A stretch of DNA of 64,000 nucleotides, taken from NCBI GenBank assembly GCA_964431315.1, contig CAYSJH010000008.1, positions 17,561 to 81,560 on the forward strand, given 5' to 3'. The position numbers and the translations under genes were made by a program. Each line of letters begins with the position of its first letter. Positions within the stretch are counted from its first letter, which is position 1. This document shows, one piece after another, positions 1 to 64,000 of this stretch. The stretch is from an uncultured Bacteroides sp. (lineage in GTDB: Bacteria > Bacteroidota > Bacteroidia > Bacteroidales > SM23-62). The notes below the pieces were generated by a model. That model had not been told where the DNA came from. It searched no databases and worked only from the letters and a program-made list of their open reading frames with translations.

Positions 1-663
1 GTCCAGGGATTCTCGAAGGATTCCCCCGCCGAGAAGGCCGGCCTCCTGCCGGAAGACCAGATCGTAGGCCTTAACGGTAAAGAAATAAAATTCTTTGATG
101 AGTTCCGGACAGAAATTGCCGGCAGGGCCAATGAGGAAGTCACCGTGAGCGTGCTGAGGAACGGGCAAAAGATGGACTTCAGCATGGTCACAACGGACAA
201 GGCTACCATAGGGGTCAGCGCCGTCGTGGATGCATCACGGTTTTTCGAACTGAAACGGGTGGAGTACAGCTTCCTGGAAGCCATTCCTGCAGGGATCAGC
301 AAGGGATTCAGCAGGGCCAAAAGCTACCTGAAACAGCTGAAACTCATTTTCAAACCAAAGACCAGGGCTTATGAATCGCTCGGCGGGTTCATCAAGATCG
401 GAAGTTTCTTTTCAACGGTGTGGGACTGGCGGTCCTTCTGGGAAATGACCGCCCTGCTGTCGATCATCCTGGCCATCATGAACCTTTTGCCGATCCCGGC
501 CCTGGACGGCGGACACGTGATGTTCCTGCTCTACGAGATCATCAGCGGCCGGAAACCGGGCGATAAATTCATGGAATATGCCCAGATTGCCGGCATGATC
601 ATTTTACTGATGTTACTGCTTTATGCCAACGGGAACGACGTGGTACAATTGTTCCGTAAATAA
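1..663 (+). CDS. rseP: Site-2 (M50) zinc metalloprotease RseP, C-terminal part; the 5' end lies upstream of the window
   Basis: Frame +1 is open from base 1 and continuous with the listed 145..663 ORF. The translation shows a PDZ-like stretch (GLLPEDQIVGLNGKEI), then the conserved M50 motif NLLPIPALDGGHV within hydrophobic helices. Confidence 0.85.
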   Translation, partial: VQGFSKDSPAEKAGLLPEDQIVGLNGKEIKFFDEFRTEIAGRANEEVTVSVLRNGQKMDFSMVTTDKATIGVSAVVDASRFFELKRVEYSFLEAIPAGISKGFSRAKSYLKQLKLIFKPKTRAYESLGGFIKIGSFFSTVWDWRSFWEMTALLSIILAIMNLLPIPALDGGHVMFLLYEIISGRKPGDKFMEYAQIAGMIILLMLLLYANGNDVVQLFRK

Positions 664-686
664 AGGGCTTATAACGAAATTTTGTG

Positions 687-694
687 TAGGTTTG
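687..694 (+). promoter_or_regulatory. Candidate Bacteroidota -7 promoter box (TAGGTTTG = TAnnTTTG) for tatA
   Basis: Exact match to the TAnnTTTG consensus, 24 nt upstream of the tatA ATG. No well-spaced -33 TTTG was seen. Confidence 0.35.
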
Positions 695-717
695 TACTCT
701 GATTTAATTAGGAAAAA

Positions 718-918
718 ATGGAACTTTTAATTATTCTTGGCATACCGGGACCATGGCAGATAATCCTGATCGTGCTCGTCGTGTTGCTTCTCTTCGGCGG
801 AAGGAAGATCCCGGAACTCATGAAGGGCCTTGGACAGGGAATGAAGGAATTCAAAAAAGCCACGAAAGACGAGACGGGCAAAGAAGAGGAAAAAGAAAAG
901 GAAATCGAAAAGGAATAA
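718..918 (+). CDS. tatA: Twin-arginine translocase subunit TatA/E
   Basis: 66 aa with one N-terminal TM helix followed by [23 protein letters not shown], the TatA amphipathic-helix signature, and a charged tail. Confidence 0.85.
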
Positions 919-941
919 TCGTCTCCTATAATTGCTAATTA

Positions 942-984
942 CCTGTCATTCAATTCTTAAGAACTGAAACGGCAGGTTTTTTTT
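942..984 (+). terminator. Intrinsic terminator after tatA
   Basis: CCTGTC (942-947) pairs with GGCAGG (971-976, one G:U). The loop contains a near-palindrome around TTCTTAAGAA. It is followed directly by T8 (977-984). Confidence 0.6.
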
Positions 985-994
985 ATAGTTAAAA

Positions 995-2434
995 ATGAAG
1001 CCGTTCAGGTCACTTACCGATATCCAGCAGGCCTTATCATCCGGTAAAATTGATTTACCTGGCCTGGTCAGGTCCTACCTGGAAAGGATAAAGGAAAAAC
1101 AGCACCTGAATGCCTTCATTGAAGTATTCGGGGATGAAGCACTTGAAAGGGCGGCCTTGATCCAGGGCAGGATCAGCAGCGGAGAAGCAGGCAGGCTTGC
1201 CGGGATGGTAGTGGGACTGAAGGACAACATCTGTTACAAGGGCCACATCACCTCCGCCTCTTCCCGCTCCCTCGAAAATTACCGTTCCATTTACAATGCA
1301 ACCGCCGTCGAACGCCTGCTGAACGAGGATGCCATCATCATCGGGAGAACGGGTTGCGACGAATTTGCCATGGGAGGCACAAACGAAACTTCCTGTTACG
1401 GTCCCGTTCTGAACCCGCTCGATACCTCCAGGGTCCCCGGCGGTTCATCCGGCGGGTCTGCTGCCGCAGTGGCCGCAGATCTGTGCCTGGCTGCCATCGG
1501 CTCGGATACCGGCGGGTCCATACGGCAGCCGGCATCTTTCTGCGGACTGACGGGACTCAAACCGGGCTACGGCCGGGTCAGCAGGTACGGGCTGATCGCC
1601 TACGGGTCCTCCTTTGACCAGATCGGTCCCATTACCCATGGCATTCGGGATGCGGCACTCATCCTGGAAGTGATAGCCGGTCCGGACGAATACGACAGCA
1701 CTGCATCCGATGCACCCGTACCGGAATACTCAAAGATGCTGGAGGGAAAATCCCTGCCCGGGAAACTGGCCTACCTGAGTGAGCCTCTTAATCATCCGGG
1801 ACTGGACCCGGTTATCCGGAAACGCATGCTCGGGATCATCGGGAAGCTGCAGGCCGCAGGGATCCAGTCAGATCCTGTCTCCTTTCCCTACCTCGACTAC
1901 CTGGTGCCGGCCTATTATGTAATGGCTACCGCAGAGGCCTCTTCGAACCTTGCACGTTTCGACGGGATCCATTACGGCCATCGCAGCAGGCAGGCAGGCG
2001 ACCCGGAGAATACCTACATCAAATCCCGCAGCGAGGGATTCGGGACCGAAGTGAAACGAAGGATCATGACCGGGACTTTCGTACTCAGCACCGGTTATTA
2101 TGATGCCTATTACGGCAGGGCGCAGAGGGCCAGGAGGCTGATCTACAATAAAACCATGGAAATTCTTGCAGAATATCCTTTTATCCTGCTGCCGACCACG
2201 CCCAGGCCTGCCTTCATAAGCGGAACCATGGGGGATGACCCGGTCGCTTTGTACCTTGAGGACATTTTTACCATTCACGCCAATCTCACCGGGATCCCTG
2301 CCGTATCCCTCCCGCTGGGAAAACATCCCAACGGAATGCCGTTTGGTGTGCAGGTGATGAGTGCCGGGCTCAGCGAGGCAAAACTCCTGGCTTTTTCAGA
2401 ATATATGATGGATAGTTTTTTATCTTTGGATTAA
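995..2434 (+). CDS. gatA: Glu-tRNA(Gln)/Asp-tRNA(Asn) amidotransferase subunit A
   Basis: 479 aa with the amidase signature GGSSGGSAAAVA ... GSDTGGSIRQPASFCG. Length and overall sequence are typical of GatA. Confidence 0.93.
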   Translation: MKPFRSLTDIQQALSSGKIDLPGLVRSYLERIKEKQHLNAFIEVFGDEALERAALIQGRISSGEAGRLAGMVVGLKDNICYKGHITSASSRSLENYRSIYNATAVERLLNEDAIIIGRTGCDEFAMGGTNETSCYGPVLNPLDTSRVPGGSSGGSAAAVAADLCLAAIGSDTGGSIRQPASFCGLTGLKPGYGRVSRYGLIAYGSSFDQIGPITHGIRDAALILEVIAGPDEYDSTASDAPVPEYSKMLEGKSLPGKLAYLSEPLNHPGLDPVIRKRMLGIIGKLQAAGIQSDPVSFPYLDYLVPAYYVMATAEASSNLARFDGIHYGHRSRQAGDPENTYIKSRSEGFGTEVKRRIMTGTFVLSTGYYDAYYGRAQRARRLIYNKTMEILAEYPFILLPTTPRPAFISGTMGDDPVALYLEDIFTIHANLTGIPAVSLPLGKHPNGMPFGVQVMSAGLSEAKLLAFSEYMMDSFLSLD

Positions 2435-2445
2435 TTAAGTCCCCC

Positions 2446-3444
2446 ATGAACCTGAAAATCAATTCCCGCCTGCTGGCCAGCCTTCTGGCAATCCTGGTTC
2501 TCGCATCCTGTCTTAATAAGGACAGAAAAGGCATAAAACCCGTCGTGACGGGCAAACCCGGCGAGGTTCTACTGGTGATCGATCCTTACCTGTGGGAATC
2601 ATCCGTCGGTGAATTCTTCACGGATCTCTTCTCCCAGCCGTTTGAAGCCCTGCCGGTTGATGAACCCATTTACGACCTGATACACATTCCTTCAAACGCT
2701 TTCAACAAGCTCTTCAATTCCCAACGCAATATTTTCCTGGTCAAAATCTCCGGCGAGTACAAGGAACCGAAGATCATCGTACAACGGGACCTCTGGGCCT
2801 ATCCCCAGCTGGTGGTAAATATTGTTGGTCCCAATGACACAAGCATTGTCCGCTACCTGGAACAGAACGGGGAACGGCTGATCAGCCTCCTTGATACGGA
2901 CGAACGCAACCGGACCATCCAGAATTACTCGAAAAACCTGGCCAGGGGGATCGATGAGGTGCTCAAGGCCGAACACGGAGTTTCCATTTCCGTACCCGCA
3001 GGCTATGAAATGGATGTGGACAGTGCCGATTTCATCTGGCTGTCACACGAGATGGCCGATGTGAGCCAGGATGTAATCATCTATTTTTACCCCTATACCG
3101 ACCCCAACACCTTTACCCCTGAATACCTCGTAGCAAAGCGGGATGAATTCACCCGGCTGCACGTTCCCGGTCCCACTCCGGGTTCCTACATGAAAACCGA
3201 GACCTCCTACCCGGTCATTTTCCGGGAACTCGTAAAAGACGGAAAATACATCGCGGAAGTCAGGGGACTCTGGAAACTTAAAAAGGCTTTTATGGGAGGG
3301 CCTTTTATCAGCCATACCATGCTTGATGAGAAAAACAACAGGGTGGTCACGGTGGACGGGTTCGTATATGCACCAAGACTCGACAAGCGCAATTATGTGC
3401 GGGAACTGGAGGCGATCCTTCAAACATTCAGGGTGGTGGACTAG
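2446..3444 (+). CDS. Hypothetical lipoprotein (DUF4837-like by recollection)
   Basis: 332-aa ORF with a lipoprotein signal (LAILVLASC). No catalytic motif recognised. The family name comes from memory only. Confidence 0.7.
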   Translation: MNLKINSRLLASLLAILVLASCLNKDRKGIKPVVTGKPGEVLLVIDPYLWESSVGEFFTDLFSQPFEALPVDEPIYDLIHIPSNAFNKLFNSQRNIFLVKISGEYKEPKIIVQRDLWAYPQLVVNIVGPNDTSIVRYLEQNGERLISLLDTDERNRTIQNYSKNLARGIDEVLKAEHGVSISVPAGYEMDVDSADFIWLSHEMADVSQDVIIYFYPYTDPNTFTPEYLVAKRDEFTRLHVPGPTPGSYMKTETSYPVIFRELVKDGKYIAEVRGLWKLKKAFMGGPFISHTMLDEKNNRVVTVDGFVYAPRLDKRNYVRELEAILQTFRVVD

Positions 3445-3469
3445 AGGCTAAAATGCTTATCTTTGGTCC

Positions 3470-4903
3470 ATGAAAATAACCAAGACCGACGGCATCGCAT
3501 CGAAGGAAAGCGTCATACTCCTTGCAAAAAAGAACAGTTCGTTTGCCCCCTGGCTAAAATCCAAACAGGACAGGGATTACCTGAAATTTTGCCTGGAGCA
3601 GGATAAAAAACAGTTCCTGTTCAATCATTATCCGCGCTGGATCCTGGTCAACCTGATAGACGAAGAAAAAACGGGGAATGAATCGCTGGAGGAAACCCGG
3701 AGAGGGGCCAGGATCATTGCCGACCTGGTCAATTCCCGCAAGATCTCTGCCCTTACACTTGTTGCACTCGACGGGGCGACGGATCATCTGCTGGCCTTTG
3801 CAGAGGGCATGGCCCTGGGCAATTACCAGTTCAACAAGTACCTCAGCAAGAAGGAAGAAAAGAAAAATTCCCTCAAATCACTTAAAATCCTTTCTTCGGA
3901 CATCCCGAAAAAGAAAGTGGACGAGATCGACCGGCTCTGCAGGGCGGTCTGCTGGGCACGCGACCTGGTGAACGAACCTCTGTCCACCCTTAACGCCGTT
4001 GAATTATCCAGACAAATTACCCGGATGGGAGTTGAGGCCGGCTTCGGGGTGGAGGTCTTCCACAAGAAGAAAATCGAATCCCTGCGCATGGGCGGCCTGC
4101 TTGCAGTCAATAAGGGCAGCCTCGATCCGCCGACCTTTTCAATCCTCACCTGGAAACCGGAAAAAGCGAAAAACAAGAAACCCTACGTACTGGTCGGGAA
4201 AGGCGTTGTGTATGATACGGGGGGACTGAGCCTGAAGCCGACCCTGGACAGCATGGATTACATGAAGTGCGATATGGCCGGTGCGGCTACGGTAGCCGCC
4301 ACCATTTACGCACTGGCCAGGAACAGGGTGCCCGTGCATGTAGTGGGACTCATACCTGCAACGGATAACCGTCCCGACGGCAATGCCTATGTCCCCGGCG
4401 ACGTGATCCGTATGTTCAACGGATCAACCGTGGAAGTCCTCAACACGGATGCCGAAGGCCGGATGATCCTGGCAGATGCCCTGGCCTGGGCCGACAGGCT
4501 GAAACCCACACTTGTCGTCAATGTGGCCACACTGACGGGTGCGGCACATATGGCCATCGGCAAATACGGGATCGTGGCCATGGGAAATGCCGGCAGGCCG
4601 GAAATGGAAAAACTGAAGGAAAGCGGGGAGACCGTTTCTGAACGGATCGCAGAATTCCCTTTCTGGGAGGATTACGACGAACTTTTAAAATCCGATGTTG
4701 CAGACCTGAAGAACATCGGGGGAAAATATGCAGGCGCCATAACGGCCGGAAAATTTCTCGAGCATTTTACCGAAAGCCCCTTCATCCACATGGATATTGC
4801 CGGTCCCGCTTTCAACAAGACGCGGGACAGCTACCGGGGCAAAGGGGGCAGCGGTATCGGCGTGAGGCTGTTGTACGATTTCCTTAAAAAGCAGCAGAAA
4901 TGA
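3470..4903 (+). CDS. pepA: M17 leucyl aminopeptidase
   Basis: VGKGVVYDTGGLSLKP and the M17 signature NTDAEGRMILADAL are present; 477 aa. Confidence 0.9.
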   Translation: MKITKTDGIASKESVILLAKKNSSFAPWLKSKQDRDYLKFCLEQDKKQFLFNHYPRWILVNLIDEEKTGNESLEETRRGARIIADLVNSRKISALTLVALDGATDHLLAFAEGMALGNYQFNKYLSKKEEKKNSLKSLKILSSDIPKKKVDEIDRLCRAVCWARDLVNEPLSTLNAVELSRQITRMGVEAGFGVEVFHKKKIESLRMGGLLAVNKGSLDPPTFSILTWKPEKAKNKKPYVLVGKGVVYDTGGLSLKPTLDSMDYMKCDMAGAATVAATIYALARNRVPVHVVGLIPATDNRPDGNAYVPGDVIRMFNGSTVEVLNTDAEGRMILADALAWADRLKPTLVVNVATLTGAAHMAIGKYGIVAMGNAGRPEMEKLKESGETVSERIAEFPFWEDYDELLKSDVADLKNIGGKYAGAITAGKFLEHFTESPFIHMDIAGPAFNKTRDSYRGKGGSGIGVRLLYDFLKKQQK

Positions 4904-5943
4904 TCAGGATCGGCATAACGCACGGGGACATCAACGGGATCGGCTATGAGATCATCATGAAAACCCTGCTCGACCAGAGAATTTTTGATTTCTGCACACC
5001 CATTCTTTACGGATCGCCCAAAGTGGCCGCATACCACCGTAAAGCCCTGGATATCGAAACCCTGAATTTCCATAGCGTCCGTTCCCCGGAAGAGGCCCAG
5101 CCCAGGAAAGCCAGCATCATCAACTGCGCCGACGATGAGATCCGCGTGGAGCTTGGCAAGTCCACCCCGGCAGCCGGAGAAGCCGCAAGGGCCGCACTTA
5201 TGAGGGCGGTGGAAGACCTGAAGAACAACCGCATACAGGCCCTTGTCACCGCCCCGATAAACAAGCATAACATCCGTTCCGATGACTTCCGGTACACGGG
5301 GCACACGGAATTCCTGCAGGATTATTTCGATGCGGAGGAATCGCTCATGCTGATGGCATCCGCCCTGCTAAAGGTAGGCCTGGTGAGTACCCATATACCC
5401 ATAGCGGAGGTCCCCGGATTCCTGACCCGCGAAGAGATCAGCCGCAAAATGAGGCTGCTCGACGATTCGCTGAAGCGTGATTTTGGTATTCGCAAGCCGA
5501 GGATTGCCGTACTGGGACTGAACCCGCATGCCGGAGAAGAGGGGATCCTCGGAACGGATGAAACGGAAAAGATCATCCCGGCCATCCGGGAGTGCAGGGA
5601 AAATGGCATGGTGGCCTTCGGTCCCTTTCCGGCGGACGGATTCTTTGGATCGGGAGATTTCAGCCGCTTCGACGGGATCCTGGCCATGTATCATGACCAG
5701 GGACTGATCCCCTTTAAGACCCTGGTGCCCGATGAAGGGGTTAATTATACCGCAGGCCTCCCGATCATCCGGACTTCACCGGCCCATGGGACGGCTTATG
5801 AGATCGCTGGAACCAACCAGGCACGTTTCGGTTCCTTCCGCCAGGCCCTCTACATGGCCTGTGATATTTTCATGAACCGGCAGCTTTTCAGTGAAATGTC
5901 AAAGAATCCCCTTCCCCAGAAAGACCTTTCGGAACTTCAATAG
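4900..5943 (+). CDS. pdxA: 4-hydroxythreonine-4-phosphate dehydrogenase
   Basis: 347 aa. ATGA overlap with the pepA stop. PdxA blocks are present: TAPINK, GHTEFL, GLNPHAGE, TSPAHGTAYEIAG. Confidence 0.9.
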   Translation: MIRIGITHGDINGIGYEIIMKTLLDQRIFDFCTPILYGSPKVAAYHRKALDIETLNFHSVRSPEEAQPRKASIINCADDEIRVELGKSTPAAGEAARAALMRAVEDLKNNRIQALVTAPINKHNIRSDDFRYTGHTEFLQDYFDAEESLMLMASALLKVGLVSTHIPIAEVPGFLTREEISRKMRLLDDSLKRDFGIRKPRIAVLGLNPHAGEEGILGTDETEKIIPAIRECRENGMVAFGPFPADGFFGSGDFSRFDGILAMYHDQGLIPFKTLVPDEGVNYTAGLPIIRTSPAHGTAYEIAGTNQARFGSFRQALYMACDIFMNRQLFSEMSKNPLPQKDLSELQ

Positions 5944-6020
5944 GGAAGTCCCTGCTTAAAAACATAGGGATTTATTTCACGACGGCTCATCCGAAAACCC
6001 CTGCATAGCAGGATTATGAT

Positions 6021-6028
6021 TAGCTTTG
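6021..6028 (+). promoter_or_regulatory. Candidate -7 promoter box (TAGCTTTG) for maeB
   Basis: Exact TAnnTTTG match, 28 nt upstream of ATG 6056. It overlaps the alternative TTG start at 6026 by three bases (6026-6028), which argues against that start. Confidence 0.4.
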
Positions 6029-6055
6029 TTTTGTATTCCCAAAAATCTTTGCACC

Positions 6056-8332
6056 ATGGATAAATTCACCAAAGAAGATGCCCTGAACTACCATTCAGAA
6101 GGCAGGCCAGGAAAAATTGAAGTTATCCCGACCAAACCCCACAGTACCCAGTGGGACCTGTCACTTGCCTATTCCCCGGGCGTGGCGGAACCCTGCCTGG
6201 AAATCGAGAAAAATCCCGAGGATGTATTCAAATACACCGCCAAGGGGAACCTGGTGGCAGTGATTTCAAACGGTACGGCGGTACTGGGACTCGGAGACAT
6301 CGGGGCCCTTGCCGGGAAACCGGTGATGGAAGGAAAGGGACTTCTTTTCAAGATCTTTGCGGATGTTGACGTCTTCGACATCGAGATCAATGAAAAGGAT
6401 GTGGACCGGTTCATCGAGCATGTAAAGGCCATATCCCCCACCTTCGGAGGGATCAACCTGGAAGACATCAAGGCACCGGAATGCTTCGAGATCGAACAAA
6501 GGCTCATCCGGGAACTGGACATCCCGGTTTTCCACGACGACCAGCATGGTACGGCGATCATTTCCGGGGCGGGACTTCTGAATGCACTCGAACTGACCGG
6601 CAAAAAGATCGGCGAGGTGAAGGTGGTGGTGAACGGTGCCGGCGCATCGGCCATTTCCTGTACCAAACTCTATCTTGCCATGGGGGTGAAAAAAGAGAAT
6701 GTGATCATGCTCGACAGCAAGGGAGTGCTGAACACCAGAAGAACGGACCTGAACAAATACAAACAGCAATTTGTGGTGGATACGGAAAAGGAAACCCTGG
6801 CTGATGCCATGGTGGGAGCGGATGTGTTCCTCGGGCTCTCGAAGGCCGATGTGATGACACCGGAAATGCTCAAAACCATGGCCCCCGATCCCATTGTCTT
6901 TGCCATGGCCAACCCGAATCCCGAGATCTCCTACGAAAAGGCGATGTCGGCAAGGAATGACCTGATTTTTGCAACGGGCCGGTCGGATTATCCCAACCAG
7001 ATCAATAATGTACTCGGCTTCCCCTATATTTTCAGGGGGGCCCTCGATGTCAGGGCAACCGTAATCAACGAGGAAATGAAGATCGCCGCGGTAAAGGCCC
7101 TTGCCGAGCTTGCCAAGGAAGATGTGCCGGAAACCGTCAGCATGGCCTACAAGGAAAAGAACATTATGTTCGGCCGCCAGTACATCATCCCTAAACCCCT
7201 GGACCCCAGGCTGATCGCCAGGGTCGCCCCGGCAGTTGCAAAAGCCGCAATCGATACCGGTGTGGACCGGCTCAAAATAAGCGACTGGAATGCCTACCGT
7301 GAGAGCCTTAACCACCGGCTGGGACTGGACAGCAAGCTGATCAGCGCGATCCGCTCCAAGGCCCAGAGCGATCCGAAACGGGTGGTTTTTGCCGAGGCGG
7401 AGGACTTCAAGATCCTCAAGGCAGCCCAGACGGTAATCCACCAGGGCATAGCGGAACCCATACTTCTTGGCAACCGGCAGAAGATCAAAAAAATGATCCG
7501 GGAGAATAACCTCGATCTGGAGGAAGTACCCATCCTGGATCCGTTTGGCGAGGAGGAAGCAGACCTCAGGAATGAATTTGCCAGGATACTGGCGGAAAGA
7601 CGGCAGAGAAAGGGACTCACCCTTGACGAGGCCGTCGAGCTGATGTTCCAGCGAAATTATTTCGGGAACATGATGGTTGAAACGGAACAGGCGGATGCCT
7701 TTCTCAGCGGCCTGACCAGTAAATATTCGGATACCATCAGGCCTGCACTGCAGATCATCGGGGCCAATAATCCCCAGAGGATCATTGCCGGCATGTACAT
7801 CCTGATGACCAAGAAGGGTCCCATGTTCTTCGCCGACACAACGGTGAACATACAGCCGGAAACCAGTACCCTGGTTGAAACCACCCTGCTGGTGGCAAGG
7901 GAAGTCCGGAAATTCAACATCGAGCCCCACATCGCCGTGCTTTCCTATTCCAATTTCGGGAACATCCGGACCGGGAGCCCGGGCCGGGCACACGATGCCG
8001 TGGAGATCCTGCACCGGGACCACCCCGATCTGATCGTTGACGGGGAGATCCAGGCCAATTTTGCCATTAACCGGGAACTCCGGATGAAAAGGTTCCCCTT
8101 TACCAAGCTCCAGGATAAGGAGGTCAATACCCTGATCTTCCCCAGCCTGAGCTCGGGGAACATCGCCTATAAACTGATGCAGGAACTGGCCGGCATGGAG
8201 GTGATCGGTCCCATTCTTATCGGGATCCGCAAACCCATCCACGTGCTTCACCTGGACAGCTCCGTACGCGAGATCCTTAACATGACCGCCATCGCCGTGG
8301 TCGATGCCCAGGGCGTGGCGGCACGCAAATGA
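6056..8332 (+). CDS. maeB: NADP-dependent malic enzyme with C-terminal phosphate-acetyltransferase-like domain
   Basis: Malic enzyme N-terminal and NAD(P)-binding region ([10 protein letters not shown]) plus a ~330-aa PTA-like C-terminal domain. The ORF track starts at 6026; ATG 6056 ([10 protein letters not shown]) is preferred because of the promoter box. Confidence 0.9.
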
Positions 8333-8344
8333 CCACCCCCCGGA

Positions 8345-8383
8345 GTTAATATCGGTTGTTCTTCAGAATCAACCGATATTAAC
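8345..8383 (+). terminator. 14-bp perfect hairpin after maeB (terminator candidate)
   Basis: GTTAATATCGGTTG (8345-8358) pairs with CAACCGATATTAAC (8370-8383) around an 11-nt loop. The following T tract is poor (CATTTACTT). Confidence 0.45.
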
Positions 8384-8426
8384 CATTTACTTATTATATT
8401 AGGGGTGTTTACCTAAGACACCGACC

Positions 8427-9008
8427 ATGTACGAATTCATCACGGGGGACATCGTTGAACGGACTCCCTCATACGTTGTCCTCGAGACGGGAAATGTGGG
8501 GTATTACATCAACATCTCCCTGTATACCTACACCCTGCTGCCCGGCCAGAATCCCTGCCAGCTGTTCATTCACCAGATCGTCCGCGAAGACGCCCATATT
8601 CTTTTTGGTTTCATCAACCGGGAAGAAAGGGAAGTATTCCGGCAGCTGATCTCCGTTTCGGGCATCGGTGCCAATACGGCAAGGCTTATCCTGTCTTCCC
8701 TCGGTCCCATTGAAACCGAACAGGCCATCAATGAAAGCAATGTGGCCATCCTGCAGAGCATCAAAGGGATCGGGGCGAAATCCGCACAGCGGATTATCGT
8801 CGATCTGAAAGGGAAGATCCGGACGGCGGTTGAAACAGGTCATTTATTCCCCGAACAGAGCAATACTCTGCGAGATGAAGCGTTATCTGCTTTAGTTAAT
8901 CTTGGTTTTGCAAGAAAGACGGTTGAGAAGGTTCTCGAACAGATCCTCAGGGAAAATAATGAGTTGGGCATGGAAGAGCTTATCAAGGAGGCCCTGAAAA
9001 AGCTGTAG
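8427..9008 (+). CDS. ruvA: Holliday junction branch migration complex subunit RuvA
   Basis: 193 aa. OB-fold N-terminus and two helix-hairpin-helix motifs (VSGIGANTARLIL, IKGIGAKSAQRIIVDLKGK). Confidence 0.9.
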   Translation: MYEFITGDIVERTPSYVVLETGNVGYYINISLYTYTLLPGQNPCQLFIHQIVREDAHILFGFINREEREVFRQLISVSGIGANTARLILSSLGPIETEQAINESNVAILQSIKGIGAKSAQRIIVDLKGKIRTAVETGHLFPEQSNTLRDEALSALVNLGFARKTVEKVLEQILRENNELGMEELIKEALKKL

Positions 9009-9034
9009 TATAACTGACCACTATCCGCCTGTTT

Positions 9035-12000
9035 TTGAAGAGCGATATCAAATATATCACTGTTCTCCTATTTATCTTCGGCCTTTTCCCGGGATCCCTG
9101 TCCCTGGCCAGGGGACAGGGCGACAGCATAAACCTGAGGTATCCCATCAGGGAAAATCCCGGCGCCGTTTCCCCGGACGAGGGACCTTCATCCCCGCTTT
9201 TCCTGAAGGACCCTTCCAACGTGGAATCAAGCATCGTCTATGATCCCGAAACTAATTCCTATGTGTTTTCGGAAAAGATAGGGCGCTTCAATTACCGGCC
9301 ATCCAGGGTCATGACCTTTGACGAGTACCGGAACTTCGATATGACCCAGGCCAAAAAGCGATACTGGAACCAGCGAAGGGCGGGTGATAACGTGGAAACG
9401 CAGTCCAGCTTCATCCCTGCAATCAACATCGGCGGAGAGGCATTCGACAGGGTCTTCGGGACCAATACCATCAACATCATACCGCAGGGATATGCCGAAC
9501 TGATCTTTGGATTTAACATGTCCAGGATCGACAATCCCACCCTCACGGAAAAACTCCGGAAAACGCCTTCATTCACATTCGAGGAGAAGATCCAGATGAA
9601 TGTGACCGGCACCATCGGCGACAAGATGAAACTGGGATTCAATTACAACACGGAAGCGACCTTCGAATTCGAGAACAAGACCAAGCTGGAATACACGGGC
9701 AAGGAGGATGAGATCATCAAGAAGATCGAGGCGGGCGATGTCACCCTTCCCCTGTCCGGTTCCCTCATCCAGGGAAGCCAGAGCCTGTTCGGGCTGAAAA
9801 CCGAAATGCAGTTCGGCAAACTGACCGTAACCTCGGTCTTTTCGCAGCAGAAGGGGGAGACTTCCGTCATCGATGTCCAGGGCGGGGCCCAGGTCAGCGA
9901 TTACGAGATCAATGTCGATGAGTACGATGCAAACAGGCATTTCTTCCTCTCGCATTATTTTAAGGATAATTACGATCGTGCCCTGGCCAACCTGCCGATA
10001 ATCAACACCGGCATCAACATCACCAAGATCGAGGTGTGGGTGACCAATAAAACCAGCAATTTCGAAGATTCAAGGAACATTCTTGGTTTGATGGACCTTG
10101 CCGAATCGCCGGCAAACATCTACGGGACCGATTACTGGAAACCGGTTCCCGGGGAAATGGGCGACCACCCCCGTAATAGCCTGAACACCCAGTACAGTCA
10201 AATGACCGGCACCTATGCAGCGGTCCGTGACATCAACCAGATCACATCGGCCCTGGCACCGCTTCTGCCCGGGTTTGCAGCGGGACAGGATTACGAGAAG
10301 ATTGAAAATGCCCGGAAACTGTCGGACAGGGAATTCACCCTGAATTCCAAGCTGGGGTTCATCTCACTGAATTCCGCGCTGAACTCCGACGAGGTCCTGG
10401 CCGTTGCCTTTGAGTACACGCTCAACGGTAAAACCTTCAAGGTCGGGGAACTTTCTTCCGATGGCATCTCGGCCCCCAGCACCCTTCTGCTGAAACTGCT
10501 GAAGGGGACAAACCTGACTCCCCAGCTGCCGACATGGGACCTGATGATGAAGAACATCTATTCCATCGGTGCCTTCCAGGTGAATCCCGATGAATTCATC
10601 CTGGAGGTCCTGTATAACGACGATAAGACGGGGACAACCATCAACTACCTTCCCGAAGGGGAGATCAAGAACCAGATCCTGATCCGGGTTCTGAACCTCG
10701 ACAACCTGAACGACCAGCTCGACCCGGTCCCCGACGGCCGCTTCGACTTCATTACCGGCGTCACGATCAATCCCACGAACGGGCGGGTGATCTTCCCGGT
10801 CAGCGAACCCTTCGGTTCCTACCTTGAAAAAAAGATAAACGACCCGGCTGTGGCCAGCAAATATGTCTTCAAGGAACTCTATGATTCCACCAAGACGGTT
10901 GCATCACAGATCGCGGAAAAGAACAAGTTCATCATCAAGGGAACCTACAAGTCCTCCTCCAGCTCCGAGATCATGCTCAATGCCATGAACGTTCCCCGCG
11001 GATCCGTCGTGGTCACGGCAGGGGGCAGGCAGCTGACCGAGAACGTGGATTATACGGTGGACTATGCCGCGGGACGGGTGACCATCATTAACCAGGGACT
11101 CCTGGAGTCCGGAACCCCGGTCAGGATATCCCTCGAGAGCCAGTCCCTCTTCGCCATCCAGACCAAAACCCTTGTCGGTACGCACCTGGATTACCGCCTT
11201 TCAGATGATTTCCGGCTCGGGGGAACGATCATGAACCTGACCGAAAGGCCCCTGACCCAGAAGGTGAACATCGGGGACGAACCGATTTCCAATACCATCT
11301 GGGGAATAGACGGGTCGTACCGGACGGAATCGCAGTTCCTGACCACCCTGGTGGATGCCATCCCGCTGATCTCCACGCGGGAACCCTCGAACATCACCCT
11401 CACCGGTGAGTTTGCACACCTCATCCCCGGCCATTCCAGGGCCATCAGCAAACAGGGAATTGCTTACATCGATGATTTCGAGGGAAGCCAGACCTCCATA
11501 GACATGAAGAACTTTGCAGCCTGGGTATATTCCAGCACCCCGGCAGGAAGGTTCCCGGAAGGAACGCTGGTAAACAACAGGCTTTACGGTTACAACCGGG
11601 CAAAATTCGCTTTCTACGTGATCGACCCCCTGTTCCTCAGGAACAATTCACTCACCCCTCCCCACATCAAGAACGATCCGAACTCACAGTCCAGCCATTT
11701 CGTGGAAGAGGTCTTCGAAACGGACATCTTCCCGAACAAGGAAAATCCGAGCGGTGTGCCCACCAACATTTCCGTGCTGAACGTGGCTTACTACCCGCAG
11801 GAAAGGGGACTGTATAACTATTCCCCGGACGTGGATGCCAGCGGGAACCTGCTCAACCCCAGGCAGCGCTGGGGCGGAATCATGCGCGAGATCCTGACCA
11901 ACGACTTCGAGACTTCCAACGTGGAATTCATCGAATTCTGGCTGATGGATCCCTTCGTCGAGGACCCGGAGCATTCGGGAGGGGACCTGTTTTTCAACCT

Positions 12001-15000
12001 GGGGGACATTTCCGAGGATGTTCTGAAGGACTCGCGCAAAGCCTTCGAGAACGGGCTGCCGCCCAGTGAGCAGGTCACCCTGGTCGATACCTCCGTCTGG
12101 GGAAGGGTCCCCCTTGTGCAATCCCTCGTGAACGCCTTCAACAATGATCCGGCATCCCGCGTGTTCCAGGATGTGGGTCTCGACGGACTGAACGATGTCG
12201 AGGAAAGGGATTTCTTCCATGATTTCCTGGACACCGTCGGCAACCGCTTCGGAACCAATTCACCGGCTTACCAGAAAGCATTCAGCGATCCCTCGCAGGA
12301 TAATTTCCACTATTTCAGGGGAAGCGATTTTGACCAGGCGGAGGTCGGGATCCTGGACCGTTACCGGAACTACAACAACCACCAGGGGAACTCCCCCACC
12401 TCCGAACAGAGCACTGAAGCCTACCCGACCACCGGGTCGACCCTCCCGGATGTGGAGGACATCAACAGGGACAATACCCTGAACGAAAAGGAAACCTATT
12501 ACGAATATCACGTCAGGATCACCCCGGGAAGCCTGAGGGTGGGACAGAACTTCATCACGGACAAGGTGACCAAGAACTCCGATTTCCCGAACGGTTCTAA
12601 ATCTTCGGTGGACTGGTACCAGTTCCGGATCCCCATCAAGGCATGGGAGCAGAAAGTCGGTCCCATTCAGGATTTCAAATCGATCCGGTTCATGCGCATG
12701 TACCTCACCGGGTTCGACAAACCGGTCGTCCTCCGGTTCGCCAAGCTCGACCTGGTCAGGGGTGAATGGAGGCGCTACCAGTACCCGATCACCCAGGGAG
12801 GCGAAGACCTTTCAAGTCCCGAACCCACGGAAGGCATACTGGACGTATCAGCCGTCAACATCGAGGAAAATGCCGGCAAGACCCCGGTCAACTATGTCCT
12901 CCCCCCGGGCATTGACCGGGTCATCGATCCGACCAATCCCCAGCTCCGGCAGCTGAACGAACAGTCCCTCCTGATGAAAGTGCAGGACCTGGACGACGGC
13001 GATGCGCGGGCGGTCTACAAGAACATTTCCCTCGACATCAGGCAGTACCGCAAGCTTCAGATGGAAGTGCATGCCGAAGCCATCAAGGAATGCGGCATTC
13101 TCAACGATGAGGACCTGGTCGCCTTCATCCGGGTGGGATCGGATTACAAGGACAACTACTACGAATACGAGGTAGCCCTGAACGTCACTCCCCCGGGACG
13201 CTACAACAACGACCTCTATGAAGACCGTCTGGCCGTCTGGCCGGCAGAGAACCGTTTCGAGATCCCCCTGACGGTATTCCAGGACGTCAAGCAGGCCAGG
13301 AACGACCAGATGCGGGTCATCGGGTCGACGGTGAATTACAATACTGTTTTCAGCATTATCGACGGGAAGGGGAACAAGGTAAGCGTGAAGGGGAATCCGA
13401 ACCTCAGCAACGTGCGGACGGTCATGCTGGGGATCCGGAACCCGAAGGCGGGGGACAATCCGCTCCAGGACGACGGGATGCCGAAATGCGGGGAGATCTG
13501 GCTTAACGAGCTGCGGCTCACGGATTTCAACCAGGACGGCGGCTGGGCCGCTAACGCCCGCATCACGGCCAAGCTCGCTGATCTCGGAACGGTTACCGTG
13601 GCCGGAAATACCAGTACCCCGGGGTTCGGCAGCATCGAAAAAAAGGTGAACGAACGGTCCAAGGAACAGGTGATCGGGTACGACATCTCCTCCAACCTGG
13701 AACTCGGGAAATTCTTCCCCGAAAAATCCGGGGTGAGCATTCCCATGTTCATCGGTTTTTCTGAATCGCGGATCAATCCCCAGTACAACCCGCTGGACCC
13801 GGACATCCCCCTTGAATCCGCCCTCCGAAATGCCGAGAGCAAGCAGGACAGGGATTCCATCAGGCACATCGCACAGGATTACACCCGGCGTAAAAGCATC
13901 AATTTAACCAATGTAAGGAAACAGAAGCTGCAGGGCACCCCGAGGTTTTACGACCTGGCGAATTTTTCCGTTTCCTATGCTTTCAGTGAGATCTTTAAGC
14001 GGGACATAAATACCGAATACGATGTTCAGAAACGCCAGCGGGGGGCATTCAGCTATAATTTCAATACCCGCCCCAACAATGTGCAGCCTTTTGCCAAGGC
14101 CAACGTGTTTACTTCGCCATCCATGAGGCTGCTGAAGGATTTCAATTTCTATTTTTACCCCTCGAGGTTCTCCTTCCGCACCGACCTGAACCGGAACTAC
14201 GGCGAACGAAAGATCCGGAACCTTACCAATCCCTACCTCCAGATCGATACCATCGTGACGAAGAATTTCCTTTGGAACCGCTACTACGATGTGAAATTTG
14301 ACCTGACCCGCGCCCTCAAGCTGGATTTCAGCGCCACCAACACCTCGAGGGTAGACGAACCTTACGGGGTGTACAACAAGGACAGGAACGATTACGAGCA
14401 GAAACGGGATTCACTCTGGCGAGAGATCCTGACCTTCGGGCGAAATGTCCGTTACACCCATAACATCAATGCCTCCTACACCGTGCCCATCAACAAGATC
14501 CCCCTGCTGAACTGGGTCAACCTGAACACCAGGTACGGGGCTTCCTACGGCTGGGATGTGGGTCCCATAACAGCCGACACCCTGAACCTGGGGAACGTGA
14601 TCAGGAATTCCAGTAATTTCCAGCTGAACGGCCAGCTCACCCTGACCAACCTGTACGACAAGGTTGGCTATCTCAAGGAAGTGAACAATAAATTCCGGAA
14701 CGGGTTCAGGCAGCCTTCGGGAGAGACCAGGACCAAGGAAAAGACCTATACCCAGGAAGGGATCACGCTTCGGGCCGGAAGGGCGCGCTCGGTCAACCAT
14801 AAGCTTAATACCGAAAAGGTGAGTGCCACCTTCTATGATGAAAGCGGGCATGAAATCGAGGGGGAACTGGAGATCGTAAGCGGAAACCGCATCACCTTTA
14901 CAGCTGAGGAGGACTACCGGAACGTTCGGGTTGAGGTAGTCGGAACGATCGAAATGGGGGAGAATCCCCTTGTCATCATTGCCGACTATAGCACTCGCCT

Positions 15001-16402
15001 GCTCATGAGCTTCCGGAACATCTCGGTCTCCTACAACCAGAGCAACGGTTCGATGTTGCCCGGGTACAAACCGAAAACGGAGCTCATGGGCCTTCAGAAT
15101 TACGAGGGCACGCTGGCCCCCGGGTGGCCCTTTATCCTGGGCTGGCAGGATAAGAACTTCCCGGAGAAGGCAATTAACAACAACTGGTTGTCAAGGGATC
15201 CCTACATCAATTCCCCCTACACCATGAGCCAGACCAACAGCTTCAACATCCGGAGCACGGTTGAGCCTCTCCCGGGACTGCGGATCGACCTGACGGCAAA
15301 CCGCAACTATACCGAGAATATGAACGAATACTACATTGCCGACTTCAACGGGAACTTCAATGACAGCACCCGGAGCCGTCAGATGACAGGCAATTTCTCC
15401 ATGTCCACGGTCACCATCGGTACGGCTTTCGAAAAGGTTTACAGCAATGATAATTTTGCCTCCGAGACCTTCGAGAAGTTCAGAGACGAATACAGAAGCC
15501 AGATCTCTTTTCGCCTTGCCAATGAGCGGGCAAATTCCATAGACGGTTACCAGCCTGATAGGATTGATTCGGTTCCGGGGTATTATAACGGATACGGTCC
15601 GGGATCGCAGGCAGTCCTGATACCGGCCTTCCTGGCGGCTTATGGAAAGAGGGATGTTGGGAGGATCAGTCTCAGTGCCATACCCGGACTCCTTGAAATG
15701 AGGCCGAACTGGAGGATAACTTTCGACGGCCTTTCCAAGATCGAATGGATCCGGAAATATTTCACCTCCATCAACCTGAACCATTCCTACCGGTCTTCCT
15801 ATAACGTCGGAAGTTTTGTCACAAACCCCTTCTATGAGGTCAACGAGGACGGTTTTGTGAAAGATGATAAACGTGACTTTAATGGGAATTTCCTGAACGA
15901 AAAGGACATCGCCTCGGTCTCGATCAGCGAACAGTTCAGTCCCCTTATCAGCATCGACATGAACTGGATCAACAGCCTGACCACAAGGCTGGAACTGAAG
16001 AAATCCCGCTCCCTTGCCCTTAGCCTTGCCAACAACCAGCTGACCGAGATCTCAAGCAACGAAGTGGTGGTGGGCGCCGGGTACCGCTTTTCCGAGCTGC
16101 CCCTGATCTTTAACCTTCCAGGCGGGAACCAGACCTCCATGACGAGCGACCTGAATGTCCGGGCGGATTTTTCGATCCGCGACAACCGGACCATCATCCG
16201 GAAGCTCGAGGAAGATGTGGACCAGATCACGGCCGGCCAGCGGATTCTTAAGATCAACCTGAATCTTGATTATGTGCTGAGCGACCGTTTCAACCTTCGC
16301 CTGTTTTTCGACCGGATCGTGAACAAACCCTTCGTATCGCTTTCCTATCCCACTGCAAACACCAACATCGGGTTCAGCATTCGTTTCACCCTTGCCCAGT
16401 AA
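9035..16402 (+). CDS. sprA: Type IX secretion system translocon / gliding-motility cell surface protein SprA
   Basis: Single 2455-aa ORF with a signal peptide. It is rich in beta-strand-type sequence throughout and ends in an aromatic-rich barrel terminus. Size and sequence are characteristic of Bacteroidota SprA. TTG start 26 nt after the ruvA stop. Confidence 0.88.
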   Translation: MKSDIKYITVLLFIFGLFPGSLSLARGQGDSINLRYPIRENPGAVSPDEGPSSPLFLKDPSNVESSIVYDPETNSYVFSEKIGRFNYRPSRVMTFDEYRNFDMTQAKKRYWNQRRAGDNVETQSSFIPAINIGGEAFDRVFGTNTINIIPQGYAELIFGFNMSRIDNPTLTEKLRKTPSFTFEEKIQMNVTGTIGDKMKLGFNYNTEATFEFENKTKLEYTGKEDEIIKKIEAGDVTLPLSGSLIQGSQSLFGLKTEMQFGKLTVTSVFSQQKGETSVIDVQGGAQVSDYEINVDEYDANRHFFLSHYFKDNYDRALANLPIINTGINITKIEVWVTNKTSNFEDSRNILGLMDLAESPANIYGTDYWKPVPGEMGDHPRNSLNTQYSQMTGTYAAVRDINQITSALAPLLPGFAAGQDYEKIENARKLSDREFTLNSKLGFISLNSALNSDEVLAVAFEYTLNGKTFKVGELSSDGISAPSTLLLKLLKGTNLTPQLPTWDLMMKNIYSIGAFQVNPDEFILEVLYNDDKTGTTINYLPEGEIKNQILIRVLNLDNLNDQLDPVPDGRFDFITGVTINPTNGRVIFPVSEPFGSYLEKKINDPAVASKYVFKELYDSTKTVASQIAEKNKFIIKGTYKSSSSSEIMLNAMNVPRGSVVVTAGGRQLTENVDYTVDYAAGRVTIINQGLLESGTPVRISLESQSLFAIQTKTLVGTHLDYRLSDDFRLGGTIMNLTERPLTQKVNIGDEPISNTIWGIDGSYRTESQFLTTLVDAIPLISTREPSNITLTGEFAHLIPGHSRAISKQGIAYIDDFEGSQTSIDMKNFAAWVYSSTPAGRFPEGTLVNNRLYGYNRAKFAFYVIDPLFLRNNSLTPPHIKNDPNSQSSHFVEEVFETDIFPNKENPSGVPTNISVLNVAYYPQERGLYNYSPDVDASGNLLNPRQRWGGIMREILTNDFETSNVEFIEFWLMDPFVEDPEHSGGDLFFNLGDISEDVLKDSRKAFENGLPPSEQVTLVDTSVWGRVPLVQSLVNAFNNDPASRVFQDVGLDGLNDVEERDFFHDFLDTVGNRFGTNSPAYQKAFSDPSQDNFHYFRGSDFDQAEVGILDRYRNYNNHQGNSPTSEQSTEAYPTTGSTLPDVEDINRDNTLNEKETYYEYHVRITPGSLRVGQNFITDKVTKNSDFPNGSKSSVDWYQFRIPIKAWEQKVGPIQDFKSIRFMRMYLTGFDKPVVLRFAKLDLVRGEWRRYQYPITQGGEDLSSPEPTEGILDVSAVNIEENAGKTPVNYVLPPGIDRVIDPTNPQLRQLNEQSLLMKVQDLDDGDARAVYKNISLDIRQYRKLQMEVHAEAIKECGILNDEDLVAFIRVGSDYKDNYYEYEVALNVTPPGRYNNDLYEDRLAVWPAENRFEIPLTVFQDVKQARNDQMRVIGSTVNYNTVFSIIDGKGNKVSVKGNPNLSNVRTVMLGIRNPKAGDNPLQDDGMPKCGEIWLNELRLTDFNQDGGWAANARITAKLADLGTVTVAGNTSTPGFGSIEKKVNERSKEQVIGYDISSNLELGKFFPEKSGVSIPMFIGFSESRINPQYNPLDPDIPLESALRNAESKQDRDSIRHIAQDYTRRKSINLTNVRKQKLQGTPRFYDLANFSVSYAFSEIFKRDINTEYDVQKRQRGAFSYNFNTRPNNVQPFAKANVFTSPSMRLLKDFNFYFYPSRFSFRTDLNRNYGERKIRNLTNPYLQIDTIVTKNFLWNRYYDVKFDLTRALKLDFSATNTSRVDEPYGVYNKDRNDYEQKRDSLWREILTFGRNVRYTHNINASYTVPINKIPLLNWVNLNTRYGASYGWDVGPITADTLNLGNVIRNSSNFQLNGQLTLTNLYDKVGYLKEVNNKFRNGFRQPSGETRTKEKTYTQEGITLRAGRARSVNHKLNTEKVSATFYDESGHEIEGELEIVSGNRITFTAEEDYRNVRVEVVGTIEMGENPLVIIADYSTRLLMSFRNISVSYNQSNGSMLPGYKPKTELMGLQNYEGTLAPGWPFILGWQDKNFPEKAINNNWLSRDPYINSPYTMSQTNSFNIRSTVEPLPGLRIDLTANRNYTENMNEYYIADFNGNFNDSTRSRQMTGNFSMSTVTIGTAFEKVYSNDNFASETFEKFRDEYRSQISFRLANERANSIDGYQPDRIDSVPGYYNGYGPGSQAVLIPAFLAAYGKRDVGRISLSAIPGLLEMRPNWRITFDGLSKIEWIRKYFTSINLNHSYRSSYNVGSFVTNPFYEVNEDGFVKDDKRDFNGNFLNEKDIASVSISEQFSPLISIDMNWINSLTTRLELKKSRSLALSLANNQLTEISSNEVVVGAGYRFSELPLIFNLPGGNQTSMTSDLNVRADFSIRDNRTIIRKLEEDVDQITAGQRILKINLNLDYVLSDRFNLRLFFDRIVNKPFVSLSYPTANTNIGFSIRFTLAQ

Positions 16403-16507
16403 TCCACAGTTGGAAGCCCCTGAAAATATCGAAATTTTACCCTGCAAAAATTCAGATTTGCAAAATAAAATTGCAATTTTGGATTTTACCCCAAAACAGA
16501 AAACACC

Positions 16508-16888
16508 ATGAAGGTACCCGAAAATTGCAGATACACTGAAAAACACGAATGGATCCGCGTGGAAGGCAATGAAGCTTTTATTGGCATTACCGATTATGCC
16601 CAGGGAGAACTGGGCGATATCGTTTACGTCGAGGTGGAAACCTTGGGGGAAAAGCTTGCCAGGGGTGAGGTGTACGGGACCATTGAAGCCGTCAAAACGG
16701 TTTCGGACCTGTTTATGCCCGTCTCCGGAGAGGTCCTGGAATTCAATGCCCGGCTCGAGGATGAGGCGGAACTGGTCAACAGCGATCCATACGGAGAGGG
16801 CTGGATGATCCGGATCAGCATCGATAATGCCTCCGAACTTGATTCATTGCTGGGACCACAGCAATACAGCGAACTGATCTCTGCCTGA
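16508..16888 (+). CDS. gcvH: Glycine cleavage system H protein
   Basis: 126 aa with the lipoyl-lysine motif EAVKTVSDLFMPVSGEV and the N-terminal YTEKHEW block. Confidence 0.95.
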   Translation: MKVPENCRYTEKHEWIRVEGNEAFIGITDYAQGELGDIVYVEVETLGEKLARGEVYGTIEAVKTVSDLFMPVSGEVLEFNARLEDEAELVNSDPYGEGWMIRISIDNASELDSLLGPQQYSELISA

Positions 16889-16915
16889 ACGAGGGCGACT
16901 GCATCATAATCCTTT

Positions 16916-16940
16916 ACCCGGTCCGAAGCCGGGTTTTTTT
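16916..16940 (+). terminator. Intrinsic terminator after gcvH
   Basis: ACCCGG (16916-16921) pairs with CCGGGT (16929-16934) around a 7-nt loop, running into T7 (16934-16940). Confidence 0.65.
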
Positions 16941-16959
16941 ACACCCCCTGGCCAACCTG

Positions 16960-16983
16960 AAAAATGAGTCCCGGTATTCCGGG
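16960..16983 (-). terminator. Weak terminator candidate after infB
   Basis: On the minus strand there is a 5-bp CCCGG/CCGGG hairpin with a 4-nt loop, then ACTCA and T5. It is weak. The gcvH hairpin may serve both directions instead. Confidence 0.3.
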
Positions 16984-16993
16984 GCGGGTTGTA

Positions 16994-19783
16994 TCAAAGT
17001 TTCTTCATGACTTCGACTTCCCTGTAGGACTCGATTATGTCACCGACCTTGATGTCGTTGAAATTGGCGATGTTCAGTCCGCATTCATAACCGGATACCA
17101 CTTCCTTGACGTCCTCCTTGAACCGCTTCAGGGATCCCAGCTCACCCGTGTAAACCACGATGCCGTCCCGGATTACACGTATCCTGGAGTTCCTCGTGAT
17201 CTTGCCTTCCTTAACCATGCAGCCTGCAACCGTTCCCACCCTGGTTATCTTAAAGACCTCACGGATCTCGACGGTGGCTGTGATCTCTTCCTTAATTTCT
17301 GGCGAAAGCATGCCTTCCATGGCTGCCTTGACCTCCTCTATGGCATCGTATATGACCGAATACAGGCGGATATCGATTTCCTCTTTCTCTGCCAGTTTCC
17401 GGGCAACCATGGATGGTCTTACCTGGAATCCGACAATGATGGCATTGGAGGCTGCGGCCAGCATAACATCGGTTTCCTTGATCTGGCCGACGGCCTTATG
17501 GATGATGTTTACCTGGATCTCCGGGGTGGAAAGCTTGATCAGTGAATCGCTCAGAGCTTCGATTGAACCGTCCACGTCTCCCTTAACGATGACATTAAGT
17601 TCCTGGAAGTTACCAATCGCGATCCGCCTTCCGATCTCATCCAGGGTGATGTGCTTCTTCGTGCGCTGATCCTGTTCGCGCTGGAGCTGTTCACGCTTGT
17701 TGGCAATTTCCTTGGCCTCCTTGTCGCTTTCCATGATATTGAAGCGGTCGCCCGCCTGCGGGGCGCCGTTCAGCCCGAGCACGAGGACCGGTGAAGAGGG
17801 ACCTGCAGAGTCGATCTTCTTGCCCCGTTCGTTGTACATGGCCTTGATATGCCCGAAATGGGTTCCCGCAAGCATGACATCGCCGATCTCAAGGGTCCCG
17901 TTTTCCACCAGCACCGTGGTGACGTAACCCCGGCCTTTATCGAGGGCCGATTCGATCACCGAACCGCTTGCAATCCTGTGCGGGTTTGCTTTCAGGTCGA
18001 GCAGTTCTGCTTCCAGAAGGACTTTTTCCAGCAATTCGTGGATGTTGATCCCGTTCTTGGCGGAAATGTCCTGTGACTGATACTTGCCTCCCCAGTCCTC
18101 GACCATGAGATTCATTTTGGCAAGTGCCTCCTTAATTTTTTCAGGATTTGCATTGGATTTGTCAATCTTATTGATGGCGAATACAATGGGAACCCCGGCG
18201 GCCTGGGCATGATTGATGGCCTCTACTGTCTGGGGCATCACACCGTCGTCCGCTGCAACCACAATGATGACCACATCCGTTGCCTGGGCACCACGCGCCC
18301 GCATGGCGGTAAAGGCTTCGTGACCCGGAGTATCCAGGAAGGTGATCTGCCGGCCGTCATCCAGGCTGACGCTGTAAGCCCCGATGTGCTGGGTTATTCC
18401 ACCCGCTTCTCCGGCCACGACGTTGGCGCTGCGGATATAGTCGAGCAGTTTTGTTTTCCCGTGATCCACATGTCCCATTACGGTCACAATGGGAGGCCTG
18501 GGCTCCAGTTCATCGGGCTCGTCGACCTCCTCTGCAATGGCCTCCTGAACTTCCACACTGATGAATTCGACCTTGTAATTGAATTCATCTGCAACAAGGG
18601 CCAGGGTTTCAGCATCCAGTCGCTGGTTTATGGAAACGAACAGCCCGAGTTCCATGCATTTGGCTATGATCTCGGTGGCCGTGACGTTCATCATTGAGGC
18701 GAGTTCCTGAGCGGTTACAAATTCGGTAACCTTGATCACGTTCCGGCCCTCTTCCTTCCTGATAGCCTCTTCCTGCAATTTCTGGGATGCGGCGTCCCTT
18801 TTTTCACGCCGGTATTTGGCAGCTTTCGATTTTCCCCTGTCGGTAAGGCGTGCCAGGGTTTCTTTGACCTGTTTCTGTACATCTTCTTCGTTGACCTCTG
18901 GCTTCAGGGGTTTCCTTCTCTTCTTAAGGCCCTGCTTTTTCTGGACTTTACCCCTTTCCACGCTGTCTCTGTTCGATTTTTCACCAAGGTCCACCCTCCT
19001 TTCGGTTTCCTTTCTAATCCGCTTCCGCTTTTTCCTGGATTCCTTGTCCGACTCCCTGCGGTCTTCAACCGGCAGAACAATTTTGCCAACCACAGAGGGA
19101 CCATTCAGCTTTTCAATCTTCGTACGAATGAAGTTTTCATCATCTTCTGCTGCTGCTCTCCCGGGGATTGGAGCAACTCTGGACTCCGGACGCTTCTCGC
19201 CTGATTCCTTAACCGTGCCGATTTTTGGTTCAGCAACTGCTCCCGCATCTTTTTTGGCCGGTTCCTTCAGGTCAGCTTTTGCAACAGTCCCGGTTTTGCT
19301 TTCCTTCTCTTTATCCCCTTTTTCTGCTTCCGCCTTCTTCCTTGCCTCATCCTTTTCTTTGGGCTGTTCGTCGACCTTCCTGGCCTTTCCCTTACCGCTG
19401 ATGGCATCCAGGTCAACCTTCCCGATAACCTTTATATCAACCTCTTCCTGTGCAAGGTCCAGCTTGCTGGGTGCAGTGGGATCCTTGATGAAAACCTCCT
19501 CCTCGTTATCCGGTTTGGCAGGCCTCTGCTGGTCAATATCATGAATTGAAATGGTGTCTTTCTTCTCCCGTAAATTCTTAAGGCTCAACCGGTCGGATTC
19601 TCTTTTAACACTGATGTCGGAACTGTATTCCTGGATCAGGATCTCATAGATCTCCTCGGTTACTTTGGTGTTAGGGTTTGGATCAACGGCATAACCTTTC
19701 TTCCTGAGGAATTCCACGATCGTGGAAATCCCGACATTAAACTCCCGTGCAATCTTGCTTAACCTTGTCCCCGTACCTGCCAT
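16994..19783 (-). CDS. infB: Translation initiation factor IF-2
   Basis: 929 aa. Lys/Glu-rich N-terminal region and GTPase motifs [24 protein letters not shown]. The C-terminal domains are typical of IF-2. Confidence 0.97.
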
Positions 19784-19824
19784 AAGCTCTAAATAATCTG
19801 CTAATATAGTATTTATAAGGTAAA

Positions 19825-21063
19825 TTATTCAAATTCCGCGTTCAGTACCTTAATCACTTCCTGTATGGTTTCTTCCTCAAGATCAGTCCTTTTTACCAGG
19901 TCTTCTATGCTGAGATCGAGCACACTTTTCGCCGTATCACAGCCAATCGATTTGAGTTCATCAATGATCCATCCTTCAATCTCATCGGCGAATTCTTCCA
20001 GGTTCACGTCTTCTTCATCTTCCTCGACACCTTCCCTGTAAACATCTATTTCATAACCGGTTAGCTGGCTTGCCAGGCGGATATTCAATCCTCCTTTCCC
20101 GATGGCCAGGGATACTTCGGTGGGCTGAAGGTATACCTCAGCCTCCTTGGCCTGCTCATTTAGTTTGATCGAGCTGATCTTCGCGGGACTCAGAGCCCGC
20201 TGGATGAACAGCTGCACATTGTTGGTAAAATTGATCACATCAATGTTTTCGTTCTTCAGTTCCCTTACGATCCCGTGGATCCTGGAACCCTTCATCCCCA
20301 CACAGGCACCGACCGGGTCGATCCTTTCATCATACGATTCAACGGCAACCTTGGCCCTCTCACCGGGAACCCGGACAATTTTCTTTATGGTGATCAGACC
20401 GTCAAAGATTTCGGGCACTTCGAGCTCGAACAGGCGCTCCAGAAATACCGGGGATGTCCTGGAGAGGACGATCAGGGGATTGTTGTTTTTCATCTCCACT
20501 TTGATGACCACCGCACGTATGGTGTCACCCTTACGAAAATAATCGCTGGGTATCTGTTCCGACTTGGGAAGGATCAGCTCGTTGCCTTCATCGTCAAGTA
20601 CCAGGATCTCCCTCTTCCAGACCTGGTAAACCTCTCCCGTTACAATCTCCCCGATGCGGTCCTTGTATTTTGCATAGAGGTTGTTCTTTTCCAGGTCAAG
20701 GATCCTGGAGGTGAGGTTCTGCCTGAGCGAAAGGATGGCCCTTCTTCCAAAGTCCGCGAGCTTAACCTCATCGGTCACTTCCTCCCCGACCTCGTAATCC
20801 GCATCGATCTTCTTTGCTTCGGACAGCACGATCTGAAGATTCGGATCTTCAAGGTCAGTATCTTCAACCACCTCCCTGTTTCTCCATATTTCGAAATCAC
20901 CCTTGTCTATATTGATGATGATGTCAAAATTCTCATCCGAGCCGAAGTTTTTCACCATCAGTCCCCTGAAAACATCCTCAAGCACGGTCATCATGGTAGC
21001 CCTGTCAATGTTCTTAAGTTCCTTGAACTCCGAAAAAGTGTCAATCAAATTAAGCGATTCCAT
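19825..21063 (-). CDS. nusA: Transcription termination/antitermination factor NusA
   Basis: 412 aa. S1 domain, tandem KH domains ([15 protein letters not shown]; [12 protein letters not shown]) and an acidic C-terminus. Confidence 0.95.
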
Positions 21064-21087
21064 TTTCCAGCATTATTAATTTATTCC

Positions 21088-21531
21088 CTAAAATTGAATT
21101 TGAACTTTTGTTGATGTTATTTCTGTGAATTTCAGATCGAGGGATTCGGGTTTTGCTCCCTTTTTCCCTGCCGGCACTTCAAGCTGGATCCCTTCCCTGT
21201 CCGATTCCTTCAGTAACCCGAGAACCCGCCTCCCGTCAAGGAACTGCACGGAAACCATCCTGCCGATGTTCTTGATGTATTGTTCAGGAACACGGAAAGG
21301 GGCATCCAGTCCCGGGGACGAAACCTCCAGGGAAAAATCCTCCCTGTCGCGGTCGAGCCTTTCCCCGAGAGCTCGGCTGATCCTGGCACAATCCTCAATC
21401 GTTATCCCCTCCATCGTATCCACGTGCACAAGGATCCTGTTGCCGGGGTCTACCCGGATATCGACCTGGAAAATCCCCGTTCCACTTAGGACCTCCTGCA
21501 AAATGGCTTCCAATGTTGGCCTGTCAATCAT
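21088..21531 (-). CDS. rimP: Ribosome maturation factor RimP
   Basis: 147 aa, immediately upstream of nusA-infB in the canonical operon order. SSPGLDAPF motif. Confidence 0.9.
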   Translation of the reverse strand: MIDRPTLEAILQEVLSGTGIFQVDIRVDPGNRILVHVDTMEGITIEDCARISRALGERLDRDREDFSLEVSSPGLDAPFRVPEQYIKNIGRMVSVQFLDGRRVLGLLKESDREGIQLEVPAGKKGAKPESLDLKFTEITSTKVQIQF

Positions 21532-21546
21532 ATCAGTTTAATAAAA

Positions 21547-21566
21547 TAGGGGACTCGCGTCCCCTA
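21547..21566 (-). other. 8-bp stem / 4-nt loop hairpin 16 nt upstream of the rimP start
   Basis: TAGGGGAC-TCGC-GTCCCCTA. On the minus strand it is followed by TTTTAT. It could be a leader attenuator or terminator element, or the 3' end of a transcript coming from the palindromic element. Confidence 0.35.
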
Positions 21567-21611
21567 CATCATCCTGTAATCCGGGCGCAAATGTAATAAA
21601 AAACAATCACA

Positions 21612-21900
21612 TCTCAAAATTCCATGATTCTACTGCACCCAGGCTTTAATATTTGAATACCCTTGGTATCTTTTAAACCGGTGCTTCAAAATTTCCGTGT
21701 AATACCGAAGGCATTGTCAAATGAGTAACATACTTTTTGCCGCAGGCAAAAATCCGAGACGAATTGATAATGCCTGAGGTATGGAATTTTCACAGGCGCC
21801 TTGTTTAAAAATACCTCCGGCAATGATTTCAAATATTAAAGCCTGGGTTGGTATCACGGCCGATAATGATTACCTTAAGCTCGCTTATGGAATTTTGAGA
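21612..21900. repeat. Nested palindromic element, copy 1 (conserved core 21671-21812)
   Basis: The core is ~88% identical by hand alignment to 34470-34612. The central hairpin TTTTTGCC-GCA-GGCAAAAA lies at 21734-21752. Locus-specific perfect inverted repeats lie at 21637-21657/21828-21848 (21 bp) and 21612-21625/21887-21900 (14 bp). Confidence 0.9.
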
Positions 21901-23198
21901 TGAGACCCCCTCCGGCCAATAAGAAAAAAATCATCAATGACCCGGTTTACGGATTCATAAAAATCGCTTCAGAGGAACATTTTGACCTGATTGAACATCC
22001 TTATTTTCAGAGGCTTCGCAGGATTAAACAACTGGGACTCACGAATTTCGTCTACCCCGGGGCCACACACACCCGGTTCCAGCATGCCCTGGGAGCCTAT
22101 CATCTCATGGGACTGGCGATACAGGTGCTCCGGACAAAGGACATCGAAATCACACGGGAGGAAGAAGAAGCAGCGCTTGCGGCAATCCTGCTTCACGACA
22201 TTGGCCACGGTCCCTTTTCCCATGCCCTTGAAGGGAGCATCATTGAAGGCCTTCACCACGAAGAACTCTCGCTTCTTTTCATACATGCACTGAATGTTGA
22301 ATTCGGGGGACGGCTGAATCTTGCCATTGAGATCTTCACGGGAAGCTACCAGAAGAAATTCCTGCACCAGCTGATCGCGGGACAGCTCGATATGGACCGG
22401 CTGGATTACCTGAAAAGAGACAGCTTCTTTACCGGCGTTACAGAAGGAGTTATCGGCTCTGACCGGATCGTACGGATGCTGAATGTTGTCGATGACGACC
22501 TTGTGGTGGATCACAAGGGGATCTACTCCATTGAAAAGTTCCTGATTGCCAGGAGGTTGATGTACTGGCAGGTTTACCTGCACAAAACGGTGCTTGCCTC
22601 GGAGGTCCTGCTGGTGAACATCCTGAAGCGGGCCAGGATGCTCGCGATGAACGGTACTGGGTTATTCGCCACCCCGGCGCTTGGGCATTTTCTGAAATCG
22701 CTGGTGTCAAGGGAGGATTTCTACGGCGAGGATACCTTGCCCGGGATCATACCTGAGATCAGTCCCGCTTTATTAAAGAACCTGAACCTGTTTGCCAGCC
22801 TCGACGACAACGATATCATTGCCTCTGCCAAAGTCTGGTGCGATCATCCCGATAAAACCCTTTCCATCCTGAGTAAAGGCCTTATAAACAGATCCCTGTA
22901 TAAGATCGAGATCCGGAACGAGGAATTTTCACCAGAATATGTCCGGGAGATCCGGGAAGGGGTAAGCAGGCGTTACGGGCTGGCGGACGAGGACCTGGAA
23001 TTCCTGGTCCATCTGGGTTCGGTGAGCAACAATGCATACCGTTCGGAGGACGAACGGATCCGGATCCTCTACCACGGAGGAATTCTCAAAGACATCGCAG
23101 AAGCTTCCGATATGCTGGACCTGTCCGTTCTGTCAAGGACCGTGAAAAAAAATTTCCTGTGTTATCCCAAGGATGCCCTGGAAGCGGGCCCCGAATAA
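21900..23198 (+). CDS. HD-domain metal-dependent phosphohydrolase (dGTPase/SAMHD1-like superfamily)
   Basis: 432 aa. HD motifs HTRFQHALGAYH and LLHDIGHGPFSH, plus DRLDYLKRD. It is the first gene of a same-strand block with lpxD, lpxC/fabZ and lpxA. Confidence 0.85.
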   Translation: MRPPPANKKKIINDPVYGFIKIASEEHFDLIEHPYFQRLRRIKQLGLTNFVYPGATHTRFQHALGAYHLMGLAIQVLRTKDIEITREEEEAALAAILLHDIGHGPFSHALEGSIIEGLHHEELSLLFIHALNVEFGGRLNLAIEIFTGSYQKKFLHQLIAGQLDMDRLDYLKRDSFFTGVTEGVIGSDRIVRMLNVVDDDLVVDHKGIYSIEKFLIARRLMYWQVYLHKTVLASEVLLVNILKRARMLAMNGTGLFATPALGHFLKSLVSREDFYGEDTLPGIIPEISPALLKNLNLFASLDDNDIIASAKVWCDHPDKTLSILSKGLINRSLYKIEIRNEEFSPEYVREIREGVSRRYGLADEDLEFLVHLGSVSNNAYRSEDERIRILYHGGILKDIAEASDMLDLSVLSRTVKKNFLCYPKDALEAGPE

Positions 23199-23238
23199 TT
23201 GCTCTAATTAATTACTTTTGTGACCAAATTGAATACCG

Positions 23239-24279
23239 ATGGAATTTACCGCACAACAAATTGCCGCATTCCTGGACGGAACGGTTGAAGGCGATGAAAA
23301 TGCCAGGGTCAGCAACGTCTCGAAAATAGAGGAGGGAAAGCCGGGTACGCTTGCATTCCTGGCCAATCCTAAATACCAGAAATACATCTATGATACGCAG
23401 GCATCCATAGTGCTGGTAAGCAGGGATTTTAAACTTGACCGTAAAGTCGGTGCCACCCTGATCCGCGTCAAGGATGCCTACCAGGCATTCGCAAACCTGC
23501 TGGACCTGTATGAGCAGTCCAAACCCAGGAAATCAGGGATAAGCAGCCTGGCAAGTATTGCTCCCTCGGCCAGGACCGGCGAAGATCTTTTCATCGGGGA
23601 TTTTGCATTCATAGGGGAAAACGCCACCATAGGCAGCAGGGTCCAGATCCATCCCCAGGTCTTCATCGGGGATGATGTCACCATCGGGGACAATACCATT
23701 CTTTACCCCGGTGTGAAAGTGCTCAAGGAATGCATCATCGGTGAGAACTGCGTGATCCATGCGGGAACGGTCATCGGGTCGGACGGATTCGGTTTTGCCC
23801 TGGAGCAGGATTCTGAATCGAGAAGAAAAGTACCCCAGGTCGGGAATGTGATCATCGGGAACGATGTTGAAATCGGGGCAAACGTCACCATCGACAGGGC
23901 CACCATGGGTTCCACACGGATCGGGAACGGCGTGAAGATGGATAACCTGATCCAGATTGCCCATAACGTGGAGATCGGGGAAAACACGGTCGTGGTTGCC
24001 CAGGCAGGGATTGCAGGTTCAACCAAGGTCGGTATGAATGTGATCATCGCCGCCCAGGCGGGGATCGTTGGACACCTGACCATTGGCGACGGGGCCATCA
24101 TCGGGGGCCAGGCAGGGGTCCCGAATAATCTCAAGGAAAAAGAGATCGTCCTGGGCTCTCCCGCCTTTGATATTCGCGAATTCAAGAGGTCCGCTGCCGT
24201 GTTCAAGAAACTCCCGGAAATGTACCGTAAGGTCAACCAGATGGAAAGGGAATGGAAAGAAAAGTTCAAATCCGGATAG
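23239..24279 (+). CDS. lpxD: UDP-3-O-(3-hydroxyacyl)glucosamine N-acyltransferase
   Basis: 346 aa. The LpxD N-terminal domain ([12 protein letters not shown]) is followed by a long left-handed beta-helix of hexapeptide repeats. Confidence 0.92.
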
Positions 24280-24366
24280 TCGCCAGGGGTATTTTTTGAC
24301 GCATGAACAGATTTACTTAATTTTTGTATCTTTCTGGACCAAAATTCAACCGCAATTGAGGGGAAC

Positions 24367-25764
24367 ATGACTGAAAACCAGAAAACTGTTAAAAAACCTT
24401 TAAGCTTCAGCGGCTGGGGACTGCATACTGGTGTTGAAGTCAAACTCACCCTGGCCCCTGCACCCGAAAATAATGGTTACCAGTTTATCCGCACGGACCT
24501 GAACGACCGTCCGGTCATAAAAGCAATCGCTGAAAACGTTGTAGAGACAAGTCGGGGCACCACCCTGGAGGAAAACGGCGTGCGGGTTTCAACCGTTGAA
24601 CATGTGCTGGCTGCCTGCGTCGGCAGCGGGATTGACAATATCAACATCGAACTTAACGGTCCGGAAGCGCCGATCCTCGATGGTAGCTCGATCGTATATG
24701 CCGAGGCCATAGCCAGGGCCGGCCTCAAAGACCTTAAGAGTCCCAGGAATATTTACCGGATCGAAGAAAAGATCGAATACCGGGACGAGGAACACGGCAT
24801 TGAACTGATTGCTTACCCCGACGATAAGTTAAGCATCGATGTAAAAATCGACTATAATTCGAAAGTCCTCGGCTTCCAGTACGCAAACCTGGATGACCTG
24901 AAAGATTTCAATAAGGAGATAGCCCCTGCCAGGACTTTTGTTTTCCTGCACGAACTCGAATTCCTTTTAAAGAACAACCTGATCAAGGGAGGAGACCTGG
25001 ACAATGCCATTGTTATCATCGACCGTAAAGTCACCCAGGCTGAACTCGACCATCTTGCCGAACTTTTCAAAAAACCTAAGGTAAAAGTGCAGCCCGAAGG
25101 CATCCTGAACAACGTTAACCTGAATTTCAGCAATGAGCCGGCGCGGCATAAGCTGCTTGACATACTCGGCGACCTTGCACTGGTGGGCCAGCCTATCCAA
25201 GGCAAGATCATTGCCACCAGGCCCGGCCATTATGCCAACAACCAGTTCGCAAGGCTGATCCGGAGCAAGATCAAGAAGGACAAGCTGAAAACAAAGGCCC
25301 CGAAGTACGATTTCAACAATCCCGTTTACGACATCAACCAAATCAAAAAGATACTTCCACACCGGTATCCTTTCCTGATGCTCGACAGGGTGTTGCACCT
25401 TGACGACAAATCGGTTGTCGGATTGAAAAACGTATCGGTCAACGAACCTTTCTTTCATGGACATTTCCCCCAGGAACCCGTGATGCCCGGGGTACTGCAG
25501 GTTGAAGCCATGGCCCAGGTAGGGGGGATCCTTGTCCTTAATACTGTGCCCGACCCGGAACACTACGCCACCTACTTCCTGAAGATCGATAATGTGAAAT
25601 TCAGGGGAAAGGTAGTACCGGGTGATACACTGATCATCAAAGCAGACCTGATGGAACCCATCCGCAGGGGAATTGCACATATGTTCGGACAGGTATTCGT
25701 GGGGGACAACCTGGTTTCCGAAGGAGAACTGATGGCCCAGATTGTAAAAGAATATACGGAGTAA
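24367..25764 (+). CDS. lpxC: Bifunctional UDP-3-O-acyl-GlcNAc deacetylase / 3-hydroxyacyl-ACP dehydratase (LpxC/FabZ fusion)
   Basis: 465 aa. The LpxC part carries HKLLDILGDLAL and TRPGH. The FabZ hot-dog part carries FFHGHFPQEPVMPGVLQVEAMAQ. This fusion is typical of Bacteroidota. Confidence 0.95.
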   Translation: MTENQKTVKKPLSFSGWGLHTGVEVKLTLAPAPENNGYQFIRTDLNDRPVIKAIAENVVETSRGTTLEENGVRVSTVEHVLAACVGSGIDNINIELNGPEAPILDGSSIVYAEAIARAGLKDLKSPRNIYRIEEKIEYRDEEHGIELIAYPDDKLSIDVKIDYNSKVLGFQYANLDDLKDFNKEIAPARTFVFLHELEFLLKNNLIKGGDLDNAIVIIDRKVTQAELDHLAELFKKPKVKVQPEGILNNVNLNFSNEPARHKLLDILGDLALVGQPIQGKIIATRPGHYANNQFARLIRSKIKKDKLKTKAPKYDFNNPVYDINQIKKILPHRYPFLMLDRVLHLDDKSVVGLKNVSVNEPFFHGHFPQEPVMPGVLQVEAMAQVGGILVLNTVPDPEHYATYFLKIDNVKFRGKVVPGDTLIIKADLMEPIRRGIAHMFGQVFVGDNLVSEGELMAQIVKEYTE

Positions 25765-25765
25765 T

Positions 25766-26557
25766 ATGAACCCTCTCCAGGCAAATATTCATCCCGGGGC
25801 TAAAATTGGCGATGGCGTTATCGTTGAACCCTTTGCCACCATTTACGAGGATGTTGAGATCGGTGAAAGTTCCTGGATCGGACCCAATGCGGTAATTATG
25901 GACGGTGCCAGGCTGGGGAAGAACTGTAAGATATTCCCGGGAGCGGTGATCTCGGCCATCCCGCAGGACATGAAATACGAGGGCGAGAAGACCACCGTGG
26001 TGATCGGAGATAACACGACCATACGGGAATTTGTCACCATTAACAAGGGAACAAAAGCAAAAGGCAGCACCACCATCGGCAACAACTCCCTGATCATGGC
26101 CTATGTCCACGTAGCCCACGATTGCAGGATCGGCAACAATGTGATTCTGGTCAACAGCGCCGCGCTTGGCGGGGAAGTGAATATCGATGACTTTGCCATT
26201 GTCAGCGGGGCTTCCCTTATCCACCAGTTCTGCCGGATCGGCAAACATGCCATGCTGCAGGGCGGATCGCGTGTAGGGAAAGACGTCCCACCTTATATTA
26301 CGGCCGGGAGGATACCTCTGGCTTACGAGGGACTAAATTTCATCGGGCTTAAACGCAGGGGATTCACACCCGAGAAGATCAACGAGATCAAGGAGATTTA
26401 CCGAATCATTTACCACAGGGGCTTTAACAACACCCAGGCCAGGGAATACATTGAAAAAAATTTCCCGCCATCCGAGGAACGCGATGAGATCGTCGGGTTT
26501 ATGAGGGAATCGAAAAGGGGACTGATCAAGGGATCCATCGGCGGGGAGGAAGATTAA
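25766..26557 (+). CDS. lpxA: Acyl-ACP--UDP-N-acetylglucosamine O-acyltransferase
   Basis: 263 aa. Hexapeptide-repeat beta-helix plus the LpxA C-terminal helical domain (GLNFIGLKRRGF). It starts 2 nt after the lpxC/fabZ stop. Confidence 0.92.
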   Translation: MNPLQANIHPGAKIGDGVIVEPFATIYEDVEIGESSWIGPNAVIMDGARLGKNCKIFPGAVISAIPQDMKYEGEKTTVVIGDNTTIREFVTINKGTKAKGSTTIGNNSLIMAYVHVAHDCRIGNNVILVNSAALGGEVNIDDFAIVSGASLIHQFCRIGKHAMLQGGSRVGKDVPPYITAGRIPLAYEGLNFIGLKRRGFTPEKINEIKEIYRIIYHRGFNNTQAREYIEKNFPPSEERDEIVGFMRESKRGLIKGSIGGEED

Positions 26558-26571
26558 TCCCCTGGTGCATT

Positions 26572-27612
26572 TCAATCCAGCGCATTCCAGCCCTGCGCCT
26601 GCAATTCCATTTCCGCACCCTGGTCTGTAACGAATTTATATCCCGTACCGGCCCCGGTTATATGCCCGATCATGGACACATCCTTCATGGCTTTCACCCG
26701 GTCATGCATGCCCAGGGGAAGGGTAAAAAGCAGTTCGTAATCCTCTCCCCCGTTCAGCGCGGCAATAAAGGGTTCGATGTTCATTTCCCTGGCCGCCCTT
26801 GCCGTCTCCTGGTCGATCGGGATCCTGTCCTGGAAGATCCGGCAACCCTGGCTGCTCTGCCTGCATATGTGAAGCAGGTCCGATGACAATCCGTCTGAAA
26901 TGTCGATCATGGCATGGGGTACGATGCCGAGTTCCCTGAAGGATTCGATGATATCCCTGCGGGCTTCGGGTTTGAGCTGCCTCGAAAGGATGTACTCATG
27001 GCCCGCGATGTCGGGCTGAACGCCCGAAGAAGATTCCTCGAAGAGCCGCCGCTCCCTTTCCAGGAGCTGAAGTCCCATGTACGATGCACCCAAATTACCT
27101 GAAACGCAGATCAGATCATTCAGCCTGGCGGTATTCCGGTATACCGTTTTTCCCTTCTCTGCTTCACCCACCGCCACCACGCTCAGGGTGAGTCCCGTTA
27201 CAGATGACGTGGTGTCCCCACCTACCAGGTCAACCCCGTAGGTTTCACAGGCAAGCCTGATCCCACCGTACAGCTCCTCCATGGCCTCGAGTGAAAATTT
27301 TCCGGAAACCGCCACGGAAACAAGTACCTGCCTGGGAGTGGCATTCATTGCATAAACATCCGAAAGGTTCACGGTGACTGCCTTGTAACCAAGGTGTTTG
27401 AGAGGAGTATATACCAGGTTGAAATGGATACCTTCCACGAGAAGGTCCGTGGTCACAACCATTTCTTTCCCCCGGTAATCGAGCAGAGCCGCATCGTCAC
27501 CCACCCCCTTCAGGCTGCTTTTGTTCCTGAGGATAAAGTCCCTCGTCAGCCTGTCAATCAGTCCGAATTCCCCGAGTTCAGACAGCGGAGTTACTTTTTT
27601 CTTCTCACTCAT
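26572..27612 (-). CDS. thiL: Thiamine-monophosphate kinase
   Basis: 346 aa with AIR-synthase-related fold motifs: GVGDDAALL near the N-terminus, DLLVEGIHF and GGDTT. Confidence 0.88.
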   Translation of the reverse strand: MSEKKKVTPLSELGEFGLIDRLTRDFILRNKSSLKGVGDDAALLDYRGKEMVVTTDLLVEGIHFNLVYTPLKHLGYKAVTVNLSDVYAMNATPRQVLVSVAVSGKFSLEAMEELYGGIRLACETYGVDLVGGDTTSSVTGLTLSVVAVGEAEKGKTVYRNTARLNDLICVSGNLGASYMGLQLLERERRLFEESSSGVQPDIAGHEYILSRQLKPEARRDIIESFRELGIVPHAMIDISDGLSSDLLHICRQSSQGCRIFQDRIPIDQETARAAREMNIEPFIAALNGGEDYELLFTLPLGMHDRVKAMKDVSMIGHITGAGTGYKFVTDQGAEMELQAQGWNALD

Positions 27613-27646
27613 GTCTCAGATTATGGTCAAATTTAATACTTTTATG

Positions 27647-27654
27647 TATCTTTG
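27647..27654 (+). promoter_or_regulatory. Candidate -7 promoter box (TATCTTTG) for the suf operon
   Basis: Exact TAnnTTTG match, 61 nt upstream of the sufB ATG, in the thiL/sufB divergent gap. Confidence 0.4.
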
Positions 27655-27714
27655 TCCTTATTTGGAATAAATCTAAATAAGCACAAGGGCGATCTGAAAA
27701 AGGGAGGATGAAAA

Positions 27715-29163
27715 ATGGAAAATAAGCAGGACGAAGTCATACGGGAGGTAACCCAGAACGAATATAAATACGGATTCCATAGCGATATTGAAACCGACAC
27801 CATCCCCAAAGGCCTTAATGAAGACGTAATCCGGTTGATCTCGGCTAAAAAGGAGGAGCCGGAATGGCTTCTTGAGTTCAGGCTCAAGGCCTATGCCCAG
27901 TGGAAGAAGATGAGCATGCCCCACTGGGCCCACCTCGAGATCCCGGAAATCGATTACCAGGACATCATTTATTACGCAGCCCCAAAACAGAAAATCGGGC
28001 CCGATAGCCTTGACGATGTGGATCCCGAACTCAGGGCCACGTTCGATAAGCTCGGTATCCCCCTGGATGAGCAGAAACACCTGACCGGGATGGCGGTTGA
28101 TGCGGTCATGGACTCCGTTTCCGTAAAAACCACCTTTTCCGAAACGCTTGCCGAACTCGGGATAATTTTCTGTTCATTCAGCGAAGCGGTTAACAATCAT
28201 CCCGACCTGGTCAGGCAGTACCTGGGCAGCGTGGTTCCCTATACGGACAATTATTTTGCAACACTGAATTCGGCCGTTTTCTCCGACGGTTCATTCTGCT
28301 ACATTCCAAAAGGAGTCCGGTGCCCCATGGAACTTTCGACCTATTTCCGGATCAATGCGGCCAACACGGGACAGTTCGAGCGGACCCTTCTGGTTGCAGA
28401 CGATGAAAGTTATGTGAGCTACCTGGAGGGCTGCACAGCCCCCATGCGTGACGAGAATCAGCTGCATGCGGCAGTGGTTGAGATAGTCGCCCTGGAAAAG
28501 GCCCAGGTTAAATATTCCACCGTGCAGAACTGGTATCCGGGGGACAGGAACGGCAAAGGGGGGATATTTAATTTTGTGACCAAGCGTGGAATTTGCAAGG
28601 GAAATGACTCGAAGATCTCATGGACCCAGGTGGAGACCGGTTCGGCCATTACCTGGAAATACCCCAGCTGCATCCTGAAAGGACATAATTCGATTGGTGA
28701 GTTCTATTCGGTGGCCATCACCAATAATCACCAGCAGGCAGATACGGGGACCAAGATGATGCACATAGGCCGGAATACCCGCAGCACGATCATCTCTAAA
28801 GGGATTTCTGCGGGAAGAGGACAGAATTCTTACAGGGGACTGGTACGGATCCTGAAAACGGCTGTGAATGCAAGGAATTTCTCCCAGTGCGATTCGCTGC
28901 TGCTGGGGGACAAGTGCGGAGCCCATACCTTTCCCTACATCGAGACGGACAACAGTACGGCCATCGTCGAACACGAGGCCACAACCTCGAAAATAAGCGA
29001 GGATCAGATATTCTATTGCAACCAGCGGGGCATCGATACCGAAAAGGCTGTCGGGCTGATCGTAAACGGGTATGCCAGGGAAGTGCTCAATAAACTCCCG
29101 ATGGAATTTGCAGTCGAAGCACAGAAACTGCTGCAGATCTCCCTCGAAGGATCGGTCGGTTAG
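27715..29163 (+). CDS. sufB: Fe-S cluster assembly scaffold protein SufB
   Basis: 482 aa with highly conserved SufB sequence ([38 protein letters not shown]). Confidence 0.95.
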
Positions 29164-29236
29164 GGCTGTGCCGGATAGGATCAGGCATTCCGCCAAGGAC
29201 AATTTAAAGTGCAATTAAAAGGATCAATAAAGTAAA

Positions 29237-29998
29237 ATGTTATCAATTAAGGATTTAAGAGTAGCCATCGGGGGCAAGGAGATCCTCTTCGGGATCAATC
29301 TTGAGGTTAAGGCAGGCGAGGTGCATGCCATAATGGGACCGAACGGCTCGGGGAAGAGCACCCTTGCTCTGGCCCTTGCCGGAAGGGATCTGATCGACGT
29401 TATCCACGGATCGGTTAAATACATGGGGGAGAACCTGCTGGAAATGGACCCGGAAGAAAGGGCCAAAAAGGGGATCTTCCTGGGATTCCAGTATCCGGTG
29501 GAAATACCCGGGGTCAGCATGGTGAATTTTATGAAGACCGCCGTCAACGAGCAAAGGATCTACCAGGGGAAGGAACCCCTCTCGGCGGGCGATTTCCTCA
29601 AGTATATGCGTGAAAAGAAGGAACTGGTTGAATTTGATTCCCAGCTTACCAACCGTTCGGTGAACGAGGGATTCTCGGGCGGCGAAAAGAAAAAGAACGA
29701 GATTTTCCAGATGGCCTTGCTCGAACCGAAGCTGGCCATCCTGGATGAAACCGACAGCGGACTCGACATCGATGCCCTGAAGATCGTGGCCAAAGGGGTG
29801 AATGCCATGAAAAACAAGGACAAAGCAACCATCGTCATAACCCATTACCAGCGGCTGCTTGATTACATTGTTCCCGATCAGGTACACGTGCTGTTCCAGG
29901 GACGCATCGTCAAATCGAGCGGGAGGGAACTGGCCCTGGAACTGGAGGAGAAAGGATACGACTGGATAAAGGCCGAGGCTAACGGACACACACCATGA
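29237..29998 (+). CDS. sufC: Fe-S cluster assembly ATPase SufC
   Basis: 253 aa. Walker A GPNGSGKST, ABC signature FSGGEKKKNE and Walker B LAILDETDSGLD. Confidence 0.95.
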   Translation: MLSIKDLRVAIGGKEILFGINLEVKAGEVHAIMGPNGSGKSTLALALAGRDLIDVIHGSVKYMGENLLEMDPEERAKKGIFLGFQYPVEIPGVSMVNFMKTAVNEQRIYQGKEPLSAGDFLKYMREKKELVEFDSQLTNRSVNEGFSGGEKKKNEIFQMALLEPKLAILDETDSGLDIDALKIVAKGVNAMKNKDKATIVITHYQRLLDYIVPDQVHVLFQGRIVKSSGRELALELEEKGYDWIKAEANGHTP

Positions 29999-31359
29999 GT
30001 ACAAGCCAGGAATACATTGAATTGTTCAGGGAAAAGGAATCCATCCTGGAAAAGGATTCCCCTTCCTTCATGAGGGAGATCCGGCAGGACGCAATGCATG
30101 AGTTCAGCCTCACCGGCCTGCCGGACCGGAAGAGCGAACTGTATAAATATACCTCGCTTCAGAAGATCTTTGAACCGAAATATTCCATACAGTTCCAGCC
30201 GAGTAAGGTGGACTTCAGGGTGGAAGACATCTTTACCTGCGATGTGCCTAACCTGAGAACCAGGCTGGAGATCATCCTGAACGGGTTTTATTTTGGCCAG
30301 GGCAGTATGCTGACCAGGCTGGACAACGGCATTCTCATCGGGAGCCTTGCGGAGGCACTCAGGCTGCACCCCGACCTGGTGAAGGAACATTTTGCCCGGT
30401 ATGCCCACAGCCGGTCGGACGGACTGGTAGCCCTCAATACGGCCTTTGCCCAGGACGGGTTGTTTATTTACGTACCCAGGGGACAGACACTCAAAGAGCC
30501 GGTACAGGTCGTGCACCTGCCCATGACGGGGCTGGACACACTCCTGCATTACCGCAACCTTTTCATCCTGGAGGAAAATACCAGTGCCGAGGTGATCGTG
30601 TGCGACCATACCCTTTCACCCTTCCGCTTTCTGACCAATTCGGTGACCGAAATTTATGCGGGACCCTCGGCACGGTTCAGTTATTCAAGGGTGCAGAACG
30701 AACACCTGAACTCCAACCTCCTGACCAACCTGTTCATAAACCAGGAGCGGGACAGCCAGGTTAAAACCAATACCATCACCCTTCACGGGGGGACCATCCG
30801 CAACAATACCCATGTGCTTCTGAACGCTCCGGGCGCCGGAAGCGAGGTTTACGGGCTGTCACTCTCCGACCGGAACCAGCACATCGACAACTTCGTAAAC
30901 ATCGATCATGCCAGTCCCAATTGCACCAGCAACCAGCTTTTCAAGTGCATCCTTGACGAGCAGGCTACCGGGGCATTCAACGGAAGGATCCTGGTCCGCC
31001 CGGACGCCCAGAAAACCGTTGCCTTCCAGACCAATAACAACATCCTGATGTCTGACGAGGCAAAAATGAACAGCAAGCCCCAGCTCGAGATCTACGCCGA
31101 TGATGTGAAATGCAGCCACGGCGCCACAACGGGACAGCTGGACGAGAACGCCCTGTTCTATATGCAGTCCCGCGGCATCCCCCGCCACGAAGCCAGGATG
31201 CTGATGCTCTATGCATTCGCCCATGAGGTGATCGAAAAGGTCGATGTGGTGCCGCTGAAGGAACGCATCAACGATCTGGTGGACAAGCGCCTGAGGGGAG
31301 AATTATCACGCTGCAACAACTGTTCCATGGCCTGCGGAAATCTTTCGCTTCCCAAATAA
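29995..31359 (+). CDS. sufD: Fe-S cluster assembly protein SufD
   Basis: 454 aa. ATGA overlap with sufC. The SufB/D beta-helix C-terminal region is present (PQLEIYADDVKCSHGATTGQLD). Confidence 0.9.
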   Translation: MSTSQEYIELFREKESILEKDSPSFMREIRQDAMHEFSLTGLPDRKSELYKYTSLQKIFEPKYSIQFQPSKVDFRVEDIFTCDVPNLRTRLEIILNGFYFGQGSMLTRLDNGILIGSLAEALRLHPDLVKEHFARYAHSRSDGLVALNTAFAQDGLFIYVPRGQTLKEPVQVVHLPMTGLDTLLHYRNLFILEENTSAEVIVCDHTLSPFRFLTNSVTEIYAGPSARFSYSRVQNEHLNSNLLTNLFINQERDSQVKTNTITLHGGTIRNNTHVLLNAPGAGSEVYGLSLSDRNQHIDNFVNIDHASPNCTSNQLFKCILDEQATGAFNGRILVRPDAQKTVAFQTNNNILMSDEAKMNSKPQLEIYADDVKCSHGATTGQLDENALFYMQSRGIPRHEARMLMLYAFAHEVIEKVDVVPLKERINDLVDKRLRGELSRCNNCSMACGNLSLPK

Positions 31360-31369
31360 CCACGGTCCC

Positions 31370-32590
31370 ATGGAATTCGATGTCGAAAAGATCAGACAGG
31401 ACTTTCCCATTCTCTCCAGGAAGGTATACGGGCAGCCCATAGCCTATCTTGACAACGGCGCCACCACCCAGAAACCCAGGCAGGTCATCGAAACAGTCAG
31501 GAAATACTATGAACAGGGAAACGCCAGCATCCACCGGGGGATTCATTTCCTGAGCGAGCAATCGACCGACACCTATGAAAAGGCAAGAGAGACCGTCCGC
31601 AGGTTCATCAACGCAGCCTCTTCCAGCGAGATCATTTTTACCAGTGGTGCCACGGGATCCATCAATGCCGTAGCCTTTTCCTTCGGGGAACGATACATCA
31701 GCGAAGGAGACGAGGTGATCATCAGTGAGATGGAACACCATGCCAACCTCGTTCCCTGGCAGATGATGTGCGAACGGAAGGGAGCCAGGCTGAAGATCAT
31801 TCCCTTCAATGAAAAAGGGGAACTGATCTTCGGGGAATACGAAAAGCTTCTGACCGATAAAACCCGGATCGTGGCCATATCCCATGTTTCCAATACCCTG
31901 GGTACCATCAACCCGGTGAAGGAGATCATCCGGAAGGCTCATGAAAGGGATGTCCCCGTCCTTGTTGACGGTGCCCAGGCGGTGCAGCATGAAACGATCG
32001 ATGTGCGGGACCTCGACGCGGATTTCTACGTCTTTTCGGGCCACAAGGTATACGGTCCCAATGGAATAGGCGTGCTCTACGGGAAGGAAAAGTACCTTTA
32101 TGAAATGCCCCCATACCAGGGGGGAGGGGACATGGTGGACTGCGTCACCTTTGAAAAAACCACCTATAACCAGCTTCCCTTTAAATTCGAGGCCGGGACC
32201 ATGAATTACATCGGGGCAGCGGGACTTGCCGCCGCGCTTGATTACATTAGCGTGATCGGGCTCCCCGGGATCCGTCAGTACGAGCATTCCCTGCTGGAAT
32301 ACGCCACCATGAAGCTGATGTCCGTGCCCGGACTCCGGATCTATGGCCTGGCACCGGAGAAGATAAGCATCCTTTCCTTCCTGATGGACGACATCCATCC
32401 CTACGATGCAGGCATGGTACTCGATAAACTGGGCATCGCTGTCCGTACGGGCACTCACTGCAACCAGCCGGTAATGGACCATTACAGGATCACGGGCACC
32501 CTCAGGGCCTGCCTCGCATTTTACAACACCACCGGGGAAATCGACCGGCTTTACGAGGGACTCCTCCGGGTCATCAGGATGTTCGGTTAA
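31370..32590 (+). CDS. sufS: Cysteine desulfurase SufS (class II aminotransferase V)
   Basis: 406 aa. PLP-lysine region FSGHKVYGPNGIGVLYG and active-site Cys region RTGTHCNQP. Confidence 0.93.
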   Translation: MEFDVEKIRQDFPILSRKVYGQPIAYLDNGATTQKPRQVIETVRKYYEQGNASIHRGIHFLSEQSTDTYEKARETVRRFINAASSSEIIFTSGATGSINAVAFSFGERYISEGDEVIISEMEHHANLVPWQMMCERKGARLKIIPFNEKGELIFGEYEKLLTDKTRIVAISHVSNTLGTINPVKEIIRKAHERDVPVLVDGAQAVQHETIDVRDLDADFYVFSGHKVYGPNGIGVLYGKEKYLYEMPPYQGGGDMVDCVTFEKTTYNQLPFKFEAGTMNYIGAAGLAAALDYISVIGLPGIRQYEHSLLEYATMKLMSVPGLRIYGLAPEKISILSFLMDDIHPYDAGMVLDKLGIAVRTGTHCNQPVMDHYRITGTLRACLAFYNTTGEIDRLYEGLLRVIRMFG

Positions 32591-32624
32591 GACCCCTTCC
32601 CCGGTAATGATTAACTTTACAGGC

Positions 32625-33059
32625 ATGAACACACAGCGGATCCAGGAAGAGATCGTATCCGAATTCGAGGTATTCGATGACTGGCTCGACAAGTACGATT
32701 ACCTCATCGAGCTCAGCAATGGCCTGCCCGTCATGGATCCGAGGTATAAGACCAATGAATACCTGATCAACGGGTGCCAGTCAAAGGTCTGGCTGAAAGC
32801 GGAGATCGAGGACGGGAAGGTCACCTTCACAGCCGATTCGGATGCCATCATCACCAAGGGGATCGTATCCCTGCTGATCCGGGTGCTTTCCGGCCATGAA
32901 CCAAAGGAAATACTGGAAACCGACCTTTTCTTTATCGACCGGATCGGACTCCGTCAGAATCTGTCCCCGACCCGTTCGAACGGCCTGCTGGCCATGGTTA
33001 AACAGATGAAATTATACGCCCTTGCTTATCAGACGAGACTGGAAAGAGGCGATAAATGA
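32625..33059 (+). CDS. sufE: Sulfur acceptor SufE
   Basis: SufE motif LINGCQSKVWL with the persulfide-accepting Cys. The ORF track starts at ATG 32607; ATG 32625 (MNTQRIQEEI) gives the more typical length. The start is uncertain. Confidence 0.85.
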   Translation: MNTQRIQEEIVSEFEVFDDWLDKYDYLIELSNGLPVMDPRYKTNEYLINGCQSKVWLKAEIEDGKVTFTADSDAIITKGIVSLLIRVLSGHEPKEILETDLFFIDRIGLRQNLSPTRSNGLLAMVKQMKLYALAYQTRLERGDK

Positions 33060-33070
33060 GCCACCCGGGG

Positions 33071-33116
33071 CGAATGTGCAATGATTAAAACGAATGTGCA
33101 GTGATTAAAACAAATG
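33071..33116. repeat. 20-bp tandem duplication (2 units plus a partial third) across the start region of the DUF59 gene
   Basis: CGAATGTGCAATGATTAAAA (33071-33090) is followed by CGAATGTGCAGTGATTAAAA (33091-33110), then CAAATG. Confidence 0.9.
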
Positions 33117-33118
33117 AA

Positions 33119-33442
33119 ATGGAACCCGAAAACGAATTTCTTCAGCTTGAGGACAGGATTATAAAAGTCCTTAAAAACATATACGACCCGGAGATCCCGG
33201 TGAATATTTATGACCTGGGACTCATCTATGAGCTCGATGCGGACGATGACAATAATGTCAAGATAAAGATGACCCTTACGACCCCGAATTGCCCCATTGC
33301 AGGCGATATCCTCCGGGAGGTCAGAGACAGCGTGGAAGCCGTGGAGGGTGTAAAATCCCTCGACCTGAAACTTACCTTCGACCCTCCCTGGGATGAGTCC
33401 AATCTCAGCGAAGAGGCAAGGCTTGAACTGGGACTGATGTAA
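33119..33442 (+). CDS. SUF-associated DUF59 / MIP18-family Fe-S assembly protein (SufT-like)
   Basis: Hallmark YDPEIPVNIYDLGLIY and TLTTPNCP motifs. The first possible start is GTG 33101 (ORF track). ATG 33119 (MEPENEF) lies in the same frame and is my preferred start. Confidence 0.82.
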   Translation: MEPENEFLQLEDRIIKVLKNIYDPEIPVNIYDLGLIYELDADDDNNVKIKMTLTTPNCPIAGDILREVRDSVEAVEGVKSLDLKLTFDPPWDESNLSEEARLELGLM

Positions 33443-33501
33443 CATGGGACAGACCCCGGGTATTCCGGCTCCGGAATTCCTGTCCCCCGAACACTCCCGC
33501 A

Positions 33502-34428
33502 TTGGAAAATTCACCTCAAAATACCCTGCGCATCAAGGAAAAAGCCCGTGAGCTGGGATTTCTTGATTGCGGTATTGCCCGTGCGGAATTTCTGGAAGAG
33601 GATGCGGCAAGGCTGGGGGACTGGCTTGACAGAGGCTTTCATGGCCGGATGGGATACATGGAAAACCATTTCGAAAAACGTACGGACCCGCGCAGGCTTG
33701 TCGAAGGCGTACGTTCAGTGATCGTGGTGCTTCAGAATTACCATACCGGCAGGAAACAGGACGACCCCGGGGCCCCGGTGCTTTCAAAATACGCCTACGG
33801 CAGGGATTACCATAAGATCATCCGCAAAAAGCTGAACCGGATGCTGAAATGGATGAATGGAGAGATCGCTCCCTCACCGGGCCGTGTTTTCGTCGATTCT
33901 GCCCCGGTCATGGAGAGGGCCTGGGGTGCGAAAGCGGGACTCGGATGGATCGGCAGGCATTCCCTCCTCCTGAACCGGAAATACGGGTCCTGGTTTTTCC
34001 TCGGGGTAATCCTCAGCGGACTGGAACTTGAACCGGACAGGCCGGTGAATGAGTATTGCGGGGACTGTACCCGTTGCATCGAGGCCTGTCCCACCGGCGC
34101 CATCCTTTCCGGCCGCACGGTCGATGCGACAAAGTGCATATCCTACCTGACCATAGAATTAAAAAACCAGCCCATCCCTCCCGGGTTCCGGGAGAAAATG
34201 CAAAACCGGGTATTCGGATGCGACATTTGTCAGGAGGTCTGTCCCTGGAGCAATAATGCCCACCCGCACAGCGAGGACTGGCTGAAACCCCGCCCGGGAC
34301 TGCTCGAGATGACCCGGGATGAATGGATGGCCCTGGATGAGCAGAAATTCAATCAGTTGTTCGAGGGGACAGCCCTTAAGCGTGCCGGATTCGCCAGCCT
34401 CCGCCGAAACCTCGACTTCCTGCAATGA
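33502..34428 (+). CDS. queG: tRNA epoxyqueuosine(34) reductase
   Basis: 308 aa. Two 4Fe-4S ferredoxin motifs (CGDCTRCIEACP, CDICQEVCPWSN) and the N-terminal QueG-like ELGFLDCGIA. The TTG start is the only start codon available in the ORF. Confidence 0.88.
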   Translation: MENSPQNTLRIKEKARELGFLDCGIARAEFLEEDAARLGDWLDRGFHGRMGYMENHFEKRTDPRRLVEGVRSVIVVLQNYHTGRKQDDPGAPVLSKYAYGRDYHKIIRKKLNRMLKWMNGEIAPSPGRVFVDSAPVMERAWGAKAGLGWIGRHSLLLNRKYGSWFFLGVILSGLELEPDRPVNEYCGDCTRCIEACPTGAILSGRTVDATKCISYLTIELKNQPIPPGFREKMQNRVFGCDICQEVCPWSNNAHPHSEDWLKPRPGLLEMTRDEWMALDEQKFNQLFEGTALKRAGFASLRRNLDFLQ

Positions 34429-34433
34429 CTCCG

Positions 34434-34649
34434 GCAAACCCTGCTGAAAATCCACATTTCCCCGGCATTTTTTAAACCGGCGCTTCAAAATTTCCGCGTA
34501 ATACCGATGGCATTGTCAAATGACGAGCCTACTTTTTGCCGCAGGCAAAAATACATGAGGAATTGACAATACCTGAGGTACGGAAATTTCCATAGGCGCC
34601 TTGTTTAAAAATGCCTAGGTCAGTTTTGTGGATTTTCAGCAGGGTTTGC
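34434..34649. repeat. Nested palindromic element, copy 2 (conserved core 34470-34612)
   Basis: The core matches 21671-21812. The central hairpin lies at 34533-34551. A 23-bp perfect outer inverted repeat, GCAAACCCTGCTGAAAATCCACA (34434-34456), pairs with its complement at 34627-34649. The element fills the queG/yjbQ convergent gap. Confidence 0.9.
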
Positions 34650-35056
34650 TACTCCGAACCGACAATGGTTACTACGATTCGTCGTGTTGAGCGGGGACCG
34701 TCAAACTCACAGAGAAAAATGTTCTGCCAGGTGGAGAGCCCGAGTTCACCATTGAGGATGGGGACGGTCTCGGAGGGCCCCACAAGGCCGGCCTTCAGAT
34801 GGGCATCCCCGTTGCTGTCCTGCGCATCATGCTCCCACACCCCCGGGGGAATGAGCTTTTGCAGAAGGTTTATCACATCGTTCTGCACGGACTGGTCCCA
34901 GTTCTCCTGGATCATGATCGCAGCTGTGGCCCCCTGCACATAGACCGATACTATTCCGTTCTGCACTCCGCTTTTCCTGACCGAATCCTTAACCTGCGTG
35001 GTAATGTCGTACAGGCCGTTCCGTTTATGGGTGCTTATTTGTATAATCTCCTGCAT
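34649..35056 (-). CDS. yjbQ: YjbQ/UPF0047 family protein (secondary thiamine-phosphate synthase-type)
   Basis: 135 aa. Family-typical blocks: GLYDIT, VYVQGATAAIMIQENWD, GDAHLKA and VPILNGELGLSTWQNIFLCEFDGPR. Confidence 0.85.
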   Translation of the reverse strand: MQEIIQISTHKRNGLYDITTQVKDSVRKSGVQNGIVSVYVQGATAAIMIQENWDQSVQNDVINLLQKLIPPGVWEHDAQDSNGDAHLKAGLVGPSETVPILNGELGLSTWQNIFLCEFDGPRSTRRIVVTIVGSE

Positions 35057-35089
35057 TTCGTAAATTTAAGAATTTACGGAAAGATCAGA

Positions 35090-35923
35090 ATGGTCCATAC
35101 AGAATACGAATGGTTTCTCGGCAAAAGCAGGATCTTTGCCCAGGGATGGCTGCCGGATAACCCCCCCCGGGCAGTGGTGAATCTGATTCACGGGATGGGG
35201 GAACATTCCGGGCGCTACGCCCGGTGGGGAACCATGTTTGCGGATTCCGGATATGCCCTGGTGGCGATGGACCTGTTCGGGCACGGGAAGACCGAAGGTA
35301 AAAAGGGACACATGAAAAACTACCAGCTGCTGCTTGACCAGGTTGACCTGATGCTCCAGAAGGCTGAAGAGAATTTTCCGGGCATTCCCCGGATCCTTTA
35401 CGGCCAAAGCATGGGCGGGAATGTCGCGATCAATTATGCCATTTCCAAAGACCCTCCCATATCGGCTCTGATCGCCGATTCACCCTGGCTGCGGCTGGTC
35501 ATTCCTGTCAGTGGGATTGAAAAGGCCTTTTCAAAAATTGCCAACACCCTGGTTCCCGGACTGCGGATCAAGGCCAAGGGCGTGACTGCCGAACGCCTTT
35601 CACACGATCCCGAACACTGGGCCGACCTGAGAGGCGATCCCCTGGTGCACCAGCTGATCTCCGTACGATACGTTCATGAAATCATGGCCATGGGCGAATA
35701 TGCCCTCAAGCATGTGTACAGGATAAATAAGCCTTTCCTCCTGATGCACGGAAACGCCGACGAAATAACCTCACATAAGGCAAGCGAGGAGTTCGTGGCC
35801 AATACATCGACAAGAACCCAGCTGAAAATCTGGGAGGGACTTCGGCACGAGCTGCACAATGAATTCGAGTACAGGGAAGTTTTCAACTACGTCCTGGAAT
35901 GGCTTAAAAAATGGAATCTTTAG
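35090..35923 (+). CDS. Alpha/beta hydrolase (lysophospholipase / monoacylglycerol-lipase-like)
   Basis: Nucleophile elbow GQSMGG, HGMGEHSGRY oxyanion region and a C-terminal HE..E catalytic region. The listed ORF (34799..) runs antisense through yjbQ. ATG 35090 (MVHTEYEW) is the sensible start. Confidence 0.85.
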   Translation: MVHTEYEWFLGKSRIFAQGWLPDNPPRAVVNLIHGMGEHSGRYARWGTMFADSGYALVAMDLFGHGKTEGKKGHMKNYQLLLDQVDLMLQKAEENFPGIPRILYGQSMGGNVAINYAISKDPPISALIADSPWLRLVIPVSGIEKAFSKIANTLVPGLRIKAKGVTAERLSHDPEHWADLRGDPLVHQLISVRYVHEIMAMGEYALKHVYRINKPFLLMHGNADEITSHKASEEFVANTSTRTQLKIWEGLRHELHNEFEYREVFNYVLEWLKKWNL

Positions 35924-35926
35924 ACC

Positions 35927-36910
35927 ATGGATTTCCGTACCGAGGTAAATATTCCTCCTTCAGAAAACAGTATCAGCTACAGGACCGGGATCCTGTTCAT
36001 GGGATCCTGTTTCACGGAAAGCATCGGTTCTCTCATGAAGGAACTCCGCTTCCGGGTCGACGTGAATCCATTCGGGGTTAATTACAACCCTTCCTCGGTG
36101 GCACGGAACCTGTGGACCCTGCTGAACGGGAAGGAATTTAACGGGGATGAACTCGATACGGACGGGGAGAAATGGTTTTCCTTCGACCACCACAGCCAGT
36201 TCTCGCATCCCGACCGGGAGGTCTGCCTGGAGAATATCAACCGCAGGCTCAGGTTTGCACAGGGGCGGCTGAAGGATACCCGGTTTCTCCTTCTCACCTG
36301 GGGCACTGCCTGGATATTCGTCCATAAGAAAAAGGCCTGTGTCGTTTCCAACTGTCACAAACTGCCGGCGGCAAATTTTTCCAGGCATCTGTTATCGGTC
36401 AGCCAGATCGTGGATACCTATACAAAACTGTTCGCGGCCCTTCGAAAGGAGCTCCCCGATCTCCACATCATCCTGACGGTCAGCCCGGTGCGACACTGGA
36501 AGGATGGCGCCCGGCTGAACTCCGTCAGCAAATCCACTCTCATCCTGGCGGCACACAGGCTCACCGAGATGTTCACCTATTGCGATTACTTCCCCGCCTG
36601 GGAGATCGCCATGGATGACCTGCGGGATTACCGCTTCTATGCCGACGACCTGGTCCACCCGGGCAGCCAGATGGTCCGTTACATCTGGGAAAAGTTCACG
36701 GGTGCATGGTTCGATGAGGAAACCCTTGAGATCAGCAGGGAGATCCGCAAACTTGCCAATGCCCGTAACCACCGGCCCTTCGATCCGGGATCGGCACGGC
36801 ACCGGGAATTTTGCGGCAGGCAGCTGGAGGAGGTGCGGAAGCTGGCCTGGAAATATCCCTTTCTCGAGCTCGGGGAACTGGAGCAATACTTCACCGAATC
36901 GTTAAAATGA
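35927..36910 (+). CDS. GSCFA-domain protein
   Basis: 327 aa with the eponymous N-terminal motif (FMGSCFTESIG). It starts 3 nt after the hydrolase gene. Confidence 0.78.
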   Translation: MDFRTEVNIPPSENSISYRTGILFMGSCFTESIGSLMKELRFRVDVNPFGVNYNPSSVARNLWTLLNGKEFNGDELDTDGEKWFSFDHHSQFSHPDREVCLENINRRLRFAQGRLKDTRFLLLTWGTAWIFVHKKKACVVSNCHKLPAANFSRHLLSVSQIVDTYTKLFAALRKELPDLHIILTVSPVRHWKDGARLNSVSKSTLILAAHRLTEMFTYCDYFPAWEIAMDDLRDYRFYADDLVHPGSQMVRYIWEKFTGAWFDEETLEISREIRKLANARNHRPFDPGSARHREFCGRQLEEVRKLAWKYPFLELGELEQYFTESLK

Positions 36911-36996
36911 GTTTATGCACGGACCGTGTTAAACAATTTTGCCTGACGGGTGTTTAATTGGCATGAAAAGACCAGTTGCATGAATAGTCTAGTGTT

Positions 36997-39423
36997 ATGA
37001 AACGATGGATTTCAGTCTTAATAACAGCCTTGCTTTTCCTCTCCCGGGTTGTCTCCCAGGAATCGGGACAGGGGGTCATCGAAGGGCGCATTTACAACTC
37101 AAACAACAACGAGCCGGTCCCCTTTGCCAACATCGTTATCTGGGGAACCTCGATCGGTTCGGTCAGCGATATTGACGGCAGGTTCCTTTTTACCGGGATA
37201 CGTCCGGGATACGTGGAACTGAGGATTTCCTCGGTGGGGTTCGATACCTATGTCTCCGAACAGCTCCTGGTTTCGAATTCAAGCCGGGTGTTCATCGAGA
37301 TCCCGCTTAACGAAAGCAACATTGCCATTGAAGAAATTACGGTAAGGGCCTCCCCGTTCAGGAAGACGGAGGAGAGTCCCCTTTCCATCCAGCGGATCGG
37401 GATCGAGGAGATTGAAAAAAATCCCGGCGGGAACCGCGACATCTCAAAGGTACTGCAGTCCCTTCCGGGAGTCGCCTCAACCGTTTCCTACCGCAATGAC
37501 CTGATCGTGAGGGGAGGCGGATCGAACGAAAACCGTTTCTTCCTCGACGGGGTGGAGATCCCCAACCTCAACCACTTCTCCACCCAGGGGGCCAGTGGGG
37601 GACCCAACGGTATCCTGAATGTTGACCTGATACGTTCGGTGGATTTCTATTCCGGTGCATTTCCGGCCGATCGAGGCAATGCCCTGAGTTCGGTCCTCGA
37701 ATTCAGCCAGATCGACGGCAACAAGGAGAAACTGAAGTTCAAGGGTTCGGTCGGGGCTACCGACCTGGCACTGGCCATCGACGGTCCCATTTCAAAAAAT
37801 ACCACCTACATACTCTCGGTGAGAAGGTCCTATCTGCAATACCTGTTCTCGGTGATCGGCCTTCCCTTCCTGCCGACATACAACGATATGCAGTTCAAGG
37901 TAAAGAGCCGGATCAACCAAAAGAATGAGATCACTATCCTGGGACTGGGTTCCTATGATGTCCTGACCCTGAACCTGGACGCCAACGAGACCGAGGACCA
38001 GCGGGCCATCCTGAAGGCCATTCCTGCAAACGACCAGTGGAGCTATACGGTAGGGGGCGTCTTCAAGCACTTTACCGGGAATGGATACGATACCTGGGTA
38101 ATCAGCCGCAGCCACCTGAACAACGGCGCCTGCAAGTATTATAATAACATCGAGGTGGATACGTTGAAAACTTTCGACTACCGGTCAAATGAAATTCAGA
38201 CCCGGTTCCGTTACGAGCATACTTCGAGGTATGGCGGGGGACTGAAAGTGAATTATGGAGGGGGACTAGAATATGCATATTACGATAATAAAACCTTCAA
38301 CCAGGTCTTTCGCGAAGGACAGCCGGGGACTATTAATTACAGTTCCGAACTGGATATGTTCAGCTGGTCGGCATTCGGACAGCTAAGCAAGGATTTCCTG
38401 AAACAACGGCTCAACCTCTCGCTCGGGCTCCGCATGGATGCCAACAATTATTCGAGCCAGATGAATAACCTGCTGAAACAGTTATCACCCAGGTTCTCCG
38501 CTTCTTACATCATAAGTCCCGGCTGGTCACTTAATTTCAATGCGGGCCGGTATTACCAGCAGCCCCCGTATACCATGCTCGGTTTCCGGACCAACGACGG
38601 TTCCCTTGTCAACCGCGACAACGGCGCGAAATACATTACCGCAGACCACATAGTTGCCGGATTCGAATTCCTTCCCGACGAAAAATCAAAGATCAGCATT
38701 GAAGGATTCCACAAATGGTATTACAATTACCCGGTCTCCGTGCTGGACAAGGTTTCAATTGCCAGCAAGGGCGGTGACTTCGGTACGTTTGGCGACGAGG
38801 AGGTCATTTCCCTGGCCAAAGGAAGGGCCTACGGTGCGGAGTTTCTTTACCGGACGCGGGACCTGGCCGGATTTAACATCATCTTTTCCTATACCCTGGT
38901 CAGGAGCGAATCCGAGGAGATCAGCCAGGGACTCGACCCGCTGGGGACTTACATTCCCAGTGCATGGGACAACCGGCACCTGCTGAACCTGACTACATAC
39001 AGGAAATTCAGGGGAAACTGGCAGGCGGGACTGAAATACCGCTTTGCCGGGGGTATACCTTACACTCCCTGGGACATCCCCTACAGTGAAATGCGGCCCG
39101 CATGGGATGTGCGCGGAAGCGGCTACCTGGATTACACCCGGTTCAATACCCTGAGGCTTAAGGGATTCCATCAGCTGGACCTGCGGGTGGATAAGGAATG
39201 GTATTTCAGTAAATGGAGGCTGAACCTGTACGTAGATGTGCAGAATGTATTCAACTACAAGGCCGATTCACCGCCCAGCCTTTACCAGGTTGAAGACGCC
39301 GCAGGAAACCCGGTCATCCGGAATCCCGGTGATCCTTACATGGACCAGCTTTACAGCCTTAAACAGATCAAGTCCCAAAGCGGTACGGTATTGCCGACCA
39401 TCGGAATAATTGTTGAATTTTAA
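36997..39423 (+). CDS. TonB-dependent outer-membrane receptor with N-terminal CarboxypepD_reg-like domain
   Basis: 808 aa. Signal peptide, carboxypeptidase-regulatory-like domain (GVIEGRIYN...DGRFLFTGI), plug region (RGGGSNENRFFLDGVEIPN), a long beta-barrel and a terminal ...GIIVEF. No SusD-like partner follows. Confidence 0.9.
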   Translation: MKRWISVLITALLFLSRVVSQESGQGVIEGRIYNSNNNEPVPFANIVIWGTSIGSVSDIDGRFLFTGIRPGYVELRISSVGFDTYVSEQLLVSNSSRVFIEIPLNESNIAIEEITVRASPFRKTEESPLSIQRIGIEEIEKNPGGNRDISKVLQSLPGVASTVSYRNDLIVRGGGSNENRFFLDGVEIPNLNHFSTQGASGGPNGILNVDLIRSVDFYSGAFPADRGNALSSVLEFSQIDGNKEKLKFKGSVGATDLALAIDGPISKNTTYILSVRRSYLQYLFSVIGLPFLPTYNDMQFKVKSRINQKNEITILGLGSYDVLTLNLDANETEDQRAILKAIPANDQWSYTVGGVFKHFTGNGYDTWVISRSHLNNGACKYYNNIEVDTLKTFDYRSNEIQTRFRYEHTSRYGGGLKVNYGGGLEYAYYDNKTFNQVFREGQPGTINYSSELDMFSWSAFGQLSKDFLKQRLNLSLGLRMDANNYSSQMNNLLKQLSPRFSASYIISPGWSLNFNAGRYYQQPPYTMLGFRTNDGSLVNRDNGAKYITADHIVAGFEFLPDEKSKISIEGFHKWYYNYPVSVLDKVSIASKGGDFGTFGDEEVISLAKGRAYGAEFLYRTRDLAGFNIIFSYTLVRSESEEISQGLDPLGTYIPSAWDNRHLLNLTTYRKFRGNWQAGLKYRFAGGIPYTPWDIPYSEMRPAWDVRGSGYLDYTRFNTLRLKGFHQLDLRVDKEWYFSKWRLNLYVDVQNVFNYKADSPPSLYQVEDAAGNPVIRNPGDPYMDQLYSLKQIKSQSGTVLPTIGIIVEF

Positions 39424-39452
39424 GACCTAAAGGGGAACAAAATTTTCGTGAA

Positions 39453-40187
39453 ATGAAACTTCAGATCTTCCTGCTCATCCTGTTAAGCAGCCTGGCAGCC
39501 TGCAAATCCGGCAAGGTCCAGGAACAACCCTTAAAATCGGAACTTACGACCAATGCATCGGGTAAAGGTCCCGTCGTATACCTTGATTTTAAAAAGGGTC
39601 CCGCCCATAACCACCCCTCATTCGTTCTCTGGGCCGAAGATCTGGATGGGAATTTCATCCAGACCCTTTTTATCTCAAAAGCAGTGGGAACCAGCGTTTA
39701 TGAGCACGGGAATCCCTCCTCCGGGCACTGGGAAGCGGGAGAGATCCGCAGGCCGGCATCCCTGCCTTACTGGTCGCATCGCAGGGGGATACAGGCGCCG
39801 GACGGACTTTATGTCCCATCGGCCGAAAATCCGGTCCCCGATGCCTACACCGGAGCCACACCTCCAGGAGATTTCGGCATACACGCCCGCTTCGACAGGG
39901 AACCGCCCTCTAAGTTCAGGCTTTATTTTGAGATCAACCAGACGTGGGACTGGAATGAATACTGGACAAATAACCTGTACCCGGACGACGATGAATACAA
40001 AACCTCCTGCCAGCCGGCCCTGGTTTACATGTGCGAGGTGGATCTTGATCACCCTCAGCCGGAATACACCATGAAGGTCATCGGGCACAGCCATTATTCG
40101 GGAAAGACCGGGGAACTGTTCACCGACCTGGGCACCATTACCACGGCCCTTCAAATAGTCGGTTCGCTCACGGTTAAAATCCTGTAG
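39453..40187 (+). CDS. Hypothetical lipoprotein (possibly DUF2271-like)
   Basis: 244 aa with a lipobox LAAC. Blocks HPSFVLWAEDLDGNFIQTLF, LPYWSHRRG and DAYTGATPPG recall the DUF2271 pattern. This is recollection, not a search result. Confidence 0.7.
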   Translation: MKLQIFLLILLSSLAACKSGKVQEQPLKSELTTNASGKGPVVYLDFKKGPAHNHPSFVLWAEDLDGNFIQTLFISKAVGTSVYEHGNPSSGHWEAGEIRRPASLPYWSHRRGIQAPDGLYVPSAENPVPDAYTGATPPGDFGIHARFDREPPSKFRLYFEINQTWDWNEYWTNNLYPDDDEYKTSCQPALVYMCEVDLDHPQPEYTMKVIGHSHYSGKTGELFTDLGTITTALQIVGSLTVKIL

Positions 40188-40313
40188 TTCGGTCCCATTC
40201 CGGAAAATTGTCTGCTCCCCCGGTAAATTTACTCAGGGTCACCTGCGATATCTGCCTTCCGGTAGTGGAATGGTTTTTGTAATTTTATAACTTTACAACA
40301 GAAACCCCAGACC

Positions 40314-41102
40314 ATGAAAAAAGCAATTCTGCTTCCGGCAATGATCCTGCTGGCACTCGCCATGCAGGCCCAAACCAATTACAAGGTGATAAAGGTCAAC
40401 GGCAGCATCCAGTATGTGCGCACGGGCAGCCAGATGACGCTTGGCGATGTATTTACCGAAGACGAGGCCCTCTCCTTCGGGACACCCAACTCCAGGGCCG
40501 CCGTGATCAACCCCGAGAAAGGAAGGTTCATTATCACGCCGCAGTCCGCCAGCCAGCTCAGCGGGGCCAGGTCCAATTTCCTGCCGGCAATAAGCAACCT
40601 GAGCACCCGCGGAGGATTCCTGAACTCCATGAACGACATTGTCAACCAGTTTTCGGGACCCCTGGTCATCCTCTACGAAGCAAGCTGGTCCCTGAATCCC
40701 TACCAGTTCCCGATGGATGAGAACCGGTATTTCTACCTCCTGCTCCGTTACAAGGGCAAAACCATCAAGAAGAAGCTCCTGTGCAACGATAACAACCTGG
40801 TCTTTTCCCGCAAAGATATCCTGACGATTGACGGTCAGCCCGTCAGCACATTTGACAGTCCCGCTGCAAGCCTCTACTATGCCGCCCAGAATGGTCCCAT
40901 GTTCGTGAGTTCTTTCGAACTTGTCTTTCCGGATATGAAAACGCTCAGATCCGAGGCCGCAATCATTCTTGAAGAATTGAGCAGCCAGGACTACAACCGC
41001 AAGGTCAACGAGATCTCAGGATATCTTTTCGAATTTTACGGCAAGCCCGATAAAAAGGATGTGATGCTGTTCGTTGAAAAGGATTTCGGACTTAAGAAAT
41101 GA
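40314..41102 (+). CDS. Hypothetical secreted protein (N-terminal FecR-like beta-rich region, tentative)
   Basis: 262 aa with a signal peptide (ALAMQAQ). YKVIKVNGSIQYVRTGSQMTLGDVFTEDEALSFGTPNSRAAVIN resembles the FecR-domain pattern. No other motif recognised. Confidence 0.7.
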   Translation: MKKAILLPAMILLALAMQAQTNYKVIKVNGSIQYVRTGSQMTLGDVFTEDEALSFGTPNSRAAVINPEKGRFIITPQSASQLSGARSNFLPAISNLSTRGGFLNSMNDIVNQFSGPLVILYEASWSLNPYQFPMDENRYFYLLLRYKGKTIKKKLLCNDNNLVFSRKDILTIDGQPVSTFDSPAASLYYAAQNGPMFVSSFELVFPDMKTLRSEAAIILEELSSQDYNRKVNEISGYLFEFYGKPDKKDVMLFVEKDFGLKK

Positions 41103-41155
41103 GACGGGCCAGCCGCCCGGTTCCTGACTGCTAAATACCCTGAAAATCCCCTGCA

Positions 41156-44100
41156 ATGAGGATATCTGTACCTTTGCTCCTGCTCCTTCCCTGGTTCCTG
41201 GCGGCCCCGGCAGGGGGACAAAACCTCAGGCTCCCGATAGCCAACTACACCAACAAGATCTACGGACGCAACTACCGGGCGACCAATTACTGCATCGTCA
41301 CCGATCACCGGAACCTGGTTTACGCCGGGAATGCCAACGGGATACTGGAATACGACGGCAGCCGCTGGCATTTCATACCGGTACGCCAGGGTGCCTATGT
41401 CACCTCTATGGACGTTTCCCCATCCGGAATTATATTTGTCGGCTCGCAACAGGATTTCGGGTACCTGGACACGGACCCGAAGGGAGCATTGGTTTACCGC
41501 TCCCTGTCAGACGAACTTCCCGAGGGGGACCAGTTTTTCACACGAATCTGGGGCACCCATGCGGCCGGTGAATTTACCGCTTTCCAGGCAGAGGAATGCC
41601 TTTACCTGTACAGGGGCGACAGCCTCGTGGCCATCTATCCGGAAACTTCGTTTCACACCTCCTTCCTGGTCGGTTCCCGGTTGTTTATCAGGGAAAGGGA
41701 AAGGGGACTGGAAATACTCCAGGGGAATGTCCTGGTGCCCGTGAAGGACGGATCGCTTTTTGCCAACCTGGGCATATTCGGGATGTTCCCGCTGGACGGG
41801 GAAGGCAGGATCCTTATCGCAACCACCGAAAAAGGATTCTACCTCTTCGATCCCGCAAAGGGGATTGAACGCATGCCCGCCAAAAACGATCCCTTCCTGA
41901 TCCGGGCAGGCATTTTCGGGGGAACGGATCTTGCCGACGGGAATATCGCCCTCAACACCCTGCACGAAGGGGTCCTGATCTGCAGCCCTGACGGCCGTAT
42001 CAGGGCGGTCATCAACAAACACTCCGGCCTGCAGGTCGACGATGTCAAGGACATGTGCCAGGATGTCAACCGGAACATCTGGTGTGCCCTGGACAACGGG
42101 ATCAGCAAGATCGACTACTCTTCTCCCGTTTCGTTTTATTATGAGAACGCGGGACTGGAAGGCAGTGTGCATGCACTGGTAAGGCACGGGGGACGGCTTT
42201 ATGCCGGTACCACCTCCGGGCTTTTTGCCGAAGACCGGACGGTGGCCCTGAATAAATCCCTCGAGTTCAGTCCCGCTGCGGGCATACGCGACCAGGTCTG
42301 GAGCCTCCTGTCTATCGGGAATTCACTCCTTGCAGGATGCACCAACGGGCTTTACCTGATCCGGGAAGGATCCGCGAGGAAAATCTCGGATATGAATGCC
42401 TTTGCCATGCTGTACCTGGAAAAGGAACGGTTGCTGCTGGTCGGGGGGAGCGGGGGACTGGCGGTTTTCAGAAGGGAGGGGGACTGGAAAAAGGTAGCCC
42501 GGTTCGCCGACATCAGGGAGGACATCAAGTCCATCGCCCAAAACCGCAGCAGTCATTACAATGCCACAGAAATATGGCTGGGTACCAGCCTGCAGGGGAC
42601 CCTGAAGATGCTGATCAATCCCGATCTTTCCCATACCACCTACCGGTATTTCGGCGCGGGGGACGGGCTGACGGAGGACTGGGTGCTGCCGATGGAACAC
42701 CGCGACAGCATTGTGTTCGGCACCCGGGCGGGACTTATGCATTTCATCGACGAATACCTGATGCAGGAGGCCCTGCCCGATTCCCTGAAGGACAACCCGG
42801 CAAATTACCGGGGGTATTTTGAGAACCGGAAGCTGTACGAACATGACATCCTCCTTCCCGTGAGCTACCTTGTCGATTCCCACAAGCGGACCTGGGCCGT
42901 GATCGATAACGAGATTTGCCTCATCCGGCACGATTCGTCACAGGAGATCATCAAAAAACCCTTCCAGGGAATCGACCTGGGCGATATCAATTACATTTAC
43001 CCGGACGGCGAATACACCGTATGGTTCGCCGCCGGTGACGGGCTGGCCCGGTTCGACCTCAGGCGAATGGATCAACCGGCCAGGGACTTTCATGCCTTTA
43101 TCCGTGCAGTCGTGGCCTCGGATGATTCCATCCTTTTCAACGGATCCTACGGGCTGCCTGCAGACTATTCCCCCGGGGAGTCCCGGGAGCTTTTCATGCA
43201 ACCGGACAGGGACGTGCCGACACTGGACCATGCCTTCAACGATGTGACCTTCTATTTTACCTCTCCCTTTTATGACAATGAAAACAACAACCAGTTCTCC
43301 TGGATGCTTGAGGGAGGGAAATCGGGCTGGAGCAACTGGTCCACCCGCAGGATCACGAGCTACACCAACCTCCATGAAGGGGAGTATGCTTTCCTGCTTC
43401 GGGCGAAAAACATCTACGGCGACATCAGCGAAACCGCCTCTTACCGTTTTGTTATCCGTCCTCCTTTCGCACGCACCGCCCTGGCCTACACGGGCTATGC
43501 TGTCCTGCTTATCCTGCTTGTTTATGTAGCCGTCAGGCTGGGACAAAGGCAGCTGAAACGGAAAAACGAGCACCTGGAGACCATTGTGCTTGAGCGGACC
43601 GAGGAGATCAGGAAGCAGAACATCAAACTGGCCGCGCAGAAAAAGGAGATCACCGACAGCATAACCTATGCCGAGCGGATACAAAGGGCCATCCTGCCGC
43701 GGACCGACCGGATCGCCTCACAGTTGGAGGGATATTTCATACTGTTCAGGCCCAAGAGCATCGTCAGCGGGGATTTCTACTGGCTTGCCGAATCCGGCGA
43801 CAAGATCGTCGTGACGGCGGTGGACTGCACGGGACACGGGGTCCCGGGAGCCTTTATGAGCATGCTGGGGGTCAGCTTCCTGAACAAGATCATCCTGGAA
43901 AACAACACCCTGCAGGCCGATGAGATCCTTAACAGGCTGCGCGACAACGTGGTCAAATCGCTCAAGCAGACCGGCCGGGAAGGGGAAGCCAGGGACGGGA
44001 TGGACATGTCGCTGGTAGTGATCGACCTTCAGAAAATGACCATGGAATTTGCAGGGGCCAACAACCCGCTCTACATGATCCGCGCGAACCGGCTCGACGA

Positions 44101-44416
44101 AACAAAGGCCGATCGCATGCCCATCTCATATCACATCGATTCCATCAAGTTTTCAAGCCACCTGATTCAGTTGAATAAGGGTGATACCATTTACCTTTTT
44201 TCAGACGGTTATGCCGACCAGTTCGGCGGGCCTTCCGGGAAAAAATTCAAATACCAGGCATTTAAGAACCTCCTCTTCGAGAACAGGGACAGGTCAATGG
44301 ACGAAATTAAAAAAGTCCTGGAAGCCACCCTCGAGACCTGGAGGGCTCCGCAGGGACCCGATGGCGAGATCTATGAGCAGGTCGACGACATTCTTGTCAT
44401 AGGTGTCAGGATTTGA
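41156..44416 (+). CDS. Sensor protein: periplasmic two-component-regulator propeller repeats plus Y_Y_Y domain, TM helix, coiled coil and PP2C/SpoIIE phosphatase
   Basis: 1086 aa. Signal/anchor, ~700 aa of propeller-type repeats and a Y_Y_Y-type Ig domain (YTNLHEGEYAFLLRAKNIYGDISETASYRFVIRPPF). These are followed by a TM segment (ALAYTGYAVLLILLVYVAV) and a C-terminal SpoIIE/PP2C region (SGDFYW, VDCTGHGVPGAFMSM, DGMDMS, SDGYADQFGG). Confidence 0.9.
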   Translation: MRISVPLLLLLPWFLAAPAGGQNLRLPIANYTNKIYGRNYRATNYCIVTDHRNLVYAGNANGILEYDGSRWHFIPVRQGAYVTSMDVSPSGIIFVGSQQDFGYLDTDPKGALVYRSLSDELPEGDQFFTRIWGTHAAGEFTAFQAEECLYLYRGDSLVAIYPETSFHTSFLVGSRLFIRERERGLEILQGNVLVPVKDGSLFANLGIFGMFPLDGEGRILIATTEKGFYLFDPAKGIERMPAKNDPFLIRAGIFGGTDLADGNIALNTLHEGVLICSPDGRIRAVINKHSGLQVDDVKDMCQDVNRNIWCALDNGISKIDYSSPVSFYYENAGLEGSVHALVRHGGRLYAGTTSGLFAEDRTVALNKSLEFSPAAGIRDQVWSLLSIGNSLLAGCTNGLYLIREGSARKISDMNAFAMLYLEKERLLLVGGSGGLAVFRREGDWKKVARFADIREDIKSIAQNRSSHYNATEIWLGTSLQGTLKMLINPDLSHTTYRYFGAGDGLTEDWVLPMEHRDSIVFGTRAGLMHFIDEYLMQEALPDSLKDNPANYRGYFENRKLYEHDILLPVSYLVDSHKRTWAVIDNEICLIRHDSSQEIIKKPFQGIDLGDINYIYPDGEYTVWFAAGDGLARFDLRRMDQPARDFHAFIRAVVASDDSILFNGSYGLPADYSPGESRELFMQPDRDVPTLDHAFNDVTFYFTSPFYDNENNNQFSWMLEGGKSGWSNWSTRRITSYTNLHEGEYAFLLRAKNIYGDISETASYRFVIRPPFARTALAYTGYAVLLILLVYVAVRLGQRQLKRKNEHLETIVLERTEEIRKQNIKLAAQKKEITDSITYAERIQRAILPRTDRIASQLEGYFILFRPKSIVSGDFYWLAESGDKIVVTAVDCTGHGVPGAFMSMLGVSFLNKIILENNTLQADEILNRLRDNVVKSLKQTGREGEARDGMDMSLVVIDLQKMTMEFAGANNPLYMIRANRLDETKADRMPISYHIDSIKFSSHLIQLNKGDTIYLFSDGYADQFGGPSGKKFKYQAFKNLLFENRDRSMDEIKKVLEATLETWRAPQGPDGEIYEQVDDILVIGVRI

Positions 44417-44426
44417 CCCCTGAATC

Positions 44427-46655
44427 ATGAAGAAGCTCACTTTATTCTTTGCTTTACTATCCATACTTGCCGGGATGGACTTTCCGCTTACCGGGATGAC
44501 CGCTCCGCCTGACAGCGGGCAGCAGGCAGCCGGGCAGCAGGCAGCCGGGAGGCCTAAAGTGGGACTGGTACTGAGCGGCGGGGCGGCCAAGGGAATCGCC
44601 CACATCGGCGTGCTGAAGGTACTGGAGGAAGCGGGACTTAAAATCGATTACATCGGGGGGACGAGCATGGGGAGTATTGTCGGCGGACTCTATGCCATCG
44701 GGTACGATGCCGATTCACTTCAAAAGCTTGTGGTTACGCGGGACTGGGATAAACTGCTTTCCGACGATATTTCCAGAAGGGACCTGTCCATCGAGGAAAA
44801 GCCGGACTATGATCGTTTCTTTGTTTCCTTCCCACTGGAAGAACGAAAAGTCAAACTGCCGGCCGGGGTGGTAACCGGGCAGAACATCGAGAACCAGTTC
44901 TCGGAACTCTGTGCCCATATTTACAGCATCCGTGATTTCAACGAATTCCAGATCCCGTATGTATGTATTGCGACCGATGTTGAAACGGGAAAGGAAATGG
45001 TATTCCGCCAGGGTTATCTTCCCTCCTGTATGCGAGCCAGTATGGCTATCCCCTCCCTTTTTACTCCCATGGAAATAGATGGTAAATATTACACAGACGG
45101 AGGGGTGGTAAATAATTTCCCTGTCGACCAGGTCAAAGCCATGGGAGCCGATATACTGATCGGTGTTGACGTGGGATTTCAACCCAAATCGGCCGAGGAT
45201 AACATCAACTTCATCAATGTGATCGAACAGACGGTTTTTATGGCTTCCAGTGAGAGGACGGAAGCCAACAGGGATCTGTGTGATATTTACATAAAACCCG
45301 ATCTTGCAGGTTACAATTCACGGTCATTCACTGATAGTGATTCTCTCATTGCCCGGGGGGAGCGTGCGGCCCGTAAATATTTCGACCGCTTCAAAGCCCT
45401 GGCCGATTCCCTGAACGGCATTGAAAACATACCTTATGAAAAACCTTCCTTCGTGGCGCGGGACTCCCTGTTGATCAGGGAGATACGGGTTGAAGGCCTG
45501 GAGCGGGTATCGGGACGGCTGATCACGGGAAAGCTGAACCTGGATGTGCTTGAGAAAGTGACACCGGCCAGGATCTCCGAAGCCATCAGCAGGGTTTATT
45601 CAAGCCTTTTCTTTGAAAAAGTCACCTACGAGCTTGAACCTGTGGAGGCTGACCTGCTGGGCGAGGGGGTCAGGCTCCGCGTAAAGGTCCGGGAAAGAAG
45701 CGGGGGACAATTACGGGTAGGATTGAATTACAACAATGCCTACAAGGCGTCCATCACCCTGAATACAACCTTCCGCAATTTCCTGCTGAACGGATCCAAA
45801 ACATCCCTGAACCTGGCCCTCGGTGAGAATCCCTACCTGCTGGGCAGGTTCGAGAAAAACAACGGGTGGAAGCCGGGATTTGTAGTGGAGGCAGGGGGAC
45901 AGTATCTTGATCTTGACCTGTACCAGGAGGGAATAAAATACGCCGTCATTGATTACTCGGATATAGCCGGACGGATATATACCCAATCCATTATCAACAA
46001 CTCCTACTCCTTTGGCATCGGAGGGGAATTTGAAAGGATTGTCCTGAAGTCCAAGGTCGGGATCCCGATTCCGGATAAACAGACGGATCAGTACTATAAC
46101 CTCCTTGCCTTCATGAACCTTGATACTTACGACAACCGGTTCTATCCCCGGAAAGGAACCCGTTTCGAGTCGTTCTGCAAATTCATCACGAGTCCCGCAT
46201 CCCCCCCTGCCTGGTTCCTGCGCTTTGAATTCGAACAGGTTGCAGGCATCGGCCGGAATTTTGCACTTATCCCAAGGGTGTACGGCGGCTCAACGACGGC
46301 TGACAGTTCGCTCAGGGTGTATAATTTTTACATGGGGGGACTGAACAGGACCTCCAGGAAAGGGCTGATGCCGTTCGTGGGACTTGACTTCATGGAACGC
46401 TCCGGAAGGAATGTGCTGGCGTTCGGTCTTGACCTGCAGTATAATTTCTGGAAATCGAACTACCTGGTATTCCGGGCAAATGCTGCAAATATTACCGAGA
46501 ACCTGGAGGATCTTTTTCTGTTTGAATACCCGTTTTCCGGATTTGGGCTCACCCTGGGCAACCTCAGTCTGATCGGTCCCGTCGAAATTACCCTGATGCG
46601 CCCCAATTACCGGAAGGAGCTGATATTTTACGTAAACATCGGGTATTACTTTTAA
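44427..46655 (+). CDS. Patatin-like phospholipase fused to a POTRA/Omp85-type beta-barrel (PlpD-like, type Vd architecture)
   Basis: 742 aa. Patatin motifs GGAAKGIAHIGV (oxyanion), GTSMGS (GxSxG) and YTDGGVVNNFP (DGG Asp). These are followed by a POTRA-like segment (IREIRVEGLERVS) and a surface-antigen barrel ending ...VNIGYYF. Confidence 0.88.
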   Translation: MKKLTLFFALLSILAGMDFPLTGMTAPPDSGQQAAGQQAAGRPKVGLVLSGGAAKGIAHIGVLKVLEEAGLKIDYIGGTSMGSIVGGLYAIGYDADSLQKLVVTRDWDKLLSDDISRRDLSIEEKPDYDRFFVSFPLEERKVKLPAGVVTGQNIENQFSELCAHIYSIRDFNEFQIPYVCIATDVETGKEMVFRQGYLPSCMRASMAIPSLFTPMEIDGKYYTDGGVVNNFPVDQVKAMGADILIGVDVGFQPKSAEDNINFINVIEQTVFMASSERTEANRDLCDIYIKPDLAGYNSRSFTDSDSLIARGERAARKYFDRFKALADSLNGIENIPYEKPSFVARDSLLIREIRVEGLERVSGRLITGKLNLDVLEKVTPARISEAISRVYSSLFFEKVTYELEPVEADLLGEGVRLRVKVRERSGGQLRVGLNYNNAYKASITLNTTFRNFLLNGSKTSLNLALGENPYLLGRFEKNNGWKPGFVVEAGGQYLDLDLYQEGIKYAVIDYSDIAGRIYTQSIINNSYSFGIGGEFERIVLKSKVGIPIPDKQTDQYYNLLAFMNLDTYDNRFYPRKGTRFESFCKFITSPASPPAWFLRFEFEQVAGIGRNFALIPRVYGGSTTADSSLRVYNFYMGGLNRTSRKGLMPFVGLDFMERSGRNVLAFGLDLQYNFWKSNYLVFRANAANITENLEDLFLFEYPFSGFGLTLGNLSLIGPVEITLMRPNYRKELIFYVNIGYYF

Positions 46656-46658
46656 TCG

Positions 46659-46685
46659 GGATTCATTTACTGGCAAGGATTCATT
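46659..46685 (+). promoter_or_regulatory. Direct repeat GGATTCATT x2 (18-bp spacing) just upstream of the radical SAM gene
   Basis: GGATTCATT occurs at 46659-46667 and 46677-46685. The second copy ends 13 nt before GTG 46699. Any operator role is speculative. Confidence 0.25.
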
Positions 46686-46698
46686 AACTTGTAAGGTT

Positions 46699-47709
46699 GT
46701 GAAAACTGCCGAATTTTACCGGATCCGTGAGGACGGAAAACTGCAATGCCTCCTCTGTCCCCATCTGTGCACTCCCGCCAGGGGAAAGGCGGGAAAATGC
46801 GGGGTGCGCAGGAATGTGAACGGGGAATTGATCGCTGAGACCTACGAGAAGGTTTCATCCCTTCATTACGATCCCATTGAGAAGAAACCCCTGTATCATT
46901 TTTACCCGGGAAGCATCATCCTGTCAATCGGTAGCGTGGGTTGCAACCTGGACTGCAGTTTCTGCCAGAACTGCGACATATCCAGGGCGGATGTCCCCGG
47001 TTACCCCTGGTTCAAGGACTATTCCGTCGAGGACGTGGTCAGCATGGCATTGGATCAGCCCGGCAACATCGGCATCTCCTTTACCTACAATGAGCCCACC
47101 ATCTCCTACGAATACATGATGGAGATCTCACAGCTGGCATCTTCCGCGGGATTGAAAACGGCCATGGTATCGAACGGGTACATCAATCCCGATCCCCTGA
47201 TCCGGCTGCTTCCCTTCATGGATGCCTTCAACATCGACCTGAAAGCCTTCCGGGATGAATTTTACCGGAAGTATACCGGGGCGCGGCTTGCCCCGGTCAT
47301 GGAAACCCTGAGGATCCTGAAGGAAGCCGGCAAACATTTCGAGATCACCAACCTGGTGATACCGGGACTGAACGACGACCCGGTCATCTTTGGCGAAATG
47401 GCGGACTGGATCGCCGGGGAACTGGGGGAATATTCGGTACTCCATATCTCCCGTTACTTCCCTCACCACCGGATGAACCAGCCGGCGACACCGGTCAGCA
47501 CACTCGAGGAACTGTACGGCATTGCAAAGGAAAGGCTTCATCATGTCTACCTTGGAAATGTGACTTCCCGGGACGGCCGGAACACTTATTGTCCGCAATG
47601 CGGCGAGCTGCTGATCAGCCGAAACGGTTACCAGACCAGCATCAGGGGTCTTGCTCCGGATGCACACTGCAAAAATTGTAACACTCCCATTCAAAACCTG
47701 GTATTATGA
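46699..47709 (+). CDS. amrS: AmmeMemoRadiSam system radical SAM enzyme
   Basis: 336 aa. N-terminal Cys cluster (CLLCPHLCTPARGKAGKCGVRRN), DPIEKKPLYHFYPGS and the radical SAM motif CNLDCSFCQN. It resembles a PFL-activase. GTG start. Confidence 0.85.
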   Translation: MKTAEFYRIREDGKLQCLLCPHLCTPARGKAGKCGVRRNVNGELIAETYEKVSSLHYDPIEKKPLYHFYPGSIILSIGSVGCNLDCSFCQNCDISRADVPGYPWFKDYSVEDVVSMALDQPGNIGISFTYNEPTISYEYMMEISQLASSAGLKTAMVSNGYINPDPLIRLLPFMDAFNIDLKAFRDEFYRKYTGARLAPVMETLRILKEAGKHFEITNLVIPGLNDDPVIFGEMADWIAGELGEYSVLHISRYFPHHRMNQPATPVSTLEELYGIAKERLHHVYLGNVTSRDGRNTYCPQCGELLISRNGYQTSIRGLAPDAHCKNCNTPIQNLVL

Positions 47710-48542
47710 ATGTCAGAACAGCAAAGGTGGCAGGCGCATTTTACCCGGGCAGTCCCGCCGAGATAAACAGCCTTCTGGACCGGGTCCTGGACTCCGAAAA
47801 AAAGAAAATAGACCTGCGTTTCGCCGGGCATGAGATCTTTGGCTGCGTGGTCCCCCATGCAGGCTATATCTATTCCGCATACGAAGCGGTGCACTTCTTC
47901 GAGATCCTGAGAAGTTCCGGCAAACGCTACGACACCTTCATCATCATCAATCCCAACCACACCGGTTACGGGGAATACATCGAGGTAGACAGCAGCGATG
48001 CCTGGGAAACACCGCTTGGAAGCGTGCCGCTTGACACCGAATTTGCCCGTGCGCTCGAGCTGCCCCGCTCGAACCGTGCCCAGCAGCAGGAGCACTCTGC
48101 GGAGGTAATGCTGCCATTTCTCCAGAAGTTCCTTCCGTACGATTTCAAGGTCCTTCCCATCTGCATGCTCAGGCAGAATCCACTCTCCGCCCTTGAGCTT
48201 GCCGAAAAGATCCGGAATGCGAACGCCCGGCTGAAACGCAAACTGATGATCATAGCTTCCTCCGATTTTTCGCATTTCGAAAGTCCCGATAACGGCCAGC
48301 GCAAAGACGACCTGGTCCTCGAGCAGATCGAAAAACAGGACGCTGAAAAACTATACGATACGGTCATTAAGAACCGGATTTCGGTCTGCGGTTACGGTCC
48401 CATTATGACCCTCATGGAATATTCACGGATGGTCTGCGACGGTCCCCGCTCTTCGATCCTTGCCCGGGGCAATTCGGGCAAGACCCGGCCTTCGGACAGC
48501 GTTGTGGATTACGTCACGATCCTGTTTTACAGTCCGGACTGA
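47706..48542 (+). CDS. amrB: AmmeMemoRadiSam system protein B (MEMO1-like)
   Basis: 278 aa. N-terminal VAGAFYPGSPAEI, VPHAGYIYSA and EHSAEVMLPFLQ blocks typical of the Memo family. ATGA overlap with amrS. Confidence 0.85.
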   Translation: MNVRTAKVAGAFYPGSPAEINSLLDRVLDSEKKKIDLRFAGHEIFGCVVPHAGYIYSAYEAVHFFEILRSSGKRYDTFIIINPNHTGYGEYIEVDSSDAWETPLGSVPLDTEFARALELPRSNRAQQQEHSAEVMLPFLQKFLPYDFKVLPICMLRQNPLSALELAEKIRNANARLKRKLMIIASSDFSHFESPDNGQRKDDLVLEQIEKQDAEKLYDTVIKNRISVCGYGPIMTLMEYSRMVCDGPRSSILARGNSGKTRPSDSVVDYVTILFYSPD

Positions 48543-48553
48543 GGTTAGAAAAG

Positions 48554-48587
48554 GCAGCATCATGACAAAAGCAGCATCATGACAAAA
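48554..48587. repeat. Perfect 17-bp tandem duplication spanning a start codon
   Basis: GCAGCATCATGACAAAA occurs at 48554-48570 and again at 48571-48587. Confidence 0.95.
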
Positions 48588-49322
48588 AAGGAATATTATC
48601 AGCATGAACTTGGGCTATCGGACGACTGGCCGGCCTACCTTCTTGAACATTCCAACCTCCCGGGTCCCCGTGCCAACCTCGAACTCATGCAGGCCTTCGT
48701 GGAGATGGGATCGGAGCGTGATTTCATTCCCCTGCTGGATCATACCCCGGAGACCGCACCCAAGGACAGTCCCCTGGAATTCCTGGCATTCTGTGGTTCA
48801 GTGGGACTTGGTGAGCTGGTGGCCAACGGCATGAATGAGTACCTGCCCGACCTGCGCAGGCAGGCTTCCGATCCCCGATGGAGGATACGCGAAGCGGTGA
48901 CCATGGGACTGCAGATCATAGGTAAGCATGATTTTCCCCTGCTGGAAACCATCTGCAGGGAGTGGGCAGGCAGCAACCTGCTTGAAATGAGGGCTGTGGC
49001 AGCCGGGATCTGTGAGCCTTCCCTCCTGGCCGATCCGCACCATGCGGAATTCGCCATTGAACTGCTGGAAGGGATCACCCAGCATTTTTCCGTGGTGGAG
49101 GACCGGAAAACAGATGACTTCAGGATCCTGTGCAGCGGTTTGTCCTACTGCTGGAGCGTAGCAATTGCCGCGCTTCCCGAAAAGGGCAAGCCTGTCTTTG
49201 AACGACTGGCCCGGTCAAGGGACCGGGATATCCTCCGGGTGGTAAAGGAAAACCTGAAGAAGAAACGCCTGCTCAGTATGGATCCGGAATGGGTCAGAAT
49301 GATGCAGTCAGCTTTTCGCTGA
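48579..49322 (+). CDS. Hypothetical protein, HEAT/armadillo-like repeats (AlkD-like fold suspected)
   Basis: 247 aa and all-helical in appearance. DPRWRIREAVTMGLQII and LLEMRAVAAGICEP resemble HEAT-repeat consensus. The AMMECR1 motif (LxGCIG) is absent. Its 3' end overlaps the convergent SDR gene by 29 nt. Confidence 0.72.
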   Translation: MTKKEYYQHELGLSDDWPAYLLEHSNLPGPRANLELMQAFVEMGSERDFIPLLDHTPETAPKDSPLEFLAFCGSVGLGELVANGMNEYLPDLRRQASDPRWRIREAVTMGLQIIGKHDFPLLETICREWAGSNLLEMRAVAAGICEPSLLADPHHAEFAIELLEGITQHFSVVEDRKTDDFRILCSGLSYCWSVAIAALPEKGKPVFERLARSRDRDILRVVKENLKKKRLLSMDPEWVRMMQSAFR

Positions 49323-50130
49323 CTTCCCAGAGTCGCTTCCAGATTTCCCGGTCATAGGATTCCCGGTTTGACCTGATCTCTTTCCGGTAAGCAAAGTACT
49401 TGCCCGAGACCCCTTCGACTTCTGGTGATGAAGCCAGGTAAACGATGGTGTCCGCTCCCTTTGCCGGTGATTTCAGAAAGGGTTTGCCCAGTTTCATCAG
49501 GAACCTGAAGAACGGCTTTGATTCATTGCCGAAATTGGTATTAACGGCCCCCGGGTGCGCGGCATTGACCGTGATGCCCGTGCCTTCCCACCTGCGGTCC
49601 AGTTCATAGGTAAACAGGATGTTGGCGAGCTTGGCCTGTGCATAGGCCCGGAAACCTGTAAAACTTTCTTCGAGCATAAGATCGTCAAAATGGATTTGTC
49701 CCGTCCGCTGGGCTTCCGAGCTTACATTAATGATCCGTGCCCTGCTGGAAACCAGCAGGTCTTTCAACAGGTTCGTGAGAAGGAAATGTCCCAGGTGATT
49801 GACCCCGAAAGTGTATTCGTAGCCTTCCGCAGTTGTTTTCCTGTACCCGAAATATCCGCCGGCGTTGTTGATAAGCACATCCAGGCGGCTGAATTCTTTG
49901 CGGAAACCATCTGCAGCCTTCCTGACGGAGGCCAGGGAGGCCAGGTCGAGATCAAGCATATGCACGTCCCCGTTCCCGGTTGCCTGCATAATCTCTGCCA
50001 GGGTTTTTTCTCCCCTGGTTTTATCCCGGTAAGTAAAGACAAGCGTAGCACCCTGACTTGCCAGTTCCAGGGCAGCAGCCCTGCCAATCCCTGAAGTACC
50101 GCCCGTAACGAGAACAACTTTCCCTTTCAT
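49294..50130 (-). CDS. Short-chain dehydrogenase/reductase (retinol-dehydrogenase-like SDR)
   Basis: TGGTSGIGRAAA cofactor motif, NNAG and catalytic YAQAK. The ORF track begins at 50157; ATG 50130 (MKGKVVLVTGG) gives the canonical SDR N-terminus. Confidence 0.9.
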   Translation of the reverse strand: MKGKVVLVTGGTSGIGRAAALELASQGATLVFTYRDKTRGEKTLAEIMQATGNGDVHMLDLDLASLASVRKAADGFRKEFSRLDVLINNAGGYFGYRKTTAEGYEYTFGVNHLGHFLLTNLLKDLLVSSRARIINVSSEAQRTGQIHFDDLMLEESFTGFRAYAQAKLANILFTYELDRRWEGTGITVNAAHPGAVNTNFGNESKPFFRFLMKLGKPFLKSPAKGADTIVYLASSPEVEGVSGKYFAYRKEIRSNRESYDREIWKRLWEVSEKLTASF

Positions 50131-50327
50131 GATCTGAATGGTTAATCTACAGCGCACAAAATTACCCGATCCGGTGAATATTTATTTCCACGGAACCGGA
50201 TTTTAAAAATTATTTAACACGGTCCGGTCCCCAGAAATAGATTAATTAAAACAAAATTCGTAAACTTGAAGCTTTTTTAAGATAAATGCATTTTAATACC
50301 TGAATAATATCTAAATTCTTAATAACA

Positions 50328-50483
50328 ATGGCAGTTAACGTAGCAATGTGGCGCAAGGCCATCCGCATCATCCCGAGGCTCACCAAGGAAGAGTGGGATG
50401 TCCTGGACGTCATATCCAGATGGCTTATTTCAACCCGCGCGGCCGTGTTCATCATGACCGAACTTGCTGCCGGGATCTATTAA
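50328..50483 (+). pseudogene. 51-codon ORF resembling the N-terminus of a polytopic membrane protein; possible gene remnant
   Basis: It is below the ORF-track cutoff. The translation is MAVNVAMWRKAIRIIPRLTKEEWDVLDVISRWLISTRAAVFIMTELAAGIY*. It ends inside what looks like a first TM helix. A stem (ACCTGT/ACAGGT) and a T7 run follow at ~50510-50552. I have an unverified recollection that UbiA/MenA-type prenyltransferases begin this way. Confidence 0.3.
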
Positions 50484-50600
50484 GGACAAATCAACCGGCT
50501 CATATATTTTAACCTGTGCCGTGCCGGTTAAGACAGGTGGGACAGGTTTTTTTATGCACGTTTTAGGGATTTTCTTATCTTTAAAAAAACCTCAATCGCT

Positions 50601-51761
50601 ATGCCAGCAAGAAAGATCAACATGGGAATGGTGGGCGGTGGACCGGGTTCCTTCATCGGCCGCATTCATGTCAATTCCGCCCTGCTTGACGGGCAGATCA
50701 ACTTTGTCTGCGGGGCGTTCAGCTCGGATCCTGCAAAATCAAAGATCACCGGGAAAGAGTACTACCTTGATCCCTCACGCGCCTACGGTTCTTACCAGGA
50801 AATGATCGAAAAGGAAAAAGAACTCCCGGAAGGGGAGCGGATGGACTTCCTGTGCATTGCCACCCCGAACCACGTGCATTACGGGCCGGCCAGACTTGCG
50901 CTGGAAAACGGTTTTCACGTGGTCAGCGATAAGCCGCTGACGTACAGCACAGAGGAGGCAAAGGACCTTGTCCGGCTTGTTGAAAAAACCGGGCTTGTAT
51001 TTGCGGTAACCCATGCCTACACCGGTTACCCGATGGTCAAGGAGGCAAGAGAGATGATCCGGGCGGGAAAGCTCGGGAAGATACGCAAGGTGGTCTCGGA
51101 ATACCCCCAGGGCTGGCTCTCAACCCTGCTGGAAGCCACCGGCCAGACCCAGGCGGCATGGAGGGGGGATCCCGCCCGGTCGGGGAAGGCCAACAGTATG
51201 GGCGACATCGGAACCCATGCGCTTAACCTGGCGGAATATGTAACGGGACTGAAAGTGACCGAGGTCTGTGCAGACATCAGCACCCTGGTTGAGGGAAGGA
51301 AACTGGATGATGACGGTAATGTACTGGTGCACTTCGACAACGGGGCGCGCGGCATCATCTATGCCAGCCAGATCTCTGCCGGAGAGGAGAACGGGCTGAA
51401 GATCAGGGTGTACGGGGAGAAAGGGGGATTGGAATGGATCCAGGTGGAGCCCAACACCCTGATCGTGAAGTGGCTCGACAGGCCCATCGAACTTATCCGT
51501 CCCGGGAACCCCTGGTGCTCGGAACTGGCCAAATACAATACCAGGTTCCCCGCGGGGCACCCGGAGGGACTGATCGAGGCCTTCGGGAATATCTACCGCA
51601 ACGTGGCCACCTGCATCCAGTGCCGGCTTGAAGGGAAGGAACCGCCGGCCGAAGCCCTGGATTTCCCGACGGTGTACGACGGGCTCAGGGGCATGCAGTT
51701 CATTGATTCCGTCCTGGCCTCAGCCACCGGCGGCCAGAAGTGGATCCGGTTTCAGGAATAA
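50601..51761 (+). CDS. Gfo/Idh/MocA family NAD(P)-dependent oxidoreductase
   Basis: 386 aa. N-terminal Rossmann motif (INMGMVGGGPGSFIG), ATPNHVH and the C-terminal alpha/beta domain typical of the family. Confidence 0.92.
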   Translation: MPARKINMGMVGGGPGSFIGRIHVNSALLDGQINFVCGAFSSDPAKSKITGKEYYLDPSRAYGSYQEMIEKEKELPEGERMDFLCIATPNHVHYGPARLALENGFHVVSDKPLTYSTEEAKDLVRLVEKTGLVFAVTHAYTGYPMVKEAREMIRAGKLGKIRKVVSEYPQGWLSTLLEATGQTQAAWRGDPARSGKANSMGDIGTHALNLAEYVTGLKVTEVCADISTLVEGRKLDDDGNVLVHFDNGARGIIYASQISAGEENGLKIRVYGEKGGLEWIQVEPNTLIVKWLDRPIELIRPGNPWCSELAKYNTRFPAGHPEGLIEAFGNIYRNVATCIQCRLEGKEPPAEALDFPTVYDGLRGMQFIDSVLASATGGQKWIRFQE

Positions 51762-51821
51762 GATCCGTAGCATTTCAATTCCGGACCAGAACAAATACCT
51801 GTATAACTAAATCACCAGATC

Positions 51822-52817
51822 ATGGCAAGACCCGTAACTTTATTCACCGGACAATGGGCGGACCTTCCGCTTGAAACCCTCTGCGAAAAAGCCCGTTCCT
51901 TCGGCTACGACGGAATTGAGCTGGCCTGCTGGGGCAATCATTTTGAAGTGGACAAAGCCGACCAGGCCTATTGCGATGCCCGGAGAAAATTGCTGGAAAA
52001 GCACAGCCTGGAGCTCCACGCCATTTCCACCCACCTGGTCAGCCAGGCGGTCTGCGATCCGATCGACGAGCGCCATAAATCCATCCTTCCCGCTTATATA
52101 TGGGGAGACGGCGATCCCGAAGGTGTCCGCCTGAGGGCAGCAAAGGAAGTCGTTGAAACAGCAAAAGCCGCCAAACGCCTCGGCGTTTCCGTGGTAAACG
52201 GGTTCACCGGCAGTTCCATCTGGCATTTGCTGTATGCCTTCCCGCCCGTACCGGACGAAATGATAACCCGCGGATTCGAGGATTTTGCCCGCAGGTGGAC
52301 CCCGATCCTGGATGAATTCAAAAAACTGGGCATCCGCTTCGGACTGGAAGTGCACCCCACGGAGATCGCCTTCGATATTGCAACGGCTGAACGTGCGCTG
52401 GAGGCAGTGAACCGCCACCCTGCCTTCGGGTTTAATTACGACCCCAGCCACCTGGGTTACCAGGGAGTGGATTACGTGGAATTCATCTATCGCTTCAGCG
52501 AACGCATCTTCCACGTACATATCAAGGATGCAAAATGGTCCCTTCAGTCCCGTGAGGCAGGAGTTTTCGGGGGACACCTGCCCTTCGGTGACCGCAGGCG
52601 GTACTGGGATTTTGCCAGTCCCGGAAGGGGAGATACGGATTTCGAAGAGATCATCCGGGCCCTGAACCGCATCAATTACAGCGGTCCCCTTTCAGTGGAA
52701 TGGGAAGATCCAGGGATGGACCGCGAGCACGGGGCCAGGGAGGCCTGCGAATTTGTCAGGGGCCTTGATTTCGCCCCCTCGGCCCAGGCCTTTGACGATG
52801 CTTTCCGGAAAGATTAA
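51822..52817 (+). CDS. Sugar phosphate isomerase/epimerase (xylose-isomerase-like TIM barrel)
   Basis: 331 aa. [26 protein letters not shown] and HVHIKD blocks characteristic of the AP-endonuclease-2/xylose-isomerase-like TIM barrel family. Confidence 0.9.
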
Positions 52818-52819
52818 CC

Positions 52820-53530
52820 ATGAAAACGTACGGATACATTTTACCTTCCTTGCTGTTTTGCCTTTTTTCATGCAAACCGGCGCCCGAGAACCATAATACC
52901 CTGTCAGAAATGGAAAAGGAGGAAGGCTGGAGCCTGCTCTTTGACGGTGTAAGTATGGATCAGTGGAGGACTTACCTTTCAGACAGCCTTTACGGATGGG
53001 TCGTGGAAGACGGTGCCATGAAGGCGCTCGGCCAGGGGGGTGACATCGGGGGCGATGTCATTACCCGGAAGCAGTATGAAAACTTCGATCTGAAACTGGA
53101 GTGGAAGATCAGCGACGGAGGGAACAGCGGGATCCTTTTTATGGTACACGAGGATACTGCATACCGTGCCGTTTATGAAACGGGACCAGAGTACCAGCTT
53201 CTTGATGATGCCGGCTATCCGGATCCGCTGGAGGACTGGCAGCTCTGCGCGGCCAATTATGCCATGCATGTGGCAGTGAACAAGCAGTTAAAGCCTGCCG
53301 GCGAGTGGAATACCGCAAGGATAATCAAGGACGGGAGCCATGTGGAACACTGGCTGAATGGACGGAAAGTGGTGGAATACGAACTGTGGACCGAAGACTG
53401 GGAAGCCAGGGTGGCCGCAGGCAAGTGGAAGGACTACCCGGGATACGGCAGGTTCCCGAAGGGACATATCTCTCTGCAGGACCATGGCGACGAGGTCTGG
53501 TTCCGCAACATCAGGATCCGGGAATTATAA
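52820..53530 (+). CDS. DUF1080 (3-keto-disaccharide hydrolase family) protein, secreted/lipoprotein
   Basis: 236 aa with a signal ending LFSC. Typical DUF1080 blocks: GWSLLFDG..W, FDLKLEWKIS.GGNSGI, EYQLLDD and GHISLQDHGDEVWFRNIRIREL. Confidence 0.88.
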   Translation: MKTYGYILPSLLFCLFSCKPAPENHNTLSEMEKEEGWSLLFDGVSMDQWRTYLSDSLYGWVVEDGAMKALGQGGDIGGDVITRKQYENFDLKLEWKISDGGNSGILFMVHEDTAYRAVYETGPEYQLLDDAGYPDPLEDWQLCAANYAMHVAVNKQLKPAGEWNTARIIKDGSHVEHWLNGRKVVEYELWTEDWEARVAAGKWKDYPGYGRFPKGHISLQDHGDEVWFRNIRIREL

Positions 53531-53551
53531 GCCTCCCGGCGGATCAGGAGA

Positions 53552-53839
53552 TTACCCCGGTTTCAGGTATCCTGAGATTGCCTTTACATATTCCACAAAC
53601 CGCTGCCTGCCCAGTTCGGTTATCCTGCAGGTTGTCTGGGGATAGTTCCCCTTGAATTTCTTATTGACCTCGATGTACCCGGTCTCCTTCAGTTTTGTGA
53701 TCTGGACGCTCAGGTTGCCTGAGGTTGCCCCGGTCTCGTTCTTAAGATAGGCGAAATCAGCCTTTTCAACGGTCACCAGGATGGAGATCACGGCAAGCCT
53801 GAGCTGGGAATGCAATATGGGATCCAGGTCCTTATACAT
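53552..53839 (-). CDS. Small winged-helix transcriptional regulator
   Basis: 95 aa. LHSQLRLAVISIL...ADFAYLKNETGATSGNLSVQITKLKETGYIEV reads as a wHTH of the ArsR/MarR-like small-regulator type. It overlaps the upstream membrane-protein gene by 8 nt. Confidence 0.8.
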   Translation of the reverse strand: MYKDLDPILHSQLRLAVISILVTVEKADFAYLKNETGATSGNLSVQITKLKETGYIEVNKKFKGNYPQTTCRITELGRQRFVEYVKAISGYLKPG

Positions 53840-54461
53840 GGTCCCCGTTCTTTGAGTACCTAAGGATATAGCCGGGGACCAGGTAACCCAGGATCATGGC
53901 CCCCGAGAAAACCAGCAGTTGGTCGGTTCCTTTCAGATAGATAGCGACAACGGCTGCGATAAGGAAAATCGCCGAACCCGCCACGAGTGGCCGGAAACGG
54001 ATCATCAGTCCCGATACGGCGGTTGCCATGGCGGTGACCCCGAGAATGAAGGGCGTGGGGTAGGAATCAACTCTCAGGGAAAGGAATGCCATCAGGGCCA
54101 TCAGCAAACCGGCCGCTATCCATATGATCTTTATATAGCGGTCCAGGTGGGTGATCACCCGTTCTCCTTTTGAAGAACGTGCAATGACCGCAAACTGTAT
54201 GATCATCGCCGCAACCACAAACACTCCCCAGGCCAGCAGGCTCATGGGCATTATGGAATCGTAGTGTTCCAACCGAATGTAGTGACTGATCAGGAAATAG
54301 TTTGCCAGTCCCGCCAGCATCAGCGCCCAGCCCCAGAGCAGGTAATAGAAACTTCCCTCGCGCAGGTTTTTGCGTGAATGAAAGATTGATTTCTGTATGA
54401 TCTGAAGACTTTCTTCAGGGGTTAAGTTTTTTTCCATGATGATCAGATTTTTTATAAACAT
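53832..54461 (-). CDS. Hypothetical integral membrane protein (about 5-6 TM helices)
   Basis: 209 aa and hydrophobic throughout. It is translationally coupled to the wHTH gene. The alternative start ATG 54437 (MEKNLTPEES) is equally plausible. Confidence 0.72.
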   Translation of the reverse strand: MFIKNLIIMEKNLTPEESLQIIQKSIFHSRKNLREGSFYYLLWGWALMLAGLANYFLISHYIRLEHYDSIMPMSLLAWGVFVVAAMIIQFAVIARSSKGERVITHLDRYIKIIWIAAGLLMALMAFLSLRVDSYPTPFILGVTAMATAVSGLMIRFRPLVAGSAIFLIAAVVAIYLKGTDQLLVFSGAMILGYLVPGYILRYSKNGDHV

Positions 54462-54544
54462 GGTACAAATTTAAATTAGTTTATTTTATAAACCAAATAA
54501 ATCTGCATGTTTTTTTATTCATTTCGGGGATTGGCATTCATTGA

Positions 54545-55384
54545 CTATAATTTTTCCAGGTAGGAAATGGTAAAATAATCCTCTTTCACATCGGGATTGT
54601 ACTGTATTTTATCCATGGTCATCACGGAACGCCTTCCGGTTTCCTCGTTGACCATTTCCATATACATGGCCATATATTTTCCACCTTTAGGATCAATTAA
54701 TTTGATATTGTTTGCCGTCAGGTGTTTGAAAAGTTCACCTTCCTGGTTGTAATAATCCGCCTTCCGTACCACATAATCCATTTTGCCGATCCATATTACC
54801 CGGCGTTGGTACCCCATTTCGTCCATAATCTCCCCGCTGACCGGTACGGCTTCAACCACCCAGCATTCCGTGCCGTCAAGGGTTTCTGTCCCGAGTACGG
54901 TATAGTTGAAATCATCCGGATTGGGCGCGGTCATGTCTGAATTACTGAATTCACTGCCCATGAAACTCTTGCTTTTTTCCGTGCTGACGATCCTGCGGGT
55001 TTTTCGAAGGGCGGGCATATAGATCCACATATCGTCATTCTTGTCCCTGTAATCATAGATCAACATACCGGTGCCTTTCACTTCGGCGGGCGACAGAAAG
55101 CGTATGATCCTTTTTTCCGTTGCGCCGTTGTCAAATTCCCTTGAGGCCATTGAGGTCTGTCTTATCCGCTCGCGTCCTTTTGCATCATAGATGCAAAGTG
55201 TGGAAACAGCTTCAAGTCCCCTTACCTGGGCAACCTCTCTTGCCTTTTCCATGATCAATTTCCCGTCGGATGACGGCGGGGAAATCGGATTGGCCAGTGC
55301 TTTACCGGGATGGGCAGAGGGTATAAAACAGGGTAATGCCACAAGTATGGCCAGGCTTAACATCATTTTCTTTAAATTATTCAT
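54545..55384 (-). CDS. Outer-membrane lipoprotein-sorting (LolA-like) protein
   Basis: 279 aa with a signal peptide. LolA_like family blocks: FLSPAEVKGTGMLIY, WIYMPALRKTRRI, SFMGSEFSNSDM and LDGTECWVVEAVP. Confidence 0.8.
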   Translation of the reverse strand: MNNLKKMMLSLAILVALPCFIPSAHPGKALANPISPPSSDGKLIMEKAREVAQVRGLEAVSTLCIYDAKGRERIRQTSMASREFDNGATEKRIIRFLSPAEVKGTGMLIYDYRDKNDDMWIYMPALRKTRRIVSTEKSKSFMGSEFSNSDMTAPNPDDFNYTVLGTETLDGTECWVVEAVPVSGEIMDEMGYQRRVIWIGKMDYVVRKADYYNQEGELFKHLTANNIKLIDPKGGKYMAMYMEMVNEETGRRSVMTMDKIQYNPDVKEDYFTISYLEKL

Positions 55385-55406
55385 ATCCTTAAATTTTAAT
55401 AAATGA

Positions 55407-57743
55407 TCAATTTGTTGGAATGGTTTTTCTTCCTTTCAGCCAGCCGGGGGACAGCAGCCGCCAGCCGGTTTTCAATTTCCCGGTGAATTCCGGTTCCAGG
55501 AAAGCCGGCCTGAAGATCAGCACCAGCGCCGGGACGATCACCAGTGCACCTGCCAGGCAGATGAAAATGGTGCCAATGACCAGGAACCCGAAATATTTCA
55601 GCGGGGAGAACATCGAGAAAGGCAGGGCACAGAAACCGAATATAACGGAAAAGGCATTGAAAACGATGCCTCTTCCGGTGGTGGTCAGGGTTTTCATGAC
55701 CGCCCCGGCGGGATCGAGTCCCCCGCCCCTCTCCGACCTGTACCGCCATAAAAAATGAATCGTATAATCCACCCCCACACCGATCATGATGGACGAAAGC
55801 AGTGCGGTGGCAATGTCCAGCCGGATCCCGATGTAACCCATCCAGCCAAACAGCATGATGATGGCCAGCAGCAGGGGGACGGACCCGATCAGTCCTGCTG
55901 TCAGGGACCTGAAATTTATGGCAATCAGTAAAAGTATGACGATCAGTGCAGTAAACAGGGAGGTGACCTGTCCCCTTACTACAAGATCCGCCAGGTCAGC
56001 CGCTATCAGGCCGTATCCGCCAACCCGGGTGGCATCCTTATCGTTCCCGGTCAGGGAACGGATGTCGGCGAGCACACCTTTCAGGGCGACATTGCTTCCG
56101 TCGTTGATCCGGACGATCATCTGGGCCCTGCTGAAATCAAAATCAACCAGTCGTTCGAGGTCCTCCGGGTCCCCGCTCATTAGATACAGCTCCATGTACT
56201 GGGCAATTGCGTTGCGGGTGCCGGGGATCCTGTTGTACAGGGAATCCGTTTCATCATTCAGGGCCTTGGAGATTTCCCGGATCACTCCGGCAATGGACAT
56301 GACATTCCCCACCGCGGGATTCTTTTTCAGTTCCTGCTCGTAGCGGTCGATCTTCTTCATGACCGCCGGATCGAGGATATCCCCTTCGACCAGTATGGAA
56401 ATGTTCTGGGATCCCCCGAAGGTTTTATCGATGATGTGAGAGCTCACCCTTACCGGGTGTTTTTCCGGGAAGAAATTTTCCAGGTTAGTATCGACGTGCA
56501 GCAGGAATATGCCTCCGGCCGAAACAATCCCCAGGAGCGCCGTGGCTGTGACGATCCTTGCAGGATGTGCAGCGACCATTTTCCCGGTATATCTCAGGAT
56601 CCGGTCGATCGGGTGCTGTTTTGAAGGATCCTTTGACAGCACGGGTTTTGACTTTCCGAGGACGGAAAGCGCCGCGGGAATGAACACCAGGCTGAGCAGC
56701 AGGGCATAGGCTATCCCCGCTGCCGTTACCAGTCCCAGCTGCCTGGCCGGCAGCATCTTATGGGAAAGAAGGCAGAGGAACCCGGCAACCGTGGTAATAC
56801 CGGCCAGTATAACGGGACTCCTGAGGCTCATGTATACGCTTTTGGCCATAGATGCCATGCTGGAATTATTGTCGGGTGTATTGTACTCCTGGTATTTGGC
56901 CATCATGTGGATGCCGTAATCGTTGGCGATGGCGATCAGCATAATGGGCAGGAGAAGGGTAATGATCGACATCTGCCAGCCGATCAGGGGCATCAGTCCC
57001 ATTGCAAACAGGATGCTCATGATCACCACGATAAAGGGAAGCAGCACTCCCCGGATCTCCCTGAAAAAAACGTACAGCATGACCAGCATAATGGACAGGC
57101 CGATGATCATCAGGGTTTTAAATTCCCTGGCCATCTCCTTGGCCACGTAAGCCTTGATGTATGGGAGTCCCCCTACATAGGTCTTTTCCGGACCCGGGTT
57201 CTCCACCAGCAGGTTTTCGATCGCCTTCACGACGTTTTCATCTACGACGCCCGGTTCAAGGGTCGCGATGATGCAGGTCATGGTAAAATCCTCCGAGACA
57301 AGGATTTTGTAAGCAAGTCCGTTCCCCCGGATCTCTTTCCTGAGGGTCTCCCTTTGATCATCGGTATCCGGGATCCTTACGATCGTTGGATCCACGATCA
57401 TAGCCCCCTCTTCGCTTTTGATATTTTTTGCATTAAAAAGCGAGTGGGTTTCATTGATGCCCGGAACATTTTTCAGCTGCCGGTCGATTCTTTTGACCCG
57501 TTCCAGGGTCTTCTTTGCCAGGACATCTTTCGATTCGAAAAGGATCATCACCATTTCATCCCCCCCGAAGATCTCCTCGATCATTGCGGTATTTATGCGG
57601 GAGGGCATTTTCTCATAGATATAGGTTTCCAGGTCGGGATTGATCTTTGCCCGGAAGATCTGGAGTGCGAAAAATCCCGAAACGATTATGGAGGCTGCGA
57701 TTATCCACCAGCGGTATCTCACCAGAAAACTGCCTGTTCTCAT
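55407..57743 (-). CDS. MMPL/RND-superfamily transporter
   Basis: 778 aa with two 6-TM bundles, each preceded by a large periplasmic loop. This is MMPL-type topology and sequence (GVDYTIHFLWRY, ANDYGIHMMAKY). Confidence 0.9.
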   Translation of the reverse strand: MRTGSFLVRYRWWIIAASIIVSGFFALQIFRAKINPDLETYIYEKMPSRINTAMIEEIFGGDEMVMILFESKDVLAKKTLERVKRIDRQLKNVPGINETHSLFNAKNIKSEEGAMIVDPTIVRIPDTDDQRETLRKEIRGNGLAYKILVSEDFTMTCIIATLEPGVVDENVVKAIENLLVENPGPEKTYVGGLPYIKAYVAKEMAREFKTLMIIGLSIMLVMLYVFFREIRGVLLPFIVVIMSILFAMGLMPLIGWQMSIITLLLPIMLIAIANDYGIHMMAKYQEYNTPDNNSSMASMAKSVYMSLRSPVILAGITTVAGFLCLLSHKMLPARQLGLVTAAGIAYALLLSLVFIPAALSVLGKSKPVLSKDPSKQHPIDRILRYTGKMVAAHPARIVTATALLGIVSAGGIFLLHVDTNLENFFPEKHPVRVSSHIIDKTFGGSQNISILVEGDILDPAVMKKIDRYEQELKKNPAVGNVMSIAGVIREISKALNDETDSLYNRIPGTRNAIAQYMELYLMSGDPEDLERLVDFDFSRAQMIVRINDGSNVALKGVLADIRSLTGNDKDATRVGGYGLIAADLADLVVRGQVTSLFTALIVILLLIAINFRSLTAGLIGSVPLLLAIIMLFGWMGYIGIRLDIATALLSSIMIGVGVDYTIHFLWRYRSERGGGLDPAGAVMKTLTTTGRGIVFNAFSVIFGFCALPFSMFSPLKYFGFLVIGTIFICLAGALVIVPALVLIFRPAFLEPEFTGKLKTGWRLLSPGWLKGRKTIPTN

Positions 57744-57759
57744 AATATCAAGTTGGTTG

Positions 57760-59142
57760 TCAGAAACTGTATTTCAATTCAAAATATCCTCCCTTAAAGA
57801 CCGGGGCGATCAGTTTATAACGGGTGTTCTCGGGTCCCTCGAAATACTGTCCCCCCACACTGAGTTTAAGGTTGTCCGTCACATCCCATGCCAGCCTGGG
57901 CAGCACGCTCCATTCCTCCGTGGTGAAATTGTACAGCCCGAACACTTCCAGGCTGCTCACCCCGTGAAAAACGGAAAGCGCTGGCCGGAGTGCAAGGGTA
58001 TGGGAGAGCGCGTTGGTCTGGTCAAAGATGACCCGGTTAAATGCCGCCACCTGCTGTTCAAGCATGGGGCCCATCATGGCCCATACGGCCGGGTTCTGGA
58101 TCTGCTGCGGGTCAATTTCCGGGATCCTTGCCTGCACCGGCATCTCGGTAAAATCGAATACGTATTGTCCCATGTACATGGCCATCATGGAAAAATTCCC
58201 GAATGCCCTCTCCGCTTCCAGCACATAGCGCAGGTCCCGCTTCGGGGCAAAAACCTCGTTCCGGTAACCCACCGCAGGATCCCTCAGAGCAGCCTCCCCC
58301 CGGACTCCAAAAGATCCCAATCCACAAGAAAAATCGAGTCCGAGGGTCTGCTGCCTGAAGGCCCTGGCATACATGTCAATAATCAAGTCCCCCGCCGGGG
58401 ACCCGGGAATATCCCCGGGTTGTATGCCGGGCATCGGATCAAAGCCGTTGAACCAGGACAATGATCCGTCAAACCGGTCAAATAAAAAGTCAATTTTTGC
58501 AGCCACCGAGCCGTTCTTTAAGACGGCATCCGGAAGCGGACTTTCCGAGAACCTCACATAGGATGGCATTTCGAAAAGATCAAAACGGTAAACCGAGTAC
58601 CGGTACCTGGGAACCCAGACCGCTTCGAGCCGGAGCCTCCGGAAAACATTATAGCGCCCCCTTAACAGGAAATTGCCAAGGCGCATGTCGTCCGGTTCGG
58701 GTGAGCGTACAAAATAATCCTGCGGGGTTAGGTTGTTGGTGGGATTCAGTACATCCGCCCTTCCCCAGGCAATGATCGCCTGTCCCGCACGCAATTCGAA
58801 TTTTCCCAGGTATAGATCCGCATACGCTTCCCTGAGGCTGAACTGGCTGATCCATTCATTGTATTCGTATCCGTTACGGAATCTCAGCTCTGAATAGAGC
58901 CGTCCGCGCGAACCGGTAAGCGCACTGATCTTCAGTGCGGCTTCACCATACCCGCTTTTGATCTCGGACCCGGATGGAGCGGCATATTCTCCCAGGTACA
59001 GTACACCCCTTCCGTACCCGTTCAGGCGGAACGGAAGCGGACCGCCATCGGCCGGGTTACCCGCATTCTCAAATAAGTCCTGCGCCGTACCCGAGGCAGG
59101 AATCATCAATGCGAACAATAATCCCGGGATCTGAAATTTCAT
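57760..59142 (-). CDS. Hypothetical outer-membrane beta-barrel protein
   Basis: 460 aa with a signal peptide (ALMIPASGTAQ). It shows alternating amphipathic beta-strand-like sequence and the OMP-type C-terminus YFELKYSF. It is the first gene of the barrel-MMPL-LolA-like block. Confidence 0.72.
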   Translation of the reverse strand: MKFQIPGLLFALMIPASGTAQDLFENAGNPADGGPLPFRLNGYGRGVLYLGEYAAPSGSEIKSGYGEAALKISALTGSRGRLYSELRFRNGYEYNEWISQFSLREAYADLYLGKFELRAGQAIIAWGRADVLNPTNNLTPQDYFVRSPEPDDMRLGNFLLRGRYNVFRRLRLEAVWVPRYRYSVYRFDLFEMPSYVRFSESPLPDAVLKNGSVAAKIDFLFDRFDGSLSWFNGFDPMPGIQPGDIPGSPAGDLIIDMYARAFRQQTLGLDFSCGLGSFGVRGEAALRDPAVGYRNEVFAPKRDLRYVLEAERAFGNFSMMAMYMGQYVFDFTEMPVQARIPEIDPQQIQNPAVWAMMGPMLEQQVAAFNRVIFDQTNALSHTLALRPALSVFHGVSSLEVFGLYNFTTEEWSVLPRLAWDVTDNLKLSVGGQYFEGPENTRYKLIAPVFKGGYFELKYSF

Positions 59143-59255
59143 GGTAATCCAATTTTGAAAAATGGCCTTGGTTCAGCAGTGGTCAGGGAAGATAACAGGT
59201 CTGGGCTTATACAATATTACAACATGGAAAAACCAAAAGCGTCCAAACCGCTCAG

Positions 59256-59288
59256 AGCGGATAGCGGATTTGTCCAGGCTTAGCGGAT
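59256..59288 (-). promoter_or_regulatory. Three AGCGGAT direct repeats (two in tandem) in the control region of the barrel-MMPL-LolA-like block
   Basis: AGCGGAT occurs at 59256-59262, 59263-59269 and 59282-59288. GTCCA occurs at 59241 and 59272. The region lies between the AraC-family gene and the operon start. Confidence 0.3.
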
Positions 59289-59358
59289 CATACAGCCAAC
59301 GTACTGGAAATGTGACCACTCGCCGGTCGACCGGTCCCGGATGATCCGGAGGAGGTTC

Positions 59359-60516
59359 TTATTTTGAAGGGCTCTTTTCGGTCCCGTCCCTCATATAGGT
59401 ATCCTTGAACTGGCTGGGGGTCATACCCGTAGAATTTTTAAATATGCTGTTGAAGGAGGACTTGGAATTGAATCCGGCCTCGTAGGCTATGGAGGTGAGG
59501 GTGTATCTGGAATATTCATCGTTGACCAGGAGCTTTTTAACTTCCTGGATCCGGTACTCGTTGATGAAGGTATAAAAATTCTTGCCCAGGAGCCCGTTAA
59601 TGACCTGGGTCAGGTAGTGCCGGGGGATATTGAGTTCCGCTGAAATATCGTGAATGGTGAGGTCCACCTCCAGGTAAGGCTTTTTTTCTTCCATATATTT
59701 CAGGACCTTCTGCAGGTACCGCTGGGCATCCTTATCCTTTAGCCCTGACCGTTCGTATTTCGTTTCCTGCACCGGAGTCCTGGGCGATCCCTTCTTGTAG
59801 GTCCTGTGTTCGGTAAGAATCTCGTTGAATATGCCCGGTTGCTTGAATCCGTAAAAACTGAAGGCAAAGGCGAAGAAGGTCAGGCCGAAATAGGACGGGA
59901 GTGAAGGATCATATTCCGGGTCCCGCGCAAAAATAATGTACACCCCCAGGATAAAAACAGCGACGTAAGTGACGTAAAAACTTATCGAAATGACCAGCAG
60001 CCAGCTGAGGGTGATCTTGCCGGAGGTAAAGCTTGCCAGGTTCTGGATGTTTTTCTGGTGCCGGTTGATCAACACGAATGCAATGGTGCTATATGTAGTA
60101 ATGGAAATGAAGAATGAAAGACCGTAGATCAGCCGGAAAGAAAGAAATGGGTCTGCATTCCAGAAATCATCCAGCCGCATGACCGGCCGGCCGTGAAAAA
60201 CGATGGCGGTTGTAAAAACAGCCAGGAATGGAATGAAGTGAAGGCTGTATCTCCACCTGAACCGGATGTTCTCTGTTGTCTGGAACTTTATGTAAAGGTA
60301 AAGCAGCGGTCCGTAGGTGAAGGGGATAAAAACATATTCGAAGAGGGGGATAATGCTTGCATTTACGATGGCAAAACCCATTTCTATCGCGATCAGGAAA
60401 AGCCAGGCCGCAAGTATCCTGTCTGCTACCTGCGGATTCCGCTTGGTGGCGATCATCAATCCCGCGAAAAAGGATTGGGAAAGACCTACATATAGTATTT
60501 CATGCATTTTTAACAA
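59359..60516 (-). CDS. AraC-family transcriptional regulator with N-terminal multi-TM membrane domain
   Basis: 385 aa. About 230 aa of hydrophobic helices are followed by a C-terminal AraC HTH pair (IHDISAELNIPRHYLTQVIN; LTSIAYEAGFNSKSSFNSIFK). Confidence 0.88.
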   Translation of the reverse strand: MLKMHEILYVGLSQSFFAGLMIATKRNPQVADRILAAWLFLIAIEMGFAIVNASIIPLFEYVFIPFTYGPLLYLYIKFQTTENIRFRWRYSLHFIPFLAVFTTAIVFHGRPVMRLDDFWNADPFLSFRLIYGLSFFISITTYSTIAFVLINRHQKNIQNLASFTSGKITLSWLLVISISFYVTYVAVFILGVYIIFARDPEYDPSLPSYFGLTFFAFAFSFYGFKQPGIFNEILTEHRTYKKGSPRTPVQETKYERSGLKDKDAQRYLQKVLKYMEEKKPYLEVDLTIHDISAELNIPRHYLTQVINGLLGKNFYTFINEYRIQEVKKLLVNDEYSRYTLTSIAYEAGFNSKSSFNSIFKNSTGMTPSQFKDTYMRDGTEKSPSK

Positions 60517-60598
60517 ATTTAATAAGGAATTTATATTATTTAAATGTTGTGCCTTTTGAAATATTTCTTATTATTGAACCATGATCTGAGTAGCCAAA

Positions 60599-60925
60599 AT
60601 GAAGAAGAAGGTCATTAAGGACTATAAAAACCTTCCGGAAGAGATCCGTGAGGCCATTAAGGAAAAATACCCGCAGGGGTATCTTCATCATATCATCACT
60701 TTTTTCAACCAGGATAAACAGCTTATTTCAGCCCTGCCTTATGAGACCGATGAGATCAGTTACCTGATCAAAATGCCTTCCTCCCTCCACCTGAACGATG
60801 AAGACGAAGACACCGACACCAACACCGACGCCGACATCTCGAATTTCCCCGAAGGCGACAACCTGGAAGATCTGGATGAGGAAAGTTACCTGATCCAGGA
60901 AGAGGAAGAAGAAGAATCGGATTGA
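60599..60925 (+). CDS. Small hypothetical protein with a strongly acidic C-terminal tail
   Basis: 108 aa. It has a ~60-aa N-terminal globular-looking part followed by a D/E-rich tail (NDEDEDTDTNTDAD...EEEEEESD). No family recognised. Confidence 0.6.
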   Translation: MKKKVIKDYKNLPEEIREAIKEKYPQGYLHHIITFFNQDKQLISALPYETDEISYLIKMPSSLHLNDEDEDTDTNTDADISNFPEGDNLEDLDEESYLIQEEEEEESD

Positions 60926-61032
60926 TCGTGGTTGAAACATTAGTTTTCTTATCTCCCCCAGATTTTATATTTTCATTCATGATTTCATGGCCTGTGACAC
61001 ATGGAAACACCTGATTATTAATTGAGCAGCAA

Positions 61033-63519
61033 ATGAAAAGGTTCTTTTTTCAGATTTTCCTGCTGATCCTGTTCCTCAATGGTTCCTTTCTGCGGGTGAA
61101 CGGGCAGGAGCCTGCATCCCAGGATACGGTCGAGGCAAAAATCCAGCCCATCCCGGTTACGAATATCATCATACAGGCCACCCAGGTCAACACCCTGCTT
61201 CGCGAGAAGCGTGCCCTGCTGCTCACGGAACAGCAAAAACTGCAGTTATCTTCAAGGACCGATACCCTGCGTTTCAGGCTGGCCCTTCTCAGGGAGGATC
61301 CTCGTATCCATAAAACAGAAGTGCTCACGCTCAGGAGCCTGGAAAATATGCAATCGGAATGGTCATTCCTGAATAACCAGCTTGTTTCAGAGCAACAGAA
61401 ACTCAACGGACTGCTGCAGGAAATTGAAAAACAGCGAAAGGAAATTGCCTGGTTACTCTCGAGATGGGAACTGACCTCTGAAAACGTGAACAAGGAATCG
61501 GCTGCCCAGCTGGTCGTTCACCAGGTCGATGTAACCCTCGCGGACATCCGGGAGACACACTCCCTCTTCATCTCGGATTCAAAGTTCATCCAGGAATTAC
61601 TCGTGGTGATTTCCGCCAGGGTGATATTCTCCAATGAGATACTCGGTACGATCCTTCAGTCCAAACAGGAAGTCACCAGGGACCTTCTGAGCATTGACGG
61701 TGACCCGATATGGAAAAAACTGAAGCAAAAGAAGGATTCAACCTTCGTCTTCAGGGAAGAACGTTCCGTGGTTGAAGATTCCGCTCTCGGATTCAGGGAT
61801 TTTTACAGCCAGTATTCACTTCGCATATGGTTGCACCTGGTCCTTTCACTGACGATCATAATCGGGGTTTTCATTATATTCCGTACCCTCAGTCATACCA
61901 TACCCGATTCGGACACCCCTGAAATCAACGCTGTAAAAAACATTACCAACCGGCCGCTGGCATCCGGCTGGCTGGTTTCGGTTCTCCTTTCTTTCGTCTT
62001 ATATCCCAGCAACCTGCCGGATGCGGTGGCCCTTCTTATTGCACTGCTTCTTGTCCCCCCTGCTGTCGTGGTCCTCAGGGCCGTCATAACGGGAGAAGCG
62101 AGGACCTACATCTACCTGCCGCTCATTGCCATCATCATGGTGGAACTCAACCGGATGGGTTATTCGGAAACCCTGATCAGCAGGCTTTCACTCATGCTCA
62201 TCACCCTGTTCAGTATCCTCCCCCTGGCCCTTATTTTCGGAAGGAAATCGCAACGAAACATCATTAACAGGGTACGTTACGGCAGGTTCCTGGTCATTGT
62301 CAGCTTTATAGCATTTATTTTACTGGTCATCGCTTTTTTCGCCAACATTGCCGGGGCGGTCACGCTCGCTGAATTCCTGACCTATTCGGTGATCGAGAGT
62401 GCAACCGTTACCCTGTTCCTGTACGCCTTCGTAGCCATCCTCCACAGCATCATAACCACAATCGTTCACAGCAAATATCTTCAGAAGTCGAGCATACTCA
62501 GCCAGTACCAGGCTTTGATCTTCAAACGGCTGAAGGGCATCATCAACCTGATCGCAATCGTACTGCTTGTCAACTTCATCTGCCGGATCTTCAACATCTG
62601 GGATCCGGTGTATACGTGGCTGAAAACGGTTTTTTCATACAACATCAAGGTAGGGTCCATGGAATTCTCACTCTGGAATATCACCCTGTTCCTGTTGATC
62701 ATCTGGCTGACCCTCTGGATCAGCCGTATTCTCAGGACCTTTTTCGAGACGGAAGCCGCCCTGCGTGACCGCATGCGCAAGGGTGCCCCCGGGGCGGTGT
62801 CCCTGCTGCTCAGGATTACCATCATAACCATAGGTTTCTTGCTGGCCGTTGCTGCAGCAGGCTTAAAATTGGATAAGCTCACCCTCCTCCTGGGAGCCTT
62901 CGGTGTGGGTATCGGTTTTGGCCTTCAGAATATCTTCAACAACCTGGTTTCCGGGATCATCATTGCATTCGAGCGCCCGATCAAGGACGGAGACATCATC
63001 GAGGTCGGAACCCTGCTGGGGGTTGTTAAGGAGATCGGCATCCGCTCGAGCATTATAAAGACCTATGAAGGGTCCGAGGTGATCGTCCCCAACGGGAACC
63101 TGATCTCCAACGAGCTGATCAACTGGACCCGTTCGGATATGCACCGGCGCGGGGAGGTTAGCGTTGGGGTGGCATACGGAACGGACCCCCGAACGGTGAT
63201 CAGTCTTCTGCTGGAAACGGCGCGGAATTTCGACCAGGTGCTTCCGGATCCCGAACCCGTTGCCCTTTTTACGGGTTTCGGGGACAGCTCCCTGGATTTC
63301 CGCCTGCTTTTCTGGATCCCCGATGCGGACAGCCGGCTGATCATTCAGAGCGAAATGAGCGTTCGCGTGAACCAGGCCATCGTGGATGCCGGCATTACGA
63401 TTCCTTTCCCGCAGCAGGACCTGCATGTCAAATCCGTGGATACACAGATCCTTGACAGGGTAAAAGCCCAGGACGAGGTTGCCCGTAAACAGATGGGAAA
63501 TCCCCCTTCCGAAAAATAG
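61033..63519 (+). CDS. Mechanosensitive ion channel, MscK/KefA-like (large MscS family)
   Basis: 828 aa. Signal peptide, a periplasmic coiled-coil region and multiple TM helices, then the MscS core (GVGIGFGLQNIFNNLVSGIIIAFERPIKDGDIIEV) and beta-domain. Confidence 0.9.
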   Translation: MKRFFFQIFLLILFLNGSFLRVNGQEPASQDTVEAKIQPIPVTNIIIQATQVNTLLREKRALLLTEQQKLQLSSRTDTLRFRLALLREDPRIHKTEVLTLRSLENMQSEWSFLNNQLVSEQQKLNGLLQEIEKQRKEIAWLLSRWELTSENVNKESAAQLVVHQVDVTLADIRETHSLFISDSKFIQELLVVISARVIFSNEILGTILQSKQEVTRDLLSIDGDPIWKKLKQKKDSTFVFREERSVVEDSALGFRDFYSQYSLRIWLHLVLSLTIIIGVFIIFRTLSHTIPDSDTPEINAVKNITNRPLASGWLVSVLLSFVLYPSNLPDAVALLIALLLVPPAVVVLRAVITGEARTYIYLPLIAIIMVELNRMGYSETLISRLSLMLITLFSILPLALIFGRKSQRNIINRVRYGRFLVIVSFIAFILLVIAFFANIAGAVTLAEFLTYSVIESATVTLFLYAFVAILHSIITTIVHSKYLQKSSILSQYQALIFKRLKGIINLIAIVLLVNFICRIFNIWDPVYTWLKTVFSYNIKVGSMEFSLWNITLFLLIIWLTLWISRILRTFFETEAALRDRMRKGAPGAVSLLLRITIITIGFLLAVAAAGLKLDKLTLLLGAFGVGIGFGLQNIFNNLVSGIIIAFERPIKDGDIIEVGTLLGVVKEIGIRSSIIKTYEGSEVIVPNGNLISNELINWTRSDMHRRGEVSVGVAYGTDPRTVISLLLETARNFDQVLPDPEPVALFTGFGDSSLDFRLLFWIPDADSRLIIQSEMSVRVNQAIVDAGITIPFPQQDLHVKSVDTQILDRVKAQDEVARKQMGNPPSEK

Positions 63520-63686
63520 GTCCTGATAAAACCGGCCTGGAATCGTTTAGCATTGGGATACGTCGTCCTTGTGATAATCCTGGAAAGTTTTTACCTGCAC
63601 TGCAAATGAGATTAATAATTCAATATTATCAATATTTTGACGATAATTCCATATTTTAAGGGTCTGCATTCCATAACTGATTTTCA

Positions 63687-64000
63687 ATGAAACTGGTCAC
63701 GATCGACTTCATCATCCTCGCAGTTTTTTTCTGCATCGTACTTTTCATCGGATACACAGCTTCAAAAAGGGCGGGGAAAGATACCGCCGAATTCTTTTTA
63801 GGGGGAAGGGGAATGCCATGGTGGCTGCTGGGTATCTCCATGGTCGCCTGCACCTTCTCGGCCGATACGCCCAACCTGGTGACCGGGATGGTCCGCGAGG
63901 ACGGGGTTGCCAAGAACTGGGCCTGGTGGGCCTTTCTTATCACGGGAATGGTGACCGTGTTCATTTATGCCCGCCTCTGGCGCCGGTCGAGTGTCATGAC
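63687..64000 (+). CDS. Sodium:solute symporter (SSS) family transporter, N-terminal part; it continues past the window end
   Basis: The ATG 63687 frame is open to base 64000. The translation is MKLVTIDFIILAVFFCIVLFIGYTASKRAGKDTAEFFLGGRGMPWWLLGISMVA..FSADTP, the typical SSS N-terminus. It is not in the ORF track because no stop is reached. The listed minus-strand ORF 63656..63964 is its antisense shadow. Confidence 0.8.
   Translation, partial: MKLVTIDFIILAVFFCIVLFIGYTASKRAGKDTAEFFLGGRGMPWWLLGISMVACTFSADTPNLVTGMVREDGVAKNWAWWAFLITGMVTVFIYARLWRRSSVM

Follow-up and report, generated by a model that had tools for sequence, protein, structure and literature searches.

What is the long imperfect palindrome that occurs twice in the window (the whole stretch of DNA analysed, 64 kb), each time between perfect inverted repeats? 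The earlier note had given 21671-21812 and 34470-34612 for the core of the two copies, here c1 and c2, together with 16 substitutions, one 1-nt indel and about 88% identity, and these figures were exact (88.1%). About half of the substitutions had been located beside the central hairpin, which agrees with our count of 8 of the 16 within 21725-21730 and 21754-21760 (c1 coordinates); the hairpin itself is conserved in both copies. However, the homology is not confined to this 142-nt core, as had been supposed, and spans the entire 170-nt interior at 82.5% identity. The 21-bp perfect inverted repeat of c1 and the 23-bp one of c2 (34434-34456/34627-34649) were found again, whereas the second pair described for c1, of 14 bp, turned out to be a 19-nt pair. 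In both copies the gap between the arms is exactly 170 nt, and the two arm pairs are the top two inverted repeats of the whole window, in which no third copy was found. The features are the following:

21637-21848, + strand: c1, both arms and interior (covariance-model match 21628-21855, + strand, 220.9 bits), in the spacer that separates rimP (21088-21531, -) from its divergent neighbour, the HD-domain gene (21900-23198, +)
21637-21657, no strand: c1 left outer arm of the perfect 21-bp inverted repeat, ACCCAGGC (outer 8 nt, a locus-specific GC clamp) followed by TTTAATATTTGAA (inner 13 nt, a degenerate terminal repeat)
21828-21848, no strand: c1 right outer arm, TTCAAATATTAAA followed by GCCTGGGT, adjoining the conserved flank TTGGTATCACGG...
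21658-21827, + strand: c1 interior, a 170-nt imperfect palindrome
21672-21697, + strand: c1 left-type conserved arm block, the 26-mer TTTAAACCGGTGCTTCAAAATTTCCG
21794-21809, + strand: c1 right-type conserved arm block AGGCGCCTTGTTTAAA
21734-21752, + strand: c1 central hairpin TTTTTGCC-GCA-GGCAAAAA, with its c2 counterpart at 34533-34551
21607-21625, no strand: left arm of the outermost, non-contiguous 19-nt inverted repeat of c1, 18/19 complementary to 21887-21905 and overlapping the -33 TTTG of a candidate rimP promoter (a promoter-like match)
21887-21905, no strand: right arm of the same repeat, including the ATG of the HD-domain gene (21900)
34434-34649, + strand: c2, both arms and interior (covariance-model match 34427-34653, + strand, 250.3 bits), taking up the entire 220 nt that separate queG (33502-34428, +) from its convergent neighbour yjbQ/UPF0047 (34649-35056, -)
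34434-34443, no strand: c2 locus-specific arm extension GCAAACCCTG, probably the ancestral 3' flank of queG
34444-34456, no strand: c2 left terminal repeat CTGAAAATCCACA, a motif common to L140, c3 and c4
34457-34626, + strand: c2 interior, 170 nt, in which the arm blocks occupy 34471-34496 and 34594-34609, and the central hairpin 34533-34551
34627-34639, no strand: c2 right terminal repeat TGTGGATTTTCAG
34640-34649, no strand: c2 right arm extension CAGGGTTTGC, apparently the left flank copied in inverted orientation; its final base is the first base of the yjbQ stop codon (CTA on the + strand)

A search for further copies and empty sites, as the earlier note had proposed, recovered seven more copies from relatives, nine in total with c1 and c2, and three empty queG sites. 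Every full copy has an imperfect-palindrome interior of 169-171 nt, enclosed by terminal inverted repeats that are degenerate and about 10-13 nt long. Within the interior, two arm blocks, TTTAAACCGGCGCTTCAAAATTTCCG and AGGCGCCTTGTTTAAA, which are highly conserved without being identical to each other, flank a hairpin centre that evolves faster. The left-type 26-mer is the same in c1, c2 and L140 except at one Y position and carries a few substitutions in the other copies, and the right-type block is identical in c1, c2, L140, L162 and L164, with 1-4 substitutions in c3, c4, L169 and L170. The central hairpin has compensated variants, ATTCTGCC-CTA-GGCAGAAT in L140 and TTTTGAGCC-TACC-GGCGCAAAA in L170; near-invariant arm blocks around a centre that varies with compensation are a feature of the REPIN type. 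Judging from these sequences, the family is a previously undescribed, small, non-coding palindromic intergenic repeat of about 195 bp in one lineage of uncultured sediment Bacteroidota. It has no Rfam entry, it was not found in the literature searched, and it appears to be a tidy, fairly ordinary kind of bacterial repeat.

At least four non-homologous intergenic sites are occupied: the rimP-HD spacer, with orthologous copies in L162, L164/L165 and L170 besides c1 (four species); the 3' end of queG, with orthologous copies in two species (c2 and L140); the region upstream of purL (c3, in L145/L151/L161); and the 3' end of sodA, where c4 separates this gene from one for a peptidase M19 (L167/L168). 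A fifth locus is probably represented by L169. The gene contexts are divergent, convergent and tandem, and many copies lie directly at gene 3' ends. In L141, L142 and L171 the queG site is empty, with spacers of 14, 5 and 10 nt and no hairpin. The family came to occupy several intergenic sites that are unrelated to one another, and was then kept there by vertical descent. Between the window and L164 or L170, identity is 80% or 72% in the interior, 76% or 73% in the HD coding sequence, 62% or 36% in the arms and 74% or 50% in the right flank, which points to constraint on the interior. Nevertheless, interior sequences do not follow locus orthology: L162 is closer to c2 (95% identity) than to c1 (89%), and L164 reaches 91% identity with c3, so extra assumptions are needed (ectopic conversion, replacement or a faster decay of c1). 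Within the window's own population, 20 contigs (10 + 10 independent assemblies) are 99.5-100% identical and include no strain-level empty site.

Regarding the sources, c3 came from a metagenome scan with GGCGCTTCAAAATTTCCGT, a pattern built to skip c1 and c2, in which one of 17 matches was a true new locus, the collection scanned being apparently without the Ga0599xxx samples of the source organism. c4 and L169 came from a protein-database search with a spurious peptide encoded by the element. The full HMMER pass with this peptide gave no further copies beyond these two, thus the family is rare in public data. Two viral-contig scans with arm patterns gave nothing real. The central 19-mer TTTTTGCCGCAGGCAAAAA was discarded as a family probe: it is a generic terminator-like sequence present in many phyla, and it matched at least 119 loci in genome contigs, none of them with the core. 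A coding reading was also rejected, because stops break all six frames and no frame is conserved across copies. Such elements do give spurious ORF calls, for example a 46-aa "hypothetical protein" in c1, and they break assemblies, two of the contigs here beginning inside the element.

Of the origins suggested in the earlier note, a MITE- or PATE-like family comes closest to the evidence, in that the unit is non-coding, occupies several sites, has terminal repeats and is missing from empty sites. On the other hand, the orthologous sites are stably inherited, no direct target-site duplication was seen at c1, c3, c4, L140 or L164, and the ORFs of the 64-kb window include no transposase, as had already been remarked, no recombinase and, among all 46, no RAYT (Y1 transposase). 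The ACTCCG that flanks c2 was considered as a target-site duplication and rejected: both copies have counterparts, ACACGG and ACCCCG, around the empty site of L141, so it pre-dates the insertion. The likeness of CCGATAATGATTAC, to the right of c1, to CCGACAATGGTTAC, to the right of c2, was treated as a coincidence, the latter being yjbQ coding sequence that differs in L141. A PATE derived from IS200/IS605 was discarded as well. Such an element would always insert on the 3' side of the same tetra- or pentanucleotide and have subterminal hairpins, but the left flanks differ (..CCCTG, ..TTTTTTTT, ..CTTCC, ..ACTGC), and the unit is one long palindrome with terminal repeats.

The same note had also considered a mobile palindromic unit that enters the loops of pre-existing hairpins, the outer repeats being the old target hairpins. 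Two loci could be taken in this sense, since the rimP-HD spacer of L163 has an outer stem with only a short loop and c4 is directly beside a classic terminator hairpin. However, 15/16 nt from the right end of the core are still present in the L163 loop and this hairpin is therefore a deletion derivative, whereas c4 adjoins the terminator without being inside its loop. The empty queG spacers contain no hairpin to be targeted, and the arm of L140 holds the stop and last codons of queG, which means that it was copied from the flank. This origin is thus highly improbable.

A degenerate 10-13-nt motif, (G)WAAAATYYRM, is found at both ends of all the full copies, in the versions CTGAAAATCCACA, CTGAAAACCCACA, CTGAAAAATTCACC, GTAAAATCCACC, TTTAATATTTGAA, GGAATATTCGA and TAATTTGCAT. 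The outer repeats of different loci had been described as unrelated; actually their inner 10-13 nt are homologous, and the description holds for the outermost part, an extension of 0 to 13 nt that is locus-specific. From their sequences, these locus-specific parts look like inverted copies of one flank. The left extension of c2 resembles the 14-nt spacer of the empty L141 site (CACGGTATCCCCTGCTA vs CTCCGGCAAACCCTGCTG, 12/18, the 7-mer CCCTGCT included). The palindrome of L140 runs on into GCAATAAC, the final codons and stop of queG, and the inverted copy of this gene end provides the stop codon of the downstream gene.

The arms of orthologous copies differ in a mirrored way. At queG, c2 has AAACCCT/AGGGTTT and L140 has TCTCCCC/GGGGAGA. 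At rimP-HD the clamp reads GCCTGGG in c1, GGCGGGG in L164 (clamp CCCCGCCG) and GCCGGGG in L163 (clamp CCCCGGCT), and each change has its mirror image in the partner arm. The mirrored changes at the two loci include C-G to A-T and G-C to C-G, for which no wobble-pair intermediate is possible. The GC clamp is missing from L170, which is the most distant orthologue. The orientation varies too: relative to queG (+ in both), c2 is on the + strand (250 bits) and L140 on the - strand (204 bits), and the 15/16-nt remnant in L163 is reverse-complemented. The interior of L140 is only 65-71% identical to the other copies, so this copy may be an independent insertion at the queG site rather than an inversion.

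The two orientations bring to mind a programmed inverton, in which a recombinase would flip the 170-bp interior between the inverted repeats and alter the expression of the neighbouring genes. Invertons are said to be common in Bacteroidota, as Jiang et al. reportedly described in Science in 2019, and the perfect 21-23-bp repeats around a segment of fixed length, together with the interior inverted between related species at queG and the inverted remnant in L163, have the expected appearance. We nevertheless find this explanation very doubtful. c1 and c2 keep a single orientation throughout the 10 + 10 independent assemblies from the window's population, and the same is true of c3, c4 and L164/L165 in their replicate assemblies. 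The arm sequences differ between loci of the same genome, whereas the sites of an invertase are normally conserved, and no recombinase is found within the window. Two of the sites are between convergent genes, with no obvious target for a promoter switch. Furthermore, inspecting the aligned copies by eye for the Bacteroidota promoter (TTTG-N19-TAnnTTTG), we found only near-misses inside the element, AAATTTTG in the arm and TATTTTTG only in c2, and none conserved.

Regarding the pairing, the whole hairpins fold as RNA far below shuffled controls (z = -9.6 and -9.8), and the 170-nt interior folds as single-stranded DNA with z = -4.7 for the + strand and -6.2 for the - strand. Both sides changed in 31 of 79 pairs, with 92% of the cells paired; none of 500 shuffles reached 31 pairs, and slid controls gave 3-11. 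The outer arms are Watson-Crick in 21/21, 23/23, 22/23, 20/20, 17/18 and 12/12 positions, without a single wobble among roughly 115 pairs. In the inner helices, where there are conserved internal loops, G.U was counted 24 times and A.C 12 times; nine of the G.U are one invariant T.G pair, and with this pair set aside G.U is not clearly above A.C. The compensated changes include transversion pairs.

The third candidate of the earlier note was a long-hairpin structured RNA, 6S-like in shape, and for the pairing itself the covariation is strong evidence. Put more generally, the element could be a host structured ncRNA or a UTR RNA element whose long hairpin is kept by selection on RNA pairing, the arm blocks binding a protein or being processed, for instance by RNase III on the basal stem of at least 20 bp. 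Apart from the covariation, one could cite the conservation of the interior between orthologues at about the level of coding sequence, the invariant T.G pair and the internal loops, the many copies directly at gene 3' ends, and a population variant, G to A at 21798, that makes the T.G of c1 into T-A. Nevertheless, Rfam (6S included) gave no match at gathering score across the whole window, and at E<=10 there were only chance matches, the best being a plant miRNA precursor (E=0.81). We found no promoter or terminator of the element's own, and it occurs in both orientations relative to queG and in all three gene contexts. These observations disfavour a dedicated RNA gene, whereas the Watson-Crick arms, the compensated transversions and the equal folding of both strands favour a palindrome maintained at the DNA level, which fits the evidence better. 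A host RNA is therefore unlikely, although it is possible that the element is co-transcribed within UTRs.

At the DNA level, one may also think of an architectural or regulatory double-stranded site, where a dimeric or nucleoid-associated protein would bind palindromic half-sites (TTTAAA, GGCGCC, AAATTT, TTGTCAA/TTGACAA) and the hairpin potential would be incidental. The best-conserved parts are indeed short self-complementary hexamers, present in both arms of 9/9 copies, and in four species the rimP-nusA-infB promoter has retained the element upstream of it. But such a site would leave unexplained the compensatory evolution of the variable centre and of the outer arms, as well as the fixed 170-nt interior and the placement at gene 3' ends, and no regulator is linked to the sites. 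We consider it quite improbable.

The reading that we prefer, with a probability of about 0.55, is a MITE/ERIC/REPIN-like repeat in which template switching during replication homogenises the basal stem, extends it and inverts it. The long palindrome would fold back and the polymerase would change template between the arms (quasi-palindrome template switching, Ripley; Lovett), with three possible outcomes: i) one arm is overwritten by the complement of the other, so that the basal stem would stay perfect; ii) the stem would grow outward, one flank being copied in inverted orientation; and iii) the whole 170-nt interior would occasionally be inverted. Homogenisation of the arms, expansion of the arms and inversion of the spacer or loop have all been attributed to template switching (PMC8604942, PMC5941160, PMC8794818, PMC13100816), which has also been proposed as the source of perfect stems and compensatory double changes (PMC8794818). 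Perfect arms, mirrored multi-nucleotide differences, extension by flank copying and spacer inversion are the signature of this process, and the sequences at these loci point to all four. On this reading the outer arms, perfect and specific to each locus, would have arisen as a side effect of DNA replication, and would be neither a recognition site nor a pre-existing target hairpin. The template switching is deduced from end states, not from single events on a tree, and recombination between the arms, RecA-mediated or site-specific, would likewise make them uniform and turn the interior around.

The conserved asymmetries of the interior would survive through selection, either for a host function or for whatever spreads the element, and it is only by assuming such selection that the sparing of the conserved interior mismatches by homogenisation is explained. 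By analogy with ERIC and Correia, the most likely role would be that of a long hairpin, co-transcribed in UTRs, that marks or stabilises transcript ends. We think it rather unlikely that the family is something new, a "self-perfecting" palindromic DNA that persists, and possibly spreads, by fold-back template switching with no transposase. If this were true, it would leave behind inverted instead of direct flank duplications, overwrite the ends of neighbouring genes (compare the stop codon at L140) and turn its 170-bp interior around. A programmed invertible module, with arms specific to each locus, would be a possible variant of this idea.

The main value of the family is as a clean natural case study, with orthologous copies in four to five related genomes. 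In it the base of the stem remains fully complementary even as its sequence changes, the stem extends into the flank, including the stop codon of a neighbour, and the 170-nt interior is found in both orientations. These loci would let the template-switch origin of perfect stems be tested event by event.

Correia/NEMIS elements of Neisseria are similar to our repeat in size class, in the terminal inverted repeats that form a long stem and, here by analogy, in being co-transcribed with their neighbours. Their stem is reportedly a substrate of RNase III, according to De Gregorio et al. The terminal repeats of Correia elements are conserved and 26 bp long, and these elements also have a TA duplication and an IHF site and number hundreds of copies, whereas here the termini are degenerate, the perfect part of the stem is specific to each locus and few copies are known. 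As for Bacteroidota invertons, they share with our repeat the phylum, inverted repeats of 10-30 bp around a segment of 100-300 bp and an orientation that differs between relatives; however, about 27 assemblies show no polymorphism of orientation here, the repeats vary from locus to locus, and there is no promoter inside and no invertase nearby.

Template switching at quasi-palindromes (Ripley 1982; Lovett laboratory; PMC5941160, PMC8604942, PMC8794818, PMC13100816) predicts the features seen at the base of this hairpin: perfect arms, mirrored multi-nucleotide changes, arms that expand into the flank and a spacer that is inverted. Being a mutational process, it is not a family of elements, and the natural spacer inversions documented so far involve a few nt, while the segment here has about 170 nt and is itself a hairpin.

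REPINs are hairpin-forming REP doublets mobilised by RAYT transposases (PMC3116915). Our repeat resembles them in having two highly conserved inverted units, in conserving spacer length and hairpin capacity rather than sequence, with frequent compensatory changes, and in being intergenic and long-persisting, with decayed remnants. It differs in that the units are of about 26 and 16 nt in a 170-nt interior, which far exceeds a REPIN in length. REPs typically have a GTAG/CGTC tag (PMC3733652), which our copies do not conserve, since GTAGGCGCC is present only in c3 and L140; before GGCGCC, GTAG is found only in these two copies, and elsewhere there is CATAG, CACAG, GTTAG or GGCAG.

Finally, ERIC/IRU and the enterobacterial repeat units (RU-1 127 bp, RU-2 168 bp) are classed as bacterial MITEs (PMC3184786, PMC2759123). 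With MITEs in general our repeat shares terminal inverted repeats common to its copies and non-homologous sites that are empty in relatives, but not a direct target-site duplication. ERIC itself has terminal repeats, target duplications and a flanking TA (PMC3184786), whereas no copy here has a direct duplication and an inverted copy of the flank is found instead, in another phylum; the two were compared by description only. In the rest of their description they are alike: both are imperfect palindromes of 100-200 bp, non-coding and strictly intergenic, that can form one long hairpin, are often at gene 3' ends, are present or absent at orthologous sites and can have a low copy number. The family thus adds a Bacteroidota case to the palindromic intergenic repeats represented by ERIC, Correia and REPIN.

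The same sequence occupies 21671-21812 (copy 1) and 34470-34612 (copy 2), with 16 substitutions and one 1-nt indel (88.1% identity), exactly as counted in the earlier note, which had also correctly placed half of the substitutions (8 of 16) in two short segments adjoining the central hairpin, TTTTTGCC-GCA-GGCAAAAA, at 21734-21752 and 34533-34551. No third copy was found in the window. Each copy is enclosed by outer arms that form a perfect inverted repeat, and these are the top two inverted repeats of the 64 kb:

21637-21657/21828-21848: outer repeat of copy 1, 21 bp, 170 nt between the arms
34434-34456/34627-34649: outer repeat of copy 2, 23 bp, 170 nt between the arms

Both copies fold far more strongly than dinucleotide shuffles, the whole hairpins giving z = -9.6 and -9.8 as RNA, and the 170-nt interior z = -4.7 (plus strand) and -6.2 (minus strand) as single-stranded DNA. 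The window has no Rfam match at gathering scores and only chance matches at E<=10. The repeat is neither 6S RNA nor another Rfam family.

The host is an uncultured Bacteroidota that occurs in about 50 JGI metagenomes. The 20 contigs compared all carry the two loci at 99.5-100% identity and in a single orientation. In the source population, 4 of 10 assemblies (L133, L134, L135, L139) have the dinucleotide GT of copy 1 replaced by TA at 21681-21682, which weakens pairing, and one (L138) has a G to A at 21798, which turns a T.G specific to copy 1 into T-A; both variants fall on paired positions of one stem.

Copy 1 lies between divergent transcription units, the rimP-nusA-infB operon and an HD-domain gene (the rimP-HD site), and copy 2 occupies the whole 220-nt spacer of convergent queG and yjbQ (the queG site). 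The window otherwise contains housekeeping genes; as stated before, it has no transposase, and recombinase and RAYT genes are absent too. Around copy 1 we also observed:

21546-21567, minus strand: terminator-like hairpin GTAGGGGACGCGAGTCCCCTAT, then TTTATT and a T-rich tail to about 21536, within the rimP leader just 5' of the start codon
21588-21618, minus strand: candidate Bacteroidota-type rimP promoter, TTTG (21618-21615), 19 nt, TACATTTG (21595-21588)
21849-21880: block TTGGTATCACGGCCGATAATGATTACCTT, directly right of copy 1
21887-21905: partner arm of the outermost 19-nt inverted repeat of copy 1, including the HD gene ATG

The leader hairpin, nearly identical in sequence in three relatives (L163, L164, L170), is a candidate attenuator of the operon. 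The -33 box of the candidate promoter is inside the left arm of the 19-nt repeat. The block is kept in all five rimP-HD orthologues, including the core-less hairpin L163 and, more loosely, L170; the HD gene probably has its promoter or 5' UTR here.

Seven extra copies were recovered from relatives:

L140: immediately 3' of queG, in a species with QueG 81% identical
c3: upstream of purL, in another genome
L162: orthologous rimP-HD spacer, HD protein 90% identical
L164/L165: orthologous rimP-HD spacer, HD protein 80% identical
L170: orthologous rimP-HD spacer, HD protein 78% identical
c4: between sodA and a peptidase M19 gene
L169: contig whose start falls within the element, probably an additional locus

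The copies c4 and L169 were located via protein databases, the query being a spurious peptide that gene-calling programs translate from the repeat. The 46-aa 'hypothetical protein' P0243 (41 contigs; 21717-21857, minus strand) was rejected as such a spurious ORF, wholly inside copy 1, and c4 (55 aa) and L169 (30 aa) yield similar calls. With four copies as input, a covariance model recovers every copy, and no other sequence, in about 400 kb of related DNA. The central hairpin proved to be generic terminator-like sequence in a scan of a genome collection: more than 119 unrelated genomes (L001-L119; Clostridia, Lentisphaerae, Treponema, Akkermansia and others) contain the exact 19-mer TTTTTGCCGCAGGCAAAAA, several contigs 2-3 times at a spacing of 100-200 nt, suggesting that further families of repeats or terminators have the same hairpin. 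Between L164 and L165, two ENA assemblies of one species, a G to A (L165, about 5250) changes GGCAAAAA to GACAAAAA and disrupts one G-C pair of this hairpin. The copy c4 lies beside, not inside, a textbook sodA intrinsic terminator, immediately 3' of it (L167 1815-1850: GGGTTGCCG-GCAA-CGGCAGCCC, then T8). L162 (1-40) and L169 (100-182), contigs of different samples that both begin inside the element, have a common unusual left arm, TCATTATTGAAGCGGCGCTGC, and incompatible flanks, which reflects either a chimeric assembly at this repeat or a pair of loci whose interiors are nearly identical.

In all full copies the interior is 169-171 nt long, two mutually non-identical arm blocks, TTTAAACCGGCGCTTCAAAATTTCCG and AGGCGCCTTGTTTAAA, are strongly conserved, and the hairpin centre is more variable than these blocks. 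The outer repeats had been called unrelated. This is right for their outermost 0-13 nt, a locus-specific extension ranging from 0 nt (c4, L170) to 13 nt (L140), but not for their inner 10-13 nt, which are homologous across copies (CTGAAAATCCACA, CTGAAAACCCACA, CTGAAAAATTCACC, GTAAAATCCACC, TTTAATATTTGAA, GGAATATTCGA, TAATTTGCAT) and serve as degenerate terminal repeats. No direct target-site duplication was seen at any copy.

Three relatives have neither element nor hairpin at the queG site, with spacers of 14 nt (L141, still queG-yjbQ), 5 nt (L142) and 10 nt (L171). Therefore, the proposed insertion into a pre-existing hairpin is ruled out there. Four species have the element at the rimP-HD site, in a single orientation, and a fifth (L163, HD protein 85% identical) retains just the outer stem around a short loop; as 15 of 16 loop positions match the right end of the interior after reverse-complementing, L163 is a flipped deletion remnant. 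Comparing the window locus with L164 and L170, respectively, the interior (80% and 72% identity) is conserved about like the coding DNA of the HD gene (76% and 73%), whereas the arms (62% and 36%) and the right flank (74% and 50%) change faster; thus the interior is constrained, and the arms are constrained in complementarity, not in sequence. Interior similarity departs from locus orthology, L162 being 95% identical to copy 2 versus 89% to copy 1 and L164 being closest to c3, which implies ectopic conversion, replacement or a faster decay of copy 1.

The earlier impression that pairing is kept as sequence changes was borne out. Across nine sequences both sides changed in 31 of 79 pairs and 92% of cells are paired; none of 500 shuffles reaches this level, and slid controls give 3-11. 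The outer arms have 21/21, 23/23, 22/23, 20/20, 17/18 and 12/12 Watson-Crick pairs and no wobble pairs. Orthologous arms differ at many positions, all mirrored in the partner arm (AAACCCT/AGGGTTT in copy 2 versus TCTCCCC/GGGGAGA in L140; GCCTGGG, GGCGGGG and GCCGGGG at the rimP-HD site), including double transversions, for which no G.U intermediate is possible. Among interior mispairs, G.U exceeds A.C (24 versus 12), but one invariant T.G supplies 9 cells and without it G.U is barely above A.C. Folding is equal on both strands. Flanks are copied as well: the L140 palindrome runs past its perfect 20 bp as GCAATAAC, the last codons and stop of queG. The inverted queG end, CTGCAATAA, contains the stop codon and final residues (..K-Q-stop) of a downstream 750-aa gene (L140 1262-1275), so the palindrome appears to have rewritten the 3' end of its neighbour, one arm having been copied from the other. 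The left extension of copy 2 resembles the L141 empty-site spacer (12/18, CCCTGCT included), suggesting that the left arm is the original and the right arm the copy. Together with the variable extension, these observations favour a templated process at the DNA level over selection on an RNA.

Polymerase template switching between inverted-repeat arms has been described in the literature to homogenise the arms, expand them and invert the spacer (PMC8604942, PMC5941160, PMC8794818, PMC13100816). Where a long hairpin has its base, such switching would yield perfect, locus-specific outer stems, and judging from these end states the nested perfect repeats are best explained in this way, although recombination between arms would give similar products. 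Regarding inversion, the L140 interior is inverted relative to copy 2, although queG and the proximal arm run in the same direction in both (model scores: copy 2 250 bits on the plus strand, L140 204 bits on the minus strand). With no more than 65-71% identity to the other copies, this interior may instead stem from a different subfamily that inserted independently at the queG site, without any in-place inversion.

Thus, the palindromic repeat family is real, reproducible and previously undescribed, and it is a kind of element already known. We consider it improbable that it is a transposase-independent element driven by fold-back, or a programmed invertible module. Invertons are expected to show orientation polymorphism in populations, conserved invertase sites and an internal promoter, and the family shows none of these. 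The MITE-like reading stands as far as copies, empty sites and terminal repeats are concerned, but not for the direct target duplications expected of MITEs. Unlike REP sequences, the family has no GTAG/CGTC tag, and no partner RAYT is near the window copies. In kind it resembles ERIC/RU, Correia and REPIN elements, which are likewise palindromic, non-coding, intergenic repeats, frequently found at the 3' ends of genes and capable of folding into a single long hairpin (PMC3184786, PMC2759123, PMC3116915).

Follow-up and report, generated by a model that had tools for sequence, protein, structure and literature searches.

Two uncharacterised conserved gene pairs, rather than a five-gene system, are found in a run of same-strand envelope genes from an uncultured Bacteroides sp., located in a 64,000-nucleotide stretch of DNA that was analysed as a whole (the window). 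In the five-gene block, three envelope modules with separate functions probably lie side by side in this lineage only, i.e. a TonB-dependent receptor (TBDR) with a lipoprotein (p244), a secreted protein (p262) with a PP2C sensor phosphatase, and a patatin-Omp85 protein (PatOmp).

Five envelope genes form three separable modules

As stated in the preliminary description of this locus, five plus-strand ORFs follow each other with gaps of 29, 126, 53 and 10 nt, and the envelope targeting proposed for all five products agrees with the N-terminal signal sequence that each of them carries. The block and the features discussed below are:

35927..36910, plus strand: GSCFA-family protein (PF08885, E 5.8e-85)
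36997-39423, plus strand: TBDR, ORF of 808 aa, module 1
39453-40187, plus strand: p244 lipoprotein, ORF of 244 aa, module 1
39840..39863, plus strand: codons D130-A-Y-T133-G134-A135-T136-P137 of p244, putative flavinylation site with FMN on T136
40188..40313, no strand: 126-nt gap between p244 and p262, evolutionary boundary between module 1 and module 2
40314-41102, plus strand: p262 secreted/periplasmic protein, ORF of 262 aa, module 2
41156-44416, plus strand: propeller/Y_Y_Y/PP2C sensor phosphatase, ORF of 1086 aa, module 2
44427-46655, plus strand: PlpD-like patatin-POTRA-Omp85 protein (PatOmp), ORF of 742 aa, type Vd architecture, independent module

When the neighbourhood was compared across 171 related loci (numbered with the prefix L), the block divided into these three parts. 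Most loci with TBDR and p244 contain no p262/PP2C, and p262 with PP2C occurs without TBDR and p244 in L003, L006, L012, L018 and others. The order is GSCFA-p262(-PP2C) in L003 and L006, where TBDR is gone and p244 is gone or a remnant, TBDR-p244-PatOmp in L085, L086 and L088, where p262 and PP2C are both absent, and PP2C-rSAM in L002, where PatOmp is absent. The presence or absence of PatOmp is independent of the other four genes. Directly 3' of p244, p262 is found in 3 of 56 loci and PatOmp in 4 of 56. The 126-nt gap between p244 and p262 holds insertions of 2-6.6 kb in L007, L010, L089, L091, L092 and L095, and in other relatives the genes on one or other side of it are deleted.

To the preliminary description, the gene order had looked like a signalling unit that spans the envelope, running from a receptor via a periplasmic sensor and a cytoplasmic output to an effector, and it had called for a survey of neighbourhood conservation. 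In this survey the full block is kept among close relatives only, and the five-gene unit fails because its genes occur independently across loci. In such a system the TBDR would sense, p244 and p262 would relay, PP2C would provide the output and PatOmp would be the effector, a scheme suggested by the common strand and tight spacing, by the lack of a predicted intergenic terminator and by about 8 close relatives (L004, L005, L094 and others) that have retained the order. However, in close relatives the housekeeping flanks, i.e. S33 hydrolase, GSCFA, radical-SAM and Memo, are as syntenic as the block, and conservation of the block there is therefore uninformative, whereas elsewhere the block splits into pairs that occur alone at greater distance. 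The proteins also argue against a single system, as the TBDR has no STN domain, p262 is without a FecR match (0 of 67 family members; hhalign probability 0.4%) and p244 resembles a redox family. We thus regard one five-gene signalling system as very improbable. The earlier statement that the block contains no ECF sigma factor, histidine kinase or DNA-binding output is borne out by Pfam domain scans, and no sigma factor is present in the block or its flanks.

No terminators are predicted between the block genes, all plus-strand terminator-like sites being intragenic, and sigma-70 promoter and terminator scans are at background level. The Bacteroidota -7 motif TAnnTTTG precedes many genes of the window, yet its total is at chance (21 found vs 22.9 expected). 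An exact copy is present in none of the four gaps of the block, and the best match in the 126-nt gap between p244 and p262 is 7/8 (TAACTTTA). Given the short gaps, the block genes may be co-transcribed in this organism, which would reflect genome packing rather than a common pathway.

TBDR and p244 form a conserved pair with a putative flavinylation site

The receptor contains the Pfam domains PF13715 (CarbopepD_reg_2), PF07715 (plug) and PF00593 (barrel), and scores 45 bits against the SusC/RagA model TIGR04056 (cut-off 368), i.e. below SusC/RagA grade. It was correctly described as lacking a SusD partner, since p244, the product encoded next, contains no SusD domain. A Pfam scan of the TBDR reveals no STN signalling domain. 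p244 is preceded by a TBDR ortholog on its own strand, at a distance of <=400 bp, in 55 of 57 metagenome loci. Of the p244-anchored loci, 33 extend far enough upstream, and in 28 of these the GSCFA gene immediately precedes the TBDR; it was considered as third member of module 1 and is kept as a neighbour because a functional clue is absent.

p244 has a signal peptide and a lipobox with Cys17, at least 90% conserved, and is extracytosolic. Its family comprises 1955 matches, none of which contains a Pfam domain, and p244 of the window has no Pfam match even at E<=10, PF10029 (DUF2271) included. Nevertheless, PF10029, whose gathering score is 27.3 bits, is detected below threshold in 16 of 60 family members (best E 0.0015) and is the top and only recurring family among the weak Pfam matches. 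The designation of p244 as DUF2271-like thus holds as a remote, sub-threshold similarity of the family and does not extend to a Pfam match of the window protein itself. By experiment, DUF2271 has been established as a substrate of ApbE, with a link to iron reduction (PMC8238504), and the resemblance of p244 to this redox family, which bears no relation to signalling, counts against the idea of a signalling system.

The ApbE flavinylation motif is [S/T]GA[S/T] (PMC8238504), and T133-G-A-T136 of p244, located after D130, has this form. In the family alignment D130, T133, G134, T136 and P137 are invariant, and D-x-x-[S/T]-G-[A/P/S]-T-P is present in 120 of 120 homologues, 97 of which have G-A and 23 G-P (TGPT instead of TGAT). 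Structure modelling, which had been proposed earlier for the hypothetical proteins, yields a beta-sandwich for p244 (AF2, pLDDT 82) with the D-x-x-[S/T]-G motif in an inter-strand loop (residues 121-139). Foldseek with this model retrieves generic C2-like sandwiches only, and a search of PDB sequences with p244 and its family profile returns nothing meaningful. A homologue from Chondrinema (40% identity) has SGAT at residue 226, an N-terminal DUF4405 domain (27.0 bits, cut-off 26.7) and a PF10029 score of 17.3 bits. As DUF4405 is a flavinylation-associated haem-b cytochrome (PMC11334425), this one fusion is the only link of the p244 family to a membrane electron-transfer protein.

Both p244 and DUF2271 are small, beta-rich and extracytosolic and have a conserved D-x-x-[S/T]-G-A-[S/T] site. 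p244 is also tied to an outer-membrane TonB-dependent importer, and one relative is fused to the flavinylation-associated cytochrome DUF4405. DUF2271 proteins belong to iron-reduction clusters of the PepSY-like/DUF4198 kind (Meheust et al. 2021, PMC8238504), whereas p244 has no apbE, PepSY-like or DUF4198 gene nearby. Moreover, p244 is lipid-anchored, exceeds the 136-position domain by about 100 residues and has a CarboxypepD_reg-type TBDR as fixed partner, and one fifth of its family carries TGPT. An ApbE-like ORF was found neither in the window nor in the 171 loci (phmmer with E. coli Ftp/ApbE; Pfam scans of the window), and in Bacteroidales loci the genes next to p244 include no PepSY, DUF4198 or cytochrome gene; the redox chain is therefore hypothetical. 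Frequent neighbours of p244 are ABC ATPase, YccF and similar genes, and the only tie of the TBDR to iron is a loose synteny with the suf operon.

Starting from the conservation of the pair, the invariant motif, the remote similarity to DUF2271 and the cytochrome fusion, we infer that p244 may bind FMN covalently and act as redox partner in a reductive uptake, perhaps of iron. The TBDR would import a substrate in oxidised form, with a ferric chelate as the most plausible candidate, and p244, as periplasm-facing lipoprotein, would carry FMN covalently on Thr136, the ApbE being encoded elsewhere in the genome. Electrons would then flow from a membrane cytochrome via p244 to the imported substrate, resulting in its reductive release or uptake.

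Alternatively, p244 could be a non-redox structural partner of the TBDR, comparable to DUF4249/SusD-like lids, with T-G-A-T-P as contact or ligand-binding loop. DUF4249 lipoproteins occupy the same position 3' of CarboxypepD_reg-type TBDRs (L162), and the lack of a nearby ApbE, the sub-threshold PF10029 matches, the Pro in the motif of 19% of the homologues and the generic C2-like sandwiches found by Foldseek would all fit such a role. It would leave unexplained, however, why the signature D-x-x-[ST]-G-A-T shows no variation and agrees with the ApbE motif, why this domain occurs in Chondrinema as a fusion with a DUF4405 cytochrome and why DUF2271 alone recurs among the weak Pfam matches. A structural role of p244 is thus possible, though somewhat doubtful.

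p262 and the PP2C sensor form a second conserved pair

The membrane sensor with PP2C output is confirmed, as PF07495 (Y_Y_Y) is matched with 34.8 bits and PF07228 (SpoIIE/PP2C) with 68 bits (cut-off 25). A signal sequence is followed by a periplasmic propeller/Y_Y_Y part (residues ~23-770), a TM helix (~771-789) and the cytoplasmic PP2C domain (881-1085), in which the metal-site motifs DCTGHG, DGMD, SDGY and the C-terminal DD are intact. Residues 801-1077 match PDB 6K4E, a SiaA-type phosphatase domain (E 2.4e-36), and the Y_Y_Y region is matched by PDB 3V9F and 4A2L, which are Bacteroides HTCS sensor domains.

Like SiaA from the P. aeruginosa SiaABCD system (6K4E; PMC7647112), the sensor is a membrane-anchored SpoIIE-type PP2C phosphatase, but it reaches 190 bits against the SiaA equivalog NF038263 (cut-off 700), with only the C-terminal 289 residues covered. 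Its periplasmic part is a large propeller/Y_Y_Y region where SiaA has its own N-terminal region, and its neighbours are p262 (fixed) and PatOmp instead of the SiaB kinase, SiaC and the SiaD cyclase. With the Bacteroides hybrid two-component sensors (4A2L/4A2M, 3V9F) it shares a periplasmic Reg_prop/Y_Y_Y part followed by a single TM helix. Its output, however, is PP2C rather than HK-RR-AraC, without kinase, receiver or HTH, some of its relatives having a class III cyclase output, and unlike the genes for these hybrid sensors its gene does not lie beside a polysaccharide utilisation locus.

p262 has a type-I signal peptide and belongs to a family of 1086 clusters at 50% identity. Neither p262 nor its family has a match in Pfam or the PDB in single-sequence and profile searches. 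In its AF2 model (pLDDT 90), two beta domains are combined with a bundle of three helices at the C-terminus. A FecR-like N-terminus had been assigned to p262, which we do not find: p262 has no FecR match at E<=10, nor has any of 67 family members at E<=1, and when the family profile is compared by hhalign with a genuine FecR (L161, PF04773 E 3.6e-20), the probability is 0.4%. The fetched loci contained no further FecR sequences for a FecR profile. The block has nothing in common with FecA-FecR-FecI except a TBDR and a nearby exported protein; here the TBDR lacks STN, an ECF sigma factor is absent, and p262, unlike FecR, has no TM anchor, no cytoplasmic anti-sigma domain and no similarity to FecR or FecR_C. 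Candidate fusions of p262 with an HTH domain were rejected, their N-terminal extensions being Pro/Ala-rich linkers behind lipoprotein signals.

Of 80 genome loci, 18 have p262 beside a PP2C ortholog, and p262 adjoins the sensor in 5 of 10 sensor-anchored loci. At 33-40% identity both genes are still adjacent, surrounded by unrelated flanks and in three arrangements, namely p262 then PP2C (L012, L034, L036, L043), PP2C then p262 (L018, L022, L060) and divergent (L019). In a reverse survey, six sensor homologues at 34-40% identity were sampled, and upstream of 5 of them, at a distance of 12-56 nt, lies a homologue of p262; none was found beside sensor homologues at <=32% identity. Furthermore, p262 and PP2C are lost jointly in L085, L086 and L088.

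The adjacency of p262 and PP2C might also be inherited Bacteroidales synteny without functional coupling, p262 having a general periplasmic role. p262 is indeed widespread and in Flavobacteriales mostly away from PP2C, lying there between a MerR gene and guaA, and a Putridiphycobacter genome has both proteins at separate places. We consider this explanation unlikely, since the adjacency persists although all flanks differ and the gene order permutes, the joint loss affects both genes, and the gaps of 12-56 nt suggest co-transcription.

A periplasmic sensor coupled to a cytoplasmic output, as envisaged for the whole block, therefore fails in its five-gene form, whereas the conserved p262/PP2C pair fits a reduced form of it. 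Based on this pair and its topology, we propose that exported p262 may be an accessory ligand-binding or regulatory partner of the periplasmic propeller/Y_Y_Y domain, with which it would interact physically. The signal would cross the single TM helix of the sensor and switch the cytoplasmic PP2C domain, which may dephosphorylate a partner-switching target encoded elsewhere; Pfam scans reveal no STAS/RsbW partner among the ORFs of the window.

PatOmp is an independent PlpD-type protein

The assignment of the last gene product as outer-membrane phospholipase is supported by matches to PF01734 (patatin, 120 bits) and PF19143 (Omp85_2, 138 bits), by its similarity to PlpD (PDB 5FQU, E 3.1e-70) and by the motifs GGxKG, G-T-S-M-G and D-G-G. 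PatOmp shares the patatin domain, the Ser-Asp dyad motifs and the C-terminal Omp85-type barrel with PlpD from P. aeruginosa and FplA from Fusobacterium (PMC11116518, PMC5724010). It is an ordinary member beside these proteins, lineage-specific only in its position after the PP2C gene, and would be a PlpD-type outer-membrane patatin phospholipase that acts alone.

The 10-nt gap and the order PP2C then PatOmp in L004, L005, L007, L010, L091 and L094 could also mean that the PP2C sensor regulates PatOmp via a common operon, leading to outer-membrane lipid remodelling upon a periplasmic signal. Yet PatOmp does not follow PP2C in L002 or in any distant PP2C locus (L012, L034, L036, L043, L163-L166, L171) and is retained without PP2C in L085, L086 and L088. 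Moreover, it is not obvious how a phosphatase in the cytoplasm would reach an enzyme of the outer membrane or the periplasm, rendering such regulation very unlikely.

Implications

In a wider and more tentative reading, which we put forward as a possibility that has the odds against it, both undescribed pairs are functional units, with p244 as a new class of ApbE substrates and p262 as a new family of accessory sensors. p244, a Pfam-unrecognised ApbE-substrate lipoprotein, would serve one TBDR only, and Bacteroidales would gain a flavin-based periplasmic reduction of an imported substrate. p262 would dock onto propeller/Y_Y_Y sensors and gate their PP2C partner-switching output, and it would be wired to TPR-CHAT proteases in several lineages.

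Tight same-strand runs of envelope genes in Bacteroidota call for caution before they are termed systems: synteny among close relatives is uninformative here, and the units are resolved by deep comparisons only. If p244 is flavinylated, ApbE-dependent extracytosolic electron transfer would reach about 2000 sequence clusters that are missed by domain models, and flavin chemistry would be tied directly to TonB-dependent import in anaerobic Bacteroidales. Likewise, if p262 is a co-sensor, it would provide a handle on the ligands and the logic of many orphan propeller-PP2C sensors in Bacteroidota.

The five-gene block and its surroundings

The block (36997-46655, plus strand) consists of five open reading frames at the positions given in the preliminary description, separated by gaps of 29, 126, 53 and 10 nt as stated there. 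According to Pfam the 808-aa product, a TonB-dependent receptor (TBDR), contains CarbopepD_reg_2, Plug and TonB-dependent barrel domains, and it scores far below the cut-off of the SusC/RagA model (45 vs. 368 bits). It is followed by p244, a 244-aa lipoprotein with a lipobox cysteine, p262, a secreted 262-aa protein, a 1086-aa sensor with Y_Y_Y and SpoIIE (PP2C) domains, which is far below the cut-off of the SiaA equivalog (190 vs. 700 bits), and PatOmp, a 742-aa patatin-Omp85 protein (Patatin and Omp85_2 domains). All five products carry an N-terminal signal sequence, in agreement with the envelope targeting predicted earlier. The PP2C protein has one additional hydrophobic segment (~771-789), so that residues 23-770 fall on the periplasmic side and the phosphatase domain on the cytoplasmic side.

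Pfam scans of the ORFs identify the window as ordinary Bacteroidota core chromosome, with RuvA, SprA, GcvH, InfB-NusA-RimP, LpxD/LpxA, the suf operon and QueG upstream of the block and radical-SAM, Memo and SDR genes downstream. SprA confirms the host as a Bacteroidota bearing the type IX secretion system (T9SS). With their 4-nt overlap, the radical-SAM and Memo genes resemble an AmmeMemoRadiSam pair; a HEAT-like 247-aa protein comes after them, and no AMMECR1 gene was seen.

9035-16402, plus strand, SprA, the type IX secretion translocon, 2455 aa (PF14349, E 4e-220)
46699-48542, plus strand, radical-SAM and Memo genes

The block separates into three modules

The preliminary description proposed that the five genes form one trans-envelope signalling unit. 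All window proteins were mapped onto two sets of 80 loci each, one from genomes with p262 as the anchor and one from metagenomes with p244 as the anchor. The whole five-gene order is often retained in close relatives (p262 at least 52% identical), but as these also retain the housekeeping flanks, i.e. S33 hydrolase, GSCFA, radical-SAM and Memo, this is plain synteny. Even among close relatives the block breaks, and it does so at fixed joints. In L003 and L006 GSCFA is directly followed by p262; TBDR is gone and at most a remnant of p244 is left. The remnant in L003 (4063-4248, between GSCFA and p262; residues 27-114, 40% identity) is the footprint of a deletion of TBDR and most of p244. In L085, L086 and L088 p244 directly precedes PatOmp, p262 and PP2C both being lost, and in L002 PP2C directly precedes the radical-SAM gene, PatOmp being lost. 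Moreover, the p244-p262 gap holds insertions of 2-6.6 kb in L007, L010, L089, L091, L092 and L095. Across the p244 family a TBDR ortholog lies directly upstream of p244 in 55 of 57 loci; the gene directly downstream is p262 in only 3 of 56 loci and PatOmp in 4 of 56. Breakpoints and adjacency counts thus divide the block into TBDR plus p244 (module 1), p262 plus PP2C sensor (module 2) and PatOmp (module 3), and a single system of five genes is unsupported.

On the plus strand the four gaps of the block contain no terminator-like sites, and sigma-70-type promoter matches are at background level. Exact matches to TAnnTTTG, which is similar to the Bacteroidota -7 element, precede many gene starts in the window at a distance of a few to ~70 nt (e.g. 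2421, 3458, 6021, 23213 and 27647 on the plus strand; 21588, 27628, 54466 and 60514 on the minus strand), their total count in the window being no higher than chance. None is found in the four gaps, the 126-nt gap containing a 7/8 match. Co-transcription, if present, would leave the evolutionary evidence for separate modules unchanged.

p244, a putative flavoprotein next to a TBDR

For p244 and p262 alike, searches of Pfam and NCBIfam (even at E<=10) and of PDB sequences (both with the single sequence and with a profile) gave no match. Both belong to large families annotated as hypothetical only, chiefly from Bacteroidales metagenome bins (p244: 1955 hits; p262: 193 hits in a word-indexed search and 1086 clusters at 50% identity in an exhaustive profile search). 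The AlphaFold models are confident and show a β-sandwich for p244 (pLDDT 82) and two β domains with a C-terminal three-helix bundle for p262 (pLDDT 90).

The likeness of p244 to DUF2271 noted earlier is absent from p244 itself at E<=10 and emerges weakly in its family: when 60 aligned members were scanned singly, PF10029 (DUF2271) was the sole recurrent match (16/60, best E 0.0015), and the same scan of the p262 family gave scattered noise only. In the p244 family alignment D130, T133, G134, T136 and P137 are invariant, and D-x-x-[S/T]-G-[A/P/S]-T-P is present in all 120 retrieved homologues (P0001-P0120), the segment being located in a loop of the AlphaFold model. This putative flavinylation site has G-A in 97/120 and G-P (T-G-P-T instead of T-G-A-T) in 23/120 and resembles the ApbE flavinylation motif [S/T]GA[S/T], whose last Ser/Thr receives the FMN (PMC8238504; PMC11870441). 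Experiments have established DUF2271, which has a motif of this kind, as a substrate of ApbE, and the PepSY-like/DUF4198 clusters that contain it have been implicated in the reduction of iron in the periplasm (PMC8238504; PMC11870441). The search for an ApbE-like ORF was negative in the window and in all 171 loci, and the genes that recur beside p244 in other lineages have no relation to it (ABC ATPase, YccF, sigma-54 activator, KdsB and others), so that ApbE and an electron donor would have to be encoded elsewhere. As ApbE also serves NQR and RNF, a distant location is plausible.

The only plasmid-borne p244 homologue found is that of Chondrinema litorale (40% identity over residues 34-243):

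L161 8620-9648, i.e. plasmid NZ_CP111056.1, 108770-109798, p244 homologue, 342 aa

Its N-terminus comprises two to three transmembrane helices and scores just above the gathering score of DUF4405 (27.0 vs. 26.7 bits), and in its C-terminal part DUF2271 matches below threshold over a stretch that includes an SGAT motif (residue 226). Published work has shown DUF4405 to be a flavinylation-associated haem-b cytochrome (PMC11334425); the fusion thus connects the domain found in p244 with electron transfer across the membrane. The gene lies upstream of a sigma-70/FecR/SusC/SusD set.

The order sufBCDSE, QueG, S33 hydrolase, GSCFA, TBDR, p244 recurs in many p244 loci (window 27715-36910; L089, L112, L122, L132, L137 and L154), with GSCFA directly upstream of TBDR in 28/33 loci. 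GSCFA may belong to module 1 as a third partner or provide a loose connection to iron, and module 1 itself might be assigned to iron only by analogy and by the recurrent suf-QueG synteny. We infer that p244 is a DUF2271-like putative flavoprotein missed by Pfam and locked to TBDR.

In another locus (L162 8255-11455, minus strand) a different CarboxypepD_reg-type TBDR, paired with a DUF4249 lipoprotein, adjoins a PP2C sensor homologue, i.e. the layout of TBDR plus small lipoprotein recurs with unrelated lipoproteins.

p262 and the propeller-PP2C sensor

The suggested FecR-like nature of p262 failed three separate tests: p262 has no match to PF04773 or PF16344 at E<=10, none of 67 family members matches FecR at E<=1, and when its profile was compared with an authentic FecR from Bacteroidota (PF04773, E 3.6e-20) the probability was 0.4%. 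Pfam detects no STN domain on the TBDR and, as described before, no ECF sigma factor. Among the p262 homologues are lipoproteins whose tethers are long and rich in Pro.

Beyond close relatives, p262 homologues (36-41% identity) adjoin full-length orthologs of the 1086-aa sensor (33-40% identity) in three arrangements, p262 then PP2C (L012, L034, L036, L043 and, partially, L027), PP2C then p262 (L018, L022, L060) and divergent (L019), the flanking genes being wholly different in each. In a reverse survey the periplasmic domain of the sensor alone served as query and the contigs of ten homologues were fetched. A p262-family gene (HMM E 1e-89 to 2e-99) lies 12-56 nt upstream in 5/6 homologues of 34-40% identity and is found with none of the four of 31-32% identity, one of which has a class III cyclase output. 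This adjacency pattern and the joint loss of p262 and PP2C are the usual signature of functional coupling. In P0465 and P0493 this periplasmic propeller/Y_Y_Y sensor is joined to an output of the adenylate/guanylate cyclase type (PF00211) in place of PP2C, and the one such locus examined (P0493, L167 5001-8042) lacks p262.

p262 also occurs outside this partnership. In 30 loci of Crocinitomicaceae and other Flavobacteriales (within L014-L080, e.g. L035 9541-10729) it lies ~30 nt behind a small gene of the MerR family (PF13411), frequently in the form of two tandem paralogues, and guaA and a LysM protein come after it.

The PP2C domain has its metal-binding motifs and, among solved structures, is closest to the SiaA phosphatase domain (6K4E, E 2.4e-36); over the Y_Y_Y region the matches are to sensors of Bacteroides hybrid two-component systems (3V9F, 4A2L). 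The target of SiaA is the SiaB/SiaC threonine-phosphorylation switch (PMC7647112); Pfam scans reveal no SiaB/SiaC-type partners, STAS or RsbW genes among the window ORFs. From these relationships we infer that p262 may be a periplasmic accessory of the propeller sensor, whose phosphatase would act on a distal partner-switching target.

TPR-CHAT proteins adjoin the p262-PP2C pair in five distant loci:

L019 10787-14914, TPR-CHAT
L036 166-6204, TPR-CHAT
L163 8265-10397, TPR-CHAT
L164 8218-11433, TPR-CHAT
L165 8411-11602, TPR-CHAT

A WD40-caspase protein adjoins p262 in L056 (2042-4972), and FGE-sulfatase proteins recur nearby (L051, L168, L170). The sensor pair may be linked to caspase-like proteases.

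PatOmp and the overall picture

The patatin domain of PatOmp matches PlpD (5FQU, E 3.1e-70) and contains the oxyanion motif GGAAKG, the nucleophile motif GTSMG and the Asp motif DGG, i.e. PatOmp has the described type Vd/PlpD architecture. The PlpD patatin domain has been placed in the periplasm and linked to membrane lipid composition (PMC11116518). In the surveyed loci the presence of PatOmp is independent of the PP2C gene.

The block noticed in the preliminary description is thus real, and it is best explained as two conserved undescribed gene pairs and one ordinary PlpD-like gene, with putative mechanisms for modules 1 and 2. The most interesting pieces are the Pfam-missed p244, tied to a TBDR, and p262, from a large new periplasmic family locked to a propeller-PP2C sensor in Bacteroidales.
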